Virus record (IMG/VR): IMGVR_UViG_2778261094_000010
Coordinates: 1 to 48,461 of that record
Strand: one strand, 5' to 3'
Origin: a virus
Lineage: Duplodnaviria; Heunggongvirae; Uroviricota; Caudoviricetes
DNA length: 48,461 bases
In this document: piece by piece, positions 1 through 48,461 of the stretch
How positions within the stretch are numbered: the first letter of the stretch is position 1
How the letters are laid out: each line of letters starts with the position of its first letter
Notes under the pieces: model-generated
What the model saw: only the letters and a program-made list of their open reading frames with translations
Told to the model about the DNA's origin: nothing
The model's database searches: none
Translations under genes and position numbers: made by a program

Positions 1-183
1 TCAAGGTTTTTCTGAGCTAACGACCAGTTTCCTGATTGAATGCAAATCCCCCAGACTGCTCAGTTCTTCCTTCATCTCCCTCCGACGGCGATAAATCTCG
101 TCATTGCGATCGACCTGAGTCTGCGCCATCAGTCAGCACACCTGATATCACTACAGACATAATTTTTCTCGCGATAAATTAAA

Positions 184-714
184 TCAGGAAGAGACTTCCG
201 GAGAGACGGGCCATTCAATGGCGTTATATGAGGTTTTATCAGTGATGGGGCTGAAATCCATCGCCTGCAGCGATTTCGCGTAAATGCGCCAGACTGTCAG
301 CTTTTCTTTTTCTTCATCACCGATGATTCCCAAAAGTAAATCCGTCTTCTTATCGGATATTTCCCGTTCGGCAATCGCAGTAAGACGTGCACGCTCCGAC
401 TCTGCCTGCTGCCTGTAGTCAACAGGGACCGGTAGTACTTCACCGTCTTTATAATACCAGCGCGCCTCTATACAAAAGCCATCCGGTAGTTCATCCACTT
501 CCACAATGGTAAAACCAACGGGATAAAGACGGGATACATCTTCCGCCACGGAATAAATAACGCCGGTTTCAGGATGCGTGCACAGCTTGTATTTCTTCGT
601 GAATTTATCCAGTGATTCATAAAAATCCTGCCCGTCTTCACTACGGAAATACTGAATGCCGTCACCATAAGGCATGTCTTCAGGGTAGTAACGCGTAATG
701 TTTGAGAGTTCCAT
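184..714 (-). CDS. Tail fibre assembly protein (Tfa-like chaperone)
   Basis: Translation from MELSNITRYYPEDMPYGDG resembles lambdoid/P2-type tail fibre assembly proteins; ATG at 714 is preceded by an AAGGAG ribosome-binding site; sits directly downstream of the tail fibre gene. The longer ORF start at 750 is rejected. Confidence 0.8.
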   Translation of the reverse strand: MELSNITRYYPEDMPYGDGIQYFRSEDGQDFYESLDKFTKKYKLCTHPETGVIYSVAEDVSRLYPVGFTIVEVDELPDGFCIEARWYYKDGEVLPVPVDYRQQAESERARLTAIAEREISDKKTDLLLGIIGDEEKEKLTVWRIYAKSLQAMDFSPITDKTSYNAIEWPVSPEVSS

Positions 715-728
715 TATTTTCTCCTTAA

Positions 729-1838
729 TTAACCTGATACAGATCGCCATGCACCATTAATATAAATCTGAGCCTGTTTGTAATACACGCCACCGATATT
801 GTCTGCAGAGTTACGGCCAGTATCCTGAACATTAATGCCTGACAAAACACAACCAGAAGGTGCTCGAAACGTCCAGCTGTGCTCGTTCCCGCCCGGGTTG
901 TAAAACACCTCACTGGTATACTGAAAATTCTGTACGCCACCTGTTTTGGTCTGGTAGCGGGTATCAAAGTTTCCGTAGTCTGACGGTATAACCTGATGCC
1001 CACATCGCCAGTTTCCCGCATCATCCATATACGCCTGACCGTCCGTACCATTATCCGTACGGCTATTATTTATCATGTAAATGCCAAACTGCTTATTCCC
1101 AAGACCAGCCAGGAAATACTTTCTGTCTGCATGATCCTGACGCAGAAGCGCCTGAGCAGCATCAGTATTTATCCTGTTTTTCCCGAAAATAACGTTGTTG
1201 TCACGCATCTGAATCCACGTTCCGTTACTGCTGTTAATCGCAAAACGGCCTGCAAATACATCTTCTGTAACATCCAGACCATGTCCCATAGTTATGCGAC
1301 CGGTCCTGAGATTAAGCGTAAAGGGGCGTAGCGGCCCAATATCACCACTCTCGCCCTGATTTTCCCGGGTAGGAATGAGGTACAGACACTCTTCCGAACG
1401 ACGAAAAATCAGACCAAAGGCTTCGTTGAAAATCCTCAGTGCATTAACGCCACGGATTTTCAGCTCCCCGGTCATGGTGTCTCCATCACGCTGAACGGCA
1501 TTTTTTGCCTTATCCACCGTGGGTTTTAATCCGAGGTTTTCAACAGCCTCATCACTGTCTTCGATATCCGAAAGATTATTTTTTATCAGCAATGCCTCTT
1601 CGTTAATCGCACCGCCAACCAGTAATAATATGGCTTTATATAACTGGTCGTGTTCCTCTTTATTCAGTTTTATCCCGGCCTTCTCAATGACACCACAGAT
1701 TTCCTCCTGAAGGGCATCCCACATGGCACTGTTCAGCCAGGTGGCATGACGCCCTGTACGAATATTCCCGTCAGTAAATCCGTTCTTGCCCGGGCCAAAT
1801 TTATCTTTAACTGCTGTCGGAGTGTCAATTCTGTGCAT
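729..1838 (-). CDS. Tail fibre protein (receptor-binding, side tail fibre C-terminal type)
   Basis: 369 aa, Gly/Asn/Thr-rich with a conserved fibre C-terminus (SDYGNFDTRYQ); strong GGGAGG ribosome-binding site before the ATG at 1838; followed by Tfa. Confidence 0.8.
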   Translation of the reverse strand: MHRIDTPTAVKDKFGPGKNGFTDGNIRTGRHATWLNSAMWDALQEEICGVIEKAGIKLNKEEHDQLYKAILLLVGGAINEEALLIKNNLSDIEDSDEAVENLGLKPTVDKAKNAVQRDGDTMTGELKIRGVNALRIFNEAFGLIFRRSEECLYLIPTRENQGESGDIGPLRPFTLNLRTGRITMGHGLDVTEDVFAGRFAINSSNGTWIQMRDNNVIFGKNRINTDAAQALLRQDHADRKYFLAGLGNKQFGIYMINNSRTDNGTDGQAYMDDAGNWRCGHQVIPSDYGNFDTRYQTKTGGVQNFQYTSEVFYNPGGNEHSWTFRAPSGCVLSGINVQDTGRNSADNIGGVYYKQAQIYINGAWRSVSG

Positions 1839-1868
1839 ATTAAACCTCCCGTGAATTAAATATCAGAA

Positions 1869-2918
1869 TTATGTCCTTGCCTGATTAAACAATTCCGCTG
1901 TGAAAGTCAGTTCACCCTTTGTGAAAGGCGTTTCTCCGCCTGGCTGGGCCATAAAACTCTGTGAGACAGTCGTCCAGCTGTTTGTGTCGCTTTGTACGCC
2001 ATTCTCTGTAATCGTTGCGCCTGCATGGCTGCCATTTTTCACTTTCCAGGCCAGGCGGTTATTGGGGGCATCAGCACCGCGGTAAGTGACCGAGGCCATA
2101 ACGGCCACAACATCACTGTTGACGTTATCCACCGCACCAAACGTGGCCTGTGCGGCATTCAGGGACGGCGAGAGCATCAGATATCCGGCCTCGCTGTCAG
2201 AGGTGTTCAGCCCCGTGACAATATCTTTATTCAGTGAGTTTTTGGCGCTTCCACCGGTAAATGCCGTTACCGGGCTGTATCTGACCTCAATGCTTCCGAG
2301 CAGGGCGGGTTCTGCACTATTATTTCTACCGTATGTCACTGTTCCACAGTACATATCACCCAGCATTAACGTGCCGGATGCACCCGATGAAAAAATATTG
2401 TTACCACCACCAATACTCACCTGAATTTTGTCAGTCCGGTCATCTGGTACATAAAACGATGTATTTCCAACTAATGAGCGGTTGCAGTACAGACTGGCTG
2501 AGACATAGCCGTTTTCGTTTCGCGTTGCGAAAATTTCATAGTAATAACTGGCTGCTTCATCAGGATACGGGGTTGTAAATGAATAGCCATTAATCCTGAT
2601 GTGGGATGGCGAAGATGAATATTTCTTTCCCGCACTTAATGTCAGACGAAATCCCAGCTGTACAGCTGAGGCTTTTAAGTCCGGAAGTGTGCTGTACAGT
2701 GTGACATATGAGGGTGTCGTAAAAATCAGCCCCGTTCTTTCTACAGTATTTACGGCCTGAGTGCCACGACAGACGGATGTTACAGAACCGGACATATCAT
2801 TGATAAGCGTGACACCGTTTTCGTTCAGTGCTGAAATAATATTTGTTGAATAATAGTTCTCGCACAATCCCTCATTCGCCGGAATTTGTCGAAAACTTTC
2901 GAGTTTAATAATATTCAA
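1869..2918 (-). CDS. Hypothetical tail fibre-associated protein, probable proximal fibre or adaptor
   Basis: 349 aa Ser/Thr/Gly/Asn-rich ORF between the DUF2313-like baseplate protein and the fibre gene. Apparent TTG start at 2916..2918 preceded by AAGGAGAG. Confidence 0.5.
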   Translation of the reverse strand: MNIIKLESFRQIPANEGLCENYYSTNIISALNENGVTLINDMSGSVTSVCRGTQAVNTVERTGLIFTTPSYVTLYSTLPDLKASAVQLGFRLTLSAGKKYSSSPSHIRINGYSFTTPYPDEAASYYYEIFATRNENGYVSASLYCNRSLVGNTSFYVPDDRTDKIQVSIGGGNNIFSSGASGTLMLGDMYCGTVTYGRNNSAEPALLGSIEVRYSPVTAFTGGSAKNSLNKDIVTGLNTSDSEAGYLMLSPSLNAAQATFGAVDNVNSDVVAVMASVTYRGADAPNNRLAWKVKNGSHAGATITENGVQSDTNSWTTVSQSFMAQPGGETPFTKGELTFTAELFNQART

Positions 2919-2941
2919 AGCGGCTCTCCTTTTATTTTATG

Positions 2942-3901
2942 TCATTCGGACGTGACCACAGCAAAATGCAGTCCCGGGTGATTAATCAATAACGGTTCAC
3001 GGGTTCTGCTGGCTGTCTGCAACTGCATACTGTTAACCGGTACGGGGGAGCGGGTCCTGTATCCCGTCTGCAACTGTGCGCTGTTCATGGTCATGGGGTC
3101 CGTTGTCGGCAGACCTGAGTGCAATTGCGCCCTGCTGAGTACCAGTGGTTCTGCCATCGGACGGGCGGCATAAAAGTTAATCCGGTTAATTGTCAGCGGC
3201 TTACCTGTCAGTGCCGGAACAACCGCAAAATGAACACCTGTATGATTAATCGCTAATGGCTCAGTCGTCTTGTGTCCGGCCTGAAAGGAGAGGCTGTTTA
3301 TAGTCAGGGCGGCTTGTTGCCCTTCACCAGACTCATCCGGATATGCAAAAAGGACAACAGTATGCGACGGACATAATTTATTAATCACGCACTCCGCAAC
3401 CGTATCACCCCACGTCCGGATCGGTGTGTTACAGGTGTCCGAACATGTCTGCCACTGAGCACCGGCATCCACCGGCAACGTCACACGCCAGAAATAACGC
3501 CAGCGATCACCCCATTCCGGATCGGGGCTTGCATCCAGGTGCTGGAACTGTTCGATCGTCACGCCGGTATATCCCAGCGCCTCAAGCTGCTCCAGGAAGA
3601 ACTGCTCATTTATGCCACCAGCCACATTGGCTTTTGCTTCCAGCCGTTGCTGACGCTGGCGTAATGTCTGGGCTCCAACAGGAGAGCAGGTGTCAGGTAA
3701 ACCATACAATTCTTCATAACGTTCAATCAGCTCTGTTGACTGACCAGGATCGATTTCAGCCATCAGTTCATCAGTCCGCTGATGAACACGTACAAGCGAT
3801 GGTGCCAGACCATCAAGCACGCCGTCGGTATCGCTCCATGCAGGCCCCGGCGGCATCAGTCCGTACAGCAGCTTTGTATAATCATCCTGTAACGAATCCA
3901 T
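2942..3901 (-). CDS. Baseplate/tail protein, DUF2313 (Mu gp48 / P2 gpI-like) with an internally repeated C-terminal extension
   Basis: N-terminal MDSLQDDYTKLLYGLMPPGPAW region resembles YmfQ/gp48-type proteins; C-terminus carries repeated PL.INH.G.HFAVV and QLQT/QLHS motifs. Confidence 0.7.
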   Translation of the reverse strand: MDSLQDDYTKLLYGLMPPGPAWSDTDGVLDGLAPSLVRVHQRTDELMAEIDPGQSTELIERYEELYGLPDTCSPVGAQTLRQRQQRLEAKANVAGGINEQFFLEQLEALGYTGVTIEQFQHLDASPDPEWGDRWRYFWRVTLPVDAGAQWQTCSDTCNTPIRTWGDTVAECVINKLCPSHTVVLFAYPDESGEGQQAALTINSLSFQAGHKTTEPLAINHTGVHFAVVPALTGKPLTINRINFYAARPMAEPLVLSRAQLHSGLPTTDPMTMNSAQLQTGYRTRSPVPVNSMQLQTASRTREPLLINHPGLHFAVVTSE

Positions 3902-4983
3902 TATTTACTCCTTGCCGGGTCATAAGCCTGCCAGGTGATCTCGCCGAGCACCGGAAGCTCGGTCTCCCCCAGGTCAATATCCGATGAAGGGACGATTAAC
4001 CGGTGGGCCACTTCACCAGCAGACAAACTGATGGCCTCACTGATTCTGGACAGATACATACGCCCCTCTGGCACACCATCCCGTAACATCAGTGCATTCA
4101 GCTCTGCTTTTATTGCAGTCCTGATCTGCGGTGTGTCTTTCGATAATGCAATCGTCATCGGGATGACTTTTTCTGTGGCACCGAATACATACAATCCACT
4201 TCCGGCAACCGGTGTCAGAGGAAGAATGTGTTCTCTGACTGCATTAATGACGCTTTCATCCGGAGCCGGATGTTCCGGATCGTTTGTCGCCACCATCACG
4301 CCAACCGTTCCAATGCCTTTCCAGTGTCTGAAAGTCCATGCACGGTTAATACCCTGAACTTCTTTCGCCCAGATAACATAATCAGGGTCTGCGCCCCCCT
4401 GTGGAATGTAGTAATAACGTTCCATAACGCGGGCACGCCATATTTCCAGATTTTCAATATCTTCACCGTCTGTAATGGTGTCCGCGTACCCTGTGGACGG
4501 CAGACCACTGACGGGTGTTCCCAGTTGCATGGCAATACCATCATCCGTATTCCCCGCCGCCCCCGGTTCATCTGCCACAACAGGCACCCGGAGAAGACCA
4601 TCGGCTGCGGTCACCGTCGCCGTCGTGGTGAAGGTCACCTGATCATCACGCTGGATCTGCGTTCCCGCTGGCAATACAGGTGTTCCCTCTACGCCATCCC
4701 AGCGCACAAATCCCCGGGCTGTCACCGCATCTTTTCGCAGGCAGCGTTTGATTCTGGCGTGCCGGTACAACCAGTCTTCATCACACATGTCCGGCAACAG
4801 ATTTCTGGCAAGATAATCGATATACCCGTACAACGTGTGTACGGCTGCAGCCTGTACACGGGCATACACTTCCGCATCCATACGACGAAGCAGCGTATCC
4901 TGCTCAAAGCGGGTTAATAAATCGCTCCGGATCATAGAAATAAGTTGCGGAAGGCCGGGGCGATAAAACTGACTGTCAGCCAT
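3901..4983 (-). CDS. Baseplate J-like protein (Mu gp47-like)
   Basis: 360 aa, position and sequence character of baseplate wedge J family, in a gp44-gp45-gp46-gp47-gp48 Mu-like series. Confidence 0.8.
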   Translation of the reverse strand: MADSQFYRPGLPQLISMIRSDLLTRFEQDTLLRRMDAEVYARVQAAAVHTLYGYIDYLARNLLPDMCDEDWLYRHARIKRCLRKDAVTARGFVRWDGVEGTPVLPAGTQIQRDDQVTFTTTATVTAADGLLRVPVVADEPGAAGNTDDGIAMQLGTPVSGLPSTGYADTITDGEDIENLEIWRARVMERYYYIPQGGADPDYVIWAKEVQGINRAWTFRHWKGIGTVGVMVATNDPEHPAPDESVINAVREHILPLTPVAGSGLYVFGATEKVIPMTIALSKDTPQIRTAIKAELNALMLRDGVPEGRMYLSRISEAISLSAGEVAHRLIVPSSDIDLGETELPVLGEITWQAYDPARSK

Positions 4984-5389
4984 TCAGTTCACTCCAGATA
5001 TCATCAAAAATAATGTTGTGAATATTGCCGTCACGCTGGTAAATGGTAATGGCAAGTGCCAGCGAGTCTGTCCCGGTCCGGACAGCGTTAATATCAAGAC
5101 GGGAAGCAACACCATCCTCCACCATCCACGCCAGCGCCTCACGGGCATAATCTCTGGCAAGCTGCGGGGTTTTATTTGTCAGTTTGCTGCGTCGCAGCAG
5201 ATACAGACGCGACCCCGTGCGATCATTCTGAACAGCAGGCCAGGTATCCCCCCACCATCCAAATATCTGCGGTGCATCATCATCCCGCCCGGCACGCCGC
5301 CAGGTAAAAAGCGAAATAATCACAGCACGCGTCAGAAGGTCGAGCAAAGCCCCGGTCGACACGGGTCGCCCGTTAACATTAATCATCAT
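4976..5389 (-). CDS. Baseplate protein (Mu gp46-like)
   Basis: 137 aa ORF between the V-like spike and J-like genes, overlapping the neighbour's start, as in Mu-type baseplate clusters. Confidence 0.65.
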   Translation of the reverse strand: MMINVNGRPVSTGALLDLLTRAVIISLFTWRRAGRDDDAPQIFGWWGDTWPAVQNDRTGSRLYLLRRSKLTNKTPQLARDYAREALAWMVEDGVASRLDINAVRTGTDSLALAITIYQRDGNIHNIIFDDIWSELNG

Positions 5390-5394
5390 GATTT

Positions 5395-5928
5395 TCAGCC
5401 CATCGGTTGATCCGGCGTGTCAGTGATCCCGCCACCATCACCATTTTCGGTGTGTTTGTGGGCATTGTAGGTCTGCCGCATTTGCTGCATGCTGAGTCCG
5501 CCACTGTCGCAATTGTCAGTAATATCGGCGGTGGATTCGACCGGCATTTCAAAGCGCGCTTTAGGCGCGTTTTGAAAAATAATGGGCTTCCCGGCCCCGT
5601 TCACCACAATACCGGAACGGGTCAGGACAACGGACTGTCCCAGATCGTCATAAAGCGCCACTTCCCCACGTTTCAGTCCTTTCAGCCGGTAACGTCTGTC
5701 AGACACGACCACAACCACACCATGAGAACGATCGCCCGCCGGAAATAAAGCAACGCCCTCAGCACCGTTCTGTGCGGCAGATGTAAAACCATAAGGTTCA
5801 AGGTGCTCAACGTGTTGTTTCTGATCTCCGGCTATCATTTTCAACCCTACAGACTGACACTTTCTGGCGGAATCCACCGCCGTGATGACAGCCCGGGAAA
5901 TCAGATTGCGAAGAGAAAACCCGTTCAT
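5395..5928 (-). CDS. Baseplate assembly protein V-like (Mu gp45-like spike)
   Basis: 177 aa with Gly-rich C-terminus; located between the gpD-like hub and gp46-like genes. Confidence 0.75.
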   Translation of the reverse strand: MNGFSLRNLISRAVITAVDSARKCQSVGLKMIAGDQKQHVEHLEPYGFTSAAQNGAEGVALFPAGDRSHGVVVVVSDRRYRLKGLKRGEVALYDDLGQSVVLTRSGIVVNGAGKPIIFQNAPKARFEMPVESTADITDNCDSGGLSMQQMRQTYNAHKHTENGDGGGITDTPDQPMG

Positions 5929-6983
5929 CAGAAATCCTCCTCAACATTTTTTTTCTTCCTGGCGGTAACAGGCTCGGGGAGATAAGCATCTGCCGGGCCA
6001 ACCCGTAATTCAGTCGTCGTGCCCCGGTCGTCCTGGTTATAGGTAACTTCTGCAATCACCAGTTCATCATTATCAAAATTATTCAGCGGGTCGAAAACGA
6101 TGACAGATAACCCCGGACGCCATAACGCGCCACTGCCCTGCCGCCAGCCCTGAACCGTATATGTTGTCTCACGGGTAAGCGCAGCCCGTTGGCGCGCTTC
6201 AAATTCACAACGGGCCTTACAGGTTGCTGTCGTTGCTGTGCCTGACTGCTGAATCAACAAAGGGCGATAACGGGTCACGCCATTGTCCTGAATGGTCTGA
6301 CGTATTGCGGCAATGGTGGCCTCACCAAAATCATCGTCGTTGCCCGGGCGCTGCCCACTGACCTGATATTCAGAAAACCGCTCTCTGATGCTTCTTTCCG
6401 TGTCACAGGAAAGAATATTCTCTCCCAGCACCAGTGCCGTCGCCGCTTTGCCTGTTCCGGGTTTCCCAAGAACCAGTCGCCCACATTCATCGTCATAAGC
6501 CAGCGTCTGAACCTGCCCCAGCAACCGGTTAAGACAATCGGCAACAGTTTCGCCGTGTTCCGGCTGTGCATCAATCACCGCAGTCTGAGGCACGCCAGCA
6601 TCAACAACAGTGATGCCAAATGGCGCAGCCAGTTCAGTGACTATTCTGAGCAGGTTTTTTCCGCTCTGCTGGAGTGGCAAAGCGGAGCAATCAACCAGAT
6701 CGGCTGTTTTGCTTCGCCCGACAATCCCCATACTGACGCTGCTGGCGTCATAACGAAGCGGTAGTGCCTCCACATATCCGGTGAGCACGGGCTCATCCCC
6801 GATAAGCACTTCAACCAGCTCACCATTTTTTATCCGGGGCTGATAATCCCGGCTGCCGGGCCAGCGGGTGGTAATGGCAACATTAAAATCCCGGGCAATA
6901 CGGTTAATGCCCGCACTGATACGGACGGATGTCCAGCCGCCCCATTCGCGACCGGAAACCCGAAGTAAAACGGTATTATTCAT
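5928..6983 (-). CDS. Tail protein gpD-like (Mu gp44-like baseplate hub)
   Basis: 351 aa; conserved position after the DNA circulation protein; P2 gpD / Mu P-like sequence character. Confidence 0.75.
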   Translation of the reverse strand: MNNTVLLRVSGREWGGWTSVRISAGINRIARDFNVAITTRWPGSRDYQPRIKNGELVEVLIGDEPVLTGYVEALPLRYDASSVSMGIVGRSKTADLVDCSALPLQQSGKNLLRIVTELAAPFGITVVDAGVPQTAVIDAQPEHGETVADCLNRLLGQVQTLAYDDECGRLVLGKPGTGKAATALVLGENILSCDTERSIRERFSEYQVSGQRPGNDDDFGEATIAAIRQTIQDNGVTRYRPLLIQQSGTATTATCKARCEFEARQRAALTRETTYTVQGWRQGSGALWRPGLSVIVFDPLNNFDNDELVIAEVTYNQDDRGTTTELRVGPADAYLPEPVTARKKKNVEEDF

Positions 6984-8371
6984 CTGACGGGTACCCTTAA
7001 TGTCCTGACCGGAACAAAGCCCGGGTGGGAGATGGCATTTCGATCCAGGATATCTGTTTCACGGGACGCATCGTCGTACCATGACGCAGCCAGAACAAGT
7101 GCAGGCAGCACCTCCGCTGGCGTTCGCTCTGCGGTTTCCTCCGTCTGAACCAGACGCGCCTGAATATCCCGGTTCAGCTCTGTACGTAATGACGTCAGCT
7201 GAAAAAACAGCCCGTCGTCCATCGTGCGTCTGAGCTCCTGTTCAATCGCCGCATTCAGCGATTCGCGTATGATGGTAAGTTTTTCCCGCGTGGGTGGTTG
7301 CGCTGTTTCATCCTGTTCTGTGCTGGCTGCCACGCTGCCAAGCGCCGGATGAGAAACATGAATAATATCGGACTGACGTTCAGTGGAACCACCAACAGCC
7401 ACAACCGCCTGCTGATTTTTCACCAGACTTCCGGGTTGCGGCAGTGAAGATACCGCCCTTACAGCCTCGCTGATTGCCGTCGTCCGGATGACGGCTGCCA
7501 CCAGATTTGTCTGCTGTTTTTGCCTCACAACCGATGCGGAATCTGTGGGCCACACCGCACGCGGTGCCAGTCCTGGATCCAGCGTAATACCGGACATTGT
7601 TGTTATGGACTGCACCAGATCCTGTGTGTTATCCACCAGTCTGGTTCCGGCCCGCCAGGTATCCTGCAACATATGCACAAAATCACTGGCAACCGACGGA
7701 GGCATCAGAATGACGGATAAATCGCCCTGCAGTAGTCTCGCTCCGGCAGAAACAGCCGAATTAACCATTTTGAAAGCTGTCTGAACGGTTCCCAGCATAT
7801 CGGTCGTCCGGGCAATCACATCGTTCTGAATAAAGTCCGGCATTCCCGCGAGATCAAAATCGCCGAACATGTCTTCAATCAACTCATCCAGGAATACGGA
7901 CGACTCCTCCAGTTTTCTGGCGGTTGCAGCTCCGGCGACCGGAAATGACAGTTCCCCGCTCTCAACAAACTGAAATGAAACCCGGCACATACGGCCTTCA
8001 GTGCCGGAGTGAGAAACGGTCACCTGCCCATCAATACAGCCCTGCATTTCACCGAACTGCGGATGGATCAGCGTCCCCGGCCCGGCGGTTTCAATCGCTG
8101 TAATCAGCCTGTCGCGCTGCTCTGCGTAATCATCACCAACGAGATACGCATTAATCGTCAGCCGTCGCGTGGCACGCCCGAGATCCTCCGTGTACGGTTT
8201 GTCACGGTTTGGATATTCATGAACCTGAACGCGGCGTCCGAACGAACCCTCGTCGCTCTCCACCGAAAACGGAACGCCGCGAAATGAAGCATCGTAAAGA
8301 TTATCGCGCCAGGTCGTTCCGGAAGATGAAAAAAACAAAGAGGACAAAGAAGGTAAGGAAGGAAAATCCAT
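6980..8371 (-). CDS. DNA circulation protein-like tail protein (Mu gp43-like)
   Basis: 463 aa ORF immediately downstream of the tape measure gene with 4-nt overlap to the next gene. Confidence 0.7.
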   Translation of the reverse strand: MDFPSLPSLSSLFFSSSGTTWRDNLYDASFRGVPFSVESDEGSFGRRVQVHEYPNRDKPYTEDLGRATRRLTINAYLVGDDYAEQRDRLITAIETAGPGTLIHPQFGEMQGCIDGQVTVSHSGTEGRMCRVSFQFVESGELSFPVAGAATARKLEESSVFLDELIEDMFGDFDLAGMPDFIQNDVIARTTDMLGTVQTAFKMVNSAVSAGARLLQGDLSVILMPPSVASDFVHMLQDTWRAGTRLVDNTQDLVQSITTMSGITLDPGLAPRAVWPTDSASVVRQKQQTNLVAAVIRTTAISEAVRAVSSLPQPGSLVKNQQAVVAVGGSTERQSDIIHVSHPALGSVAASTEQDETAQPPTREKLTIIRESLNAAIEQELRRTMDDGLFFQLTSLRTELNRDIQARLVQTEETAERTPAEVLPALVLAASWYDDASRETDILDRNAISHPGFVPVRTLRVPVR

Positions 8372-8386
8372 TCTGATACCCCATTA

Positions 8387-10300
8387 TTAACGCCTGAAAG
8401 GTGAATACCCAACGTCATGGGTTATTTTCATAAAGGGATCGCCTGTTTTCGGCAAATCGATAACGCGCATTCCCTGTGGCGCATTGTCAAACGTGACTTT
8501 GATTTCACCACGTGCTGCCACAGACGATATCGCCGGATTAAGCAAAGGAACATTCGGTTTGTACTGACGCGGCTGATTAAGGGATGCCTGGTATTCCTCA
8601 TAATTTTTTCGATTAAAAAACGGGGTCCAGTCAGAGGCCAGATATATGCCATGATCCCTGGCCCAGTTGACATCGCCCTCAGGCAGAATTGATTCAAGTG
8701 CATTTTCGACGGGCTCCCACATCATAGAAGCCAGCACCCCATATACACCGGCTTTTCCGATAACGCCCCCGCCTTTACCAAACAATCCGGTAGCGGCAGT
8801 GACCTTGCCGAGTGTGCGCATATCCTTCGTCACAATGCTGATTGATTTAGTGACATCGGTGACCCACTTTGTCGCCATAAAAATGGCGATTGCTTTAAGG
8901 ATCGTTTCCCATCCCCCCATAGCCTGGGCGGTGCTATCAATGACTTCCCAGACATTTTTAATAACCGGTCCAACGGTTTCCCAGTTATCAATTATGAGAT
9001 ATGCACCACCGACGAGAAGCGCAATTAATCCCTTTGCCGGCGTCATATTCATCACGCTACCCATGATTTTTGTTATGCGTGTCAATGTGCCAATCGCCAC
9101 GCCCATCGTCAGTAATGCCGCACCAGTTTTCGCGATGGTTTTTACGACCTCAGGATTTTCTCTGACAAACGTGCGCACTTCTTCCAGAAAAGGCTTCATC
9201 TCTTTTATGCCTTCATTGATTGAAGGCAGGAAGGTTTCCCCCAGCGTGGAAGAAATCGCATTGATCTGGTTCTGCAGCAGCAACAACTGATTTTCCGTCG
9301 TCGCGGCACGGGCGGCATATTCTTTCTGCATTGAGCCGCCATACTGCTGCGCATCCGCCACACGATTAAAGTTGGTTCGCAACAAATCCAGATTCGTGAG
9401 TAGAGGCGCGATGGATCCAGAAGATTCCTTGCCGAACAGCTCATTAAGCGCGGCGGCCTGTTTTTCTTTCGGCACTTTCGCCAGAGAATCCAGTACGTGC
9501 AGCATGGCCCCACGGGCGTCTTTCTGCATATCCGCCGCCAGTTTTTTCGGGCTAATGCGCAACGAGCGGAGCACTTTTTTCTGCGATTTGGTGGCAGAAT
9601 CCCCCGCTGTCAGCGACAACATAAAATTCTTTATCCCCGTCGCCGCAATTTCTGATTCCACCCCCATTCCGGCAATGGTTGCCCCCATTGCGGCAATCTC
9701 TCCGGAGGCCACACCCGCAACACTGCCTAAAGGGCCAATACGGGTCACAATATCAGAAATCTTTTTCGCACTTGCAGGACCGGTATTACCAAGATAGTTA
9801 ATCTTGTCCGCAAGTCCTGCCACCTCTCCCTGTGTCAGTTTAAAGGCAGTGCGCCACTGTGCCATCATCTGACCGGATTCTTCTGCCGTGGTGTCAAAAG
9901 CCACGCCCATCTTCACGGCGTCGTCAGTAAACTGCATCAGCTCGTCACGGGCGATACCAGCCTGACCACCCGCCGCCACAATTTCGGCGATACCTTCCGC
10001 CGACATGGGCAGCTCTGTTGACAGGTCGCGCACCTGCTCCGTCATTGCCTTAAACGCTTCCGGCGTATCCAGACCATCCACCACTTTCCGGACATCCGCC
10101 ATTTTTGATTCAAGGGCAATGGCAGATTTGACCGGGAGCGCCAGCGCCCCCAGTACTGCGGTTCCGGCACCCGCTGCGCCCAGTGACAGGCTGGCAAACT
10201 CCTTTTTAAAACCTTTCAGCTGGCGCTGCATTCCCTTCAGCGGTGCCGATACCTTATCCACGGCAGTGATGATCGCCTTCAGCTGAAAACTGTCAGCCAT
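8387..10300 (-). CDS. Tail tape measure protein
   Basis: 637 aa, Ala/Gly-rich with hydrophobic segments, located after the sheath/tube/chaperone genes. Confidence 0.85.
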   Translation of the reverse strand: MADSFQLKAIITAVDKVSAPLKGMQRQLKGFKKEFASLSLGAAGAGTAVLGALALPVKSAIALESKMADVRKVVDGLDTPEAFKAMTEQVRDLSTELPMSAEGIAEIVAAGGQAGIARDELMQFTDDAVKMGVAFDTTAEESGQMMAQWRTAFKLTQGEVAGLADKINYLGNTGPASAKKISDIVTRIGPLGSVAGVASGEIAAMGATIAGMGVESEIAATGIKNFMLSLTAGDSATKSQKKVLRSLRISPKKLAADMQKDARGAMLHVLDSLAKVPKEKQAAALNELFGKESSGSIAPLLTNLDLLRTNFNRVADAQQYGGSMQKEYAARAATTENQLLLLQNQINAISSTLGETFLPSINEGIKEMKPFLEEVRTFVRENPEVVKTIAKTGAALLTMGVAIGTLTRITKIMGSVMNMTPAKGLIALLVGGAYLIIDNWETVGPVIKNVWEVIDSTAQAMGGWETILKAIAIFMATKWVTDVTKSISIVTKDMRTLGKVTAATGLFGKGGGVIGKAGVYGVLASMMWEPVENALESILPEGDVNWARDHGIYLASDWTPFFNRKNYEEYQASLNQPRQYKPNVPLLNPAISSVAARGEIKVTFDNAPQGMRVIDLPKTGDPFMKITHDVGYSPFRR

Positions 10301-10384
10301 GCTTCATCTCCTCGTTAATGCGGACGGCCTCGGCTTCCAGTTCTGTAAACTGCGAAATAGCCACCCGTCGCAGCTCCAGTGGAT

Positions 10385-10720
10385 TCAGTTTCCAGAACCA
10401 GGCAACATTGTAGAGTCGTTTCCGGAGGTGCTTCCCGTCTCCGACTGGGTAAAAAAACGCAGGATCTGCATGCTGGTCTTAAAAATATCCAGTTTTGCCA
10501 TCTGCGCCGCCGATGAACGCGGGATCCCCGCCAGCAACGGGATATATTTCAGTGCCACCTGGCTGTCCAGTTTAATACTGCCTTCACCGGAAATAATGAA
10601 AGGAAAACCCAGCGCCTCGATTTCGTCATACGTGGGCTCGCGCAACTCCAGCACATGCAGCATTTCGTTATGCGCTGTCACCGGTTTTTTTAAAACAATT
10701 TCTGTAACGTTCATTGCCAT
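10385..10720 (-). CDS. Tail assembly chaperone (Mu gp41-like)
   Basis: 111 aa ORF between the tail tube and tape measure genes. Confidence 0.6.
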   Translation of the reverse strand: MAMNVTEIVLKKPVTAHNEMLHVLELREPTYDEIEALGFPFIISGEGSIKLDSQVALKYIPLLAGIPRSSAAQMAKLDIFKTSMQILRFFTQSETGSTSGNDSTMLPGSGN

Positions 10721-11076
10721 TACTGATACCCTCCCTCTTCGCCGTGGAATTCAAGATCTGCCGTGCCTTCTTCGGCATTATGGTTAGCCTCTCCGTGCAG
10801 CCATGCAGCCGAAAGCACATACACCATGCCGTTTGCCAGTTCAGCGGTAATCGTCATCTGGTCTGATGTGGTAATTTTGTCGACCGGAAAGTTTTTGGGC
10901 ACTTTAAACGTGCCTTTAACGTAAGGTGACCGCCAGGTCTCCTTGTAATCCACATCCCCTGCCATGCCGACAACATCATCCCGGACATTGGTGTTCATCG
11001 GCACTTCAATGCCACCTGTCAGCGATAACTGCTGACCATCCACTTTAAAAAAACAGGTTCCGGCGATCTTTGCCAT
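10720..11076 (-). CDS. Tail tube protein (contractile tail)
   Basis: 118 aa ORF directly after the sheath gene with start/stop overlap. Confidence 0.8.
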   Translation of the reverse strand: MAKIAGTCFFKVDGQQLSLTGGIEVPMNTNVRDDVVGMAGDVDYKETWRSPYVKGTFKVPKNFPVDKITTSDQMTITAELANGMVYVLSAAWLHGEANHNAEEGTADLEFHGEEGGYQ

Positions 11077-12572
11077 TATGCTGACTCCTCTGAATACTGA
11101 AGACGGAACTGGTTAACCACCGCAAAGACACGTAACTGATTAACATAATCCGGCGGGAACAGCGTATTCAGTCGGTTCGGGTTATCCGCATCACGCTCAA
11201 CTATCAGATACTGTTTAAACAGATCGTAATTTTCCACAATACCGGCACGCTCCATCTGACGATATGTCGCCAGAAGTTCCCCTTTGATAACGGCAGGAGT
11301 GACAATCGCCTGCCCCGGACCAAAACGGGTACCATCATTTGCCAGCTTGTGACGTCCGTACTTGCTTGTGATGACCGATTTCAGTTTGCGAAGAACATAT
11401 GCACTGGTATGCAGAGTTTCACTGTCCAGATAGCTGTTGTCTGCCACGCCATACGCATTCTTTTTGTAGGTGGTTACAGAACGCTGGATCCGCAACGTGC
11501 CGCCTTCCACATAAGCCGTCGCCACGCCGTGAGATAAAAGGGTCTGCTGCTCTGTCATGATGAATCGCTTACCTTTCGGTGCCGGAAGCATCCCCACCAG
11601 CTCCCCCGTCTGTGTCGGACGGGCAGGATCATTCCGGATAAATACCGCTTCACGGGCAAGGCGACTGGCAACCAGTTCATCGACAGGCGACTGGGTTTCT
11701 TTTTCGTAACCGGCAAGCGTGATATGTTGCTGATTATGCATATCTCCGGCACCAACCAGCTCTGACAGCGTTCCCAGTTTTGCGGTATAGACATGCCCGT
11801 ATAACTGGCGCGCATAACTCCAGCGACCGCTGCTGTCATTCATTTCGGTCATCATCATATTGATGGAGGCGGCATCGTTGAACGGCAGACCGATAAAATC
11901 GAATACCTCATCGCCCATAGCGGCAACAGCGGCGGTAAGATCAGGTGCTCCACTACCTGCAGTTCCGGCTTCCGTCACGACCTGAAGTCCCGCAGGCAGA
12001 ATTTCACCACCACCAGAACCATAATAATTCAGGCAGACAGGTAGCTCGTTACCATACAGCCCCTTATGACGGGCAGTCAGTGTCACCACACCTGCATCAG
12101 ATGACGCCGTAAACGGCAGGGTGATAACACCATTTACCGCTTCCTTAATCGCGGTGGCAACCGCAGTGGCATTATCGCCATTCACCACAGGCACCTGTAC
12201 ACGGGAGCGCCCGACATACAGACTCAGGGTGCCGCTTTCCTCTGCTTCTCCGGTAACCGTCACCCTGACCGTTGCCGCCGCCCCTTTGGCTTCCGGTACC
12301 GTAATAACATACAGTTCACCGAAAGGATCTGTCTGACGGTATACTTCGACCATACGCGCCAGCTGGCTCCCCGCTCCACAAATCTGACGGGCATAATCTG
12401 CCGACGGCATCAGCACCAGGCTGTTAACCTCAATGGCAGCATCGTTGCCTGCATGCCCAATCAGTAATGCAGGCGCGCTGGTCACCGCTGTATTTGCCGC
12501 AGAATTGTCCATCTCGGCGTAGAACAACGGCACCAGCGTATTCGACGGAACAGCACTAAAACTTATTGTCAT
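11076..12572 (-). CDS. Tail sheath protein
   Basis: 498 aa; sheath-like sequence and position upstream of the tube gene. Confidence 0.9.
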   Translation of the reverse strand: MTISFSAVPSNTLVPLFYAEMDNSAANTAVTSAPALLIGHAGNDAAIEVNSLVLMPSADYARQICGAGSQLARMVEVYRQTDPFGELYVITVPEAKGAAATVRVTVTGEAEESGTLSLYVGRSRVQVPVVNGDNATAVATAIKEAVNGVITLPFTASSDAGVVTLTARHKGLYGNELPVCLNYYGSGGGEILPAGLQVVTEAGTAGSGAPDLTAAVAAMGDEVFDFIGLPFNDAASINMMMTEMNDSSGRWSYARQLYGHVYTAKLGTLSELVGAGDMHNQQHITLAGYEKETQSPVDELVASRLAREAVFIRNDPARPTQTGELVGMLPAPKGKRFIMTEQQTLLSHGVATAYVEGGTLRIQRSVTTYKKNAYGVADNSYLDSETLHTSAYVLRKLKSVITSKYGRHKLANDGTRFGPGQAIVTPAVIKGELLATYRQMERAGIVENYDLFKQYLIVERDADNPNRLNTLFPPDYVNQLRVFAVVNQFRLQYSEESA

Positions 12573-12730
12573 GATTCTTTAGCCTTATCCTGTTTAACAC
12601 GTACCACATCACCCGCCGCTATACGGCGGAACCAGTAGCTGTTTTCTTCCACATTTCGCCCGTCAGAAGGCAAAAGGTCTCCACGGGCAGGGTCAGGAAC
12701 TGACCGCCCTTTCAGGGGTTTCACAAACAT
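12569..12730 (-). CDS. Small phage protein (DUF2635-like, Mu gp38-like)
   Basis: Unlisted 53-codon ORF (MFVKPLKGRSVPDPARGDLLPSDGRNVEEN...) filling the gap between the neck and sheath genes; its stop overlaps the sheath ATG. Confidence 0.4.
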   Translation of the reverse strand: MFVKPLKGRSVPDPARGDLLPSDGRNVEENSYWFRRIAAGDVVRVKQDKAKES

Positions 12731-12739
12731 GCGGGACTC

Positions 12740-13303
12740 TTATTTCTGAGGGAAACGCATTTCCAGATGGTGCTCAATGTCACCATCCGGGCCAGTACCA
12801 GGATCGATGTAATCCACATCAATACTCAGCAGGGATAAATCCGGCAGGGCATTCACGTCCTCTGCCTGTCGCGTGTCTTCTTCCGTGATTTCATACTTCG
12901 CCGTAAAATCAAACTGGTAATACAGTTCGTAACGGTTCAGATCCAGCAGGGTGCCACCGGCATAAACAATCTCGCCCCCCTGCGGATCCGGCATCCATCC
13001 AAGCAGGGCTTTCCAGAGTTCTCTCCGGACATCATGAACGGCGTCATAGGCTGCCCACTGCCCTTTTTCATCACGCTCATTGCTGAGCACAACAATCACG
13101 GAGAAGCCTTCTGTCAAATCCTGCCAGTAATCGGTCTGTGATTTTTGTTCCCCCGGTGCATCGTCAGAGGGAACCACATAGGCAGCAGGCAGTCGCAGTT
13201 TTCCGGCATCAGGGATCGCCTTAAACTGCGCCGCGCCACCAACACGATCCTCAAAACGCGGGCATCGCTCACGCAACGCCGCAATTATCGTTGTCAGTTT
13301 CAT
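12740..13303 (-). CDS. Putative tail completion / neck protein (Mu gp37-like)
   Basis: 187 aa acidic ORF between the head-tail adaptor genes and the sheath gene. Confidence 0.55.
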   Translation of the reverse strand: MKLTTIIAALRERCPRFEDRVGGAAQFKAIPDAGKLRLPAAYVVPSDDAPGEQKSQTDYWQDLTEGFSVIVVLSNERDEKGQWAAYDAVHDVRRELWKALLGWMPDPQGGEIVYAGGTLLDLNRYELYYQFDFTAKYEITEEDTRQAEDVNALPDLSLLSIDVDYIDPGTGPDGDIEHHLEMRFPQK

Positions 13304-13824
13304 TTATGCTTCCTTTTTACCGGACGTAACGAACGCTGCAGCTCACGGGACAACAGTTCCTGCGTCCAGTGACGCCGCCGCTCAATAACGTCAGCCATAA
13401 AGTTATTACGCGGGGCCAGCCGGAAAGTCGAAGAATGGTGCTTCTTCTGCCGCTTATCCTTTTTGTCCATTCCATACGCTGAATGGCGAACGCCGTAATA
13501 CAGAAATGCCGGATAATAGGATGCGCCTTCATGGAAACGGCGATTCCCCTGCCCGTTTTTCTGGTTAGGAGAAATTTTCACCATCAGTCCGGGGCGACGC
13601 GTCGTTTTTTTGGGAACGTAATAACCGATGGAGCGGGCCAGACGCCCGGTCTGATATCCCGGATTCTCTCCCGGACCGGAACGCCCGCGTTTAATCACCA
13701 GACGTCTGGCGTCGCGCATATAGACGCGCCCGATCTGCACAAATGCCCGCCGCAGACGGGCACGATTAAACTCCAGCTCCTTTGGTTGTTTAAAGTCGAC
13801 GTGTAAAAATGCTGTCTGATTCAT
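13300..13824 (-). CDS. Putative head-tail adaptor protein (HK97 gp10-like / Mu gp36-like)
   Basis: Basic protein following the head-tail joining gene; start assigned to the ATG at 13824 (MNQTAFLHV) rather than 13863 to limit overlap. Confidence 0.5.
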   Translation of the reverse strand: MNQTAFLHVDFKQPKELEFNRARLRRAFVQIGRVYMRDARRLVIKRGRSGPGENPGYQTGRLARSIGYYVPKKTTRRPGLMVKISPNQKNGQGNRRFHEGASYYPAFLYYGVRHSAYGMDKKDKRQKKHHSSTFRLAPRNNFMADVIERRRHWTQELLSRELQRSLRPVKRKHK

Positions 13825-14206
13825 GGCATTCACCCCATCGTCGCGCTGTACGCAGTTCCTCACATTCCAGTAATAAAAAACGTCGCTGACCGTTCAGGTC
13901 GCGTATTCGCCGGATCCGGTACTCCTGACCGTAATAAACCACCTCATGATCTGCCGTGATGCCGTGACGGAAACGGATTGTAAAATAATGCGTAACGACA
14001 TTTTCTGTCTGCACTGAGCCCTGATAAGCGGCAGCGCCTGGCTGAGCCACCTTTGCCCAGACATCAAACGACTCCGGATACGTTGGCTCCGTACCAAAAT
14101 CAGCGGTGGGTTCATCCACCCGAAGGCGGATCTTTATCCGGCGATTCAGCTCTCCGGGATCCGGTAAAAGGTAAGTGGCACTGGTCTGACTTTGCCTGAT
14201 TTTCAT
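13790..14206 (-). CDS. Head-tail joining (head closure) protein
   Basis: Translation from MKIRQSQTSATYLLPDPGELNRRIKI fits the head closure family; ATG at 14206 overlaps the gp6-like stop (ATGA). Confidence 0.7.
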   Translation of the reverse strand: MKIRQSQTSATYLLPDPGELNRRIKIRLRVDEPTADFGTEPTYPESFDVWAKVAQPGAAAYQGSVQTENVVTHYFTIRFRHGITADHEVVYYGQEYRIRRIRDLNGQRRFLLLECEELRTARRWGECHESDSIFTRRL

Positions 14207-14526
14207 AGCGGGACAATCCTGTAAGGGCCAGCAAGCCATCTGAAACTCATTGGCGTTTCCAGTTTCTCCACATCGGTGATCGTTGAGCGATTTTCATAAA
14301 AATGACTGACCAGCATCAGCATTGCCAGACGAACGTCATCAGTCAGATGCATCCCGTCAGGATCGTCTTCCGGAATCGTCTCTTCCGGTGCATACAACTT
14401 CCTGTTCAGGTATGTCTCTGTTCTTTTCTGTACCGCCTGTGCCAGCAATTTCAGAAAATCGCCGTCACTGTACAAACCATCATCGAGCCGGAGGTGAGAT
14501 TTAATTTCCTCTTCTTTCAGGAGCAT
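14203..14526 (-). CDS. Head-tail connector protein (gp6-like)
   Basis: 107 aa, MLLKEEEIKSHLRLDD...; follows the major capsid gene after a stem-loop and an AGGAGG ribosome-binding site. Confidence 0.75.
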   Translation of the reverse strand: MLLKEEEIKSHLRLDDGLYSDGDFLKLLAQAVQKRTETYLNRKLYAPEETIPEDDPDGMHLTDDVRLAMLMLVSHFYENRSTITDVEKLETPMSFRWLAGPYRIVPL

Positions 14527-14571
14527 ATTTTCCTCCTGTGCCCGCCATTACGCGGGCACAAAAAAACCGCA

Positions 14572-15798
14572 TTACGCAGTGGCTTTCTGGCGGGTTGCAG
14601 CCCCAATTTTCATCAGCTTAATCGCCTGAGAATCCACCAGCATACCGCCGGTTCGCTTGGTGGTATAAAAACCCACAAACGGTTTGTTGGTGTACGGATC
14701 GCGCAGGATACGGGTACCGATGCGATCAACGATGGTATAGCCACGTTTGAAGTTACCAAACGCAATGGCTTTTGCATCGGCGGCAATATCCGGCATCTGC
14801 TCATTCTCAACGATGCCATACCCTGCCAGAGAAGAAGGCTGACCCAGCTCAATACCCGGACGCCACAGATAATTTCCGTCGTTATCCTTCAGCAGACGAA
14901 TGGCAAACAGGCTGCTGTTGTTCATCATGAACTTCGCGCCGCTGCGGTGCGCCTTACGCAGGGTGTAAATCAGTTTAATGATCGCATCAGCGGTCACGCC
15001 GGAAGCCGCACCGGAAGCGATATGCTGAAGTTTGCCAAACTTACGGGTTTTGTCATCTTCATCGGTGGACTCATAAGCCAGAAAACCTTTTGGTTTTTTG
15101 CTGCCGTCGCCACTGGTAAAGGCCATTTCTTCCTGTTCGGCAAATTCCAGCGCCAGCTCACTGTTGATCCAGTCTTCCACATTGAAGAAAGCGTCATCGA
15201 GCATTTTCTGGGTGGCCTGCGGGTTGCCGTAGATTTCCCCCATAAAGGGTTCAATCAGCCCCAGTTTTGAGGTGGCGGTTTCCGGACGCGTATCCGTTTC
15301 CCCCACCCATCCGGACTTAGTGCCGCCCAGATTCACCAGTTTTTTATAATCCGAGCCACCGAGGGTGATCACGGTGGCTTCCTGGCGCATCACCACCTCA
15401 TCTTTCAGCAGCGTCAGGATGGTACGATCCAGTTCTTCCGGAATGGCATAACCACCATCTTCATCATTGCCCACCTGAAGCGCCTTACGTTCAAGTTCAC
15501 GCAGACCGTCTTCACGCCCCTTGCGCATAAATCCGATAAACGCTTCTTTGTGTTCACCGGCAACTTTATTTTTCGTGCCGCCTGCCGGACGCTTAACTTC
15601 AGCCAGCTCAGCCTCAAGATCGCTTTTCAGGTTTTCCAGCTCGCTGATTTGCCCGTTCAGGCTTTCCACCTGTTCGGCCAGCTTGCTTTTTTCCTGTTCG
15701 ATCGCGTCAATGCGCTTGTCGTTTTTTGCCTTAAAATCGTCAAACTTCTGCTGCAAATCCTGCGCGACCTGTTCAACGTCTTTAATATCAACAGCCAT
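14572..15798 (-). CDS. Major capsid protein, HK97 fold
   Basis: 408 aa with N-terminal coiled-coil delta-like region then an HK97 capsid core (GGYAIPEE motif); follows the prohead protease. Confidence 0.9.
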   Translation of the reverse strand: MAVDIKDVEQVAQDLQQKFDDFKAKNDKRIDAIEQEKSKLAEQVESLNGQISELENLKSDLEAELAEVKRPAGGTKNKVAGEHKEAFIGFMRKGREDGLRELERKALQVGNDEDGGYAIPEELDRTILTLLKDEVVMRQEATVITLGGSDYKKLVNLGGTKSGWVGETDTRPETATSKLGLIEPFMGEIYGNPQATQKMLDDAFFNVEDWINSELALEFAEQEEMAFTSGDGSKKPKGFLAYESTDEDDKTRKFGKLQHIASGAASGVTADAIIKLIYTLRKAHRSGAKFMMNNSSLFAIRLLKDNDGNYLWRPGIELGQPSSLAGYGIVENEQMPDIAADAKAIAFGNFKRGYTIVDRIGTRILRDPYTNKPFVGFYTTKRTGGMLVDSQAIKLMKIGAATRQKATA

Positions 15799-15811
15799 TA
15801 TTTACTCCTGG

Positions 15812-16462
15812 TTAAAATTTAAGATTTTTCAGTGCATTCAGTGCGACATCCACATCCTCAGCATCACGCAGGGATAAAGCGCCATATCCCCCGGCCATGA
15901 ATGCTTTGGCCTGGGTTCGCGAGAGTCCAACATCGCGCAGGACTCGCTCAATAATTTTCTGATCAGGGATCTCCCCACGCGCCAGCGCATTTTTCACATC
16001 GCTGATGCGTGCTTCATCATTGGAAGGAAACGTCACCAGACTGACCTCCCACAGGTCGATCTCTTTCAGCAGGAATACCCCTTTTTCCCGGTCGTACTCC
16101 CAGTCTTTCAGGATGTAGCCAACAGAAAGGCCGGTTAAAGAACCGGCCTTCATATGGGCGTGTGCACGTTTTGCCAGGGGATCATCATCAACGAGTAATC
16201 GCCCCCTGACATAAAGCCCGACATCATCTTCTTTCATTTCGGTGTACACACCGATGGGCTCATCCATGCGGTGCTGCCAGAGCAACGCAGGCAGCGCCTT
16301 TTTTTCGCTCCATTTCTCGAGTGTTGTGGTAAAGGCACCGGGGACCACCACATCATCGTGGCTGTCCTTTACACCAAAGACGGAGCCATACCCTTCAAAC
16401 TCACCGGAGTCACTGACAGATTTCAGACTCAGCGGTACATCAAGACGTTGTTTCGTCTGCAT
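15812..16462 (-). CDS. Prohead protease (HK97 family)
   Basis: HK97-type prohead protease sequence character; start assigned to the ATG at 16462 (MQTKQRLDVP) with an AAGGA ribosome-binding site rather than 16498. Confidence 0.85.
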   Translation of the reverse strand: MQTKQRLDVPLSLKSVSDSGEFEGYGSVFGVKDSHDDVVVPGAFTTTLEKWSEKKALPALLWQHRMDEPIGVYTEMKEDDVGLYVRGRLLVDDDPLAKRAHAHMKAGSLTGLSVGYILKDWEYDREKGVFLLKEIDLWEVSLVTFPSNDEARISDVKNALARGEIPDQKIIERVLRDVGLSRTQAKAFMAGGYGALSLRDAEDVDVALNALKNLKF

Positions 16463-17681
16463 TGGCGTTATCCTTCTGCTTACCGGCTTTACTGCCATCG
16501 GAGGGTTTCGTGGTCATGTTCATCGGTGTGAGATAGACATCCCCACCGGGACGCGGATTCATATCTTCCAGGTCGCGGCAGTCATTGGGAGAGTAAATTC
16601 CCCAGTTAATCCCGGTGGCGTAGGCTTCAAAACGGGATTTCATATCCCCGCGCAGTAACGCCCCGGCGTTAAATTTGGCGTAAAACTTCCCCTGTTTGCT
16701 CTCCCTGACCAGCCCTGTATTGATCCGTTGTTCAATACGGGTCAGATACGGCACAAGGGAATAGTTGATAAATCCGAGCCCCAGCTCTTCAATATTGTTG
16801 AAAGTGGCGCGATCGGTGTTCTGCACCATGTGCAGCGGCACGCGGAAAAGACGACAGATTTCTTCCAGCTGAAACTTGCGGGTTTCCAGGAACTGGCTGT
16901 CCTCGGCGTTCAGTGCCACCGGCTTCCAGTCCAGCCCCATTTCCAGAATCATCGGACGGTGCGCATTACCCAGCCCAAGATGACGCTCCTCAAAATCCCT
17001 CTTCATGCGCTCATAAGCATCCGGCGTGAGCTTTTGTTCCGTACGCAACACACCGGATGTCACAGCACCGTTACCAAACAGCCTGGCGCCGTGCTCCTCG
17101 GTTGCCGCTGCCAGTGAAATGGCCTCGCGCGCATATGCAATGGGATTCAGACCGACAAGTCCATCCAGCGTCAGGGTGCGCACATGCCAGATTTCATCCT
17201 GGGTCAACACATCCACGGAGCCATCCGGAAACGTCACCTGATAAACCGGCTGCCACTGGCTGTTCAGCTTCGGCTCCACACAGCCCGGATCTATCGGAAG
17301 AAGCTCCACTACTTCCCCCAGCGCCTTCACCTTGTAGGCGTAAAAATTCCCCCGCAGACACAGGCAGACAATAACCAGCTCCCAGAATTCCTGCGGCGTC
17401 ATGTAGCCATTGGGTTTTGCTGAAATCAGCTTATGCAGCCGTTCATCCACCGCCCGTGTTTTAAGGGTGCCGCTGATTTTGTAGAGACTGCAGGGCAGCA
17501 TACCAACAGACTCAGCCAGCACCCTGACGCAGGAATACACCGCCGTCAGCCGCATGGCCCGCTGGCTGCTGATCCGCTTTCCGGTATAGGTGTCGTATGA
17601 CAACCCCAGCTCTTCCGCAAGCATCCCGGGCGTTGTGACGGGGGTGTTATTTTTACGTTGAAAAAGCCCCTGGAAAAACAT
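16440..17681 (-). CDS. Portal protein (HK97 family)
   Basis: 413 aa portal-like sequence immediately downstream of the terminase fragment and upstream of the protease. Confidence 0.9.
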   Translation of the reverse strand: MFFQGLFQRKNNTPVTTPGMLAEELGLSYDTYTGKRISSQRAMRLTAVYSCVRVLAESVGMLPCSLYKISGTLKTRAVDERLHKLISAKPNGYMTPQEFWELVIVCLCLRGNFYAYKVKALGEVVELLPIDPGCVEPKLNSQWQPVYQVTFPDGSVDVLTQDEIWHVRTLTLDGLVGLNPIAYAREAISLAAATEEHGARLFGNGAVTSGVLRTEQKLTPDAYERMKRDFEERHLGLGNAHRPMILEMGLDWKPVALNAEDSQFLETRKFQLEEICRLFRVPLHMVQNTDRATFNNIEELGLGFINYSLVPYLTRIEQRINTGLVRESKQGKFYAKFNAGALLRGDMKSRFEAYATGINWGIYSPNDCRDLEDMNPRPGGDVYLTPMNMTTKPSDGSKAGKQKDNANADETTS

Positions 17682-17863
17682 TACTCACCTCCGGAGGCGA
17701 CCCGGTGACCGCGATCGAGATAACGCGCAACCAGCCACGACCAGCACAGACACAGCACCCCGGCAACAACAAAACCCGCCGGGGGATAAATCAGCCAGGC
17801 GCCATACGCCAGCAAAAGCACACCCAGCACGCCCACCAGAGGCGTGAGAATTATCAGAAACAT
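17681..17863 (-). CDS. Small hydrophobic membrane protein, unknown function
   Basis: 60 aa with two predicted transmembrane stretches between the terL C-terminal fragment and the portal gene. Confidence 0.4.
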
Positions 17864-17874
17864 AATGACCTCGG

Positions 17875-18611
17875 TTAAAGCGAGCGAATACCAACGCTGA
17901 CCAGATGTTCAGACAGATCCGGCTCCGGTTCACCGCCATTGACCAGCATCCGGCTCATTGCTGTAAACATCGCAACAGGGCCGTCGATTTTGGCTTCCGG
18001 CGTGGATTTATTCGGGAAGATATTGTCGTTTTTGTCCGGTTTTACCGTAACGTTAGACATCATCCAGTTCATGACCGGATGATTGCTGTGGTGGAAACGC
18101 CCGGCATAGACCAGTGATTCCGTTTCCTTCATGGCCTCTGACAGATTGCGGACCGTCTGCGGAACTTCCACCAGCGGTATACCTTCTTCAGTCAGCGCCA
18201 GACTGAACTGCATTGCGCTCCACGGGTCAAATCCCAGTTCCCTCAGGTTTTCACCGCCAATCCATTCCAGTAGGTCACTTTTGATCTGAGCATGATCGAT
18301 AACATCACCATCCGTCAGGATGAGCTTACCCATCTCCGCCCACTTCCGGTAAAGTTCTGCCTGCTGCCGTGAGCATCGTTCCAGCCGTCCTTCCGGAAGC
18401 CAGAATTTAAAATCGGCATGAACATGCCCGTTATCCGTTCGCCAGAGTTTTGCCGCCGCACAGATATCAATCTTATGAGCAAGGTCGACGCCGACCCACA
18501 TGGGATATGTTTTCAGCTCATGCTGTGGAGCAATGTATTCGCACTTCTCCCACTTAATCATGTCCATCCAGGCAGACTCTGCTGTTACCCACACATTCAT
18601 GTGTTTGGTAA
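17875..18611 (-). pseudogene. terL: Helper prophage terminase large subunit, C-terminal nuclease-domain fragment (3' half of a terL split by the satellite)
   Basis: Translation NVWVTAESAW...WVGVDLAHKID...KIDGPVAMFTAM aligns with the C-terminal nuclease domain of the intact satellite TerL (NIWCQGATPW...AGLDLSSTSD...KIDPSVAALMAF); the reading frame runs up to the 7-bp core at 18605..18611. Confidence 0.8.
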
Positions 18612-18620
18612 GAATATTTC
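18601..18620. repeat. Left attachment junction (attL-like): exact 7-bp core TTGGTAA at 18605..18611 plus imperfect flanking match
   Basis: TTGGTAAgAAtATT here versus TTGGTAAaAAaATT at 33522..33535; marks the boundary between the terL C-fragment and satellite DNA. Confidence 0.65.
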
Positions 18621-18894
18621 AAGTTTTTTAAAATCACCTGTATATCAATCGTTTAACATGAAAAAACAGTCTTTATAAATCATCAAGCAATACACAGCGC
18701 AATACACGTATCTGTATTGTTTTAATGCTGATACACACCGTTTTTTGATACAGTGATTCGACCTACCATCGCGAAGCATTTTTTATTTCTTGTGTGTAAC
18801 AATCTGACGAGGTGAGCACTCAAAGAGATAAGAGGCAGTAGAAATTTCGATCACCCCCCTGAATGCAATTTTTCGTATATATATACAAAACAGC

Positions 18895-19047
18895 GCGGGT
18901 TATGCGGGTTAGCGGGTTATCTTCGCGTGCTAAGTATTTTTTGCTCTTTAATATCAATGCGTTAAAAAACAACGTATTTAAATATCAGCCAGAATGTAAC
19001 CCGCAAGACATTCAAAATAACCCGCACCCCTCCCTCAAATAACCCGC
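18895..19047. repeat. Iteron cluster B: 3 tandem GCGGGTTA(T/G) repeats, AT-rich spacer, 3 inverted (A)TAACCCGC copies
   Basis: Direct copies at 18895..18920, inverted copies at 18997..19004, 19017..19025 and 19039..19047, preceded by a TATATATATA tract; same repeat unit as the cluster downstream of the replication gene. Confidence 0.7.
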
Positions 19048-19128
19048 AAAAACATCCCTGAAAGTGGGTACCGGTAATACTGAAAATTTATTCCATTAAA
19101 TGAGCATTGTCCTCTCTCATCCATTCCG

Positions 19129-20790
19129 TTACACACCATCAAACGCCGCAAGCCGCTCTTTGTGGCTGTCGCTCATATCGAATGCAAATTCCTCATGCTC
19201 TGCCTGGAATGTGCCAAACGCCATCAGCGCCGCAACGCTCGGGTCTATCTTGTTGGATGATTTTTTCTTGTTCGGCTTGATATTGGCGTTCGCGTCACTC
19301 TGCATCACAACATTACTCATTGACCAGGCCAGCACCGGATCGCCACGATGCACAATCACCTTCCGGTTAACAAAAACTTCGAACGATTTCGCCGCCGGAC
19401 TGAAACGAAGGTATGTTTGCGGGAACGGCTCCACCTCAAATCCTGCCCCCTGTAGCTGCGTCCTCAGGTGCGTGGCGTTCCATGTATCGAAGCCCACCAG
19501 CCTGATATTGAAATTCTCTGCATCCGCCATGATGTCATCACGGATACGGTCATAATCAATGCAGTCACCCGGTGTTGTGCGTATCCAGCCCGCCTTTACC
19601 CACTGGCGATAGATGGCGCGGTTTTTATTGGCGGGGTTCTGTAGCTGAAATTCAGGCAGATAGTGACGGGAAACCAGCATAATCTTTTTACCGACCGGAA
19701 AGGCATAGCACACGCTGGAAATATCGCTGGTTGATGATAAGTCCAGCCCCGCGTAGCACTCCTGCCCGTATAAATCCGCCTCCGCGAACGTTCCGGCGCA
19801 CTCCGCCCATGCACCGTTACCCATCCACGGCGTAGCCCCCTGACACCAGATATTGAATCGCTTGGTGAGCATTTCCACCCACTGCGACGGAATACCCCGC
19901 GCTTTCTGGATGGTTGAGGCCAGTTTTTCACGATCGACGGAAACATCGATATTGGGATTCGCCTTTATCCACATCGCCGGATCGTCAACCTCGCTTTCAT
20001 CATCCAGCTCGTAAATCAGCACGAACATGGATTCGTTCACCTCTTCACCATCCAGTATCTGGCAGCAATAGTCATAGTGTTGTTTACAGGCTGAAACAAC
20101 GTTGCTCCCCGATGTGGTGATGGCAAATAACAGCCCCTCCGGACGCGCCCCCATTCCCAGTTCAAGCGCGGAATAAACCCCGTTGTCAGGGTGCAGGTGA
20201 TATTCATCCACAATGGCAAGGCTCGGGTTTGTACCTTCAATGGTTGCCGCTTTTGCTGCCAGTGGCTTTAACAGGCTGTTGGTTTTCGGGTGTATCACCT
20301 TGTGTGCCTGAATATTTACCCGCTTTCGTAACGGTCGGGATAAAAGGCACATCTGACGCGCATCATCAAACACGATCCGCGCCTGATCACGACTCACGGC
20401 GGCGGTGTAAATATCCTGCTGCCCGTTTTCCATAACCAGAAACCAGTTAGCCAGGATAGCGGCGACCGTGGATTTGGCATTTTTTCGCGGCACTTCAATG
20501 AATGCGCTGGTGTATTTGCGCCGTCCGGTGGCCTTAACCTTAAAGCCCAGGATGCACGCAAAGGCGAACTGCTGCCACGGCTCCAGCTCAATGGGGCTAC
20601 CGCGCATTGCGCCTTTTACGTGCGGACACACCCTGGAAAAGGCAATAAACCGCTCCACGACCTCCGGATCGAACGTGTAAAGGGGGTTTTCAAGGTCAGA
20701 AAAATACCGTTTAACGGCCTGTTTCAGTCGTTTACAGGCCGTAATTTTGCCGTTTTTTACGCCTTCTGCGTACTCATGCCAGGCGGTCAA
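19129..20790 (-). CDS. terL: Satellite terminase large subunit (intact)
   Basis: 553 aa with N-terminal ATPase and C-terminal nuclease domain (AGLDLSSTSD, KIDPSVAALMAF); apparent TTG start at 20788..20790 overlapping the TerS stop, preceded by a GAGGAAGAGGA ribosome-binding site. Confidence 0.9.
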   Translation of the reverse strand: MTAWHEYAEGVKNGKITACKRLKQAVKRYFSDLENPLYTFDPEVVERFIAFSRVCPHVKGAMRGSPIELEPWQQFAFACILGFKVKATGRRKYTSAFIEVPRKNAKSTVAAILANWFLVMENGQQDIYTAAVSRDQARIVFDDARQMCLLSRPLRKRVNIQAHKVIHPKTNSLLKPLAAKAATIEGTNPSLAIVDEYHLHPDNGVYSALELGMGARPEGLLFAITTSGSNVVSACKQHYDYCCQILDGEEVNESMFVLIYELDDESEVDDPAMWIKANPNIDVSVDREKLASTIQKARGIPSQWVEMLTKRFNIWCQGATPWMGNGAWAECAGTFAEADLYGQECYAGLDLSSTSDISSVCYAFPVGKKIMLVSRHYLPEFQLQNPANKNRAIYRQWVKAGWIRTTPGDCIDYDRIRDDIMADAENFNIRLVGFDTWNATHLRTQLQGAGFEVEPFPQTYLRFSPAAKSFEVFVNRKVIVHRGDPVLAWSMSNVVMQSDANANIKPNKKKSSNKIDPSVAALMAFGTFQAEHEEFAFDMSDSHKERLAAFDGV

Positions 20791-21130
20791 GCTCGTCCTC
20801 TTCCTCTGTTTCCGGTGGATTTCTGCGGCGACTTACCGGGTCAAAACCCAGCAAAGAAGCCATTTTGATCATTATTCTTTCAGCGTCAGCCTTTGCGCTC
20901 AGGGCGGGGTTTCTGCTCTCGCTGCCCTGACTGTTAACAATGCTGAACCCGCGCGTGGCAAGGTCTTCGACGGCTTTGCGGTATATGGAGTAGTTAACAC
21001 AATACAGCTCCAGATTGCTCCAGTCGGCGGGGGTAAGGTCTTCCCGTCCGGAAAGCTGGCGCGATTTTTCCTTCCACTGCCTGACCGCGATTTCATCCAG
21101 GTAAGCGGGGGCTTTTGGTGGTCTTGCCAT
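20774..21130 (-). CDS. terS: Satellite terminase small subunit (P27-like family)
   Basis: Translation from MARPPKAPAYLDEIAVRQW resembles P27-family small terminases; start assigned to the ATG at 21130. Confidence 0.8.
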   Translation of the reverse strand: MARPPKAPAYLDEIAVRQWKEKSRQLSGREDLTPADWSNLELYCVNYSIYRKAVEDLATRGFSIVNSQGSESRNPALSAKADAERIMIKMASLLGFDPVSRRRNPPETEEEDELDRLA

Positions 21131-21418
21131 GTTCTTTTTTCGCCCAATTATTTTCAAAAAAATTCCCGTGCACAAAAATTTGAGGAGGCGGTCGGTGTCC
21201 GGCAGGGACGGTTTCGTCCTGAAAACCACCCCCACCCCCTCTGACGGCCTCACCAGCGATTGCGAAAACATTCCATGACCTCGCGGTCACGGTCGGTTAA
21301 TCACTTCGCTGTGGTGCGTTTTGTGCGCCCTGTCCTGTTGGCTTTGTGCCCTGTCTCCTGTGTCTTCCATAAGTCACGCTGCCTTATCAGTCCACGTATC
21401 AGCCTGGTTTGCTCCTGT

Positions 21419-21859
21419 TCAGTCATCATCGCCATACATCCAGTCGTTACGGTGTGCTGCCCGTTCTTCCTGCTCGCGATACATGCCCGCCTTACGGTTC
21501 GCTTTCGTGGCTGGATCTTCCCGTGTCGTCTTACGGTTGTGGCACGTCTGGCACAATGCCTGGTGGTTCCACTCAGGCCAGAAGAGAACATCACCGCCGC
21601 CATTGATGGGGATGATGTGATCCACCACAAGAGCTGGCGTATAAATCCCCTTAGCCAGACAACGCACGCATAACGGGTTTTTGCTCAGGTACAGGGCGCG
21701 GTATTTGTCCCACTGTCGGGAATACCCGCGCGCGCGGCGGTGTCCCCGTCTGGCATCCTCTGCACGCCATGCAGCCCGTCTGTGCTCTTCACACTTGCCG
21801 GACTTCACGCGCTTATTACAGCCCGGCTCAGTGCATCGCCTTAATGGTTGCCACGGCAT
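21419..21859 (-). CDS. HNH endonuclease (terminase-associated)
   Basis: Cys-rich zinc-finger motifs (CNKRVKSGKCEEH, CVRC, CQTCH) and HNH-like His/Asn; located upstream of terS-terL as in HK97-like packaging modules. Confidence 0.85.
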   Translation of the reverse strand: MPWQPLRRCTEPGCNKRVKSGKCEEHRRAAWRAEDARRGHRRARGYSRQWDKYRALYLSKNPLCVRCLAKGIYTPALVVDHIIPINGGGDVLFWPEWNHQALCQTCHNRKTTREDPATKANRKAGMYREQEERAAHRNDWMYGDDD

Positions 21860-22161
21860 CAGTACACCCCCACATCACGATAAACCGACCAGAGCGCAGA
21901 AATAGCCATAGGCAGTTCAGACTGCTCCACTGGTGAAACTGCTTCCCTGTTCTCGTACAGGAAAGCGATGTACATCAGGCAACCAACACGCATTGCCGGG
22001 GTAAATTCCAGCCCGTCTTCAAAACGTTTCCCGATATGCTTCTGGCAGGCTTCCAGCGCCGCATCGGTATACATTTTCAGAAGTTCGCCTTCACCGGATA
22101 AATCATCATCAAGTCGAAGATGTGCCCTGACTTCATCAGGTGTAATTCTGGCTTCACTCAT
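21859..22161 (-). CDS. Satellite head-tail connector protein (gp6-like)
   Basis: Translation from MSEARITPDEVRAHLRLDDDL parallels the helper gp6-like protein (MLLKEEEIKSHLRLDD); GGGAGA ribosome-binding site before the ATG at 22161. Confidence 0.7.
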   Translation of the reverse strand: MSEARITPDEVRAHLRLDDDLSGEGELLKMYTDAALEACQKHIGKRFEDGLEFTPAMRVGCLMYIAFLYENREAVSPVEQSELPMAISALWSVYRDVGVY

Positions 22162-23368
22162 CTTTTCTCCCTTTAATTTCCACAGTCTGTTTCCATGCCT
22201 GGCTGAACTCATCACCACCTTCACGCGGCGGCATACCCTCGCGTTCGCGAGCTTCGTTCGGATTCATGATCCCGCTCTTAATCCCTTTCTCATACGTGGC
22301 ATAACGTTCGGTGGGTGTGGCGCGCAGTAAATCGGCTGAATCAAACTCAACCAGATAACGGGTACCAGGTACGGGAGAAGTCACCAGCAAAGCGGCCTTG
22401 ATTTGCTGTTCGAAGTTCGCCAGCCACGGGCGCATTGTCATGGTCAGAAATGCGCGGCTCGCCTCACTGAAATTGCTGTAGGTGCTGTTGCTGTATTCCT
22501 GAAGAAAAATCGGCGACACGTTGAACATCCTGGCGATGTCTTCAATGGAGAAGCGACGGGAGGCCAGCCATTCCGCATCCTGGTTACTCATCCCCAGCTG
22601 CCTGTAATCCATGCCCCCTTCAAGGATTGGCGTTTTTCCGGCATTTTTCGCCCCCTTGTAGCGTTCCAGTGCGTCTAATGCCTGTTTACCTTTCACGCCG
22701 TCCAGCCATTCACCTGACGTGATAATCCCTGCCGCCATCATGCCATCTTTCATAATGCTGGCTCCGTGACGCTGTTGAGCAAGGCCAAGCCCCAGCGCCT
22801 CACGGCAAATCGTGACGGGGGAACGCCCCAGAAAGCCATCATCCGAGGCATAGCGGAGATGCAGAACTTCTTCCTGTAAATACGTGCGCACCGTTCCTGT
22901 ACAGGGTTCGGTGATGGTATAGCGGTATTTGTGTGTGCCTGTGCGTTCCGGTACAACACACCCCGGCGCATAAGGATGAAGTGATTTTGGCTGCCCGTCC
23001 CGCCCCCACTCAATAACCGCATAGGCGTTACCGTTCAGCAGGCAGTGACGCATCATTGTGCGTTTAAACTGGTAAGGTGTCAGGCACGAATTAGGCTGCT
23101 CATTCAGCAGAATATCTACCGGGTGACTGTCCAGCCATTCCCGCGCCTCTCTGCCCTTATCATTGCGTACCAGATACAGGTAACACGGCATCGTGGCCAC
23201 CGCCTCAGCGATGACAGAAACCGCGTTCATCACAGCAGGCAATGATTCAGCCGTCCCGGCAGAAACATATTCTCCGGATCCGGTATTTGGTACACCAGAC
23301 AACGCCAGAAAATCATCAATGGACAGGTTACGCAGATCGCTTTTTTTACGACTAAAAGGCCACCACAT
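22154..23368 (-). CDS. Satellite portal protein (HK97 family)
   Basis: Portal-like sequence; start assigned to the ATG at 23368 (MWWPFSRKK), one nt after the protease stop. Confidence 0.85.
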   Translation of the reverse strand: MWWPFSRKKSDLRNLSIDDFLALSGVPNTGSGEYVSAGTAESLPAVMNAVSVIAEAVATMPCYLYLVRNDKGREAREWLDSHPVDILLNEQPNSCLTPYQFKRTMMRHCLLNGNAYAVIEWGRDGQPKSLHPYAPGCVVPERTGTHKYRYTITEPCTGTVRTYLQEEVLHLRYASDDGFLGRSPVTICREALGLGLAQQRHGASIMKDGMMAAGIITSGEWLDGVKGKQALDALERYKGAKNAGKTPILEGGMDYRQLGMSNQDAEWLASRRFSIEDIARMFNVSPIFLQEYSNSTYSNFSEASRAFLTMTMRPWLANFEQQIKAALLVTSPVPGTRYLVEFDSADLLRATPTERYATYEKGIKSGIMNPNEAREREGMPPREGGDEFSQAWKQTVEIKGRKDE

Positions 23369-23369
23369 A

Positions 23370-23930
23370 TCACAACCCCGCCAGTTCAGCCCAGCGATGA
23401 CGATTATTTCCTGCCGGGCGTAATTCAGGGTACTGTGCAAACAACGAACGGTGGGCAATCTCCACGCCGGATTCGGGATAAGCAGGCATCGATGTTATCG
23501 TGATTTCACGGAGTTCTGCGGCGGTTACAGTACGCAGATACGGTTTTTGCGCGATATTCCACTCCTCGCATAATGCGCGAAAGCCAAAGCTCATTCCTGT
23601 AATATCGCCACGTTCCACCAGCGTAAGCACATCTTTTCCAAGCTGGGTATTTGGCGGTGTCAGTTCAAAACGTAGCCCGGTGTTATCCTCAGTCAGTACC
23701 AGTGAGCCGGATTTGGTACGCCCCAGCAGTTGGGTATAGTCATGCTCATACAGACAGCGCACATCATTACCCGCCGCCAGATAGTCAGCAAAAGCCCCCG
23801 GCGTGAACTGTTCGCGAAACTCGTCCCAGATAATTTCTGAAAGGCTGTTCCAGCGAACGGCATAACCCACCAGTTTTTTATCGCTGGCGGTCAGTTCAGA
23901 TGTACGGATTTCAAAATCGGTGTTTTTCAT
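23370..23930 (-). CDS. Satellite prohead protease (HK97 family)
   Basis: Translation from MKNTDFEIRTSELTASDKKLVGYAVRWN with conserved His/Ser regions (YEHD, GMSFGF); GGAG ribosome-binding site before the ATG at 23930. Confidence 0.85.
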   Translation of the reverse strand: MKNTDFEIRTSELTASDKKLVGYAVRWNSLSEIIWDEFREQFTPGAFADYLAAGNDVRCLYEHDYTQLLGRTKSGSLVLTEDNTGLRFELTPPNTQLGKDVLTLVERGDITGMSFGFRALCEEWNIAQKPYLRTVTAAELREITITSMPAYPESGVEIAHRSLFAQYPELRPAGNNRHRWAELAGL

Positions 23931-23979
23931 CGGTGTACTCCATAAAGCTGAAAAAGGAGGCCGAAGCCCCCTTTGCTCA

Positions 23980-25125
23980 TTACTTGCCAGCCTGAATTTC
24001 CAGAATCTTGATGGCGTTCGAATCCACCACACCACCGCCCAGATATTTCTGGGTATAGATGTTAATGAATCCAGGCTCGCTGAAATCCGGACGGGTACGC
24101 GTACCGGTTTTATGGTCAACGATGAAATAACCGCGCTTAAAGTCACCGACTGCAATCACACCGTCCGGCATAAATTCCAGATATTCAACCGGAAGCCCCA
24201 GCAGAGAATCAGGATCACCAGCCTGTAAACGATCGCGCCAGATGTAATCACCAGTGGCATTTTTCAGTTTTTGTGCGGAGGCGGCTGTATTTGAGTTCAT
24301 CACCCATACAGCTTTTTTGCGGTACTTATTGCGCAGCGTAAATTTCAGGTCAATCAGCATATCGGCGCTGAGACTGCCAGTCACTTTTTTCGTCTGGAGC
24401 GTACCGAAAGGACGGGTTTTGTCATTATCCGTAGTGCGCGGGAAAGTCAGGAAACCTTTGGCTTTTTTCTCGCCATCACCGGAAACCAGATCCGTTTCTT
24501 CGGTATCAACGAAAGTGTCGCCAATTTCAGAAGATAACCAGCCCATAATATCGACTTCGGAAAAATCGATAATTTCCTGAGTGGTTTTCGGGTAAGCGTA
24601 GATCGGATACAGGCGGATACTGACTTCATTCAGTTTTGGGGTTGCCGTCTGGTTACGTGCCGCACCTTCTTCGCCGTGTCCCACGACCGCACCCCCGGCA
24701 GAAACCAGTTGCTTAAATTCATTACTGTGAATGGTTTTAACAGTACAGATTTTACGCATCACCGACTCATCAGAAAGCTGACGCATAATTTCTCTGTTCA
24801 GTTCCGGGATAACCGTATAACCACCATCAGCCGGAACACTGCCGGACAGGTTGCGGGTTTCCCCGGTCAGAATGTAAGAGCGTAGCTCGTCTTTGGTGAT
24901 TTTATCTTCGACGGGAACACCAGGCTGGTTACGTTCTTCATCAGCCACAGACTCGAGGCGGGAAATTTCTGTGTCGAGGGAATCGGCTTTTGCACGCAGT
25001 TCATCAAACTGTTTGCCCTCGTCATCGGTTAGACTGCGGTTTTCACTGTCGGCTTTTTCCAGCAGGGATCGCATCTGGTTTTTCAGGGCGGTTTTTTGCT
25101 GGCGGAGTTCGATTAATTTCTTCAT
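23980..25125 (-). CDS. Satellite major capsid protein (HK97 fold)
   Basis: 381 aa; N-terminal coiled-coil delta-like domain followed by an HK97 core (ADGGYTVIPEL); homologous in outline to the helper capsid protein but clearly diverged. Confidence 0.9.
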   Translation of the reverse strand: MKKLIELRQQKTALKNQMRSLLEKADSENRSLTDDEGKQFDELRAKADSLDTEISRLESVADEERNQPGVPVEDKITKDELRSYILTGETRNLSGSVPADGGYTVIPELNREIMRQLSDESVMRKICTVKTIHSNEFKQLVSAGGAVVGHGEEGAARNQTATPKLNEVSIRLYPIYAYPKTTQEIIDFSEVDIMGWLSSEIGDTFVDTEETDLVSGDGEKKAKGFLTFPRTTDNDKTRPFGTLQTKKVTGSLSADMLIDLKFTLRNKYRKKAVWVMNSNTAASAQKLKNATGDYIWRDRLQAGDPDSLLGLPVEYLEFMPDGVIAVGDFKRGYFIVDHKTGTRTRPDFSEPGFINIYTQKYLGGGVVDSNAIKILEIQAGK

Positions 25126-25360
25126 GAAGGTTTTCTCGCATTGGTTAAGATTCAGGACGTGAAACCAACACGGGGGGAGCGCCGCCCGACACTCTCGGCA
25201 TCTCGCAGATCAACCCGGCATCGCGCAGGGGGTCAGGCGGCATTGTGGCGGCTCACGTCTGAGTGCCACACGCCAACATATACATAAAAATCAGTATGTA
25301 AACATCAGCCAGAATCACCGAACAACCTGGAACAACCACGAACAAATAATTTACAAAACC

Positions 25361-25396
25361 TGAAAAAAGGCCCGGAAAAAATCCGGGCCTTTATCG
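25361..25396 (-). terminator. Rho-independent terminator (bidirectional hairpin GGCCCGG-N7-CCGGGCC flanked by A and T runs)
   Basis: Perfect 7-bp stem with A6 upstream and T-rich downstream, immediately 3' of the minus-strand gene ending at 25399. Confidence 0.7.
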
Positions 25397-25398
25397 CT

Positions 25399-25647
25399 TT
25401 ATTGTTTCACTGGCTCCCGCATTCTGCGTCTTATTTTCCACAAATATTCGATCATCGCTTCCACCTGCTCACGGTTGGTTGCGAAAATTTCCCCGGTCAG
25501 TGAGCTACGCAGAAAATCATGATGATCCACAAAAAATAACGCATCGGAAGAAAGCAACCGACGATATTTTTTTGCTGTCGTGGTTTCCAGATCATCAAAA
25601 CCATGAAGCTTTTTATGTTGCTGAACTTCTTCAAATGTCACTGGCAT
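25399..25647 (-). CDS. Hypothetical satellite protein
   Basis: 82 aa ORF overlapping the upstream gene end and followed by a terminator; no recognisable motif. Confidence 0.4.
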   Translation of the reverse strand: MPVTFEEVQQHKKLHGFDDLETTTAKKYRRLLSSDALFFVDHHDFLRSSLTGEIFATNREQVEAMIEYLWKIRRRMREPVKQ

Positions 25648-26180
25648 GTATCCCCCTTTGCTGCCCGGCGCTGGCGCTTGTGCTTCTCATTCAGCACCAT
25701 CAGCCGTGTTTCTGCCTCCTGCTGTTCCTGTGGTGTCACTTCCCCACATGGCTGGCCTTTCAGGTCGTAACGTGCGCCACCAGCTATCAGGGCGCGGTAA
25801 TAGCGCGGAGACTGCGCATAGGATGCCAGCGTCGCACGTAATACCCCCGACCCGAATGCCAGCCCCCTGACGGCGATATCCTGCATCAGGTCGTCGAATA
25901 TCCCCACCTTAAGCGGCTTCGGTGCTTTATGGCTGAATAAGTCAGGCCACATCTCAGTGAGGCGGTTAACGCGTCGGCGGTTTTTGCGCTGCCTTTTGGT
26001 CATATGCTGCCACGGTGTCGCCCCTGCGGTCTTCTGTTTGCGGCTCTGCTGTGCGTTCTGATTATCGGGTATCACTTTATGCGCCGATGTGGTTTTATCC
26101 TGCTCTTGCGCCGCCTGCGTCGTTTTCTGCGGCGTGCCGTAAATGCCTTTCGGCTTCCGGTTAATGGTCAGCGTTGTCAT
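25638..26180 (-). CDS. ProQ/FinO-family RNA-binding protein (putative RNA chaperone)
   Basis: Basic N-terminus, then a FinO/ProQ-like core (PLKVGIFDDL...RYDLKG). Confidence 0.55.
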   Translation of the reverse strand: MTTLTINRKPKGIYGTPQKTTQAAQEQDKTTSAHKVIPDNQNAQQSRKQKTAGATPWQHMTKRQRKNRRRVNRLTEMWPDLFSHKAPKPLKVGIFDDLMQDIAVRGLAFGSGVLRATLASYAQSPRYYRALIAGGARYDLKGQPCGEVTPQEQQEAETRLMVLNEKHKRQRRAAKGDTCQ

Positions 26181-26216
26181 GCCTTCCCCCGTAATTACTC
26201 TGTTCGCTGTTGTGAA

Positions 26217-26642
26217 TTAAAACGGTATGTTATCCCCGTACGGGTCATCGTGCTGGCTTGTCTGTTGTTTTGCCCTGTTCAGTGCGTCAGTGGCCTGGCC
26301 CTGTTGACCTTTTTTGCCGCCCGGTCGCGCCGTTCGCGCACTGATTACGCTGTCTGCAATAACCTGCCAGCCCTGCCGCGTTTCCCCGTTCTGGCCTGTC
26401 CACTGGCTCACCTGCATGTTACCCGCCACGCTCACCAGTTCGCCTTTGTGGTGTTTTGCCAGTGCGTCGGCCTGTCTGCCAAACGCCAGGACAGATAACC
26501 ACATCGTCGCCGTTCCGTCATCTGCCTGGCTGCACGGCAGGGGAACCGCCATACTCGCCATCGCCATTTGTGTCCCTTTGCTGGTGGTCTTTAACTGCGG
26601 GTCAGCCACCAGCCGCCCGTAAGCCGCTATCTGTGCTGTCAT
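26217..26642 (-). CDS. ssb: Single-stranded DNA-binding protein (SSB)
   Basis: OB-fold-like N-terminal region, Gly/Gln-rich linker and an acidic C-terminal tail ending DDPYGDNIPF (compare the canonical SSB DDDIPF tail). Confidence 0.7.
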   Translation of the reverse strand: MTAQIAAYGRLVADPQLKTTSKGTQMAMASMAVPLPCSQADDGTATMWLSVLAFGRQADALAKHHKGELVSVAGNMQVSQWTGQNGETRQGWQVIADSVISARTARPGGKKGQQGQATDALNRAKQQTSQHDDPYGDNIPF

Positions 26643-26706
26643 GCTGTCTGTTCTCCGGTTTTAACGTTGATTGTTACGCTTGTTTACACCCTTACGGTGA
26701 AATTCT

Positions 26707-26829
26707 GCGGGTTATAATCGCACTTTTGCGGGTTATAACTGCCGTTTTGCGGGTTACGTGCGGGTTATTGATTTCCTTTTTATTCATACAGTTAATGCAC
26801 TTATACACAGGATAACCCGCATAACCCGC
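26707..26829. repeat. Iteron cluster A (putative satellite replication origin): 4 direct GCGGGTTA(T/C) repeats, AT-rich spacer, 2 inverted ATAACCCGC copies
   Basis: Direct copies at 26707..26715, 26728..26736, 26749..26757 and 26760..26768; inverted copies at 26812..26829; located just downstream of the replication protein gene. Confidence 0.7.
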
Positions 26830-26852
26830 AACTTTTTACATCACACAGGGGG

Positions 26853-28976
26853 TTAATCTTCTGCCTCAGGCTGGAACATCAGCACGTAAAAAACATGCTG
26901 CTTCCCCCCAATTTTGCTGAGCGCCTTTTTCTTGTAACGGCGGTCGTTCCCCTTTTCCAGCATCCCCGCCGCATCAAGCGCTCTTGCAAAATGCGACGGG
27001 TTAAATCCCTGTGCGATCTCACCTTCAAACACATGCGGGAACGTGTAAAAACGGAACTCGTCATCTTCGTTTCTGATACTCCCCTTTCTGTATCCGGCAA
27101 GTTCTTTAATCGGTAAATCACGCTCGTCGGTGTTGGGCCACGGAAGGTATCTGCTGAATCCGAACGACGCTAAAAAAGCCTCTGCCTGTTCAACCATCTG
27201 TTTAAATTCCCTGTTACCCGTGCCGAACTCCTTCACCCAGGCATTAAAATTATGCTGTATGGCATCGCGGCACGCCTGAACATCCCAGCCAGTAATATGA
27301 CCGGACAACACTAACGCCGCCTCAAGCATGGCAAATCGCTCCCCCACACGGTGAACCTGTTCGCCGTAGCTCTCCGGTATCAGGTTGCGCCACCGTTCAC
27401 GGCATGCCCTTACCGTGTCCTTTGCTTCCTGCTGGTGGTTTGCCAGCCATTTAACCCACTCTCGACCCGCCGCCCCGTGATTTTCTGTCCAGGCATCCTT
27501 TAACGCGTCTGCGTGCGCCTTTCCGGTGCTGTATTCGTGAAACTGCGTGGCTTTTTCCATCGGCACGTTAAGCAGGCGGACAAGCTGCCCCGCCTTGACT
27601 TTTATCCCCTCCGTTTTGAGGAATGTTTCAACGTCCATTTCTCCGGTGCTGATTGCCACCGTGCGCCAGTGTTTGATCTCCCTGTTGCCGCCGTCCTTCG
27701 CCCCCTGTAATTTCCCCGAACCGTTAAACAGCGTATAGGCTGACGTGGACACCTCCCGCGCGTTTCCGGCCTGACCTATTTCATCCAGGGGTAACAGCCC
27801 ATCATTATGTGCTTCGGCCTCGTTGGCGATACCTAACGCCGTGCCGTACCAGGTCAGCCGTTGTGCGTCCGGCTCTCCCCATAAACTGGATGCGATGTTC
27901 TGTGTGGTGGTTTTCCCTGCCGATGACTGTTCGAAAAGATGTACCCCGAAGCCGTCAGCCCCCACCAGCCCGATTAATGGTGCGGATAACGATACCGCCA
28001 CACCCAGCATCATGGACGGATTACCACCAGCCAGCCGCGCCACGGTATCGCGCCAACCCTCCGCCGTTCCTGCCACGGAATAGCCATTAACAGCAGCCGT
28101 TTTTCCGGTAAACAGGGCTGGCTTTTCGCAATCACCAATGACCGAACCGTCCGGCATGATGTACGCGCCAAAATGCCAGCCCGTTGTTGTGCTTAACTGC
28201 CATTCCTCATGGCTTCCGCTTAACTGCATCCAGTCAGCCAGGATAGCCCTGTATTTGCCGTTAGTTGTTACGTTCAGTCCGTGGTCTTTCAGCAGCCGCC
28301 AGCCGTCACGGTCGCCAATGCCACCGCACGGAACCGCCATTGTGATGACTTCATGGTTTGCTAATTTTTTCCAGCGCATCACGCGGTAATGCTCTTTACC
28401 GATTGTCCCCGTTCCCAGTAGTTCAAGCGGGGAACATAACCACGTCTCAGGCCGGATAATTTCGCCTGACTGCTTATCCACTTTTGGCGTTACCCAGAAA
28501 ACACCATCGGCGCGACTTTCAACGCGGGGCTTTAATTCATCATCGCCCTGGCTTTCTGTAATTTTTTTCTTTAAAGGCAACACCAGACTTTCCCCGCGCT
28601 CGTATTCGTCTTTGAGGCGAGGCAACTGGTCGGATAAATCCGCCGGGCTGGTGTCAGTTATACCCGCGTATTCGTATACGGTCTTCACGCCAGCCACAGC
28701 CAGCAACGTGACGATCTGTGTAAGGCTACGTTCAGTGATGTGCCCTGCGCGGTAAACACGCACACACTGACGGCTATCATCAATAATTTGATAACCGGTA
28801 ATATCTTTCAGGTGTTCATCTGACAGAACGACAGGTGGCACATTGTCGGCGGCAATATGCTTACCTGCCCATTCCTGCCACTCTTTCGCATGGCTCCACG
28901 CATCACTACCCGCAAAGATGATAACCTCCGTCATTTTGTCGGCTGGCTGGTGCTTTAAGTTTGGTGCGCGCTTCAT
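26853..28976 (-). CDS. Replication protein, DUF927-type primase/helicase (P4 alpha-like or PICI Rep-like) with Walker A motif
   Basis: 707 aa; Walker A-like SSAGKTT within a DUF927-like helicase core; adjacent iteron cluster; ATGA-type overlap with the upstream ORF. Confidence 0.75.
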   Translation of the reverse strand: MKRAPNLKHQPADKMTEVIIFAGSDAWSHAKEWQEWAGKHIAADNVPPVVLSDEHLKDITGYQIIDDSRQCVRVYRAGHITERSLTQIVTLLAVAGVKTVYEYAGITDTSPADLSDQLPRLKDEYERGESLVLPLKKKITESQGDDELKPRVESRADGVFWVTPKVDKQSGEIIRPETWLCSPLELLGTGTIGKEHYRVMRWKKLANHEVITMAVPCGGIGDRDGWRLLKDHGLNVTTNGKYRAILADWMQLSGSHEEWQLSTTTGWHFGAYIMPDGSVIGDCEKPALFTGKTAAVNGYSVAGTAEGWRDTVARLAGGNPSMMLGVAVSLSAPLIGLVGADGFGVHLFEQSSAGKTTTQNIASSLWGEPDAQRLTWYGTALGIANEAEAHNDGLLPLDEIGQAGNAREVSTSAYTLFNGSGKLQGAKDGGNREIKHWRTVAISTGEMDVETFLKTEGIKVKAGQLVRLLNVPMEKATQFHEYSTGKAHADALKDAWTENHGAAGREWVKWLANHQQEAKDTVRACRERWRNLIPESYGEQVHRVGERFAMLEAALVLSGHITGWDVQACRDAIQHNFNAWVKEFGTGNREFKQMVEQAEAFLASFGFSRYLPWPNTDERDLPIKELAGYRKGSIRNEDDEFRFYTFPHVFEGEIAQGFNPSHFARALDAAGMLEKGNDRRYKKKALSKIGGKQHVFYVLMFQPEAED

Positions 28977-29287
28977 TTTGCCTTTCCCCGTTCACGAATA
29001 ATTTCACGTACTGCCTTAATGCGTTCCATTCCTGTAACGCGCATGATTCTGTCGATGTCGCTTAATTCTGCTGGTGGTGCTTTGCTTACCAGGGGGAACT
29101 CCCTTTCAAAGCGCATATGCGACGACACGCAGGGATGCGCATAACCTTCGCGGATATAGGTCACGCGAAAATCATCGACGGTTTTAATCGTTATCGTGCT
29201 GCCGTATTTATCCCGGAAAATATCGCCGGGGCGGATTTCAGGCCGAGCGTGACCGCTGGCAGTAAAGCCAGAATTTTTCTTTTTCAT
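28973..29287 (-). CDS. Hypothetical satellite protein
   Basis: Start assigned to the ATG at 29287 (MKKKNSGF); translationally coupled to the replication gene. Confidence 0.4.
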   Translation of the reverse strand: MKKKNSGFTASGHARPEIRPGDIFRDKYGSTITIKTVDDFRVTYIREGYAHPCVSSHMRFEREFPLVSKAPPAELSDIDRIMRVTGMERIKAVREIIRERGKAK

Positions 29288-29294
29288 GTTTTTT

Positions 29295-29543
29295 TTACTC
29301 CAGAGGCAGCTTTTTAGCGGCGAGCTCAATATCAGATGTCAGAGAAACCTGTGTATTTGCCAGGTCTAACAACAAAGAAATAAGAATTTCTTCTCTGCTA
29401 TCGGATTTATCGGTGCTAAGGCTGTTCATCCACATATTGACGACTTCCCTGATTTTTTTCGCAGAGTGCAGGGCTTCAAATGCCAGGCCTTCAATATCAT
29501 GTTTATTTCGCATAATCGCCCCCGCCATTTTCACAATCAGCAA
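29295..29543 (-). CDS. Hypothetical satellite protein
   Basis: 82 aa ORF in the early operon; no recognisable motif. Confidence 0.35.
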   Translation of the reverse strand: MLIVKMAGAIMRNKHDIEGLAFEALHSAKKIREVVNMWMNSLSTDKSDSREEILISLLLDLANTQVSLTSDIELAAKKLPLE

Positions 29544-29748
29544 TCAGGATGGCTTTTGCCTCATTCAGCGCCATATCAGCACTAAATTGCATAAGAGCCA
29601 GTGAGTGAGGAACGAAAGCCCCGGTATATTCTGTTTCGCTGGTGGCGTGCTTATGCGCCTTGTCTGCGATAACAGAAATATCAATCAGCGCGTGCATCAG
29701 CGTTTTGATGGCTTCGGCGGCTGCGTCCGGTGTGGTTTTATTATGCAT
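29503..29748 (-). CDS. Hypothetical satellite protein
   Basis: 81 aa ORF in the early operon; no recognisable motif. Confidence 0.35.
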   Translation of the reverse strand: MHNKTTPDAAAEAIKTLMHALIDISVIADKAHKHATSETEYTGAFVPHSLALMQFSADMALNEAKAILIADCENGGGDYAK

Positions 29749-29944
29749 AGGTTTCCCCCTGGCGAATACGGGCGGCGAATACCATCACGCAGCCATCAGG
29801 AGATTGCTGACGCGCTTCCTGTTCGCTGGTGGCCTCAATGGTAATCACGCGCGGTTGTGCCGTGCTCAGGGCGATAAAACGCCAGATGTATTTATTCAGG
29901 TTGTACGAGTCCCGCCCTTGCGGGTGTCTGGTATAATTTCTCAT
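29741..29944 (-). CDS. Hypothetical small protein, first gene of the minus-strand early operon
   Basis: 67-codon ORF (MRNYTRHPQGRDSYNL...) with a GAGG ribosome-binding site, transcribed divergently from the operator region. The listed 349-aa ORF is treated as a read-through artefact. Confidence 0.4.
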   Translation of the reverse strand: MRNYTRHPQGRDSYNLNKYIWRFIALSTAQPRVITIEATSEQEARQQSPDGCVMVFAARIRQGETYA

Positions 29945-30041
29945 AGCTACCTCGATACGCTTTCTATCGTTGGTGGTTAGAAGCCCGGTTAGTGTTAGCG
30001 CACTGCCGGGTTTCGTCGTTTCTGCACCTTGCATCAGTAAG

Positions 30042-30093
30042 GTGTTGAACACCAATTTAAGCCCTGGTGTTAAACACGTCAAGTGTTGAACAC
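30042..30093. promoter_or_regulatory. Operator-like triple palindrome GTGTT(G/A)AACAC in a divergent promoter region
   Basis: Near-palindromic 11-mers at 30042..30052, 30067..30077 and 30083..30093, between the minus-strand early operon and the plus-strand small regulator gene. Confidence 0.6.
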
Positions 30094-30143
30094 TTATTTT
30101 TTTTCCTGCATACTGCATTTGTTTTTTGTAAGGGGTACACAAC

Positions 30144-30323
30144 ATGGCAACAAAAGCAGTAAACGCAAAATCACAAACAGTTGCGGCAAGGGTTCCGCAT
30201 GAAGTTATGAACAATGTTGAGGCGGTAAAAATGCCTGGTGAAAGTACAGGGCAGTTTGTAACAGCAGCATTAAAGCGAGAAGTTGAATACCGCCAGCGTC
30301 GCAAGGCCAAAGAGCAGGAATAA
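30144..30323 (+). CDS. Small putative DNA-binding regulator (59 aa)
   Basis: ATG at 30144 preceded by an AAGGGG ribosome-binding site, immediately downstream of the operator palindromes; small basic protein with a KREVEYRQRRKAKEQE tail. Confidence 0.5.
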   Translation: MATKAVNAKSQTVAARVPHEVMNNVEAVKMPGESTGQFVTAALKREVEYRQRRKAKEQE

Positions 30324-30380
30324 CCATCACCAGCGCCGTGGTGTAAGGTATTACGGCGCATTGCTATGCAGGACAACACA

Positions 30381-30554
30381 ATGACCGATAAAGAATTGAC
30401 CAAAACATTATCACCGACACGGAAAAGACGGCGCAGAAAGATAGAGCATGAATCAGAAAGATTCGCACCTTGTTCGTTTGCTCTTGAGAAATTCCTTAAA
30501 GAGCGCAGGAAAAAACTCTCGTTGCAAACCTTGGAACGAACCAAATCTGACTGA
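30381..30554 (+). CDS. Hypothetical small basic protein
   Basis: 57-codon ORF (MTDKELTKTLSPTRKRRRRK...) with an AGGA ribosome-binding site, followed by tandem terminators. Confidence 0.3.
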   Translation: MTDKELTKTLSPTRKRRRRKIEHESERFAPCSFALEKFLKERRKKLSLQTLERTKSD

Positions 30555-30620
30555 TCACATTGCCCACCAGCCGCAAATGTGGCATTGTTGGTGATGCTTT
30601 TGTTTTCCCTTGTTCCCACT

Positions 30621-30650
30621 GGCGACCCTTTTGCGGTCGCCTTTGTTTTG
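30621..30650 (+). terminator. Rho-independent terminator (GGCGACC-CTTTTGC-GGTCGCC followed by TTTGTTTTG)
   Basis: Perfect 7-bp stem followed by a T tract, downstream of the plus-strand small ORFs. Confidence 0.7.
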
Positions 30651-30745
30651 CCTGTTATCCTGCAACTATGGTCATTTCGACCACGGTTGATATAATCCCC
30701 CCGCACAGATTCATTTTTTGCGCAGTAGGTTAATTGTTCGCAAGG

Positions 30746-30780
30746 GCGCTCCGGTAACGGGGCGCTTTTTGTTTTTACCC
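30746..30780 (+). terminator. Rho-independent terminator (8-bp stem with GTAA tetraloop followed by TTTTTGTTTTT)
   Basis: GCGCTCCG-GTAA-CGGGGCGC hairpin (one G-U pair) followed by a T-rich run; second of two tandem terminators. Confidence 0.65.
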
Positions 30781-30934
30781 ACCAGCACAATAAAAATCTT
30801 CATTTTCCATTTTTGTAAAATTTCATGCTTTCCGGACGACTGGTAATATGTCATTTTTTAGCAGAAGATTTTGCCTTGCTGGTGGGTAGCTTCCCGGTCA
30901 ACACGATGTACCGTATAATCAACACCGCGTGTGG

Positions 30935-31531
30935 TTACTGAATACGCTCACCAAAGTAAAACTCAGGCTGGTATTCACGTATCAGCCTTTTTTCTTCTTC
31001 CTCCAGTTCACGCTTTTTGCGCTTACATGCCTGTAGCTCCCTCCCCTTCTCGCTGGCACTTATCTGGTATTGCTCTTTGCGGCGGGAAAAATCCTGTAAT
31101 GCTCCCCACGGGATACCATAAGCCCCCGTTTTTCTGATACCCGGTATCACATTTCTGAATACCCAATTACTGAAACGATGGGCGAACGTGCCAGGATTAA
31201 CAGCTTTGCGACTTCTGGCGATCAACTTGTAAAAACCTGATTCTGATACAACATTCCAACTTCTGGCACCACCACGCTTACCTGAATGACCCTCGGTTAA
31301 AGCTAGGGTCATTACCTCATCGCTATCCAGAACTGAAACAGCATCGGTAACGTTGCTAATTTCCAGCGCCGCACACACATCAGCGCCAACAAACCACGGA
31401 TCGCCGTTCAGATACACCACGCGAACGTTCACACTATCAAAGCGCAGAACGACCAGATCACGAATATCACAGAATTTTTTCACATGACGTGCGTCACCCT
31501 TGCCCGTCGCGGCAATATTTTTATTCATCAC
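30935..31531 (-). CDS. Bro-N domain protein (antirepressor-like)
   Basis: Bro-N signature (FDSVNVRVVYLNGDPWFVGADVCAALEI...SGFYKLIARSRK) with a Lys/Glu-rich coiled C-terminus. Confidence 0.7.
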   Translation of the reverse strand: MMNKNIAATGKGDARHVKKFCDIRDLVVLRFDSVNVRVVYLNGDPWFVGADVCAALEISNVTDAVSVLDSDEVMTLALTEGHSGKRGGARSWNVVSESGFYKLIARSRKAVNPGTFAHRFSNWVFRNVIPGIRKTGAYGIPWGALQDFSRRKEQYQISASEKGRELQACKRKKRELEEEEKRLIREYQPEFYFGERIQ

Positions 31532-31585
31532 TTTCTACCTCACATACAAAAAACCCCGCATTGCGTGGTGCGGGGTTGTCGGTAA

Positions 31586-31864
31586 TTACTTATTGGCGTT
31601 TTTGTATGGGCTGTTTACTTCCTTTACTCCTGGCGGATGCATAACCCACCAGAGCACATCAGAGAGCAACCAGGAAACAGACACTTTCCCTAAATGAGCA
31701 CGAGCAGGAAATGCTCCCTCCTGTTCAAGTACCCAACGTCTGCTTCTTGAAAGCCCGGTACGATTGGCACACTCATGTTCGCGTATACGGCGATCATACG
31801 GTTCGCCATGTTCTTTCAGAATCTGAATGCGTTCTTCGGGTGTAGGATAAATAAATTTTTGCAT
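31586..31864 (-). CDS. AlpA-like helix-turn-helix regulator (second copy)
   Basis: Translation from MQKFIYPTPEERIQILKEHGE with an AlpA-type C-terminal helix-turn-helix (TGLSRSRRWVLEQEGAFPARAHLGKVSVSWLLSDVLWW). Confidence 0.5.
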   Translation of the reverse strand: MQKFIYPTPEERIQILKEHGEPYDRRIREHECANRTGLSRSRRWVLEQEGAFPARAHLGKVSVSWLLSDVLWWVMHPPGVKEVNSPYKNANK

Positions 31865-31927
31865 AAAAATATCACCTATAAAAAAACCCGCCAAAAGACG
31901 GGTTGATTATATCTCATTTAATTTAGT

Positions 31928-32161
31928 TCAGGGTTTCCATTCACCCTTTACCCATTCCAGCACCTCAGATAAGCGCCAGACTTTTGTTTGTGGGCCAATA
32001 CATATTTTCCGTGGAAATTTTCCTTCCTTTTCAAGTAATGCTCTGTGTCTCCTGCCAAGAGCTGTTAACCATGCACATTCATCTTCCTTAATCATCCTGT
32101 CGATTGTTTTATCATTTTCAAGTTCTTCACGCGTAACTATTTCAATCATTACCGTCACCAC
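31928..32161 (-). CDS. alpA: AlpA-family transcriptional regulator / excisionase-like protein
   Basis: 77 aa with AlpA-like helix-turn-helix (LTALGRRHRALLEKEGKFPRKICIGPQTKVWRLSEVLEWV); immediately downstream of and overlapping the integrase gene. Confidence 0.75.
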   Translation of the reverse strand: MVTVMIEIVTREELENDKTIDRMIKEDECAWLTALGRRHRALLEKEGKFPRKICIGPQTKVWRLSEVLEWVKGEWKP

Positions 32162-33350
32162 TAATTAGCTTATTCAGATAGTCGTACCACCAGTTCATAG
32201 CTTCTTTTTTTCTGTCCATATACTGACTTCTGTTATAAACCCCGGCAACACCGCCTAATGTGTGCCCAAGCAACTGTTCAACCACATTATGTTCAAAACC
32301 ATGATCACTTAGCTTTGTGGCAAACACTCTTCGCATATCATGCGCCGTCCATTTTTCCGAGTGTTTCATCCTTTTCCATGTCTTACCGATAGTTACGCTT
32401 GCCGTACACTGACGCATATCAAACCCAATCACATTTTCTTTGTTACCTGTTATTTTTTTTAACGTAACTAACCAGTTAAACATGCCATCAGGAATCGGTC
32501 TGATTATTTCCCTGCCATTTTTGCTATGATCAGCGGGAACGCGCCATAATTTCTTATCAAAATCCCACTCTACCCAGGACGACAGTAATACTTCTGACAG
32601 TCGACAACCAAAAACTACCAGGAAACGTAAAATAATTCGGTTTTCATATGATAATTCGTGATTGTCATAATCAGTATTAATACTTCGCCATAAATCTCTG
32701 ATTTCATCATCTGTTAAAACCCTGCTTCTTCGCGCAGACTTTTTTCCCACATCACAGACCTCAAGATCATCAATTTCATGACTAATCGCGTATTTTCTTA
32801 CCCTACAAAATTTAAGCGCCTGTTTTGATATACGCAACAAAGCTCCGGCCTGTACAGGTGCTACTTTTTTTATTTTGTCAAAACACTTGATCCACATAGA
32901 TATAGAGCAATCACTAAGTGGTACATGACCAATCACCGGATAAATATGTTTACCAAAGCACTGCCTGATATGTTCTGCTCCCCTACGCTTATCCATTGCA
33001 TAATTATCAAGCCAGTATTCAAGTGCCTCACGAACGGTAACAGGTTGCAAGGTGGCTTCCCGTTCAATTTTTATCTGAATCCGTGGATCTCTGCCCTCCG
33101 CAAGCCAGGTTCGACACTGATCGCGCATCTCTCTCGCTGATTTGAGACTCAGATCAGGATATTTTCCAAGTGTCAGCCAGATGGGCGCGGTTCCCCTTCC
33201 CGCCAGTCTGTAAAAGAAAACAAAACTAACACATCCGTATTTACTGACCCGTACCGAAAGCCCGTTACCATCAGCGATGGTTTCCTGCCTCTCACTCCTG
33301 CGCCCAAGCAGGGAACGAAGTTTTTTATCGCTCAGTTTGTTTAGCGCCAT
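32142..33350 (-). CDS. int: Tyrosine integrase (P4-type site-specific recombinase)
   Basis: C-terminal catalytic motifs (HDMRRVFAT, LLGH, GVYNRSQY); start assigned to the ATG at 33350 (MALNKLSDKKL); lies about 170 bp from the right junction core. Confidence 0.9.
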   Translation of the reverse strand: MALNKLSDKKLRSLLGRRSERQETIADGNGLSVRVSKYGCVSFVFFYRLAGRGTAPIWLTLGKYPDLSLKSAREMRDQCRTWLAEGRDPRIQIKIEREATLQPVTVREALEYWLDNYAMDKRRGAEHIRQCFGKHIYPVIGHVPLSDCSISMWIKCFDKIKKVAPVQAGALLRISKQALKFCRVRKYAISHEIDDLEVCDVGKKSARRSRVLTDDEIRDLWRSINTDYDNHELSYENRIILRFLVVFGCRLSEVLLSSWVEWDFDKKLWRVPADHSKNGREIIRPIPDGMFNWLVTLKKITGNKENVIGFDMRQCTASVTIGKTWKRMKHSEKWTAHDMRRVFATKLSDHGFEHNVVEQLLGHTLGGVAGVYNRSQYMDRKKEAMNWWYDYLNKLISGDGND

Positions 33351-33517
33351 GTGATTTATAACCCGTTTTTGCAATACACAGTGCAATACACAAATGATGA
33401 AAACAGCCAGAACCTTCCAGAAAAAACAAAAACGACGAACAAGAAAAAATCTTTTTCTTTCATTTGGTTACTAAAAAAATCAGGACAGGTCGCACTGTTG
33501 TTACGGCGTGATGTTAC

Positions 33518-33537
33518 TTTCTTGGTAAAAAAATTCA
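33518..33537. repeat. Right attachment junction (attR-like): exact 7-bp core TTGGTAA at 33522..33528 plus imperfect flanking match
   Basis: Direct repeat of the 18605..18611 core; boundary between satellite DNA (integrase side) and the helper terL N-terminal fragment. Confidence 0.65.
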
Positions 33538-34549
33538 CCCGCGCAGAGACCTGTTCTTTCGCTTTTTTCGCCAGGCGACGCAGATCATCCCAGCGTTTAC
33601 AGATGCCCAGGCCGGGATTCGCTTTCTGCCAGACCGTTTCATCAAACGGATCATCTCCCTCATCGAGGGTGTAAATAATCGCAAAGTAGGAGTCGTCTTT
33701 TACCGCGCCCTCCACGTCGCTGTTATAGCCTCGCAATACCTTGATGGCGTAATCGCGTTGCTCGTAACAAATCCCTTCCTTGTTAAAGCCAGCCGTGGTG
33801 ATACCAAATAACAGGGACTGCAGACGGGCACCGGTTGCCGTTTCCAGAACGTCCCACACGTCGCGGGTTTTATGTGCATGCAGCTCATCAATAATGGCGC
33901 AGTGGATGTTCAGACCATCCAGGTTGTTTGCATCCGAGGAAAGCGGTTCAAATTTTGATGCGCTCTGCTCCTGGTAAATCGCCAGCTTGTTGAAATCAAA
34001 CAACCGCCCGAGTGTCGATCGGGCTTTTCTGACCATATTTTTGGCGTCTTCAAACACGATTCTGGCCTGGTCACGCGTGGTTGCGGCTGAATACACCTCA
34101 GCCCCGCCTTCACCATCTGCCCCCGTCATATACAGACCGATACCTGATGACAGGGTTGATTTTGCGTTTTTACGGGCGACTTCGTTGTACGCTGTCCGGA
34201 AACGGCGCACCATCACCGGGCGTCCGCTGCCATCGCTGCGCATGACAACTTCCCCGGTCTCTTCATTCACCAGCGGAATGACAAAACCAAAAATATTAAT
34301 GAGGATAAAAACATGCCAGTCCATCAGTTCAATGGGCTGACCTGCCAGCGCCCCTTTTACATGGGGCACAAATTTGTAGAAATTCAGGATGTGCTGCGCA
34401 CGGGGTTCACTGAAATAAATCCCCCGCTCTTCGCCGTACTTCAGATCATCAAGAAAACGCTGGCAGGCCAGACGGACAAATTCACCAGCGACAATTTCTC
34501 CTGCAACAACACGTTCGGCGTAGCGGATCCCGTCAGCCACTTTTGCCAT
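33522..34549 (-). pseudogene. terL: Helper prophage terminase large subunit, N-terminal ATPase-domain fragment (5' part of a terL split by the satellite)
   Basis: Translation through DETVWQKANPGLGI...ARVNFFTKK parallels satellite TerL (DDPAMWIKANPNID...EMLTKRFNIW), then runs into unrelated low-complexity sequence (VTSRRNNSATCPDFF...) after the junction at about 33522; the ORF's true stop is at 33356. Confidence 0.8.
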
Positions 34550-35031
34550 CAGTCTCTCGCTTTTAAAAGTTCTGCCAGCGGATCAACATCATCCGGTCCG
34601 GCGATATTTACTTTCGCCCGGCTTGCCGGTGACATACCAAATTCTGCAAGCATCGCCCGGATCCGCTTCCAGGCATCCGCTTTCATCGCAGCAGCCGGGT
34701 GTGCCTTAATCAGCACATCACCGTTCTGCGTTTCCGTGCGGTAGGTATAACCCTCAACATCGAGTGTTTCGCAGTGATGCCGGTATTCGGTGTAGGCTTC
34801 CACCAGCAACTCGAGTGCACGCGCATCAAGCTGAGAAATGATCCCTTCCGCATTCAGCTCTTCCGCCATTCGCCTGAACCAGTACTTTCCCTGCGCCCCT
34901 AAATGCTGCGGAATTTTAGGGAGACCTTTTTCGTCCTTTTTAGCGGTTTTTTTGGCGTCTTTAACGGGACGCTTTGAGGGATTGCCTCGTATCAAATGCA
35001 GGCGTGGCGGGGTTTTCGGGGGTCCTGACAT
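34549..35031 (-). CDS. terS: Helper terminase small subunit (P27-like family)
   Basis: 160 aa, MSGPPKTPPRLHLIRGNPSKRP...; its stop overlaps the terL ATG; homologous in outline to the satellite TerS but diverged. Confidence 0.8.
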   Translation of the reverse strand: MSGPPKTPPRLHLIRGNPSKRPVKDAKKTAKKDEKGLPKIPQHLGAQGKYWFRRMAEELNAEGIISQLDARALELLVEAYTEYRHHCETLDVEGYTYRTETQNGDVLIKAHPAAAMKADAWKRIRAMLAEFGMSPASRAKVNIAGPDDVDPLAELLKARD

Positions 35032-35178
35032 AATCGATTTTACCTATCAATCGTTTGATCGCATTCCCAAAAAAAAGTTTTCGAACCTGCGGCGATGCGA
35101 GGAAGGGTTGGCGGGCGGTCCCGGACAGCCAGGGCTGCAGGGATTTGCCCCGCCCCTCCCTACAAGTGAGAATAATTA

Positions 35179-35529
35179 TCACCTGATTCGTTCGCGCGCT
35201 GTTTTCGCTTTATGGCAGGGCCAGCACAGACTCTGCAGGTTGCTGTCTGCGTCTGTTCCGCCATGCGCTTTCGGGCTGATGTGGTCGACGGTTTTCGCCT
35301 CGCTCACCACACCGGCACGCAGACACAACTGACACAGACCTTTATCGCGCTTCAGAATACGGGCACGAATCACCGTCCATTTTGAGCCATAGCCACGCTG
35401 GTGGCGGCTCAGTCCGCGCTGGTGCTGCACCCAGCCTTCACCGCGATGCTTATCGCAGTAACCCGAACTGTCTGTTGTTGTGCCTGCACATCCACGCTTA
35501 CGACAGGCGCGGGGTATTCGTGATGGCAT
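35179..35529 (-). CDS. HNH endonuclease (terminase-associated)
   Basis: Cys-rich zinc-finger and HNH motifs (CRKRGC, CDKH, CQLC, CWPCH); start assigned to the ATG at 35529 with an AAGGAGA ribosome-binding site. Confidence 0.85.
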   Translation of the reverse strand: MPSRIPRACRKRGCAGTTTDSSGYCDKHRGEGWVQHQRGLSRHQRGYGSKWTVIRARILKRDKGLCQLCLRAGVVSEAKTVDHISPKAHGGTDADSNLQSLCWPCHKAKTARERIR

Positions 35530-35871
35530 TGGAATCTCCTTAATACCGACATTATCGCAGCCCCTCACTGAAGGGCTGCTGTAATGCCTGTTACTCACGA
35601 ATCAATCGAGCATGTTGACCGCTCATTTCAATGCGTAAGTATTGTGGCTTGCCGTCAATCAACGCGGTGATTAACTTATCACCTGTAGGTTTCCACATAA
35701 TTTTCTCCTGTTTTAATGCCCCTTGCCGCCGGGCAGTTGATCAAAGTTCATCTTGATTCGGCAAGATTTAGAATGAATAAGATAAAATTGGCACACGCAG
35801 CAGAATTTCATGCTTTCCGGACGCTGACGCACCCTTCATTTTTCAGCAAAATATTCTGCTCTTACAGGCGA

Positions 35872-36054
35872 TCAGTTCTGCAGACACTGCCGAACACCGT
35901 CGACAATTTCACAGACCTGAGACGCGGTATCGAAAAGCTGGCGCGCCTTATCCAGGCTGACGCACCCCACCAATAAAAAAGGCACCAGTATCGCTACCAG
36001 TGCCCGTTTCACCGCCGTTCGCGGCATTCTGTGTGTCCAGTGTTTTCGCGCCAT
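35872..36054 (-). CDS. Putative small lipoprotein (possible Rz1-like or Bor-like)
   Basis: 60 aa with signal-peptide-like N-terminus and LVGC lipobox; downstream of the lysis cassette. Confidence 0.35.
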   Translation of the reverse strand: MARKHWTHRMPRTAVKRALVAILVPFLLVGCVSLDKARQLFDTASQVCEIVDGVRQCLQN

Positions 36055-36254
36055 ATCACCACCAACGCACAGCCCAAATCAGAACAGCGACCGCCACAAG
36101 GCGAATTGCAAAGGCCGCAGCCCTTGTCAAATCAAGGCTCGCGGGAGTTTCCATTTCAATACCTTTCATAATGGACAACCTCAAAAAGAATCTTTTATAC
36201 TTTCCCACGAGGATTTTCTCCCTACTCACTAATCACAATTTCCCCTTTGACGTG

Positions 36255-36300
36255 AAAACTAAAAACCCCGGACTGTTCCCCCAGCCGGGGTTTTGTTTTA
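36255..36300 (-). terminator. Rho-independent terminator (bidirectional; CCCCGG...CCGGGG stem flanked by A and T runs) after the endolysin gene
   Basis: GC-rich hairpin at 36266..36290 with T tracts on both strands, immediately 3' of the endolysin stop at 36302. Confidence 0.65.
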
Positions 36301-36301
36301 C

Positions 36302-36685
36302 TTATCGCTTCAGCTGAAAGTGAGGTCCGTCTTTCAGCGTTTTCCAGTCCCCGCCCCATTCGATAGCGATCCCCAGCTCTGCGGCAGCCTGCTTAAATGC
36401 CTGTGCGATTTTCTCGTACAGAGGCCACTCCCATGACACCTGACTGCCAATGTAGGCCACAACATCCACCGCATCACCGGTCAGGTGGCGGCTGTTCATG
36501 GTCTGGCTTTTCCCTTCCGCAACCAGCTGTTTCTGGCGATACTTACTGCGCAGGCCTTCCGTAATACCGAAATCAACCTCCGTCAGCTCCAGCGCACGGC
36601 GAACTACAGCAACCAGCTGTGGTTTGACACCCTCCAGATTTTTTTCACTGCGACGGCTGAATCTGAATTTACCCGGCATATTCAC
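36302..36685 (-). CDS. Endolysin, peptidase M15-type (D-Ala-D-Ala carboxypeptidase-like)
   Basis: 127 aa with M15-family character (SRHLTGDAVDV, WGGDW); follows two membrane-protein genes with ATGA-type coupling. Confidence 0.8.
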   Translation of the reverse strand: MNMPGKFRFSRRSEKNLEGVKPQLVAVVRRALELTEVDFGITEGLRSKYRQKQLVAEGKSQTMNSRHLTGDAVDVVAYIGSQVSWEWPLYEKIAQAFKQAAAELGIAIEWGGDWKTLKDGPHFQLKR

Positions 36686-36957
36686 CTCAACAATGGAAAG
36701 ATTTTTGTGACGTTCCCGCGTGCGCGTATCACCAGCACGCAGAACAGCAGATTAAAAAACACTTCCAGCCAGCCCGTTGCTAACGGGCGACCACACAGAT
36801 AGCTGAGGGGCGCAAAGGCATACAGCAGCATCAGCAGCCAGGCCAGCCATGACACCAGCGGTTTATGTCTGGAATCACGGCGACGATAAAAAAAGAGCGT
36901 CAGCACGATAACCGTGCATAACGCCACATTCAGCAATCCGGGAAGGTTACTTAACAT
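36682..36957 (-). CDS. Lysis-cassette membrane protein (holin or antiholin candidate)
   Basis: Translation from MLSNLPGLLNVALCTVIVLTLFFY shows 2-3 predicted transmembrane segments; lies between the holin candidate and the endolysin. Confidence 0.45.
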   Translation of the reverse strand: MLSNLPGLLNVALCTVIVLTLFFYRRRDSRHKPLVSWLAWLLMLLYAFAPLSYLCGRPLATGWLEVFFNLLFCVLVIRARGNVTKIFPLLR

Positions 36958-37339
36958 TGCCGCCTCCTCCACCCCGCAGGCGGGAGAACACACCGGACAC
37001 CAGCGATGCAATATCCTGCTGGTGGATGAACGAGAGAATCTTCACCGACACCACCGAGACCAGCACCGCGCAAAGCGCATCTGCTGATGTACCGTCATAC
37101 CCTGTTTTTGATGCAATCCAGGCTGACAGCACACGCGCTCCCAGCACACCGACAATAAACGACACCAGAAAATGTGCCACCACGCGCCAGACTGAAAGTG
37201 ACTGCGGCATCGTTGCCACAAATAACGCCCCGGCGAACGCGCCAAACACAATCCCGAAATCCATTCCGGTAAACAGCCCGAATACCGTCGCGCCACCCAG
37301 CGCAGCAGCCGTGCCGGAACCGGATAAGGGTTCAGACAT
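36947..37339 (-). CDS. Putative holin
   Basis: 130 aa with multiple hydrophobic Gly/Ala-rich segments and a charged C-terminus; first gene of the lysis cassette. Confidence 0.5.
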   Translation of the reverse strand: MSEPLSGSGTAAALGGATVFGLFTGMDFGIVFGAFAGALFVATMPQSLSVWRVVAHFLVSFIVGVLGARVLSAWIASKTGYDGTSADALCAVLVSVVSVKILSFIHQQDIASLVSGVFSRLRGGGGGNVK

Positions 37340-37426
37340 ACTTCCTCCTGAAAATAAAAAAGGGCCACCAGCGACCCGTAAAAAAACACCCCGTCAAAGG
37401 CATCCGCAGATGCCTTTTGTGTGATG

Positions 37427-37579
37427 TTATTCAGATTTACGCAGTAAAGGCCGGAGCACGACCAGCGCCATCGCCACCAGCACACCATCTGCCAGCACCG
37501 ACATCAGTCGTCCGGTGAAATCAACCACCACTACCAGAAACAACAGGATGACAGCCAGCACAAGGCGCGCACTTTTCAC
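37427..37579 (-). CDS. Small hydrophobic protein, apparent GTG start overlapping the TerB-like gene stop
   Basis: Unlisted 50-codon ORF (VKSARLVLAVILLFLVVVVDFTGRLMSVL...) between the TerB-like gene and the holin; GTGA overlap with the upstream stop. Confidence 0.3.
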   Translation of the reverse strand: MKSARLVLAVILLFLVVVVDFTGRLMSVLADGVLVAMALVVLRPLLRKSE

Positions 37580-38001
37580 AGGTACTGCTCCAGCGGCAAC
37601 TGCAGCGCCTGCGCAATTTTCTTCAGTTGCGCTTCTTCTTCCTGACCGATACCGTCCTGGTCAGCGATATCCAGACACAGGCACAGCACATTAACTGCAT
37701 CATCAGTACCGGCAACATCAGCCAGCTGACGAAGAGCTTCGGCATTGGCAGAACGCGGCGACGCTTCATAACGGGCGCGGATATTTGCACTCATTTGTGC
37801 AATCTCACCGGAGAACGGCGCAAAGACAGGAAGTGCTGCAATGGTTTTTTCCAGTACCGCGATTTCTTTCGCGTCACAGGTGCCGTCAGCGTATGCAATG
37901 GAGTACGCGCCCCAGACGGTCGCCTCCACTGCGTCACGGTTCTCCATCTTCTTCACTTCGGTAATGGCCTTGCGGGTTTTCTTTTTGAAAATACCAAACA
38001 T
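37576..38001 (-). CDS. TerB-like (tellurite resistance TerB domain) protein
   Basis: 141 aa with TerB-like helical pattern (AYADGTCDAKEIAVLEKTIA ... LCLDIADQDGIGQEEEAQLKKIA); AAAGGAAAAG ribosome-binding site; lies between the tRNA cluster and the lysis genes. Confidence 0.65.
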   Translation of the reverse strand: MFGIFKKKTRKAITEVKKMENRDAVEATVWGAYSIAYADGTCDAKEIAVLEKTIAALPVFAPFSGEIAQMSANIRARYEASPRSANAEALRQLADVAGTDDAVNVLCLCLDIADQDGIGQEEEAQLKKIAQALQLPLEQYL

Positions 38002-38176
38002 CGTGACTTTTCCTTTTAGTGGGTGAGCCTGCGCCCGGGGGTGACCAGCCCACAGAGAAAGTCACACTGACCATCCCGTAAGCTCACCCCTGAAAGGCTC
38101 TGTGGTTTTTTGATGTGCGCCGGGCGTGGCGCGGATATGAAAAAGGCCCGCCGAAGCGAGCCTGGAAAAATAAGCG

Positions 38177-38253
38177 TGGCGCGTTGTACTGGATTCGAAC
38201 CAGTGACCGATTGCTTAGAAGGCAATTGCTCTGTCCGGCTGAGCTAACAACGC
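38177..38253 (-). tRNA. tRNA-Arg (anticodon UCU)
   Basis: Manual cloverleaf: acceptor GCGTTGT/ACAACGC, anticodon stem ATTGC/GCAAT, loop CUUCUAA, T-loop GGTTCGAATCC, 3' CCA. Confidence 0.85.
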
Positions 38254-38266
38254 AGGGTACAGATAA

Positions 38267-38343
38267 TGGACCGCCATCGAGGACTCGAACCCCGCGCAAC
38301 CAGCTCCGAAGGCTGGCGCTCTATCCTGATGAGCTAATGGCGG
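38267..38343 (-). tRNA. tRNA-Arg (anticodon UCG as parsed)
   Basis: Manual cloverleaf: acceptor CCGCCAT/ATGGCGG, anticodon stem CCAGC/GCTGG, loop CUUCGGA, T-loop GGTTCGAGTCC, 3' CCA. Confidence 0.8.
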
Positions 38344-38350
38344 TATGTGA

Positions 38351-38426
38351 TGGTGGCCCTTGCTGGATTTGAACCAGCGACCTGGCGATTATGAGTCGCT
38401 CGCTCTCACCACTGAGCTAAAGGGCC
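38351..38426 (-). tRNA. tRNA with CAU anticodon (tRNA-Ile2 lysidine type or tRNA-Met)
   Basis: Manual cloverleaf: acceptor GGCCCTT/AAGGGCC, anticodon loop CUCAUAA, T-loop GGTTCAAATCC, 3' CCA; first of three tandem tRNAs in an ileZ-argN-argO-like arrangement. Confidence 0.8.
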
Positions 38427-38475
38427 GGGAGCAGAATAATAATGGTGCGTAATTAATTCTGCAATCTCATCCGTT

Positions 38476-39525
38476 TCAAACGATTAAATCCTGAACTTCC
38501 CTGACTGTCTGTTCAAAACGTCCGGTCTCCAGCTCAACACCAATCGCACAACGCCCCAGTGCCATCGCCGCTTTTACCGTTGAACCTGAACCCATAAAAA
38601 AATCTGCAACCAGGTCTCCCGGACGACTGCTCGCGTTGATTATCTGCTGCAGCATTTCTGCCGGTTTTTCGCACGGATGTTTCCCTGGATAGTACTGCAC
38701 CGGTTTATGCGTCCAGACATCGGTGTACGGAACCTGCGCCGTCACACCGAAATACCGCCGCAAATTTTTATATTCACTCAGCAGTTCCGTATACTGCCGG
38801 TTCAGCTCACTGTATGTGCTGACCAGCTGGTGGTGTGGCTTTTCCAGTTCCCCGCGCTGATGTTTTTCTGCCGCAACACGCGCAAACAACGCCTGCAATT
38901 TATTGTAATCACCCTCGTTCGGTAACTGCCACTGACTGGCACCAAACCAGTGCGAAGCCATGTTTTTCTTTCCGGTGGCTTCCGCTATCTGTTTTGACGT
39001 TATTCCCAGTGATTTACGCGCATCACGAAAGTAAGAAATCAGCGGGGCCATGACGTGCTGTTTTAGCTCGCGCCCCTGCTCCACATAGCCATCATCTTTC
39101 GGGCGATACGGTCCCTGATAATGTTCTGCAAACAGAATGCGCTCTGTTGCCGGAAAATACGCCCGCAGACTTTCCTTATTGCACCCGTTCCAGCGTCCGG
39201 ACGGCTTCGCCCAGATAATGTGGTTCAGCACATTAAAGCGCTCACGCATCATGATTTCGGTGTCAGATGCCAGGCGATGACCACAGAACAGGTAAAGACT
39301 TCCGGCAGGCTTCAGTACCCGCCAGAACTGCGCCAGACACTGGTCCAGCCATTTCAGGTAATCATCGTCGCCCTCCCACTGGTTATCCCAGCCCTCGGGC
39401 TTCACTTTAAAGTATGGCGGGTCTGTGACTATCAGATCGACAGAATTTTCCGGTAAGGTCTGGATAAATTCCAGGCAATCAGCGTTGATTAACTCACAAC
39501 TGGATATTTTTACAGTATTAATCAT
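38476..39525 (-). CDS. DNA methyltransferase (N6-adenine/N4-cytosine type, DPPY motif, beta-class order)
   Basis: Catalytic motif LIVTDPPYF near the N-terminus and SAM-binding FFMGSGST near the C-terminus. Confidence 0.85.
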   Translation of the reverse strand: MINTVKISSCELINADCLEFIQTLPENSVDLIVTDPPYFKVKPEGWDNQWEGDDDYLKWLDQCLAQFWRVLKPAGSLYLFCGHRLASDTEIMMRERFNVLNHIIWAKPSGRWNGCNKESLRAYFPATERILFAEHYQGPYRPKDDGYVEQGRELKQHVMAPLISYFRDARKSLGITSKQIAEATGKKNMASHWFGASQWQLPNEGDYNKLQALFARVAAEKHQRGELEKPHHQLVSTYSELNRQYTELLSEYKNLRRYFGVTAQVPYTDVWTHKPVQYYPGKHPCEKPAEMLQQIINASSRPGDLVADFFMGSGSTVKAAMALGRCAIGVELETGRFEQTVREVQDLIV

Positions 39526-39675
39526 AGATCAATAAGCACTTCTCTGATAGGCTCATACCGCTTTTGCGCAAAGCAGATGGGCCTGAGGTTTGCTTGTGAC
39601 CCCAACGCATGAGCAGATGGCTGGCAGGTGCCGCTAACACCCACCAGCCGCCCATTACCACAAATTAAAAAGCCT

Positions 39676-39873
39676 TCACTGCGGAAGGCGTCTGTAACAA
39701 CCGAACTGATAATCTGCCAGACCCGCCATAACAAGCTGGGTCAGGATTAACTGGCAGCGTTCGCGTGAAAGGTAAGTATTCTGCGCAATTTCCCCGACGG
39801 TCGCCGGTTCGGTGACGCTTAATTCATTAAACACCACTCTGGCGGTTTCGGTCATATCCTGCTGTTTTAGCAT
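39676..39873 (-). CDS. Small winged-helix-like DNA-binding protein (hypothetical)
   Basis: 65-codon ORF from MLKQQDMTETARVV with an AAGGGA ribosome-binding site; helix-turn-helix-like segment PATVGEIAQNTYLSRERCQLILTQL. Confidence 0.4.
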   Translation of the reverse strand: MLKQQDMTETARVVFNELSVTEPATVGEIAQNTYLSRERCQLILTQLVMAGLADYQFGCYRRLPQ

Positions 39874-40092
39874 GTCTTTTTCCCTTTTCTGGTTAACGTG
39901 ACATACCAATAACTCTTGTCTAAAAAGCCAGCAAGCTGAAAGACCGGTATTCGCAACCACCAGCGCGTTTAACGTACTGCATCAATTTTCGAGCATAAAA
40001 AGACCGCCTGAGGGCAGCCTTTTTACATTAAAATTAAGTTTTCTTTAACTATGTTGTATGTGAAATTAGCATTCCCTACTGAGTTTATACAA

Positions 40093-40836
40093 CTAATCTG
40101 ACGTCACACGCACCATTATACTTACTAAAGAAAAGTCATCATCAGGTCCGGCTCTCTCTATACGACGCAAAATGCCATTAGAAAACTTCTGACTATTACT
40201 CATCGTATTTGATGTAAATCTGGGGCGTTTTTCCCAAACGTTATGAACCCCATCAGACATGATACACAGATGATATACCCCGTTAATACTAGGTAAATCT
40301 TTCCATGTGATAAAATCACAGTCGTATTCCATATCAACATTTGAGGCTATAGCCGTCGTTAAGATATTTTTGCCCGGTTTATCCTTCAAATCTCTGGGTT
40401 TAAAAATATTCTGATCAATTAGCATCTGATGCCTGGTATCGTCCTTCGTCAATTGGTATGCTTTCTTCTCTCCAATGCAATACAAACGACAATCACCAAT
40501 ATGACCAATAATAATTCCGCTATCACAAACATAACAAAACGTAAGTGTAGTAGCAGCTTTATCGAACTCATCATTAACATCAGCTAACGACATAACCTTT
40601 CGCTTAACTTCATCAAATACATCCGGAACTGTGTCAAAAGATAAGCTTGTCAATGCTGAAAGTTCAGCAATTGCCATTGATGAAGCCTGACTGGCACCAG
40701 TGTATGAACCTACACCATCAGCTACGGCAAATAAGATGCCATCCCCTACAATTTTGGGAGGAAGCAATGAATCTTCGTTGACCCTACCTGGTTCTTTTGG
40801 ATACGAGAATGATGAAGTCGCTATCAGCTGAATCAT
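40093..40836 (-). CDS. PP2C-family Ser/Thr protein phosphatase
   Basis: PP2C metal-binding motifs (NED, FAVADGVGS, GDCR, MSDGV); ATG overlaps the kinase stop (ATGA); AT-rich codon usage. Confidence 0.85.
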   Translation of the reverse strand: MIQLIATSSFSYPKEPGRVNEDSLLPPKIVGDGILFAVADGVGSYTGASQASSMAIAELSALTSLSFDTVPDVFDEVKRKVMSLADVNDEFDKAATTLTFCYVCDSGIIIGHIGDCRLYCIGEKKAYQLTKDDTRHQMLIDQNIFKPRDLKDKPGKNILTTAIASNVDMEYDCDFITWKDLPSINGVYHLCIMSDGVHNVWEKRPRFTSNTMSNSQKFSNGILRRIERAGPDDDFSLVSIMVRVTSD

Positions 40837-41597
40837 GACTCACTCCTTAAAAAAGAATGCACAAAATCAAACGCCACATCATCTATTGTCTGATATCTAT
40901 CATCTTTATCCATCCTGGTACACTTCGCTATGATAGGCTTTATTTTTTTATCATCTAAATTTAAGTCCTCAATTAACCGCCCCACCGCATAAACATCAGT
41001 CTTAACTGAATACTCGGCATTATATAAAATCTCGGGAGCCATATATCTTGTACTTCCCATACGGGTACCGATCTCGGTCAATTTAGTGGTATCCCCTTCG
41101 GGATTTGTATCTTTTACCAGACCAAAATCAGACACCTTGTATGTTCCGTCGCTAAATCGCAAGACATTAAATGGTTTTATATCTCTGTGTAAATAGCCTT
41201 TCGCATGGATGTGAGCTACACCATCTAATACCATTTTCACTATTGAAATTTTTTGATCTGTTGTAAGAAGGTTGTTCGTTATTTCGTGCTCAAGATCACA
41301 TTCTGCTTTATCCATAATGAACCATGGATTCTCGGCAAACAAATCGCACAAATAAATAGGAACAATATTGCTATGTACGCAATGTGATTGATACACGACC
41401 TCCCTTTTAAAACGCCTTCTAAACTGCTCTATTTGCGCCAAAAGCTCTGGTTTTTCGGGGGCTAAAACCTTTCTAGCATAATCCCCACATTCACCCTTGT
41501 TGAGGTTGTAAACCTTAACGTGTTCAACAAAGCCAAATGCACCCCTTCCAATCAACTGAATTCGTTTTATAAAGTAATTACCGTGCTGTTCTTCCAT
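40833..41597 (-). CDS. Hanks-type Ser/Thr protein kinase (kinase domain only)
   Basis: Complete kinase subdomain set: glycine loop GRGAFGFV, catalytic Lys in YARK, HRDIKPFNV, DFG, TRYMAPE, DVYAVG. Start assigned to the ATG at 41597 (MEEQHGNYF). Confidence 0.85.
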   Translation of the reverse strand: MEEQHGNYFIKRIQLIGRGAFGFVEHVKVYNLNKGECGDYARKVLAPEKPELLAQIEQFRRRFKREVVYQSHCVHSNIVPIYLCDLFAENPWFIMDKAECDLEHEITNNLLTTDQKISIVKMVLDGVAHIHAKGYLHRDIKPFNVLRFSDGTYKVSDFGLVKDTNPEGDTTKLTEIGTRMGSTRYMAPEILYNAEYSVKTDVYAVGRLIEDLNLDDKKIKPIIAKCTRMDKDDRYQTIDDVAFDFVHSFLRSES

Positions 41598-41669
41598 TAA
41601 GCTCACCGACCTAAATTGTAAGAATATCCATATCTTACAACTACAGATAAAAAGGTCCACAGAGTTAAG

Positions 41670-41695
41670 CAAAAAACCCGCATTTAAGCGGGTTT
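41670..41695 (-). terminator. Rho-independent terminator downstream of the Q-like gene (possible tR'-like site)
   Basis: Hairpin ACCCGC-ATTTAA-GCGGGT followed on the minus strand by a T6 run, about 50 bp after the Q-like stop. Confidence 0.6.
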
Positions 41696-41741
41696 ACACA
41701 CTATACGGCAAAATATCACATTTACATAAAATGTATGCGAT

Positions 41742-42437
41742 TTAATTGACTTTTGCAATATCTCGTCGTGAAAAGGTCGCTTTTTGTTGCGATCTCATTT
41801 TCACGGTGCAAATCAAGGATTCTGTATCGAGTTTCTTAAAAATGTCGCACATCTCACGCCAGTAGTTCGCATAATTATGGCTCCAGTTGTCAGGCTTAAC
41901 TCCACACAGTCTGGCAAGTTCCTGTCGCTGGTAGACGTCACGCCCAGTAATCCTCCCCCTGACATCCTGCGCCGCCAGCCAGATTAATTTCTTCAGACGC
42001 TCAAGCGTTTTCCCTGTAATTTTTCTGGTGCCAAAATGCACCTGAAACTTATCCCACGCCCATTTCGCAATGACCACCTGATAATCCCAACTCGGATTTT
42101 CACTGTATACCCACAGCACCCACGCCTTCTGATGCTCTTCAAGAGACAGAACGGCGCGTCGCCATGATGATGTCGAAAACTCAACCGGACTGACCAGGGC
42201 AATTGATGAACCTTTCGCCAGCGATTGCTTTCCCGGGATCGGTGGATTATCCAGCGTTACCATTTTTCCAGTGACCTTATCGCGGTACCGGATTTTTTTA
42301 CGTCTGTAACGCCCTGTATCAAACATGGCATTCTCCTGCCAGGCTTCAAGCTGACCTTTTGTTGCCCCACTCAAATCGGCGGTGGCGATAATGAGCTGCT
42401 CACGAACAAACTGTAAATACTGGTTATTCATGCGCAC
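41742..42437 (-). CDS. Putative late-gene antiterminator Q-like protein
   Basis: 231 aa basic protein directly after rusA and directly before an intrinsic terminator and the late-region morons; assignment rests mainly on conserved lambdoid gene order. Confidence 0.45.
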   Translation of the reverse strand: MRMNNQYLQFVREQLIIATADLSGATKGQLEAWQENAMFDTGRYRRKKIRYRDKVTGKMVTLDNPPIPGKQSLAKGSSIALVSPVEFSTSSWRRAVLSLEEHQKAWVLWVYSENPSWDYQVVIAKWAWDKFQVHFGTRKITGKTLERLKKLIWLAAQDVRGRITGRDVYQRQELARLCGVKPDNWSHNYANYWREMCDIFKKLDTESLICTVKMRSQQKATFSRRDIAKVN

Positions 42438-42787
42438 TCCAGCTCTGTGATTTTTATCCCCAACCGACCACCAGGAACAGGCAGTCCGCGCACAATATTG
42501 ATTTCATCAAACTGCTCGTCGTCGATAAGCAACCCCGCATGTGTCAGTGCATCCAGTGGTGCTTTCAGAATATTGTCCAGGTCACGACGGCGCTTATCCG
42601 GTGGCTCTGCAATAATCTTTATCGCCAGCCGTCCGGACAGGTTTAATTTCAGCCGCTGCTCGCGAACAATTAGCGCCACATCCCGGCGATAACGCTCACC
42701 GGCTTTTGATACAAAATATGTGTTGTCACGACGTCGCCAGTAGGTGTTCACCGTTGGCGGATAAGGCAAAACAAACTCTATACGCAT
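42428..42787 (-). CDS. rusA: Holliday junction resolvase RusA
   Basis: 119 aa, MRIEFVLPYPPTVNTYWRRR... with the conserved acidic patch (RRRDLDN) typical of the RusA family. Confidence 0.85.
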   Translation of the reverse strand: MRIEFVLPYPPTVNTYWRRRDNTYFVSKAGERYRRDVALIVREQRLKLNLSGRLAIKIIAEPPDKRRRDLDNILKAPLDALTHAGLLIDDEQFDEINIVRGLPVPGGRLGIKITELECA

Positions 42788-42799
42788 CAGTAACCTCTT

Positions 42800-43774
42800 T
42801 TACCCAAGCACGCCGGTTGCAAAGGCGTGATCAAGAAAATGAAAAATTAAATCAACCTGGGAACCATGCTTTTCTTCGAATGCCAGCGGATCCGCATGAA
42901 GCTCGTTGTGATGCTCCCGACACAGCGGTAGTGTGAAAATATCGTGGGATTTTGTTCCCATTCCACCCTGACCGTGGCCTATCAAGTGGTGGGGATCATC
43001 AGCAGGCTTTCCACAACATGCACACGGCTGTGTCTTAACCCAGCGCGTGTATTTCTCGTTAAGCCAGCGGCGACGTTTAGGTCGTTTCATGAAAGATTCC
43101 GGAGACTCCGGCTCAACGGCAATGCTGACCACCGTCTTTTCCTGTGGCGGGTTTTGCTGGTGGGCGTGAGGCAGCGGCGCAATATTTTTTGTGCGCTGCT
43201 TCAGCATGCTGGTGGCAGTCTGCTCTCCCGGCACGATGTCGCTCTCGCGGTATACTGAGCGAATTTTTTCCGCACGTAACCCCAGAGAACGACGTAACAC
43301 CGTCTCCGGTAGTGCGTCCGCTACGTTATTTATGGTTGCCCACCAGGATAATTCAGCCAGCGATAATTCCCGCTCCTGCGTGCCATTCATTGCGTGGCGG
43401 ATGACATCAATCATCCATGCTGACAGGTTTTGGTGAGCAAGCTGCCCGAGTGATTCGGAAGTCTGGTTACGCAGCTGGTTGTCGCAGTGCCAGCACAACA
43501 CCATCGCGCCGGTACCGTAACGATGTATGACGGTTTCACTGTGATGGTAGTCACCATGAGGCCACTGGCAGGATTTAACGTGGCGTAACAGCCAGTCAGA
43601 CAATGCACCAGCACCACCAGCAGCACGAATCACCCGCTCATCGCTGAAAAATGGCAGTAATGATTTATCCTCCGCCAGCGGCTGGCGAACAGCAGGAACG
43701 ACTCCGGACGGCAGACCGCGCATGCTTTTCGGTTCCGGCTCCACCAGAACTCGAGGGTTATGAAATACCTGCAT
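42800..43774 (-). CDS. DUF968-family protein with C-terminal HNH-like Cys/His motif (YdfU-like, nin region)
   Basis: C-terminal CACCGKPADDPHHLIGHGQGGMGTKSHDIFTLPLCREHH motif; start uncertain (ATG at 43774 chosen; ORF extends to 43918). Confidence 0.55.
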   Translation of the reverse strand: MQVFHNPRVLVEPEPKSMRGLPSGVVPAVRQPLAEDKSLLPFFSDERVIRAAGGAGALSDWLLRHVKSCQWPHGDYHHSETVIHRYGTGAMVLCWHCDNQLRNQTSESLGQLAHQNLSAWMIDVIRHAMNGTQERELSLAELSWWATINNVADALPETVLRRSLGLRAEKIRSVYRESDIVPGEQTATSMLKQRTKNIAPLPHAHQQNPPQEKTVVSIAVEPESPESFMKRPKRRRWLNEKYTRWVKTQPCACCGKPADDPHHLIGHGQGGMGTKSHDIFTLPLCREHHNELHADPLAFEEKHGSQVDLIFHFLDHAFATGVLG

Positions 43775-43847
43775 GGATTCACGGCCCGGTTTTAGCACCA
43801 CCAGCCCAAGTTCCGGTACCGGAACAGGTCGAAGTAATACCCGCACG

Positions 43848-44120
43848 TTACCTCCAGATGCGTTGCTGGAATGTGCGGGACGGACGCGGTGGGCGTTCGG
43901 AATAAGGGAGCCTGACATAGATTATCCAGTGACGATAATCGAGGCTGAGGGCTTTCTTAATCTCGTATCCGCGTCTGCGGTAGTTATGAATTAGCCATTC
44001 GGCCTGTTCTTCAGTACATGGTGGGTGTTGGTACCAGTCGGTTTTAAATGCGTGTGAACGCCGCCCATGCCGGATGGCAAGGGCGGTATCAGAATTGTGA
44101 AATTTGGTTTTGTGCGCCAT
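43848..44120 (-). CDS. Hypothetical small protein (possibly Rem-like)
   Basis: ORF from MAHKTKFHNSDTALAIRHGRR located between hok and the DUF968 gene, as in Qin-type prophage gene order. Confidence 0.35.
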   Translation of the reverse strand: MAHKTKFHNSDTALAIRHGRRSHAFKTDWYQHPPCTEEQAEWLIHNYRRRGYEIKKALSLDYRHWIIYVRLPYSERPPRPSRTFQQRIWR

Positions 44121-44287
44121 CGGTTGTCTCTGCTGGCGCAGCAGGTGCCAGTTGTTCAGGCTGGCGTGCGAATTGTAAACCAGAATGCCAGGAAAAAACA
44201 AAACCCGCCGAAGCGGGTTAAGTGCGGGTGCGTTGAGGATGCCTGACTCATCAGAGGTGGCGAGGGATTTCTCCCTCACCTGGTCTC

Positions 44288-44443
44288 TTACTCCTCAGGT
44301 TCGTAAGCTGTGAAGACAGCGACCTCCGTCTGGCCGGTTCGGATTCGTACCTCGCAGAGGTCTTTCCTCGTTACCAGTGCCGTCACTATGACGGTTAAAC
44401 AGATGACGATCAGGGCGATTAACATCGCCTTTTGCTGCTTCAT
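44288..44443 (-). CDS. hokD: Hok/Gef-family type I toxin (HokD/RelF-like small membrane toxin)
   Basis: 51 aa MKQQKAMLIALIVICLTVIVTALVTRKDLCEVRIRTGQTEVAVFTAYEPEE: single transmembrane helix plus conserved Cys and EVAVF motif of Hok proteins; GGAGA ribosome-binding site before the ATG at 44443; an in-frame N-terminal extension exists in the longer listed ORF. Confidence 0.8.
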   Translation of the reverse strand: MKQQKAMLIALIVICLTVIVTALVTRKDLCEVRIRTGQTEVAVFTAYEPEE

Positions 44444-44734
44444 AGCCTGCTTCTCCTTGCCTTTCGGCACGTAAGAGGCTAACCTACATTTGTGAGACAT
44501 AGATTGGGCCTCAGATTAATGTTAAGCGTCGTGCAGGACGCGTAATGTTAACTGGGGCTTTTCTCTATCTGCCTTTTGGTGTTCATGCCTGAGACAGATA
44601 GCCTCAAGCACCCGCAGTCATTCTACTTAACTAAGATTTCCCCGCAAACCGTTTTTATCCCCAGCTGCAAATCGAATACACAACAAGTGCTGCCGCCATT
44701 GCAATTCCTGTCGTTGTGAATGCCTCCGGCCAGG

Positions 44735-45157
44735 TCATCGTAAAACATCCTCCGCGCTTATCAGCCCATTCCGCTCCAGATACCCCATCGCCATATCCGG
44801 TAATTTGCAATCTGGTTTCGCTTTTTTCAACTGACTTACCAATTGTTTAACCAGCATTGCCAACTCTTCCTCATGTGAAAGTGATGCCGGTTGCGCAGCG
44901 TACAGGGGTTTTGGCGCAATGGCTGAGTGTTTTGCGTATGCCGCAACAGATTCAGCATTGAACAAAACCATATTGTGAGCACAGGACCATGCAACTGGCA
45001 TTGCTTCAAGTGAGGCAAGCGCAATACGGGCAAGCGCAAGATCCATTTCAATGGCAACTCTTGAAGTCTTAAACACGGTCTGTCGCGCAGCAAATTTCAT
45101 GGATTTCACACTTTCATTAGCATGAGCAATCAATTGCTCTCTGGTAAATTTCGTCAT
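44735..45157 (-). CDS. Hypothetical phage protein
   Basis: ORF from MTKFTREQLIAHANESVKSMKF (ATG at 45157); no recognisable motif. Confidence 0.45.
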   Translation of the reverse strand: MTKFTREQLIAHANESVKSMKFAARQTVFKTSRVAIEMDLALARIALASLEAMPVAWSCAHNMVLFNAESVAAYAKHSAIAPKPLYAAQPASLSHEEELAMLVKQLVSQLKKAKPDCKLPDMAMGYLERNGLISAEDVLR

Positions 45158-45328
45158 ATTTTTCTCATCCAGTCCTGTCGCTATGCCTGCGCAACCATTA
45201 CCCCACAATTACATCACAGGGGGTAATGGTTGCAATTCAGTGGCCACCGCGAGATTCACATCATTCACAATAAATCATAAAAATACACGCAATCACAGAC
45301 CATAATAAAAGAACTGTTTCGGCCACAA

Positions 45329-45679
45329 TCACAAGACCTTCCCACATTTCTTTTTCCCACACCTCCTGAAACCAGAGAGTCGGCATATCGCCCCCCTCTG
45401 AAAAACAACCACATGTCCTAGCTTCTCCGCCAGAGCCAGTTCCGCTTTAGCGCCTGCTGACCGTTGCCAGTCTTTCAGCATATAAATCGCATCCACGCTA
45501 CGTATCATTGCCATGCAGATATCCATGTAGTGCGGCTGTGTCAGCCCGTCCGGAAGTACTGCCGGGTTCAAGACTGTATGCCCTTCCCGTTTCAGTTCCT
45601 CTTCCGCCTTGTGGAACGCCTCACGGTTGAAATTTTTATACCCGGTCATTGGACCGGCAATATAAACTCTCACCCTCAC
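45329..45679 (-). CDS. DUF4406-like protein (nucleoside 2-deoxyribosyltransferase-like fold)
   Basis: N-terminal MRVRVYIAGPMTGYKNFNREAF motif typical of the deoxyribosyltransferase-like family; ATGA-type coupling to the upstream gene. Confidence 0.55.
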   Translation of the reverse strand: MRVRVYIAGPMTGYKNFNREAFHKAEEELKREGHTVLNPAVLPDGLTQPHYMDICMAMIRSVDAIYMLKDWQRSAGAKAELALAEKLGHVVVFQRGAICRLSGFRRCGKKKCGKVL

Positions 45680-45957
45680 TCCTGAACTCTCCTGTCGAAA
45701 TAAACGTAGTTATTCACTGTGCGCAACGGCATTCCAAATTTTCTGGCGATTTCTCTCCTGGGTACGCCACGCTGATGCAGCTGTCGCGCCAGTTCAATAT
45801 CACTCTGCGGATATTTTGTTGACTGGTGATAATCACCCCGTAACATCAGGCTGACACCCAGTTCCCGCGCTTTCGTTCTGACAGCACCACCTGTACGACC
45901 GGTCAGCCTCCCAATGCTTTCGACCGTCATCGTTCCCGCACACTGCCGGAGTATCAT
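45676..45957 (-). CDS. Putative helix-turn-helix DNA-binding protein
   Basis: ORF from MILRQCAGTMTVESIGRLTGRTGGAVRTKARELG with a second helix-turn-helix-like segment (PRREIARKFGMPLRTVNNYV); the start at 46080 was rejected because of overlap. Confidence 0.4.
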   Translation of the reverse strand: MILRQCAGTMTVESIGRLTGRTGGAVRTKARELGVSLMLRGDYHQSTKYPQSDIELARQLHQRGVPRREIARKFGMPLRTVNNYVYFDRRVQE

Positions 45958-45989
45958 GATTTCAGCCTCGTACCACTTCTTCCAGCCAC

Positions 45990-46751
45990 TCACCGCTGCA
46001 GCTCTCCGGTCGCGGTAATATCCCGAAGAATATCCCGGTGCTTGTTCAGCTCCCGCAGCGCGGCGCAGACTCGTTCCCACTTCTGGACATGACTTTTCGC
46101 CCGACGCAGTTCGAGGTTTGCCATATGCAGCGATGGTAAAATCAGGTCATCCGCTCGCGTTTCAGTAAACGATGGCAGCGACTGCACAATGCCCGCTACA
46201 GTTTCTGTTTTAATTTCTTCCTGTGTTGCGGCTTCCCGGACTGGTAACGCAACACCTGCTGGCTGAGGAAAGGCCTTACCATCATTTTCCGTTACCGATG
46301 CTGCTTTCGGCTCTGCTGGTAAATTACCGCCCGGCATGCAGTAACGAAATTTACCGCTCTGATTAACGCGTGCCAGCCGCCCCGTTGCGGTTACCACCGC
46401 CAGCGTGGAAGCAACCTTGCGAGTACTGATGCCGAACTTACCCGCCAGTTCCTCACACGTTTTAGCCCCATCCTGACCGATAAACTCAATCATCATGTCT
46501 GCGGTAACTTTTTGTTCGACCTCCCCGGTCAGCATATCCTGTGCTTCAGATTTTACTGGCCGCTCTTCGGTTACCAGGGATTCACCTTCGCCAGCCAGAA
46601 ACCAGGTGTGACCAGTTTTATCAACGACGCCATTTCTTTTGAGTTCCCACAGCTCGTTGAGAACCTCTTCACGACTGATATCAAGTCGCGCGGCCAGTTC
46701 TACCGATGTGGCTTTTCCCATTGCTTTCAGTGCGTCAAAAACGGTTTCCAT
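45990..46751 (-). CDS. Winged-helix domain protein of the replication region (DUF1627-like)
   Basis: N-terminal winged-helix-like segments ([28 protein letters not shown]; [20 protein letters not shown]), Glu/Thr-rich middle. Confidence 0.5.
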
Positions 46752-46772
46752 TAAAATTTCCTCCGGACAAAA

Positions 46773-47519
46773 TTACTTCACAACCCTCAGGTGTCTGACA
46801 TTCGAACGCCAGCTCTCCCAGTTAAAATTCACCCAGCGACCACCGTTCATGACCATGCGGTCCATCACACGCTCGCCAAGAAGCGTACTCATCGCTACGT
46901 GGTTCAGGTTCGTCAGCATTCCGACACTACGCATCGAAGCCGTTCTGCGGTCGACTATCTGGTTCAGTGTGACCTGCTCGTTGCGCGTATCCCGCTGCAT
47001 TCCAATTTCATCCAGGACAAGCAGGTCAACATCACACAACCCCTGTAAAAATTTTTCGCCTGAGTTTTTGTTGTCGTAGCTGTTGTGTAACGCCAGCATC
47101 ACATCAGCCACCGTTATCACAATCACGCTGCGACCTTTCGCCAGAAGATGATTGCCAATGGCGGCTGCAAGGTGGTTCTTTCCGGTACCCGGCTTACCGC
47201 TGAACACAAAATTCGTGCACCCGGTCATCAGTTCGTCAGCGATGGATTTTGCCTGGCTCAGCGCGTGTTTTTGCCCGTCGTTCTGCACCTGATAATTCGC
47301 AAACGAGCATTTGCTGTGCAGAGGCTGGATGCCCGAACGATTCAGGATTTTTTCCACCCGCAACTGGCGATTCTGGCGGTTGATCTCCTCGCTACGTTTT
47401 CGCCCTTCAGCCAGTTGCCACTCGCGCCACTCATCCACTGTCCGGTACGGCGCGATTACATGCTGCGGGGTCAGCTTACGGATACGCTCAAGAACACCAC
47501 CTGCCGCGATATTTTTCAT
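46773..47519 (-). CDS. DnaC-like replicative helicase loader (IstB-like AAA+ ATPase)
   Basis: Walker A GKPGTGKNHLA and Walker B DLLVLDEIG; follows the replication initiator gene. Confidence 0.85.
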   Translation of the reverse strand: MKNIAAGGVLERIRKLTPQHVIAPYRTVDEWREWQLAEGRKRSEEINRQNRQLRVEKILNRSGIQPLHSKCSFANYQVQNDGQKHALSQAKSIADELMTGCTNFVFSGKPGTGKNHLAAAIGNHLLAKGRSVIVITVADVMLALHNSYDNKNSGEKFLQGLCDVDLLVLDEIGMQRDTRNEQVTLNQIVDRRTASMRSVGMLTNLNHVAMSTLLGERVMDRMVMNGGRWVNFNWESWRSNVRHLRVVK

Positions 47520-47525
47520 GGCCCG

Positions 47526-48440
47526 TTACCCCCTGAACCCCGGCGGAATTTCGGTATCCGGCTCAGAAATATGATTCACACAACGCTGTACAGACGAACG
47601 CCCCAGGCGGATAACCAGTTCATCCCATTTTTCGCGAAGCTTTGACGGACTCATGATATTTTTTACCCAGAATGGATCCCGCTGCACCCGACCAAACATT
47701 TCACAAATTTGTCTGTGAGTTCTGCCATCCAGCATCCGCATTGTGCGCACGTCGTTGGCCCATGCGGTCCAGTTGGGTTCTTTCGGTCGCGAAATCTCGC
47801 CATCATCGCTGGCGGCCTGCTCGTAAAGACTCACGATTCGTCCCCAGATCCACTGCGCACACGCCAAATCTTCCTGGTTGCCCCACTGGCGTTTTTTTGC
47901 ACTGAACACAACCGCGTCAGGGTGTCGGGTTAAAAAATCCTGTTCAACCGTCTGCGGGTCCGGTTGCGAAGCTTCCGGACGAGAAGTGTTTTTATTCTCT
48001 GTAGTAATCTCTGTTGTATTCTCTGTAAGATCATCAGGCCATTTTGACCCGATGACATTGAGTCGTTTTGAACCAATGGAGCGTTTCATTTTGATCTCTT
48101 CCATCGTGTCATTTTGACCTGATGGAGCGGCGCATTTTGAACCGATGGATTCGCTCACTTTGCCACCATCTAAAAGCTCGTTCCCGTAGTTGATCGTGTA
48201 GAAATTGGTCATATCGCGCTTTGATTTATTGAGCTTTTCACAACGCAAAAGCCCCAGCGTTTTCAGACTTGCAAACGCGCGCTTTAACGTTGACTCTGAC
48301 CAGAACGGGAACTGTTCCAGCCATTGTTCTGTTGTGTTATAAATCCAGCGAACACCATCACATTCCATGCCGGAACCGGTATCTCTTAACCAGTAATGCA
48401 ACTGCTGCAACACGATGGCTTCGTTCAGACCAATTTTCAT
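47526..48440 (-). CDS. Replication initiation protein (O-like, helix-turn-helix N-terminus, DnaT-like C-terminal region)
   Basis: 304 aa from the first ATG; the frame stays open to the window edge, so the true start may lie outside the window. Confidence 0.6.
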   Translation of the reverse strand: MKIGLNEAIVLQQLHYWLRDTGSGMECDGVRWIYNTTEQWLEQFPFWSESTLKRAFASLKTLGLLRCEKLNKSKRDMTNFYTINYGNELLDGGKVSESIGSKCAAPSGQNDTMEEIKMKRSIGSKRLNVIGSKWPDDLTENTTEITTENKNTSRPEASQPDPQTVEQDFLTRHPDAVVFSAKKRQWGNQEDLACAQWIWGRIVSLYEQAASDDGEISRPKEPNWTAWANDVRTMRMLDGRTHRQICEMFGRVQRDPFWVKNIMSPSKLREKWDELVIRLGRSSVQRCVNHISEPDTEIPPGFRG

Positions 48441-48461
48441 CGCCAGCTGCGTGTTTATAAC

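Follow-up and report, generated by a model that had tools for sequence, protein, structure and literature searches.

A Hanks-type kinase and a PP2C phosphatase form a mobile two-gene cassette of temperate phages with a possible toxin–antitoxin role

In the window, the 48,461-nucleotide stretch of caudoviricete DNA analyzed here (IMG/VR record IMGVR_UViG_2778261094_000010), two overlapping genes of a lambdoid E. coli prophage lie between an antiterminator gene and a methyltransferase/tRNA block. The initial annotation read them as a Ser/Thr kinase followed by a PP2C phosphatase; both ORFs were confirmed, in that order and on the minus strand. The genes and the elements around them, from high to low coordinates, are as follows.

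41742..42437, minus strand: Q antiterminator gene, left backbone (PF06323 Phage_antiter_Q, 5.2e-84)
41707..41741, minus strand: conserved Q-proximal segment, …GATATTTTGCC, the presumed left recombination junction
40025..41706, minus strand: inserted cassette, 1,682 bp, ∼38% GC, delimited by BLAST against empty and alternative-cargo sites and by the GC profile
41674..41695, minus strand: upstream intrinsic terminator, AAACCCGC…GCGGGTTTTTT (terminator scan; folding energy, −14.2 kcal/mol; z, −3.5)
41614..41642, minus strand: AT-rich palindrome or hairpin in the kinase leader, TTGTAAGATAT-GG-ATATTCTTACAA (read from the sequence)
40833..41597, minus strand: kinase gene, 765 bp, 254 aa, catalytic domain only; ATG at 41597, stop ending at 40833
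40843..40848, minus strand: strong Shine-Dalgarno sequence of the phosphatase, AAGGAG, within the 3′ end of the kinase gene
40093..40836, minus strand: PP2C/PPM-family Ser/Thr phosphatase gene, 247 aa; ATG at 40836, stop ending at 40093
39995..40026, minus strand: downstream intrinsic terminator (RNA folding energy, −18.3 kcal/mol; z, −4.1)
39676..39960, minus strand: small backbone ORF outside the cassette (phrog_331, 8e-44), present in empty sites

The kinase was positively identified as a Pfam Pkinase (PF00069; 2e-33, 116.4 bits, cut-off 31.7), with a further match to PK_Tyr_Ser-Thr and with neither an FHA nor a CSD domain. Its G-loop, β3 lysine, αC glutamate, HRDxKxxN, DFG, and APE motifs are all present, together with the subdomain IX aspartate and the subdomain XI arginine, and G17/G19, K43, E66, H137-R138-D139, K141, N144, D157-F158-G159, E189, D201, and R234 are invariant or nearly so among 26 to 34 homologues. 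The AF2 model (pLDDT, 89.9) is a single domain with the full bilobal kinase fold. A search with Foldseek gave TM values of 0.74 to 0.81 to PknB and other kinases, including eukaryotic ones; the nearest solved structures are those of PknB (4EQM, 1MRU, and 5U94). By Pfam score, catalytic residues, and bilobal fold, all the properties tested, the protein belongs to the Hanks-type superfamily. The earlier description, a compact Hanks kinase that consists of the kinase domain alone and has all its catalytic motifs, is therefore borne out by the homologue alignments and the model, the residues being intact rather than degenerate. A scan of genome contigs with the kinase alignment drew on generic kinase motifs only (HRDxKPxN and SDFGL); it was uninformative, the matches listed being unrelated kinases.

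The phosphatase is a PP2C_2 protein (PF13672; 2e-14, 54 bits, cut-off 24), and its PF00481 score of 17.7 bits lies under the cut-off of 20.3. Alignments of 25 and 40 homologues identified D22, D40-G41, G43, H112, G114-D115, D132, D195-G196, and D233-D234 as invariant, a set that includes the metal-binding aspartates of PP2C motifs I, II, VIII, and XI (D22, D40-G41, D195-G196, and D233-D234). The AF2 model (pLDDT, 93.7) adopts the PP2C β-sandwich fold, and Foldseek matched it with a probability of 1.00 and TM values of 0.75 to 0.78 to Stp1, PstP, and tPphA; the nearest solved structures are PstP (1TXO and 2CM1), Stp1 (2PK0 and 5F1M), tPphA, and PppA. Pfam score, metal aspartates, and fold all agree with membership of the PPM/PP2C family, and the invariant residues, the model, and the structural matches leave the protein a genuine PP2C. 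Profile searches and structure prediction, which the initial annotation had proposed as a check, thus assigned both enzymes (PF00069 and PF13672, each with a confident AF2 model). Both genes are under purifying selection, with dN/dS values of 0.03 to 0.04 for the kinase and 0.09 to 0.12 for the phosphatase, and both proteins are predicted to be enzymes that look catalytically active.

The phosphatase ATG and the kinase stop share a 4-nt ATGA. This overlap, also described earlier, is real and conserved: it is the form of 62 of the 81 kinase–PP2C junctions in phage loci. The phosphatase carries the better ribosome-binding site, with an anti-Shine-Dalgarno duplex energy of −8.7 kcal/mol versus −5.3 kcal/mol for that of the kinase, and the same ranking was found in each of 30 distinct cassettes (Wilcoxon p, 1.7e-6).

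The two genes occupy a variable slot. In strain SMN197SH3 (L165) the site is empty, with Q and the small ORF adjacent, and strain 300444 (L166) holds alternative cargo at identical junctions; the slot between Q and the small-ORF/methylase/tRNA backbone is thus empty or filled by other genes in related prophages. Up to 41707, the Q-proximal segment matches its counterparts at the empty and the other-cargo sites with ∼90% identity; from 40024 onward the sequence is again homologous to the empty site. GC content is 0.37 to 0.40 over positions 39800 to 41800, against 0.50 to 0.55 in the flanks. Comparison with the empty and the different-cargo sites substantiates the earlier view of the pair as AT-rich DNA that was acquired as cargo and lies between Q and the methylase/tRNA block. 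Downstream of the cassette lie the small ORF, a DNA methyltransferase gene, and three tRNA genes (Ile/Arg/Arg); the methylase is backbone, since it is present at the empty site. In E24377A and ML35, the Q gene has the RefSeq name “bacteriophage antitermination protein Q”; RefSeq labels the small ORF a 65-aa hypothetical or TrmB-like protein. In ML35, nanS-p is found in the same late neighborhood. The prophage under study also carries a hok/sok module.

Both terminators that flank the cassette consist of a hairpin and a U-tract. The upstream one, read from 41695 to 41674, is homologous to the terminator after Q in phage Flotzy, where a motif like GATATGTTGCC lies upstream of the post-Q terminator; with the PF06323 match, it vindicates the initial reading of the neighboring gene as Q-like with its own terminator. 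The downstream one belongs to the backbone; in prophages with an empty site, no other terminator comes between it and Q. By analogy with lambdoid phages, 41707..41741 is the presumed late promoter or initial transcribed region. Since the cassette sits in the slot immediately behind Q, with an intrinsic terminator at either end, read-through by Q-modified late transcription is to be expected.

A promoter of its own was sought upstream of the kinase. A σ70 consensus scan of this region found none, and the best match to a σ70 position weight matrix (PWM), TGGACC-16-TAAGAT, overlaps the leader palindrome and is equaled by 57 of 200 shuffled sequences. When 40 cassette leaders were scored with the PWM, the mean z was 0.3, a nonsignificant value. 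A weak σ70-like site recurs at a similar place in many cassettes. The leader hairpin, a possible RBS-sequestering fold, reached a z-score of only −1.2 on RNA folding. Strictly defined, a moron has a promoter of its own. The earlier designation of the pair as a moron thus stands as far as an insert between genes that are adjacent in SMN197SH3, with terminators on both sides, but not for the promoter, where the σ70 scan did no better than shuffled sequence.

The pair is far more frequent than chance origin would allow: it was found in 50 of 5,426 complete E. coli genomes (∼1%) and in more than 80 phage or prophage loci in many genera, with carriers among the temperate phages of Enterobacterales, Vibrio, Pseudomonas, Pasteurellaceae, and others. 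Among the E. coli matches, isolates of human enterotoxigenic E. coli are enriched. Of 82 phage loci, with kinases as little as 36% identical, 81 have the PP2C directly after the kinase, and the sole exception ends at a contig edge; the same pairing occurs in P. putida and V. vulnificus genomes. All carriers found are temperate phages or prophages and none is virulent; of the 50,697 phage records searched, two, Flotzy and phiES15, have the pair. No near-identical DNA was found in phage or plasmid collections. The elements that harbor the pair are diverse and include lambdoid phages, a corticovirus-like prophage, and a transposon-flanked island. We conclude that the two genes are always inherited together, as an accessory cassette that moves horizontally among temperate phages. 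A literature search found no paper on the two-gene pair, in agreement with its earlier description as uncharacterized, and it is absent from the coverage of DefensePredictor and of the P2/P4 hotspot paper.

Decay of the cassette is one-sided. In four events (L098, L099, L129, and L157) the kinase is broken by a frameshift, truncation, or stop while the PP2C is intact, and no intact kinase with a broken PP2C was seen among the loci examined. Broken kinase copies, and the AT-rich, foreign character of the DNA, are what decaying or nonfunctional passenger DNA or chance ORFs would also give, but the dN/dS range of 0.03 to 0.12, the conserved catalytic residues, and the spread over more than 80 loci in many genera effectively refute that explanation, which we regard as extremely improbable.

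Chromosomal pairs such as PknB/PstP from M. tuberculosis, Stk1/Stp1 from staphylococci and streptococci, and PpkA/PppA from P. aeruginosa follow the same logic of a kinase with its cognate PP2C. In the case of PknB/PstP, the cognate phosphatase reverses phosphorylation of the kinase activation loop. The kinases of these eSTK/PP2C pairs differ from the phage kinase in having sensor domains (PASTA, FHA partners, or transmembrane segments) and in belonging to core-genome regulatory circuits, and the NCBIfam scores of the phage proteins are far under the cut-offs (Stk1, 104 versus 450; Stp1, 93.5 versus 230). A search with PADLOC matched the kinase to PD-T4-6 (1e-34), to Stk2 (5e-28; profile positions 160 to 347 of 500), and to mad6 (positions 51 to 243 of 659), in each case over the generic kinase domain only; the PP2C had no real match in PADLOC. 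Stk2 from S. epidermidis and PD-T4-6 from E. coli are single-protein defense systems with extra regions and no obligate PP2C. Because the kinase domain matches the PD-T4-6 and Stk2 HMMs, annotation pipelines may nevertheless label the kinase accordingly. Two other assignments were rejected: membership of MADS, raised by the top mad6 match and the methylase neighbor (NCBIfam MAD6, 66.7 bits versus a cut-off of 460, and the methylase is backbone), and a secreted LegK1-like effector kinase (49.9 bits versus a cut-off of 550).

The best functional analogy is KKP (PfpC–PfkB–PfkA), a prophage kinase-kinase-phosphatase toxin–antitoxin and defense system in which the kinases are the toxin and the phosphatase is the antitoxin (Guo et al. 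2024, PMC11341870). Both systems place Hanks-type Ser/Thr kinases and a PF13672 PP2C in one operon of Gram-negative temperate phages. KKP is a triplet in the order PP2C, FHA-kinase (PfkB), and CSD-kinase (PfkA), with genes of 900 to 1,300 bp, carried by P2, P4, Mu, and Pf elements (PMC11341870), whereas the pair described here has one 765-bp kinase, the order kinase then PP2C, and lambdoid carriers. Its lone kinase, which lacks FHA and CSD domains, and its reversed gene order set it apart from the described KKP architecture, and we reject membership of KKP.

A second precedent is Stk of phage 933W, likewise a eukaryotic-like kinase carried as accessory cargo of a lambdoid E. coli prophage. Stk, encoded by a single gene, aborts infection by the heterologous phage HK97 and is reported to be a tyrosine kinase (Tyler 2004; Friedman 2011, as cited in PMC3564112). 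The stk gene is cotranscribed with cI from PRM, whereas the kinase in the window follows Q; the site downstream of cI is shared in some phages that carry the pair. The two kinases align with 25.7% identity over 68% of the kinase (E, 5e-7), and a search of Stx phages yielded no PP2C homologue. On these two grounds orthology with 933W Stk was rejected. The Stx/cargo slot of lambdoid phages has a backbone in common with the present locus, Q, terminator, methylase, tRNAs, cargo, and lysis genes, with the cargo under Q control. The cargo here differs in being a pair of signaling enzymes rather than a toxin, and it lies upstream of the methylase, not downstream of the tRNAs.

By analogy with these systems, we tentatively propose, with confidence a little short of an even chance, that the pair is a minimal phosphorylation-based toxin–antitoxin or exclusion module. 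The kinase would activate itself by autophosphorylation of its activation loop and, once active, would phosphorylate many host or phage proteins, with harmful effect; an excess of coproduced phosphatase would keep the kinase and its substrates dephosphorylated, in the manner of a type VII-like toxin–antitoxin system. A competing phage might inhibit or titrate the phosphatase, or otherwise shift the balance, and so release kinase activity, which would arrest the cell and abort the infection. Rival phages would then be excluded to the benefit of the prophage, as with KKP and 933W Stk. Obligate pairing, the stronger phosphatase Shine-Dalgarno sequence, and one-sided decay, all read from sequence, speak for such a module; enzyme integrity, purifying selection, cargo status, placement at the cI site, the temperate-only range, and the KKP and 933W Stk precedents also favor it. 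Expression in the lysogen, which a defense role needs, would require leakage through the terminator or a weak promoter of the cassette's own. Against the proposal, an upstream terminator precedes the genes in a late operon and no σ70 promoter exceeds shuffled sequence, the PADLOC matches are to the generic kinase domain, and the decay asymmetry comes from four events. Q would give a burst of expression on induction.

The positions of the pair in other phages bear on this proposal. Three accessory sites are used: one behind Q, one in the gap that separates the lysis genes from terminase, and one immediately downstream of cI. Nonredundant loci number 15 after Q and at least 10 after the lysis genes, so that at least 25 of about 60 are in late-transcribed positions; about 11 lie in the cI operon, where the pair comes straight after a cI-type repressor gene that is divergent from cro and has the same orientation as the pair. 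At this last site, λ rexAB and 933W stk are expressed in the lysogen (PMC3564112). On conservation of the pair at the same locus in related prophages, another check suggested at the outset, 15 loci have it after Q, and in other relatives the slot is empty or holds different cargo.

The late-transcribed placement would suit a lytic-cycle role equally. In that case a Q-dependent late kinase would modify RNA polymerase, nucleases, or defense proteins in host takeover or counterdefense, and the phosphatase would limit or time its action. The site in the window, directly behind Q and its terminator and co-oriented with the late genes, is consistent with this, as are the counts after Q and after the lysis genes. 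There is also the precedent of the T7 kinase, which disarms defense systems through promiscuous phosphorylation (bioRxiv 10.1101/2024.12.20.629319). The T7 kinase is an early gene product, however, and late expression would be ill-timed for counterdefense; moreover, the module is confined to temperate phages and prophages, the cI-operon copies would be silent in lytic growth, and an obligatory antagonist with a stronger RBS is hard to square with a simple takeover enzyme. We consider a lytic role rather unlikely.

Placement beside the cI/cro switch in several phages also raises the question of regulation. A kinase/phosphatase balance might set the phosphorylation state of a host regulator, such as an H-NS-family silencer, and hence tune induction or host traits, much as KKP steers induction of the Pf prophage through phosphorylation of MvaU (PMC11341870), and the enrichment in enterotoxigenic isolates noted above would fit an effect on host traits. 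Sensory and DNA-binding domains are absent from both proteins, however, and the occurrence at three unrelated positions in very different elements argues against phage-specific regulatory wiring. A regulator of lysogeny or host physiology is accordingly improbable in our estimate.

The toxin–antitoxin-like architecture and one-sided decay, and hok/sok in the same prophage, could also point to a purely selfish addiction cassette, which would stabilize itself or the prophage by postsegregational killing and confer no antiphage benefit. A chromosomal prophage gains little from such killing, however, and the known prophage kinase toxin–antitoxin modules turned out to be defensive (PMC11341870), so we think this explanation quite improbable.

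Returning to the toxin–antitoxin or exclusion module, we further suggest, as a possible but doubtful extension, that the pair is a two-gene immune module distinct from KKP that moves among the three classical accessory slots of temperate phages, and that its occupation of the Stx-type Q slot in this prophage would produce a kinase burst on induction. If this is true, the induction-driven burst could serve competition between prophages or an altruistic shutdown, besides the exclusion of incoming phages.

To our knowledge, few systems of kinase-based antiphage immunity are known, namely, 933W Stk, staphylococcal Stk2, PD-T4-6, and the three-gene KKP. The pair, if it acts in this way, would be the simplest phosphorylation-based toxin/antidote unit, two bare catalytic domains with no sensor domains, and for that reason a tractable model for how a phage trigger frees the kinase and which phosphorylations stop the cell. 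If its function is instead in late lytic growth, it would give the first case of a lambdoid phage that reprograms its host with a kinase/phosphatase pair. The pair sits in the same Q-controlled neighborhood that drives Shiga-toxin expression; given this location, its wide range among temperate phages, and its presence in ∼1% of E. coli genomes, including enterotoxigenic strains, it could affect phage therapy, competition between prophages, and the physiology of induced pathogens.

All genes of this part of the window lie on the minus strand. Open reading frames, profile searches, and structure prediction bear out the initial annotation of a kinase gene overlapping a PP2C phosphatase gene, with an ATGA tetranucleotide common to the kinase 3' end and the phosphatase start; no domain beyond the catalytic core was found in either protein. 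Two strong intrinsic terminators bracket the insert that carries them.

41695 to 41674, minus strand: upstream intrinsic terminator (-14.2 kcal/mol, z -3.5)
41597 to 40833, minus strand: kinase gene, ATG to end of stop codon (254 aa; Pkinase, PF00069, 2e-33, above the curated Pfam cutoff)
40836 to 40093, minus strand: phosphatase gene, from its ATG (247 aa; PP2C_2, PF13672, 2e-14, above the curated Pfam cutoff)
40026 to 39995, minus strand: downstream intrinsic terminator (-18.3 kcal/mol, z -4.1)

Degeneracy of the kinase, which had been credited with all catalytic motifs, was looked for in alignments of 26 homologues (39 to 75% identity) and again of 34, and none was found: all Hanks catalytic residues are invariant or nearly so, including the glycine loop (G17, G19), β3 Lys43, αC Glu66, H137-R138-D139-x-K141-x-x-N144, D157-F158-G159, the APE Glu189, Asp201, and Arg234. 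The catalytic loop, HRDIKPxN, is of the Ser/Thr type; specificity may yet be dual, since many of the structural neighbors are tyrosine kinases. In the phosphatase, no variation was seen in the metal-binding aspartates or the signature motifs (D22, D40-G41-x-G43, T96/T97, H112-x-G114-D115-x-R117, D132, D195-G196, and D233-D234). AlphaFold gave a confident phosphatase model (pLDDT 93.7, pTM 0.91), nearest to Stp1 from S. aureus and S. agalactiae, PstP from M. tuberculosis, and tPphA (TM 0.75 to 0.78). The kinase model is also confident (pLDDT 89.9), being uncertain only in the activation loop (residues ~162 to 178), and matches PknB and eukaryotic kinases with TM 0.74 to 0.81. Given the conserved residues and predicted structures, both enzymes look active. 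The dN/dS between the window and ML35 alleles was 0.037 for the kinase and 0.12 for PP2C, and against a 94%/82%-identical relative it was 0.03 and 0.087; this range, 0.03 to 0.12, points to selection on both genes. Junk DNA is effectively excluded by the invariant catalytic residues of both enzymes together with dN/dS.

A scan of IMG/VR gave 80 viral contigs with kinase homologues (36 to 100% identity); among 50,697 phage records, the pair occurs only in two isolated temperate phages, Escherichia phage Flotzy and Cronobacter phage phiES15 (40 to 45% identity). A PP2C homologue directly follows the kinase on the same strand in 81 of these 82 loci, and the sole unpaired kinase ends at a contig edge. 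The junction is a 4-nt ATGA overlap in 62 of the 81; the other 19 run from -1 to +4 nt or are ORF-caller artifacts with a too-early start. Both protein families cover Enterobacterales, Pasteurellaceae, Vibrionaceae, Aeromonas, Pseudomonas, Acinetobacter, and Xanthomonas, with a size of ~245 to 260 aa throughout. The PP2C subfamily has few members and clear limits: at 50% clustering, just 19 representatives among 1.84 billion proteins reach E ≤ 1e-30. The two genes also adjoin in P. putida, within a genomic island, and in V. vulnificus, at a prophage edge; the pair was seen in temperate elements only. Judged from these sequences, it is an obligate, mobile unit.

The P. putida copies (L168, 10357 to 11880; L169, 2995 to 4518) lie in an island that also has transposases and an integrase, possibly a defense-island-like setting, and a 507-aa PNP_UDP_1 (nucleoside phosphorylase-like) protein comes after the pair. 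The V. vulnificus prophage (pair at L170, 6001 to 7493) has a far gene with P2_N/P2_C coat-protein domains and is corticovirus-like; the cassette is therefore not limited to tailed lambdoid phages.

In the window, RusA and DUF968 genes and then a Q antiterminator gene (PF06323, 5e-84) precede the kinase; the phosphatase is followed by a small ORF, an N6/N4 DNA methyltransferase, three tRNAs, a TerB-like ORF, and then holin and endolysin genes. The pair thus sits between Q and the methyltransferase/tRNA block, as first described, and is indeed AT-richer than its surroundings (GC 0.37 to 0.40 over ~39800 to 41800 versus 0.50 to 0.55 on both flanks). Of 5426 complete E. coli genomes, 50 have the 1751-bp region with the pair, chromosomal every time; these copies form two allele groups (≥99% and ~95.7% identity), include ETEC strains such as E24377A, and carry only generic RefSeq names for the two genes. 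Conservation at the same locus in related prophages holds for E24377A and ML35, which share the order Q, kinase, PP2C, (small ORF), methylase, tRNAs, and lysis genes, and fails for two strains with the same Q and methylase. The site is empty in SMN197SH3, where the small ORF lies 212 nt after Q; strain 300444 has two unrelated hypothetical genes in the slot, encoding the 265-aa WP_000263274 and the 75-aa WP_001127354 (L166, 2519 to 3550, equivalent to window 40025 to 41706). Because the identical slot holds a different two-gene cargo there, it is a hotspot of accessory-gene recombination. BLAST comparison of these two alleles with the window placed the junctions at 41707/41706 and 40025/40024, and the insert is therefore 1682 bp. 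The downstream terminator belongs to the backbone, being the first after Q in the empty site; the upstream one is homologous to the post-Q terminator of Flotzy. The proposal of acquired late-region cargo is supported, and made more precise, by the exactly mapped junctions, the terminators on both sides, and the other contents of the slot.

The TerB-like ORF (37576 to 38001, minus strand; PF05099, 1e-7) lies between the tRNAs and holin genes; in SMN197SH3 an internal stop makes it a pseudogene. ARAGORN called the tRNA trio (38177 to 38426, minus strand) as Met(CAT), Arg(TCG), and Arg(TCT); RefSeq labels the CAT tRNA of related prophages tRNA-Ile (lysidine type). The trio occupies the position of the ileZ-argN-argO cluster in Stx phages; at this site E24377A carries another trio, Ile/Thr/Gly. 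The nin region holds a complete hok/sok type I toxin-antitoxin locus (44288 to 44613, minus strand), with a Hok-family ORF (PF01848, 3e-23; hokD in RefSeq for related prophages) and a sok RNA (Rfam RF01794, 120 bits versus a gathering score of 59).

Lambdoid phages have a late promoter and a Q-loading site just downstream of Q, which would make the pair the promoter-proximal cargo of the late transcript. A terminator would insulate it without Q, and transcription would read through it with Q, the same control logic as that of stx in Stx phages. Late lytic reprogramming of the host, or counter-defense, as by the T7 kinase, is an alternative role for the pair, which we consider rather unlikely. 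A consensus scan found no cassette-owned promoter, and the best site in a PWM scan (TGGACC-16-TAAGAT, ending 34 nt before the ATG) was matched by 57 of 200 shuffles; a weak site in a like position is seen again in numerous divergent cassettes and is at most suggestive. The leaders of the window cassette and of loci L003, L118, L124, L131, L137, L139, L158, and L159 have conserved elements in common ~30 to 90 nt upstream of the kinase ATG, comprising GTCAATAGC…TGTAAAT/TAGTAAT motifs with inverted repeats on their flanks. The window palindrome (41614 to 41642, minus strand) reads TTGTAAGATAT-GG-ATATTCTTACAA; in the L093 allele both arms are changed (G-C to T·G). These elements are candidates for a promoter, operator, or RNA hairpin, with fold and promoter statistics that are not significant.

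The two nearest upstream neighbors were identified by Pfam in 60 nonredundant loci, several of the E. coli ones being close relatives. They include Q antiterminators (15 loci: 12 PF06323 and 3 PF03589), phage lysozyme (10), Rz (5), S24 (CI/LexA-type) repressors (7), short CI-type HTH repressors (4), and Cro-like and N-peptide proteins; among the downstream neighbors are terminase subunits (small and large), holins, and methylases. Direct inspection showed the pair immediately downstream of, and co-oriented with, a repressor gene divergent from cro (S24 type at L110/L112/L113, L144, and L155; short CI type at L106/L107/L127). Both rexAB in λ and stk in 933W are cotranscribed with cI in the lysogen and exclude other phages (PMC3564112). 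By gene order, the repressor-downstream site is exactly the rexAB/933W stk position, and the module, on these neighbors, is found in each of the three accessory slots that are classical for lambdoid genomes. Orthology to the 933W Stk was ruled out (25.7% identity), and no partner phosphatase was found in Stx phages.

The two genes differ in their translation signals. The PP2C start is preceded by AAGGAG within the kinase 3' end (anti-SD duplex, -8.7 kcal/mol), and the kinase has a weak site, GGTGAG (-5.3 kcal/mol); the phosphatase SD is the stronger in 30 of 30 distinct cassettes (means, -8.6 versus -4.1; p = 1.7e-6). What is observed is two intact enzymes of opposing activity that are inherited together and linked in translation, the phosphatase being favored; they are carried as mobile cargo, here presumably under terminator/Q control. 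Four loci have a broken kinase and an intact PP2C: a frameshift at residue 218 (L098), a deletion plus frameshift at residues 44 to 48 (L099), an in-frame stop (L129), and a C-terminal truncation (L157). The converse was found at no locus among those examined, the rearranged, uninterpretable L160 standing outside the count; with four events, few in number, p is ~0.06 for equal targets. The direction of decay is that predicted by a toxic kinase and a protective phosphatase. A purely selfish addiction module is in our estimate very unlikely.

PknB-type kinases autophosphorylate their activation loop. The kinase here would do likewise and would phosphorylate host or phage proteins, harming the cell, with the phosphatase restraining its activity; inhibition or titration of the phosphatase by some trigger would release the kinase and abort infection. 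Exclusion or abortive infection is, by analogy, the best-supported hypothesis, and we tentatively favor a kinase toxin with a phosphatase antidote; the weakest point of this reading is expression of the present Q-proximal copy in the lysogen. This proposed working is closest to that of the prophage kinase-kinase-phosphatase module KKP, whose mechanism has been demonstrated, whereas that of the pair is putative. In KKP, the antitoxin is the PP2C PfpC, a target of inhibition by T4 Gp59, and many essential host proteins are among the substrates that its kinases phosphorylate (PMC11341870). The defining features of KKP, a triplet with PP2C first and FHA- and CSD-bearing kinases, are absent from the pair. 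We regard KKP-like regulation of lysogeny or host physiology as distinctly unlikely.

PADLOC matches of the kinase (PD-T4-6, mad6, Stk2) cover the kinase domain only, PP2C had no meaningful PADLOC match, every NCBIfam equivalog score was far below cutoff, and PGAP names for both genes are generic. PHROGs places the kinase in phrog_2361 ("serine-threonine kinase") and PP2C in phrog_5650 ("unknown function"); PP2C covers only positions 273 to 520 of the 565-position phrog_5650 profile, and that family may therefore hold kinase-PP2C fusions or read-through gene calls. The genes are thus already catalogued singly (PHROGs, PGAP), and full-text literature searches found no paper describing or testing the two-gene module, which as far as they show is new to the literature, in keeping with the initial view that the pairing is uncharacterized. 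We conclude that the pair belongs with the known prophage kinase/phosphatase modules. Small, widespread, and readily open to experiment, it may be the simplest phage-defense or toxin-antitoxin unit based on a kinase, and its prophage neighborhood is clinically relevant.

Follow-up and report, generated by a model that had tools for sequence, protein, structure and literature searches.

Introduction

The plasmid-borne hok/sok locus of R1 (parB) is a demonstrated agent of post-segregational killing, and 3' exonucleolytic processing of its mRNA, RNase III cleavage of the Sok duplex, the combination of an unstable Sok RNA with a stable mRNA, and the toxicity of Hok have all been described for it (PMC9841398). 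The same processing and toxicity traits have been shown in part for hokW-sokW, carried by the Sakai prophage Sp5 and by Stx2-converting phages and shown experimentally to be a toxin-antitoxin system of type I (Takada et al. 2021, PMC8621323). Mitomycin C leads there to loss of Sok and production of HokW in a way that depends on RecA, and deletion of hokW-sokW halves phage release (PMC8621323). Hok has been reported from almost 80% of Enterobacteriaceae genomes, and hok as enriched in prophages (bioRxiv 10.1101/2025.08.07.668861). In Escherichia coli K-12 the hok loci other than hokB have been rendered inactive, through insertion elements (hokA, hokC, hokE) or through a genomic rearrangement that removed canonical components (PMC12214031); the rearrangement evidently refers to hokD (relF), which belongs to the relBEF operon of the Qin prophage.

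Here we describe a hok locus on the minus strand of a 48,461-nt stretch of viral DNA (Caudoviricetes; IMG/VR record IMGVR_UViG_2778261094_000010), referred to as the window. A first-pass annotation had noticed a 51-aa toxin gene resembling hokD/relF, with no relBE beside it, and expected its leader to encode Mok in an overlapping frame and Sok as an antisense RNA, and to contain fold-back elements. From sequence comparison and predicted RNA structures we conclude, with a probability of about 0.87, that the segment from about 44647 to 44193 makes up a whole type I toxin-antitoxin cassette, hok/mok/sok of the hokD type, and that it belongs to the nin (replication-to-Q) region of a lambdoid prophage. 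The locus is of an ordinary, already known kind, a hok/sok RNA-regulated module of a lambda-like E. coli prophage.

Results

The toxin gene and its neighbours

The predicted transcript unit extends from about 44613 to about 44195 on the minus strand, with promoter sequences reaching out to about 44647 (Table 1). The toxin matches Pfam PF01848 HOK_GEF, the family of ~50-aa toxins with a single transmembrane helix, over all 42 model positions (E=1.2e-23; score 82.9 bits, cut-off 22), which establishes the Hok/Gef family membership proposed earlier, and also matches PHROG 251, 'MokW-like host killing' (E=2.8e-33). The likeness to HokD/RelF turned out to be complete, as the protein shares its RefSeq accession (WP_000813254.1) with K-12 HokD and tblastn identity is 100% over 51 aa. 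The 461 nt from 44640 to 44180 are 100% identical to a part of the E. coli FDAARGOS_1077 chromosome in which RefSeq names the CDS hokD, and phage records name the same cassette 'MokW', 'host killer protein', 'HokD toxin' or 'mok/hok'.

Table 1. Features of the hok/mok/sok cassette in the window (several predicted; energies are computed values)
Feature	Position	Strand	Basis or remark
Candidate hok promoter, -10 TAGAAT (44625..44620), weak -35 TTGCGG (44647..44642), 16-nt spacer	44647..44620	-	sequence
Full-length hok mRNA, predicted ~419 nt	44613..44195	-	5' end estimated to within 2 nt; 3' end = terminator T-run
tac (translational activator) element, GCGGGUGCUUGAGG	44615..44602	-	pairs with fbi or ucb in folds
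tac partner in metastable 5' hairpin of nascent transcript	44595..44586	-	fold of 5' fragments
ucb / anti-SD box, AGCCCCAG	44559..44552	-	pairs with mok SD (full-length fold) or tac (5' fragment)
Sok-target hairpin GAGGC...GCCUC, 7-nt loop CUCACAA (44496..44490)	44512..44475	-	predicted -12.1 kcal/mol
mok ORF, 70 codons, ATG at 44500, SD GAGG (44512..44509)	44500..44288	-	ORF list; start-codon alignment
dcb box GCCUC	44479..44475	-	base of target hairpin
hok SD AAGGAG	44458..44453	-	sequence
hok CDS, 51 aa, MKQQKAMLIALIVICLTVIVTALVTRKDLCEVRIRTGQTEVAVFTAYEPEE	44443..44288	-	Pfam HOK_GEF; RefSeq protein = K-12 HokD
3' UTR stem-loop, 9 bp, G+C-rich	44280..44256	-	in all predicted folds
fbi (fold-back inhibition) element, CCUCAACGCACCCGC	44238..44224	-	pairs with tac
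Intrinsic terminator of hok mRNA, AACCCGCUUCGGCGGGUU then U-run	44219..44193	-	terminator scan
Sok promoter, -35 TTGCCT (44457..44462), 17-nt spacer, -10 TAACCT (44480..44485)	44457..44485	+	layout as R1
Sok antisense RNA, predicted ~70-80 nt	44492..44565	+	predicted fold; ends approximate

The gene lies in a lambdoid nin-type array on one strand, as the first-pass annotation had suggested, and the genes on the hok strand follow the order O-like, ATP-binding replication protein, DUF1627, HTH, DUF4406, a 140-aa hypothetical protein, hok, a 90-aa ORF, DUF968, RusA and Q. The DUF968 gene reported nearby is indeed found downstream (42800..43846/43918). The flanking ORF that had been called Rem-like (44120..43848, 90 aa, minus strand) gave no alignment to K-12 Rem by BLASTP at E<=100, and Rem has no tblastn match anywhere in the window; the ORF is instead 77% identical to an unnamed 92-aa K-12 protein (WP_012304870.1) encoded between rem and ydfU. 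The absence of relBE was borne out, there being no tblastn homologue of RelB or RelE in the whole 48-kb window (E<=1e-3), but the oddity that it had seemed to imply is reversed. The full cassette, counted at >=80% of the 461-nt query, is present in 3916 of 5426 complete E. coli genomes (~72%) and the K-12-type relE-hokD junction in 1164 of the 5426, so that having no relBE is the normal state and a complete locus without relBE is the common form.

Comparison with K-12 hokD locates the difference between the two forms. The CDS, 3' UTR, fbi and terminator are ~98% identical to those of the window, and the same genes follow downstream, a 90/92-aa ORF, the DUF968 gene ydfU and a Q-like antiterminator. 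The homology ends at window position 44457, ~14-16 nt before the hok ATG, with relB-relE preceding in K-12, and tac, ucb, the mok start, the Sok RNA and the Sok promoter, all of them present in the window, are lacking from K-12 hokD. K-12 has rem between hokD and the 92-aa ORF whereas the window does not, and the two differ only upstream of hokD and in the absence of rem from the window. On this comparison the window locus is the intact form of the truncated K-12 hokD (relF). The genome with the identical copy has five matching places, and Sok cross-talk or redundancy among the copies of one genome is therefore possible; E. coli genomes carry a median of 2 co-resident copies, and up to 10.

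The hok mRNA and the mok frame

The 5' end of the hok mRNA was placed by aligning it both with the point where the R1-type hok leader begins and with Rfam model position 1 (see below). The R1-type reference is a locus from a plasmid collection (L004) that we take to be R1 hok/sok, being 100% identical to the R1 hok/sok query sequence; its sequence is found in thousands of plasmids. At an equal distance from tac, a -10-like hexamer (TAGAAT, TATAAT, TACAAT or TAAGAT) is seen in 30+ loci from several genera, and the hok -35 is weak and varies between contexts. A generic sigma-70 consensus scan of 44050..44800 returned 0 sites, with neither the hok nor the Sok promoter passing, but this result is uninformative and no evidence of promoter absence, because our own hexamer count would rate the functional R1 sok promoter just as low. 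In the same interval (44050..44800) a terminator scan gave a sole terminator-like site, that of the hok mRNA.

The mok SD lies 8 nt upstream of an ATG that aligns with the mok starts of the R1-type, Rac, hokC and hokW loci and of 30+ relatives. mok is in frame with hok at a 57-nt offset and would encode a Hok extended by 19 residues at the N-terminus. The same in-frame 57-nt offset is common to the hokC and hokW types, whereas in R1-type, Rac-type and several Kluyvera copies the offset is 58 nt and a mok of similar length is out of frame. Because the hokC and hokW types are arranged alike, the in-frame mok is a known variant and no anomaly, and by analogy translation of hok would be coupled to that of mok in the window cassette as well.

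Beyond the coding region, the R1-type locus has a hairpin after the hok stop codon equivalent to the 3' UTR stem-loop of the window, and we infer that the latter corresponds to the hairpin ending the processed (truncated) hok mRNA in R1 (PMC9841398). The antisense ORF that RefSeq annotates across the hok 3' UTR is probably spurious.

Predicted folding of the mRNA and the match to Rfam

Folding of the 419-nt hok mRNA gave an energy of -175 kcal/mol (z=-8.5, 100 shuffles). In both the MFE and centroid folds of the full-length molecule tac pairs with fbi over 14 bp with one bulge (duplex energy -27.3 kcal/mol), and the ends of the R1-type reference mRNA are closed likewise. The mok SD is masked in the full-length MFE fold, where C59, C60 and C62 of ucb pair with G107, G106 and G104, respectively. 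Among 5' fragments of 35, 45, 60 and 80 nt, those of 35 and 45 nt are predicted to form an 11-bp hairpin (indices 5-15 with 21-31) that covers tac positions 5-14 (-16.9 kcal/mol) and represents the metastable structure, and in the first 80 nt the tac/ucb stem forms; this stem is also present in the Rfam structure line and in the RNAalifold consensus of 27 leaders. MFE folds of the 3'-truncated mRNA vary with the assumed end, with a metastable-type 5' hairpin at nt 360 and 368 and the tac/ucb stem at nt 375.

Rfam RF01794 ('sok'), which captures a conserved leader structure of tac/ucb stem, hairpin II, target hairpin and a hairpin with the hok SD, matches 44613..44438 on the minus strand across model positions 1-157 of 157 (120.1 bits, gathering score 59, E=6.5e-27). 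What the model represents is the leader of the hok mRNA, on which Sok acts, rather than the antisense RNA, because its match is on the hok sense strand, starts at the R1-type leader start and ends in the hok AUG, and its helices are the tac/ucb stem and the target hairpin.

The predicted Sok antisense RNA gene

The putative Sok promoter on the plus strand (TTGCCT-17-TAACCT) has the same layout as the R1 sok promoter (TTGCGC-17-TATCCT), and both hexamers are conserved among related loci. Primer YO-421 of the hokW-sokW study replaces AGGTTA, the complement of TAACCT (PMC8621323); we take it to be the mutagenic primer for the promoter-less sokW, so that the -10 hexamer put to the test in that study seems to be the same one.

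In the predicted Sok RNA a single-stranded 5' tail, whose complement is the mok start and the target loop, leads into a long hairpin (~44506..44560) followed by UUUUCUCU. Its fold has an energy of -33 kcal/mol (z=-5.2) and 0/200 shuffles were as stable. The predicted stability of this hairpin is far greater on the antisense strand (-23.7 kcal/mol) than on the hok strand (-14.0 kcal/mol), plus-strand G-U pairs being A-C mismatches on the minus strand, and the antisense strand is likewise favoured in 27/27 loci (means -17.8 vs -9.4 kcal/mol). Such a strand asymmetry is what would be expected under selection on the antisense RNA.

Conservation among related loci

Scanning with the Hok peptide, with one genome per species, identified 53 loci in Escherichia, Shigella, Kluyvera, Pseudocitrobacter, Citrobacter, Photorhabdus, Pantoea and other genera, most of which are preceded by an RF01794 leader (40+ matched). 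RF01794 gave no match at K-12 hokD (L002), at the relBE-linked copies (L008, L029) or at L007, an example of a decayed copy in which tac is visibly deleted. Among 34 loci tac is almost invariant, and an fbi equivalent is located 45-56 nt past the hok stop in most of the intact loci compared; for a minority, mostly hokC-type copies, the best tac duplex is at other offsets.

Cognate and non-cognate tac/fbi duplex energies (22 distinct combinations; means -21.9 vs -20.9 kcal/mol) do not discriminate, because tac is almost invariant, and the evidence for covariation thus rests on individual compensatory changes and not on mean duplex energies. These changes, GGGUGC/GCACCC to GGGCGC/GCGCCC and GAGGC/CCUC to GAGAC/UCUC, occur in Photorhabdus, Pantoea and Kluyvera copies. 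RNAalifold, applied to a MAFFT alignment of the 27 leaders, found the tac/ucb stem and, of the target hairpin, the base; indels kept it from recovering hairpin II and the upper part of the target stem, which were folded sequence by sequence at the 27 loci. A target hairpin of similar size and differing stem sequence is present in 27/27 leaders, and its GAGGC/GCCUC base is invariant.

By alignment and predicted structure, every regulatory element described for R1 hok/sok is thus present, in order and conserved in the window. At this level the Mok frame, antisense Sok RNA and fold-back elements that had been expected in the leader are all there and conserved, and comparison with known hok/sok loci, as proposed in the first-pass annotation, placed mok, the Sok promoter and hairpin, and the fold-back elements. 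That annotation had also held that a locus with no antisense RNA or fold-back elements would be a decayed one; a Sok-type promoter and hairpin and a tac/fbi pairing are predicted instead, and decay was rejected on the evidence of the leader. The range that it assigned to the locus, 44288..44560, covers the CDS but only about two-thirds of the leader, and the regulatory elements run past 44560 on the 5' side and past 44288 on the 3' side.

Comparison with R1, hokW and hokC

The elements of R1 hok/sok follow the same order as those of the window, namely -10, tac, metastable hairpin, ucb, mok SD and ATG, target hairpin, dcb, hok SD, 3' stem-loop and fbi, and the R1 sok promoter shares the 17-nt spacer and precedes an RNA that is likewise made up of a 5' tail and a hairpin. 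The proteins are more distant, with 22/51 Hok residues identical and a nucleotide identity of ~74%. Compared with R1, the window has ~12-16 nt more in the hairpin common to Sok and leader hairpin II, whereas the loop of the tac hairpin is longer in R1.

The closest characterised relative is hokW-sokW, which has the same cassette architecture and is also carried by a lambdoid phage. The hokW-type copy of Stx2 converting phage I is 93% identical to the window at the nucleotide level over ~414 nt, with Hok identical at 47/51 positions, an in-frame mok of 70 codons as in the window, identical Sok -35 and -10 hexamers and a nearly identical Sok hairpin. A conserved 27-aa small ORF lies just upstream of both. 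We considered whether an upstream protein gene is also shared with the Stx2 phage I copy and rejected this (E=0.046), only the 27-aa ORF and the cassette being common to the two. The Hok C-terminus reads ...FTAYEPEE in the window and ...FVDYESEK in the hokW type; the ~22 nt of the Sok 5' tail and mok start differ from the Stx2 phage I copy by 7 substitutions, so that Sok specificity may differ from that of the hokW type. After fbi the window has a canonical terminator, where the Stx2 phage I copy diverges, and the window copy is located between the replication genes and Q whereas the Stx2 phage I copy adjoins an ea-type gene.

The chromosomal hokC (gef)/mokC/sokC locus of E. coli encodes a Hok with 41/51 residues identical and has the same tac as the window, an in-frame mok (69 codons vs 70), and an RF01794 leader match of 112-118 bits. 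It differs from the window in its non-prophage chromosomal site, with the sRNA tpke11 ~1.4 kb downstream, in its shorter hairpin II, and in its Sok promoter (-35 TTGACC, and a different -10).

Discussion

A mechanism for the window cassette can be built by homology with R1 hok/sok (PMC9841398) and Sp5 hokW-sokW (PMC8621323), the two systems from which we extrapolate its expression, processing, toxicity and biological role. A constitutive promoter would give rise to a hok mRNA of ~420 nt, and in the nascent transcript the 5' tac would be kept in a local hairpin. Once the mRNA was finished, tac would pair with the 3' fbi and ucb would mask the mok SD, such that there would be neither translation nor binding of Sok. 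Slow 3' trimming would then strip fbi, and tac would move to ucb, exposing the target hairpin along with the mok SD. Plus-strand Sok RNA, unstable and ~75 nt long, would pair with the mok start region, leading to a block of mok translation and cleavage of the duplex; because translation of hok would be coupled to that of mok, the block would extend to hok. When the supply of Sok stops, whether through loss of the element, a block to transcription or prophage induction, the stable processed mRNA would be translated and the 51-aa Hok would depolarise the inner membrane. The cassette could, by analogy, serve in prophage addiction, aid lysis at induction as for hokW-sokW, or exclude other phages.

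More tentatively, the cassette might be wired into induction through early-operon read-through that depletes Sok, or Sok-tail substitutions might make co-resident copies into orthogonal switches; we regard these proposals as doubtful, and the depletion of Sok by read-through in particular as speculative. The cassette lies inside, and is co-oriented with, the delayed-early rightward operon, and antiterminated transcription would meet the Sok promoter head-on and deplete Sok. Read-through RNAs would contain hok but would escape the tac/fbi lock, and either Hok or an in-frame 70-aa Mok-Hok fusion would be made at induction as an auxiliary lysis or timing factor. The substitutions clustered in the Sok 5' tail and mok start, for their part, would make each co-resident prophage copy an orthogonal, self-specific switch.

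It is conceivable, but in our view unlikely, that the cassette is intact yet physiologically silent, either transcribed but permanently repressed or with an mRNA that is never activated, and hitch-hikes with the prophage; it would then have no killing or stabilising effect. The promoter hexamers are weak by consensus, and the many co-resident copies per genome would be compatible with silence. However, all of the elements are strongly conserved, with compensatory changes across genera, which argues for ongoing selection on regulation and not on the ORF alone; decayed copies, such as L007, do exist and look different, and hokW-sokW, at 93% identity, is an active system that influences phage release (PMC8621323). 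A complete predicted structure would not guarantee R1-like activity for the window cassette, and some intact chromosomal hok loci have been reported without post-segregational killing.

Two further readings have far less to commend them. An orphan toxin of the K-12 hokD/relF kind, expressed by read-through only and with no Sok or Mok control of its own, might be suggested by the identity of the protein to K-12 HokD and by the co-orientation of hok with upstream early-operon genes, from which read-through transcripts probably exist too. Homology to K-12, however, starts only at window position 44457 and the K-12 locus has no Rfam match, while the leader in the window is complete, its 170 nt including tac, ucb, mok and the Sok promoter; this leader evidence refutes the orphan reading at the level of sequence, and we consider it highly improbable. 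We attach still less credence to taking the Rfam name literally and placing a 'Sok' RNA on the minus (hok) strand at 44613..44438. RF01794 is indeed called 'sok antitoxin' and its match is on the minus strand, but the 157-position model runs from the start of the R1-type leader into the hok AUG, and it is the plus strand that carries both the R1-layout promoter and the more stable hairpin. A Sok encoded on the same strand as hok was therefore rejected on the extent of the model, its helices, and the plus-strand promoter and hairpin.

As a discovery, the window cassette carries little weight, in that prophage hok/sok loci have been catalogued and a 93%-identical hokW-sokW copy has been characterised. 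The useful outcome is one of annotation, RefSeq marking only the 51-aa CDS as 'hokD' and leaving out mok, Sok and the mRNA elements. In this light, K-12 hokD/relF is a minority form, the product of rearrangement, of a cassette found whole in most complete E. coli genomes.

Annotation and surroundings of the hok/sok locus

The features discussed here are collected in the table below. The Rfam family RF01794 is named 'sok antitoxin', and its match in the window is on the strand that encodes hok and stops in the hok AUG. RF01794 in effect models the hok mRNA leader, and automated annotation that relies on it would therefore place 'Sok' on the wrong strand. On the opposite strand, the ORF of the RefSeq 'hypothetical protein' WP_001394181.1 runs antisense to the hok 3' UTR, the fbi element and the terminator, and was probably called in error over structured RNA.

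An unannotated hydrophobic small ORF precedes hok, with its ATG overlapping the stop codon of a 140-aa gene upstream (ATGA) and its own stop about 30 nt upstream of the hok -10. No match was found in a PHROG search with this ORF. Locus comparison places the same 27-aa peptide gene 5' of hok in another compared locus (L006). It also lies 5' of the hokW copy in Stx2 converting phage I, which has a different protein gene before the small ORF than the window does. Elsewhere in the prophage, three tRNA genes are located downstream of the Q antiterminator region, and in the identical RefSeq prophage (L001) a serine/threonine protein kinase gene directly follows the Q antiterminator gene.

Coordinates of features in the window and in compared hok loci
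Feature	Location	Strand	Basis
Three consecutive tRNA genes (72.5, 70.1 and 54.1 bits)	window 38180..38426	-	
Serine/threonine protein kinase gene	L001 6043..6461 (window ~41598..41180)	-	RefSeq annotation
WP_001394181.1, 59 aa	window 44067..44246; L001 3395..3574	+	RefSeq annotation
hok Tyr47 codon within GCUUACGAACC, including UACG	window 44308..44298	-	sequence
RF01794 match	window 44613..44438	-	Rfam search
Variable segment / Sok 5' tail	window 44490..44508	- (Sok 5' tail, +)	leader comparison
Small ORF, 27 aa, MTWPEAFTTTGIAMAAALVVYSICSWG	window 44735..44655	-	unannotated
HokD with decayed leader, E. coli ECMA0423 (L007)	1830..2000		
RelB and RelE directly upstream of Hok, Kluyvera sp. CHPC 1.2972 (L029)	1406..2150		
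Tandem hok leaders, Photorhabdus temperata (L038)	1856..3206		Rfam search
Tandem hok leaders, L030	1271..2003		Rfam search

Hok copies with and without leaders

The E. coli ECMA0423 copy contrasts usefully with the intact one in the window: it encodes a 100% identical HokD behind a decayed leader in which tac is deleted and several indels are present; the Rfam search gave no RF01794 leader match at this locus. In the Kluyvera locus, RelB and RelE are 97-99% identical to those of K-12 and Hok shares only 70% identity with HokD. No Rfam leader was found there. The relBE-hok arrangement without a leader thus extends beyond E. coli K-12. Tandem leaders were also seen, with three Rfam matches spaced about 620-630 nt apart in P. 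temperata and two in L030, which matches the clustered hok/sok loci previously reported in Photorhabdus (PMC1635323).

Conserved and variable parts of the hok/sok cassette

The window hok CDS does not differ from K-12 hokD across the Tyr47 stretch, which includes UACG, the motif for A-to-I editing by TadA. Low-level editing (6%) of K-12 hokD mRNA has been reported, with this conserved position recoded to Cys (PMC12214031).

In a comparison of eight closely related leaders of the hokD type, substitutions are concentrated in the interval that separates the mok SD from the target loop, where 13 of 27 positions vary, compared with 5/39 in hairpin II and 6/42 in the segment containing the Sok promoter and hok SD. 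The window and hokW copies differ at seven of the first ~22 Sok nucleotides, and at only two in the hairpin, both of them loop positions. Five matching places are present in the genome carrying the identical locus. Variation in the 5' tail and mok start region may determine Sok specificity among co-resident copies.

Follow-up and report, generated by a model that had tools for sequence, protein, structure and literature searches.

A DUF4406 gene in the delayed-early region of a lambdoid Escherichia coli prophage encodes a predicted minimal protein of the nucleoside 2-deoxyribosyltransferase superfamily

The window, which is the whole stretch of 48,461 nucleotides analysed here, carries on its minus strand a gene for a protein of 116 residues (Table 1), whose sequence from the GTG start reads MRVRVYIAGPMTGYKNF... 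at its N-terminus. A preliminary description made from the DNA sequence had singled out an open reading frame with a YIAGPMTG motif at this locus, and we find the motif at residues 6–13 of this protein. The PGAP annotation of an E. coli segment with 100% identity has WP_044325711.1, a ‘DUF4406 domain-containing protein’, at the same coordinates. The gene is thus an ordinary, already annotated member of a catalogued, uncharacterised family. It lies in the delayed-early (nin-like) region between the replication genes and RusA/Q, all of which are encoded on the same strand, in agreement with its earlier placement in the early region. The host element is a lambdoid (phiP27-like) E. coli prophage. 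Collinearity of the window with the FDAARGOS_1077 record is ruled out for the left two thirds. A scan for promoters and terminators around the gene returned none above shuffle expectation.

Table 1. Features at the DUF4406 locus and in its prophage setting (window coordinates).
Feature	Position	Strand	Evidence or remark
DUF4406 protein CDS	45329..45679	minus	116 aa; GTG start at 45679, stop codon 45329-45331; ORF list
Conserved DUF4406 domain, residues 4-93	45401..45670	minus	Pfam match, AF2 model, Foldseek matches
YIAGPMTG loop, residues 6-13	45641..45664	minus	sequence; family conservation
Cys55 codon, at predicted triad Asp/Asn position	45515..45517	minus	profile alignments, hhalign
S74-A-G76-A77-K-A-E80 motif	45440..45460	minus	alignment to TbNDT, BcmB, BlsM; conservation
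Lineage-specific tail, residues 95-116, RGAICRLSGFRRCGKKKCGKVL	45332..45397	minus	homology break near codon 95; low pLDDT
Small HTH DNA-binding protein gene, upstream	45676..45957	minus	ORFs, annotation; PHROG 323 at E 2.9e-24
DnaC-like replication gene	46773-47519	same as DUF4406 gene	
O-like replication gene	47526-48440	same as DUF4406 gene	
RusA	42428-42787	same as DUF4406 gene	
Q	41742-42431	same as DUF4406 gene	

The upstream neighbour encodes a small HTH protein, for which the HTH matches in Pfam stay below threshold. Its stop codon and the start codon of the DUF4406 gene overlap by four nucleotides (GTGA), and the two genes are therefore probably translationally coupled. An E. coli protein (P0062) carries an HTH stretch fused to a DUF4406 domain, with 77% identity over 43 residues to the upstream HTH reading frame (BLASTP); this fusion is a rare chimera from a cluster of three members. 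Across 80 IMG/VR loci, all from close enterobacterial relatives, the flanks are variable, with ydaW/DUF1627 or LygF-like genes upstream and Ead/Ea22-like genes downstream. Because of this variability no functional partner emerged from these loci. No dNTP pyrophosphohydrolase or other nucleotide enzyme was found adjoining the DUF4406 gene in the window.

The protein matches Pfam PF14359 (DUF4406) with 127.2 bits (E 3.4e-37; gathering cut-off 22 bits), and residues 4–93 cover profile positions 2–91 of 91. The assignment as DUF4406-type proposed at the outset thus holds, with a full-length domain that scores far above the cut-off. PHROG 355, which is labelled ‘nucleoside 2-deoxyribosyltransferase’, is matched with E 2e-46, while searches with the protein returned no matches in NCBIfam and no PADLOC match at E≤1. 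The family is large and comprises 10,820 clusters at 50% identity in an exhaustive HMMER scan (E≤1e-3). Roughly one in five complete E. coli genomes (1178 of 5426) carries the conserved core, and the phages with DUF4406 genes in their early regions include lambdoid, Mu-like, Vibrio and actinobacterial ones. Of two more distant members that were traced to contigs, one sits in a Mu-like phage context and the other on a single short contig that gave no information on its surroundings. Compared with 66 prophage homologs, the median dN/dS over codons 1–94 is 0.09 (Nei–Gojobori). This is a real gene under strong purifying selection. Literature searches on DUF4406/PF14359 and on phage deoxyribosyltransferase-like proteins returned no functional study. 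Records of DUF4406 proteins are named deoxyribosyltransferase, dCMP deaminase, hydrolase or dUTPase. We reject the label ‘deoxycytidylate deaminase’ (Arthrobacter phages) and the label ‘deoxyuridine triphosphatase’ (Ghobes DmtZ) for the domain, as the genes concerned are stand-alone DUF4406 or NDT-like genes. When 47 long DUF4406 proteins were screened with Pfam for additional domains, only sporadic HTH and DUF551 matches appeared; most extensions belong to no Pfam family, and some may be artefacts of gene calling. The HAD-like N-terminus of one of them (P0258) reaches only 2obb, an uncharacterised PDB entry, at E 1.4e-3.

In the AF2 model, strands are formed by residues 4–8, 35–37, 64–67 and 90–93 and helices by residues 15–31, 48–60 and 75–87. 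The overall mean pLDDT is 88, and the means of ten-residue blocks range from 92 to 98 over residues 1–90. Searching the PDB by sequence with this one protein yielded no meaningful match, and no significant one to DNPH1, while the profile of the DUF4406 family reaches the nucleoside 2-deoxyribosyltransferase (NDT) of T. brucei from sequence alone at E 3e-4. By structure, the top Foldseek matches in the PDB are the NDTs 2a0k (E 2e-5), 8pqp and 6qai, followed by MilB, DNPH1/Rcl and BcmB; a TIR domain, 7xoz, is found among the weaker matches. The NDT matches have E values of 2e-5 to 9e-4 and TM-scores of about 0.65, normalised to the 116-residue query, and Foldseek assigns a probability of 1.00 to 2a0k, 8pqp, 6qai, 4jem, 8qhq, 4jen and 4fyi. 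The deoxyribosyltransferase-like fold that had been suggested from the N-terminal motif is thus borne out by a confident model, by NDTs as the best structural matches and by the reach of the family profile to TbNDT. The modelled protein has the Rossmann-like α/β fold of the NDT superfamily, as in NDT, DNPH1 and MilB. In the model the fold stops after strand 4 at residue 93, without the C-terminal extension that completes the active site of the neighbouring subunit and without the inserted helical element of the E55/H56 type seen in DNPH1. DUF4406 represents a stripped-down branch of the NDT superfamily with about 95 residues.

Most homologs end at 96–101 residues, and the remaining C-terminal part of the protein is a lineage-specific tail. 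Nucleotide homology to Rac-SA53 begins at the start codon and stops near codon 95, which places a mosaic junction after the last strand of the fold. Block-mean pLDDT decreases from 69 (residues 91–100) to 56 (101–110) and 49 (111–116), with residues 97–99 and 111–113 below 50. The tail arose by read-through across this junction and is predicted to be disordered. The 116-residue form is itself conserved: a cluster of 37 sequences, which come from 46 contigs, shares it with 96% identity. The tail is Cys-rich and basic, and was considered as a functional zinc motif; this was rejected given its low pLDDT and its origin from a mosaic junction.

Residue equivalences to characterised enzymes were taken from sequence and profile alignments and from helix register rather than from 3D superposition, and conservation was counted over 262 sampled family sequences. 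In these alignments Y6, with 233 Tyr and 20 Phe in its column, pairs with the Tyr of TbNDT YIAGP and so is the counterpart of the triad Tyr, located where strand 1 ends. Within the same loop G9 is found in 253/262, M11 in 234/262 and T/S12 in 247/262 sequences. M11 is likely a base-stacking residue from its register with DNPH1 I29 (Tyr+5), and T12 would by the same register occupy the position of MilB R23 and DNPH1 R30. The motif from S74 to E80 aligns with GTAFE of TbNDT and with SPGTH(I/V)E of BcmB and BlsM. E80, conserved in 246/248 sequences and also aligned with DmtZ E103, is the predicted catalytic nucleophile in a G-(T/A)-x-x-E motif after strand 3, and S74-x-G76 is the predicted 5'-phosphate loop. 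S74 is invariant in all 251 ungapped sequences; opposite it in the alignment, the CMP N-glycosidases have the Ser of their SPGTxxE motif and TbNDT (EPDCGTAFE) has Asp. At this position NDTs use Asp/Asn for the 5'-OH and nucleotide hydrolases small uncharged residues (PMC12884076). DNPH1 binds the phosphate through S98 and forms its covalent intermediate through E104, and MilB S97 likewise coordinates the 5'-phosphate (PMC10603095).

The third triad position deviates from the known enzymes. C55 aligns with the Asn of TbNDT RQKN, with the Asp of BcmB and BlsM and, in hhalign, with DmtZ N77; the Asn of TbNDT is N53, equal to CtNDT D62 (PMC12645435). Column 55 contains 213 Cys, 20 Asp, 8 Ala and 8 Thr, so that Cys is found in about 81% of the sampled family, and D53 next to it is variable (182/262). 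As the general-acid Asp/Asn of the triad is replaced by Cys, chemistry or substrate may differ from those of the known enzymes.

Our preferred explanation, held tentatively and with slightly less than even confidence, is an active, minimal NDT-superfamily enzyme that acts on dNMPs and edits the nucleotide pool in phage replication. We infer the class of substrate, the reaction and the role in phage biology as follows. A nucleotide rather than a nucleoside substrate is suggested by the invariant S74, which corresponds to the phosphate-coordinating Ser of DNPH1 and MilB. A deoxy rather than a ribo substrate is suggested by the Tyr at position 6: MilB has Phe there, and its F17Y exchange moves the preference to deoxyribose (PMC10603095), while Tyr-to-Phe exchange broadens NDTs toward ribonucleosides (PMC12645435). 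Transferase activity would be possible: P39 is aligned to the Pro that follows strand 2 in TbNDT, where the hydrolase BlsM has Ala, and every known transferase is described as keeping this Pro (PMC12884076). The 2'-deoxynucleoside 5'-monophosphate would bind with its base sandwiched by M11 and Y51 and its phosphate on the S74-A75-G76 loop, possibly aided by T12, N18 and R19. Glu80, oriented by Tyr6, would attack C1' and expel the base, and a covalent deoxyribose-5-phosphate–enzyme ester would form. This ester could be resolved by water, as in the N-glycosidase DNPH1, or by another base, as in the phosphodeoxyribosyltransferase DmtZ. Expressed together with the delayed-early genes of the prophage, the enzyme would edit or sanitise the deoxynucleotide pool in lytic growth, downstream of dNMP-making enzymes. 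The suggestion of the preliminary description that the protein could act on nucleotides thereby gains indirect support.

Gene neighbourhoods in other phages bear on this role. A gene for a PF18909 dATP/dGTP diphosphohydrolase has its start overlapped by the DUF4406 gene in Mycobacterium phage Mufasa/TM4, and in Sotrice96 the two genes are separated by one gene. The arrangement in these two mycobacteriophage lineages mirrors the characterised DutZ/DmtZ pair, in which DutZ/DUF5664 and DmtZ convert dATP to dAMP and this to adenine (PMC12884076). Position 55 is Asp instead of Cys in the mycobacteriophage members from which this association comes. Other PF18909 genes adjoin a gene of the DmtZ-Dut type or a 5'-nucleotidase. 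In BFVD, DUF4406-fold proteins are named ‘dATP/dGTP diphosphohydrolase N-terminal domain-containing’, an indication of fusion that is based on names, and PHROG 12019, ‘MazG-like pyrophosphatase’, includes a DUF4406 segment.

A canonical nucleoside 2-deoxyribosyltransferase (EC 2.4.2.6), which would exchange bases between free deoxynucleosides for salvage, is unlikely. PHROG 355 and many phage records carry this name, NDTs are the best structural matches, and YxAG, P39 and the catalytic Glu are present. Against this, PF05014 is matched below threshold (15.0 bits versus a cut-off of 28.8 bits, E 0.029), the Asp for the 5'-OH is replaced by an invariant Ser as in nucleotide-specific enzymes, the triad Asp/Asn is Cys, and the C-terminal part that would serve the active site of the neighbour is missing. 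From the sub-threshold score and the two differing defining residues we conclude that the protein is probably not a canonical enzyme of this class. Three of four tested phage PF05014 NDTs were without transfer activity (bioRxiv 2025.10.22.683976), so that NDT names on phage genes are unreliable.

It is likewise improbable that the protein is a glycohydrolase for counter-defence or host manipulation acting on ribose-linked molecules such as NAD+, NMN, ADP-ribose-derived or other nucleotide immune signals. With Cys in place of the acid Asp and the C-terminal lid absent, the site would be open, lack a general acid and be well matched to substrates that have a good leaving group or bulk at the 5' position, although it is our own supposition that such substrates can dispense with the acid. 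NDT-like domains do occur in phage–bacteria conflict, as in the effector of retron Ec86, which is NDT-like and depletes adenine derivatives, and a TIR domain is among the fold matches. In the early regions of lambdoid and Mu-like phages, which often carry anti-host genes, the gene is also an accessory cassette whose mosaic boundaries coincide exactly with the gene. However, Tyr6 is the deoxy-type residue, whereas ribose-specific MilB has Phe; PADLOC gave no match, our literature searches found no link of DUF4406 to defence or anti-defence, and a dNTP diphosphohydrolase is the sole conserved partner that emerged from genomic neighbourhoods. A broader version, to which we assign a somewhat lower probability still, is that DUF4406 represents a distinct class of the NDT superfamily, with a Tyr-Cys-Glu site in a lid-less core of about 95 residues and a substrate that is no ordinary dNMP but a defence-made or signalling nucleotide. 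Candidates would be a toxic analogue of a nucleotide, a signal derived from NAD+/ADP-ribose, or a larger molecule by way of its 5' nucleotide.

The NDT pocket might also serve for binding only, in a nucleotide sponge, a sensor or a partner of the HTH protein. This is considerably less probable. The small domain of about 95 residues without triad acid and lid, the translational coupling to the HTH gene and the fusion to a 77%-identical HTH segment of 43 residues in one E. coli cluster are consistent with such a role, but an enzyme would be expected to show just the near-invariance of Glu, Tyr and Ser-x-Gly loop that is seen over 262 sequences, the fusion is a rare chimera in a cluster of three members and the upstream neighbours vary among prophages. 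A decaying or spurious reading frame, which could be suspected from the last 22 residues that are unlike nearly all homologs and predicted disordered, is effectively refuted by the intact domain, by the low dN/dS and by the conservation of the 116-residue form itself with its junction after the last strand.

A function assigned to this 95-residue domain would extend to thousands of phage genes that are ‘hypothetical’ or mis-named. The reshaping of deoxynucleotide pools by NDT-like phage enzymes has been shown only recently (DmtZ, Z-genome phages), and many bacterial defence systems revolve around nucleotide pools and nucleotide signals. If the class with a Tyr-Cys-Glu site and a defence-made or signalling nucleotide as substrate were real, a very common prophage gene would encode a widespread phage enzyme for counter-defence or host takeover. 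The family also bears on whether Cys can stand in for the canonical acid in NDT-type enzymes.

Compared with other members of PF14359 and PHROG 355, the window protein is full-length, high-scoring and found at a typical location in a phage early region; it differs by its 22-residue C-terminal tail, which is absent from most members. The NDTs of PF05014 (T. brucei 2a0k, C. thermalis 8pqp, L. mexicana 6qai), its best structural matches, share with it the YxAGP start, the Pro after strand 2 and the nucleophile motif G(T/A)xxE. In contrast to them, it has Ser for the 5'-OH-binding Asp and Cys for the triad Asp/Asn, and it lacks the C-terminal third of their 135–160 residues. The CMP N-glycosidases MilB, BcmB and BlsM (4jem, 4jen, 5vto) have the same fold and the S-x-G-(T/A)-x-x-E motif with the phosphate Ser. 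Ribose-specific MilB has Phe for the Tyr of the window protein, BcmB and BlsM retain the triad Asp where the window protein has Cys, and the Pro that follows strand 2, P39 in the window protein, is missing from BlsM.

DmtZ of Gordonia phage Ghobes, a dAMP hydrolase and deoxyribose-5-phosphate transferase, is a phage enzyme of the NDT superfamily that combines a phosphate pocket of the nucleotide type with the transferase-type Pro (PMC12884076). It is partnered with a dATP/dGTP diphosphohydrolase, as are the DUF4406 genes in Mufasa/TM4 and Sotrice96. The profile similarity between DmtZ and the window protein is marginal (hhalign E 0.19), and the two differ in that DmtZ has 161 residues, a lid Trp124 from the second monomer and Asn77 in the triad. 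DmtZ comes from Z-genome phages with PurZ, and no such genes lie near the DUF4406 gene in the window prophage. DNPH1/Rcl (2'-deoxynucleoside 5'-phosphate N-hydrolase; 8qhq, 4fyi) has the same fold as the window protein, and its Y24, E104 and S98 would be equivalent to Y6, E80 and S74, while its base sandwich of I29 and I76 matches M11 and Y51 by register. DNPH1 differs by D80 in the triad, where the window protein has Cys55, by a helical extension that gives the second phosphate Ser, S128', to the neighbouring subunit (PMC10603095) and by a shielding loop, both of which are absent from the window protein. Its chains of about 130 residues compare with about 95 residues for the DUF4406 domain.

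The DUF4406 protein aligns with the complete Pfam profile of that family (PF14359) and scores 127 bits, where the cut-off is 22 (E 3.4e-37), in agreement with the family call of the preliminary description. YIAGPMTG occupies residues 6–13. PHROG 355 'nucleoside 2-deoxyribosyltransferase' is matched with E 2e-46, the score for the nucleoside 2-deoxyribosyltransferase (NDT) profile PF05014 is 15 bits, under the 28.8 threshold, and searches against NCBIfam and PADLOC gave no matches. An AlphaFold2 model from a 65-sequence alignment consists of four strands and three helices with a mean pLDDT of 88; the means of 10-residue blocks are 92–98 for residues 1–90, 69 for residues 91–100 and 49–56 for the remaining tail. 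Foldseek against the PDB ranks the NDTs of T. brucei (2a0k, E 2e-5), C. thermalis (8pqp) and L. mexicana (6qai) first, followed by MilB, DNPH1/Rcl and BcmB. Many phage proteins among predicted viral structures fit the model with an rmsd of ~1 Å across ~95 residues. By sequence, the family profile reaches 2a0k with E 3e-4 and falls slightly short of significance for 6qai, BcmB, BlsM and MilB. Model, Foldseek matches and profile together bear out the deoxyribosyltransferase-like fold suggested earlier; an absence of structural similarity to this fold was looked for and similarity was found, which supports the assignment.

Residue equivalences were taken from profile alignments to the T. brucei enzyme (TbNDT), BcmB and BlsM, with which a weak hhalign alignment to the phage enzyme DmtZ agrees, and conservation was counted in 262 family sequences. 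Y6 aligns with the triad Tyr (233 Y, 20 F in this column) and E80 with the nucleophile Glu (conserved in 246 of 248). S74 is invariant and lies opposite the Ser of SPGTxxE in CMP N-glycosidases, where TbNDT carries Asp. This Ser coordinates the 5'-phosphate in DNPH1 (S98) and MilB (S97) (PMC10603095), whereas NDTs have Asp or Asn at this position for the 5'-OH (PMC12884076). P39 aligns with a Pro conserved in transferases, where BlsM has Ala. The classical acid residue of the NDT superfamily triad is missing: C55 occupies the Asp/Asn position (N53 in TbNDT, D62 in CtNDT, D80 in DNPH1, N77 in DmtZ), and the family column contains 213 C, 20 D, 8 A and 8 T. By register, M11 and Y51 may correspond to I29 and I76 of DNPH1, the base-sandwiching pair. 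The chain stops after strand 4 and therefore lacks the extension that reaches into the neighbouring active site in DNPH1 and DmtZ. By fold and nucleophile, the protein is a member of the NDT superfamily.

The window contains a phiP27-like E. coli prophage. Gene order from the O-like and DnaC-like genes to RusA and Q places the DUF4406 gene in the nin-like delayed-early region, so its early location, also proposed beforehand, holds. The stop of the HTH gene and the DUF4406 start overlap in GTGA, and a promoter and terminator scan between these two genes gave no pattern exceeding shuffle expectation. The surrounding 3 kb are 100% identical to E. coli FDAARGOS_1077, where PGAP annotates WP_044325711.1, 'DUF4406 domain-containing protein', at the same coordinates. 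Of 5426 complete E. coli genomes, 1178 carry the 285-nt gene core at ≥80% identity, always under this name, and an exhaustive HMMER scan (E<=1e-3) finds 10,820 family clusters at 50% identity. A median dN/dS of 0.09 over codons 1–94 against 66 prophage homologs shows selection on a genuine gene.

Features of the prophage and of the element inserted in it
Feature	Position	Strand	Remarks
O-like replication gene	47526-48440	minus	first in gene order toward Q
DnaC-like ATPase	46773-47519	minus	after O-like gene
DUF1627/YdaW	45990-46751	minus	after DnaC-like ATPase
Small HTH protein	45676-45957	minus	between DUF1627/YdaW and DUF4406 gene
DUF4406 ORF	45329-45679	minus	116 aa, GTG start, N-terminus MRVRVYIAGPMTGYKNFNREAF
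Hairpin	45191-45233	minus (transcript)	between DUF4406 stop and next gene; 14-bp perfect inverted repeat GCAACCATTACCCC...GGGGTAATGGTTGC
Hypothetical gene	44735-45157	minus	after DUF4406 gene
hokD, DUF968/HNH, RusA, Q		minus	in that order after hypothetical gene
Ser/Thr protein kinase beside PP2C-family phosphatase	40093-41672		directly downstream of Q antiterminator gene
DNA methyltransferase	38476-39525		after kinase/phosphatase pair
Three tRNA genes	38177-38426		ARAGORN: Arg(TCT), Arg(TCG), Met(CAT)
Host terL parts	33356-34549 and 17875-18600		split by element
Tyrosine integrase	32142-33386		at one end of element
Integrase-bearing element	18607-33521		14.9 kb, inside prophage terL; junctions near both positions
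Segment missing from FDAARGOS_1077 prophage	8410-14430		6 kb inside phiP27-like structural gene block

The homolog 'rac19' of phage Rac-SA53 (101 aa, 93.6% amino acid identity) shares homology from the start codon to near codon 95, which marks the gene as a discrete mosaic cassette. Residues 95–116 are read-through into a different downstream module. Homologs are usually 96–101 aa long, the 116-aa form is a single cluster of 37 sequences, and the genes flanking DUF4406 differ among 80 related prophage loci. The downstream hairpin is strong, the 181-nt region that holds it having an MFE of -60.7 kcal/mol (z-score -3.7); it is followed by no U-run, was not called by the terminator scan and may serve in RNA stabilisation, processing or recombination. 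In an E. coli cluster (P0062, locus L091 4001-4576), the DUF4406 domain and a C-terminal HTH segment form one protein, and over 43 aa this segment shares 77% identity with the end of the upstream HTH gene (region 45676-46080). This fusion is probably a recombination chimera; it may also hint that the two are functionally linked.

Several other features were observed in the window. The kinase/phosphatase pair is in the position of a late-operon 'moron'. In the PGAP annotation the CAT tRNA is tRNA-Ile, a label that implies modification to lysidine. The FDAARGOS_1077 prophage lacks the 6-kb segment and looks deleted at that place; its terL is intact and it is otherwise 99.5–100% identical. The element in terL carries Bro-N, DUF927 primase-like and ProQ/FinO genes and its own packaging and head genes (capsid, prohead protease, portal, TerS-like, TerL); its gene content and length are those of a capsid-forming PICI-like satellite. 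Its junctions have only a short TTGGTAA core in common, and 36 of the 5426 complete E. coli genomes share the int-terL junction. Among phage records the nearest is LR881103.1, a 16.5-kb 'induced prophage' with 75% identity across the portal-capsid genes, and a narrow literature search gave no match. The element looks more unusual than the DUF4406 gene.

Elsewhere, DUF4406 members are found in the early accessory region of a Mu-like phage, adjoining a DUF968 gene in Vibrio phage Her and near RusA in Arthrobacter phages. Mycobacteriophages provide the informative case. In Mufasa/TM4, gp56 is a PF18909 dATP/dGTP diphosphohydrolase (E 2.3e-39; PHROG 801) whose start is overlapped by gp55, which contains DUF4406; in Sotrice96 the DUF4406 protein is gp112 (local hmmsearch, E 3e-17) and the PF18909 protein gp114. 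Further PF18909 genes adjoin a DmtZ-Dut-type gene (HeadNerd) or a 5'-nucleotidase (Engineer). Some DUF4406-fold proteins in the BFVD list bear the name 'dATP/dGTP diphosphohydrolase N-terminal domain' (by name), and a DUF4406 segment is also part of PHROG 12019 'MazG-like pyrophosphatase'. A 203-aa variant (P0085/P0093-type) has a different, unannotated extension of ~105 aa and is found on numerous contigs from E. coli and Salmonella; the longest contig is ~90 kb in most clusters and some of the records carry a plasmid label, so the carriers may be phage-plasmids. The public annotation of NDT-like phage genes cannot be relied on: the deposited name of DmtZ, an experimentally characterised enzyme, is 'deoxyuridine triphosphatase' (Gordonia phage Ghobes gene 53, L093 9693-10178), and that of stand-alone DUF4406 genes in several Arthrobacter phages is 'deoxycytidylate deaminase' (e.g. 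L003 2992-3321, Shambre1 gene 62).

The best-supported reading, which we hold tentatively as plausible, is that the protein would act as a retaining N-glycosidase and/or phosphodeoxyribosyltransferase on 2'-deoxynucleoside 5'-monophosphates, with a covalent intermediate on Glu80, and would serve nucleotide-pool editing in lytic replication. Against it stand the replacement of the acid residue by Cys, the missing lid, the lack of a partner enzyme near the gene in the window and of an assayed DUF4406 member in the literature searched, and the Asp at position 55 in the association-bearing mycobacteriophage members. A true nucleoside NDT is unlikely, and the protein departs from canonical NDTs in two defining features. 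Equally doubtful is a glycohydrolase for NAD+/ADP-ribose-type or immune-signal nucleotides, for which the retron Ec86 NDT effector is a precedent in conflict. It is quite improbable that the protein is a non-catalytic binder, perhaps tied to the adjacent HTH gene, a 43-aa piece of which is fused to DUF4406 in P0062. A decaying ORF has next to no probability and is rejected, being ruled out by conservation.

The DUF4406 gene belongs to a phage family that is very common but functionally uncharacterised, and is an ordinary member with an existing annotation; added here are the description of a nucleotide-type, Cys-containing, lid-less active site, the mosaic origin of the tail and the diphosphohydrolase association. 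The characterised analogue of the DUF4406-PF18909 pairing is DutZ/DUF5664 with DmtZ, which turn dATP into dAMP, from which adenine or, by transfer, dZMP is made (PMC12884076).
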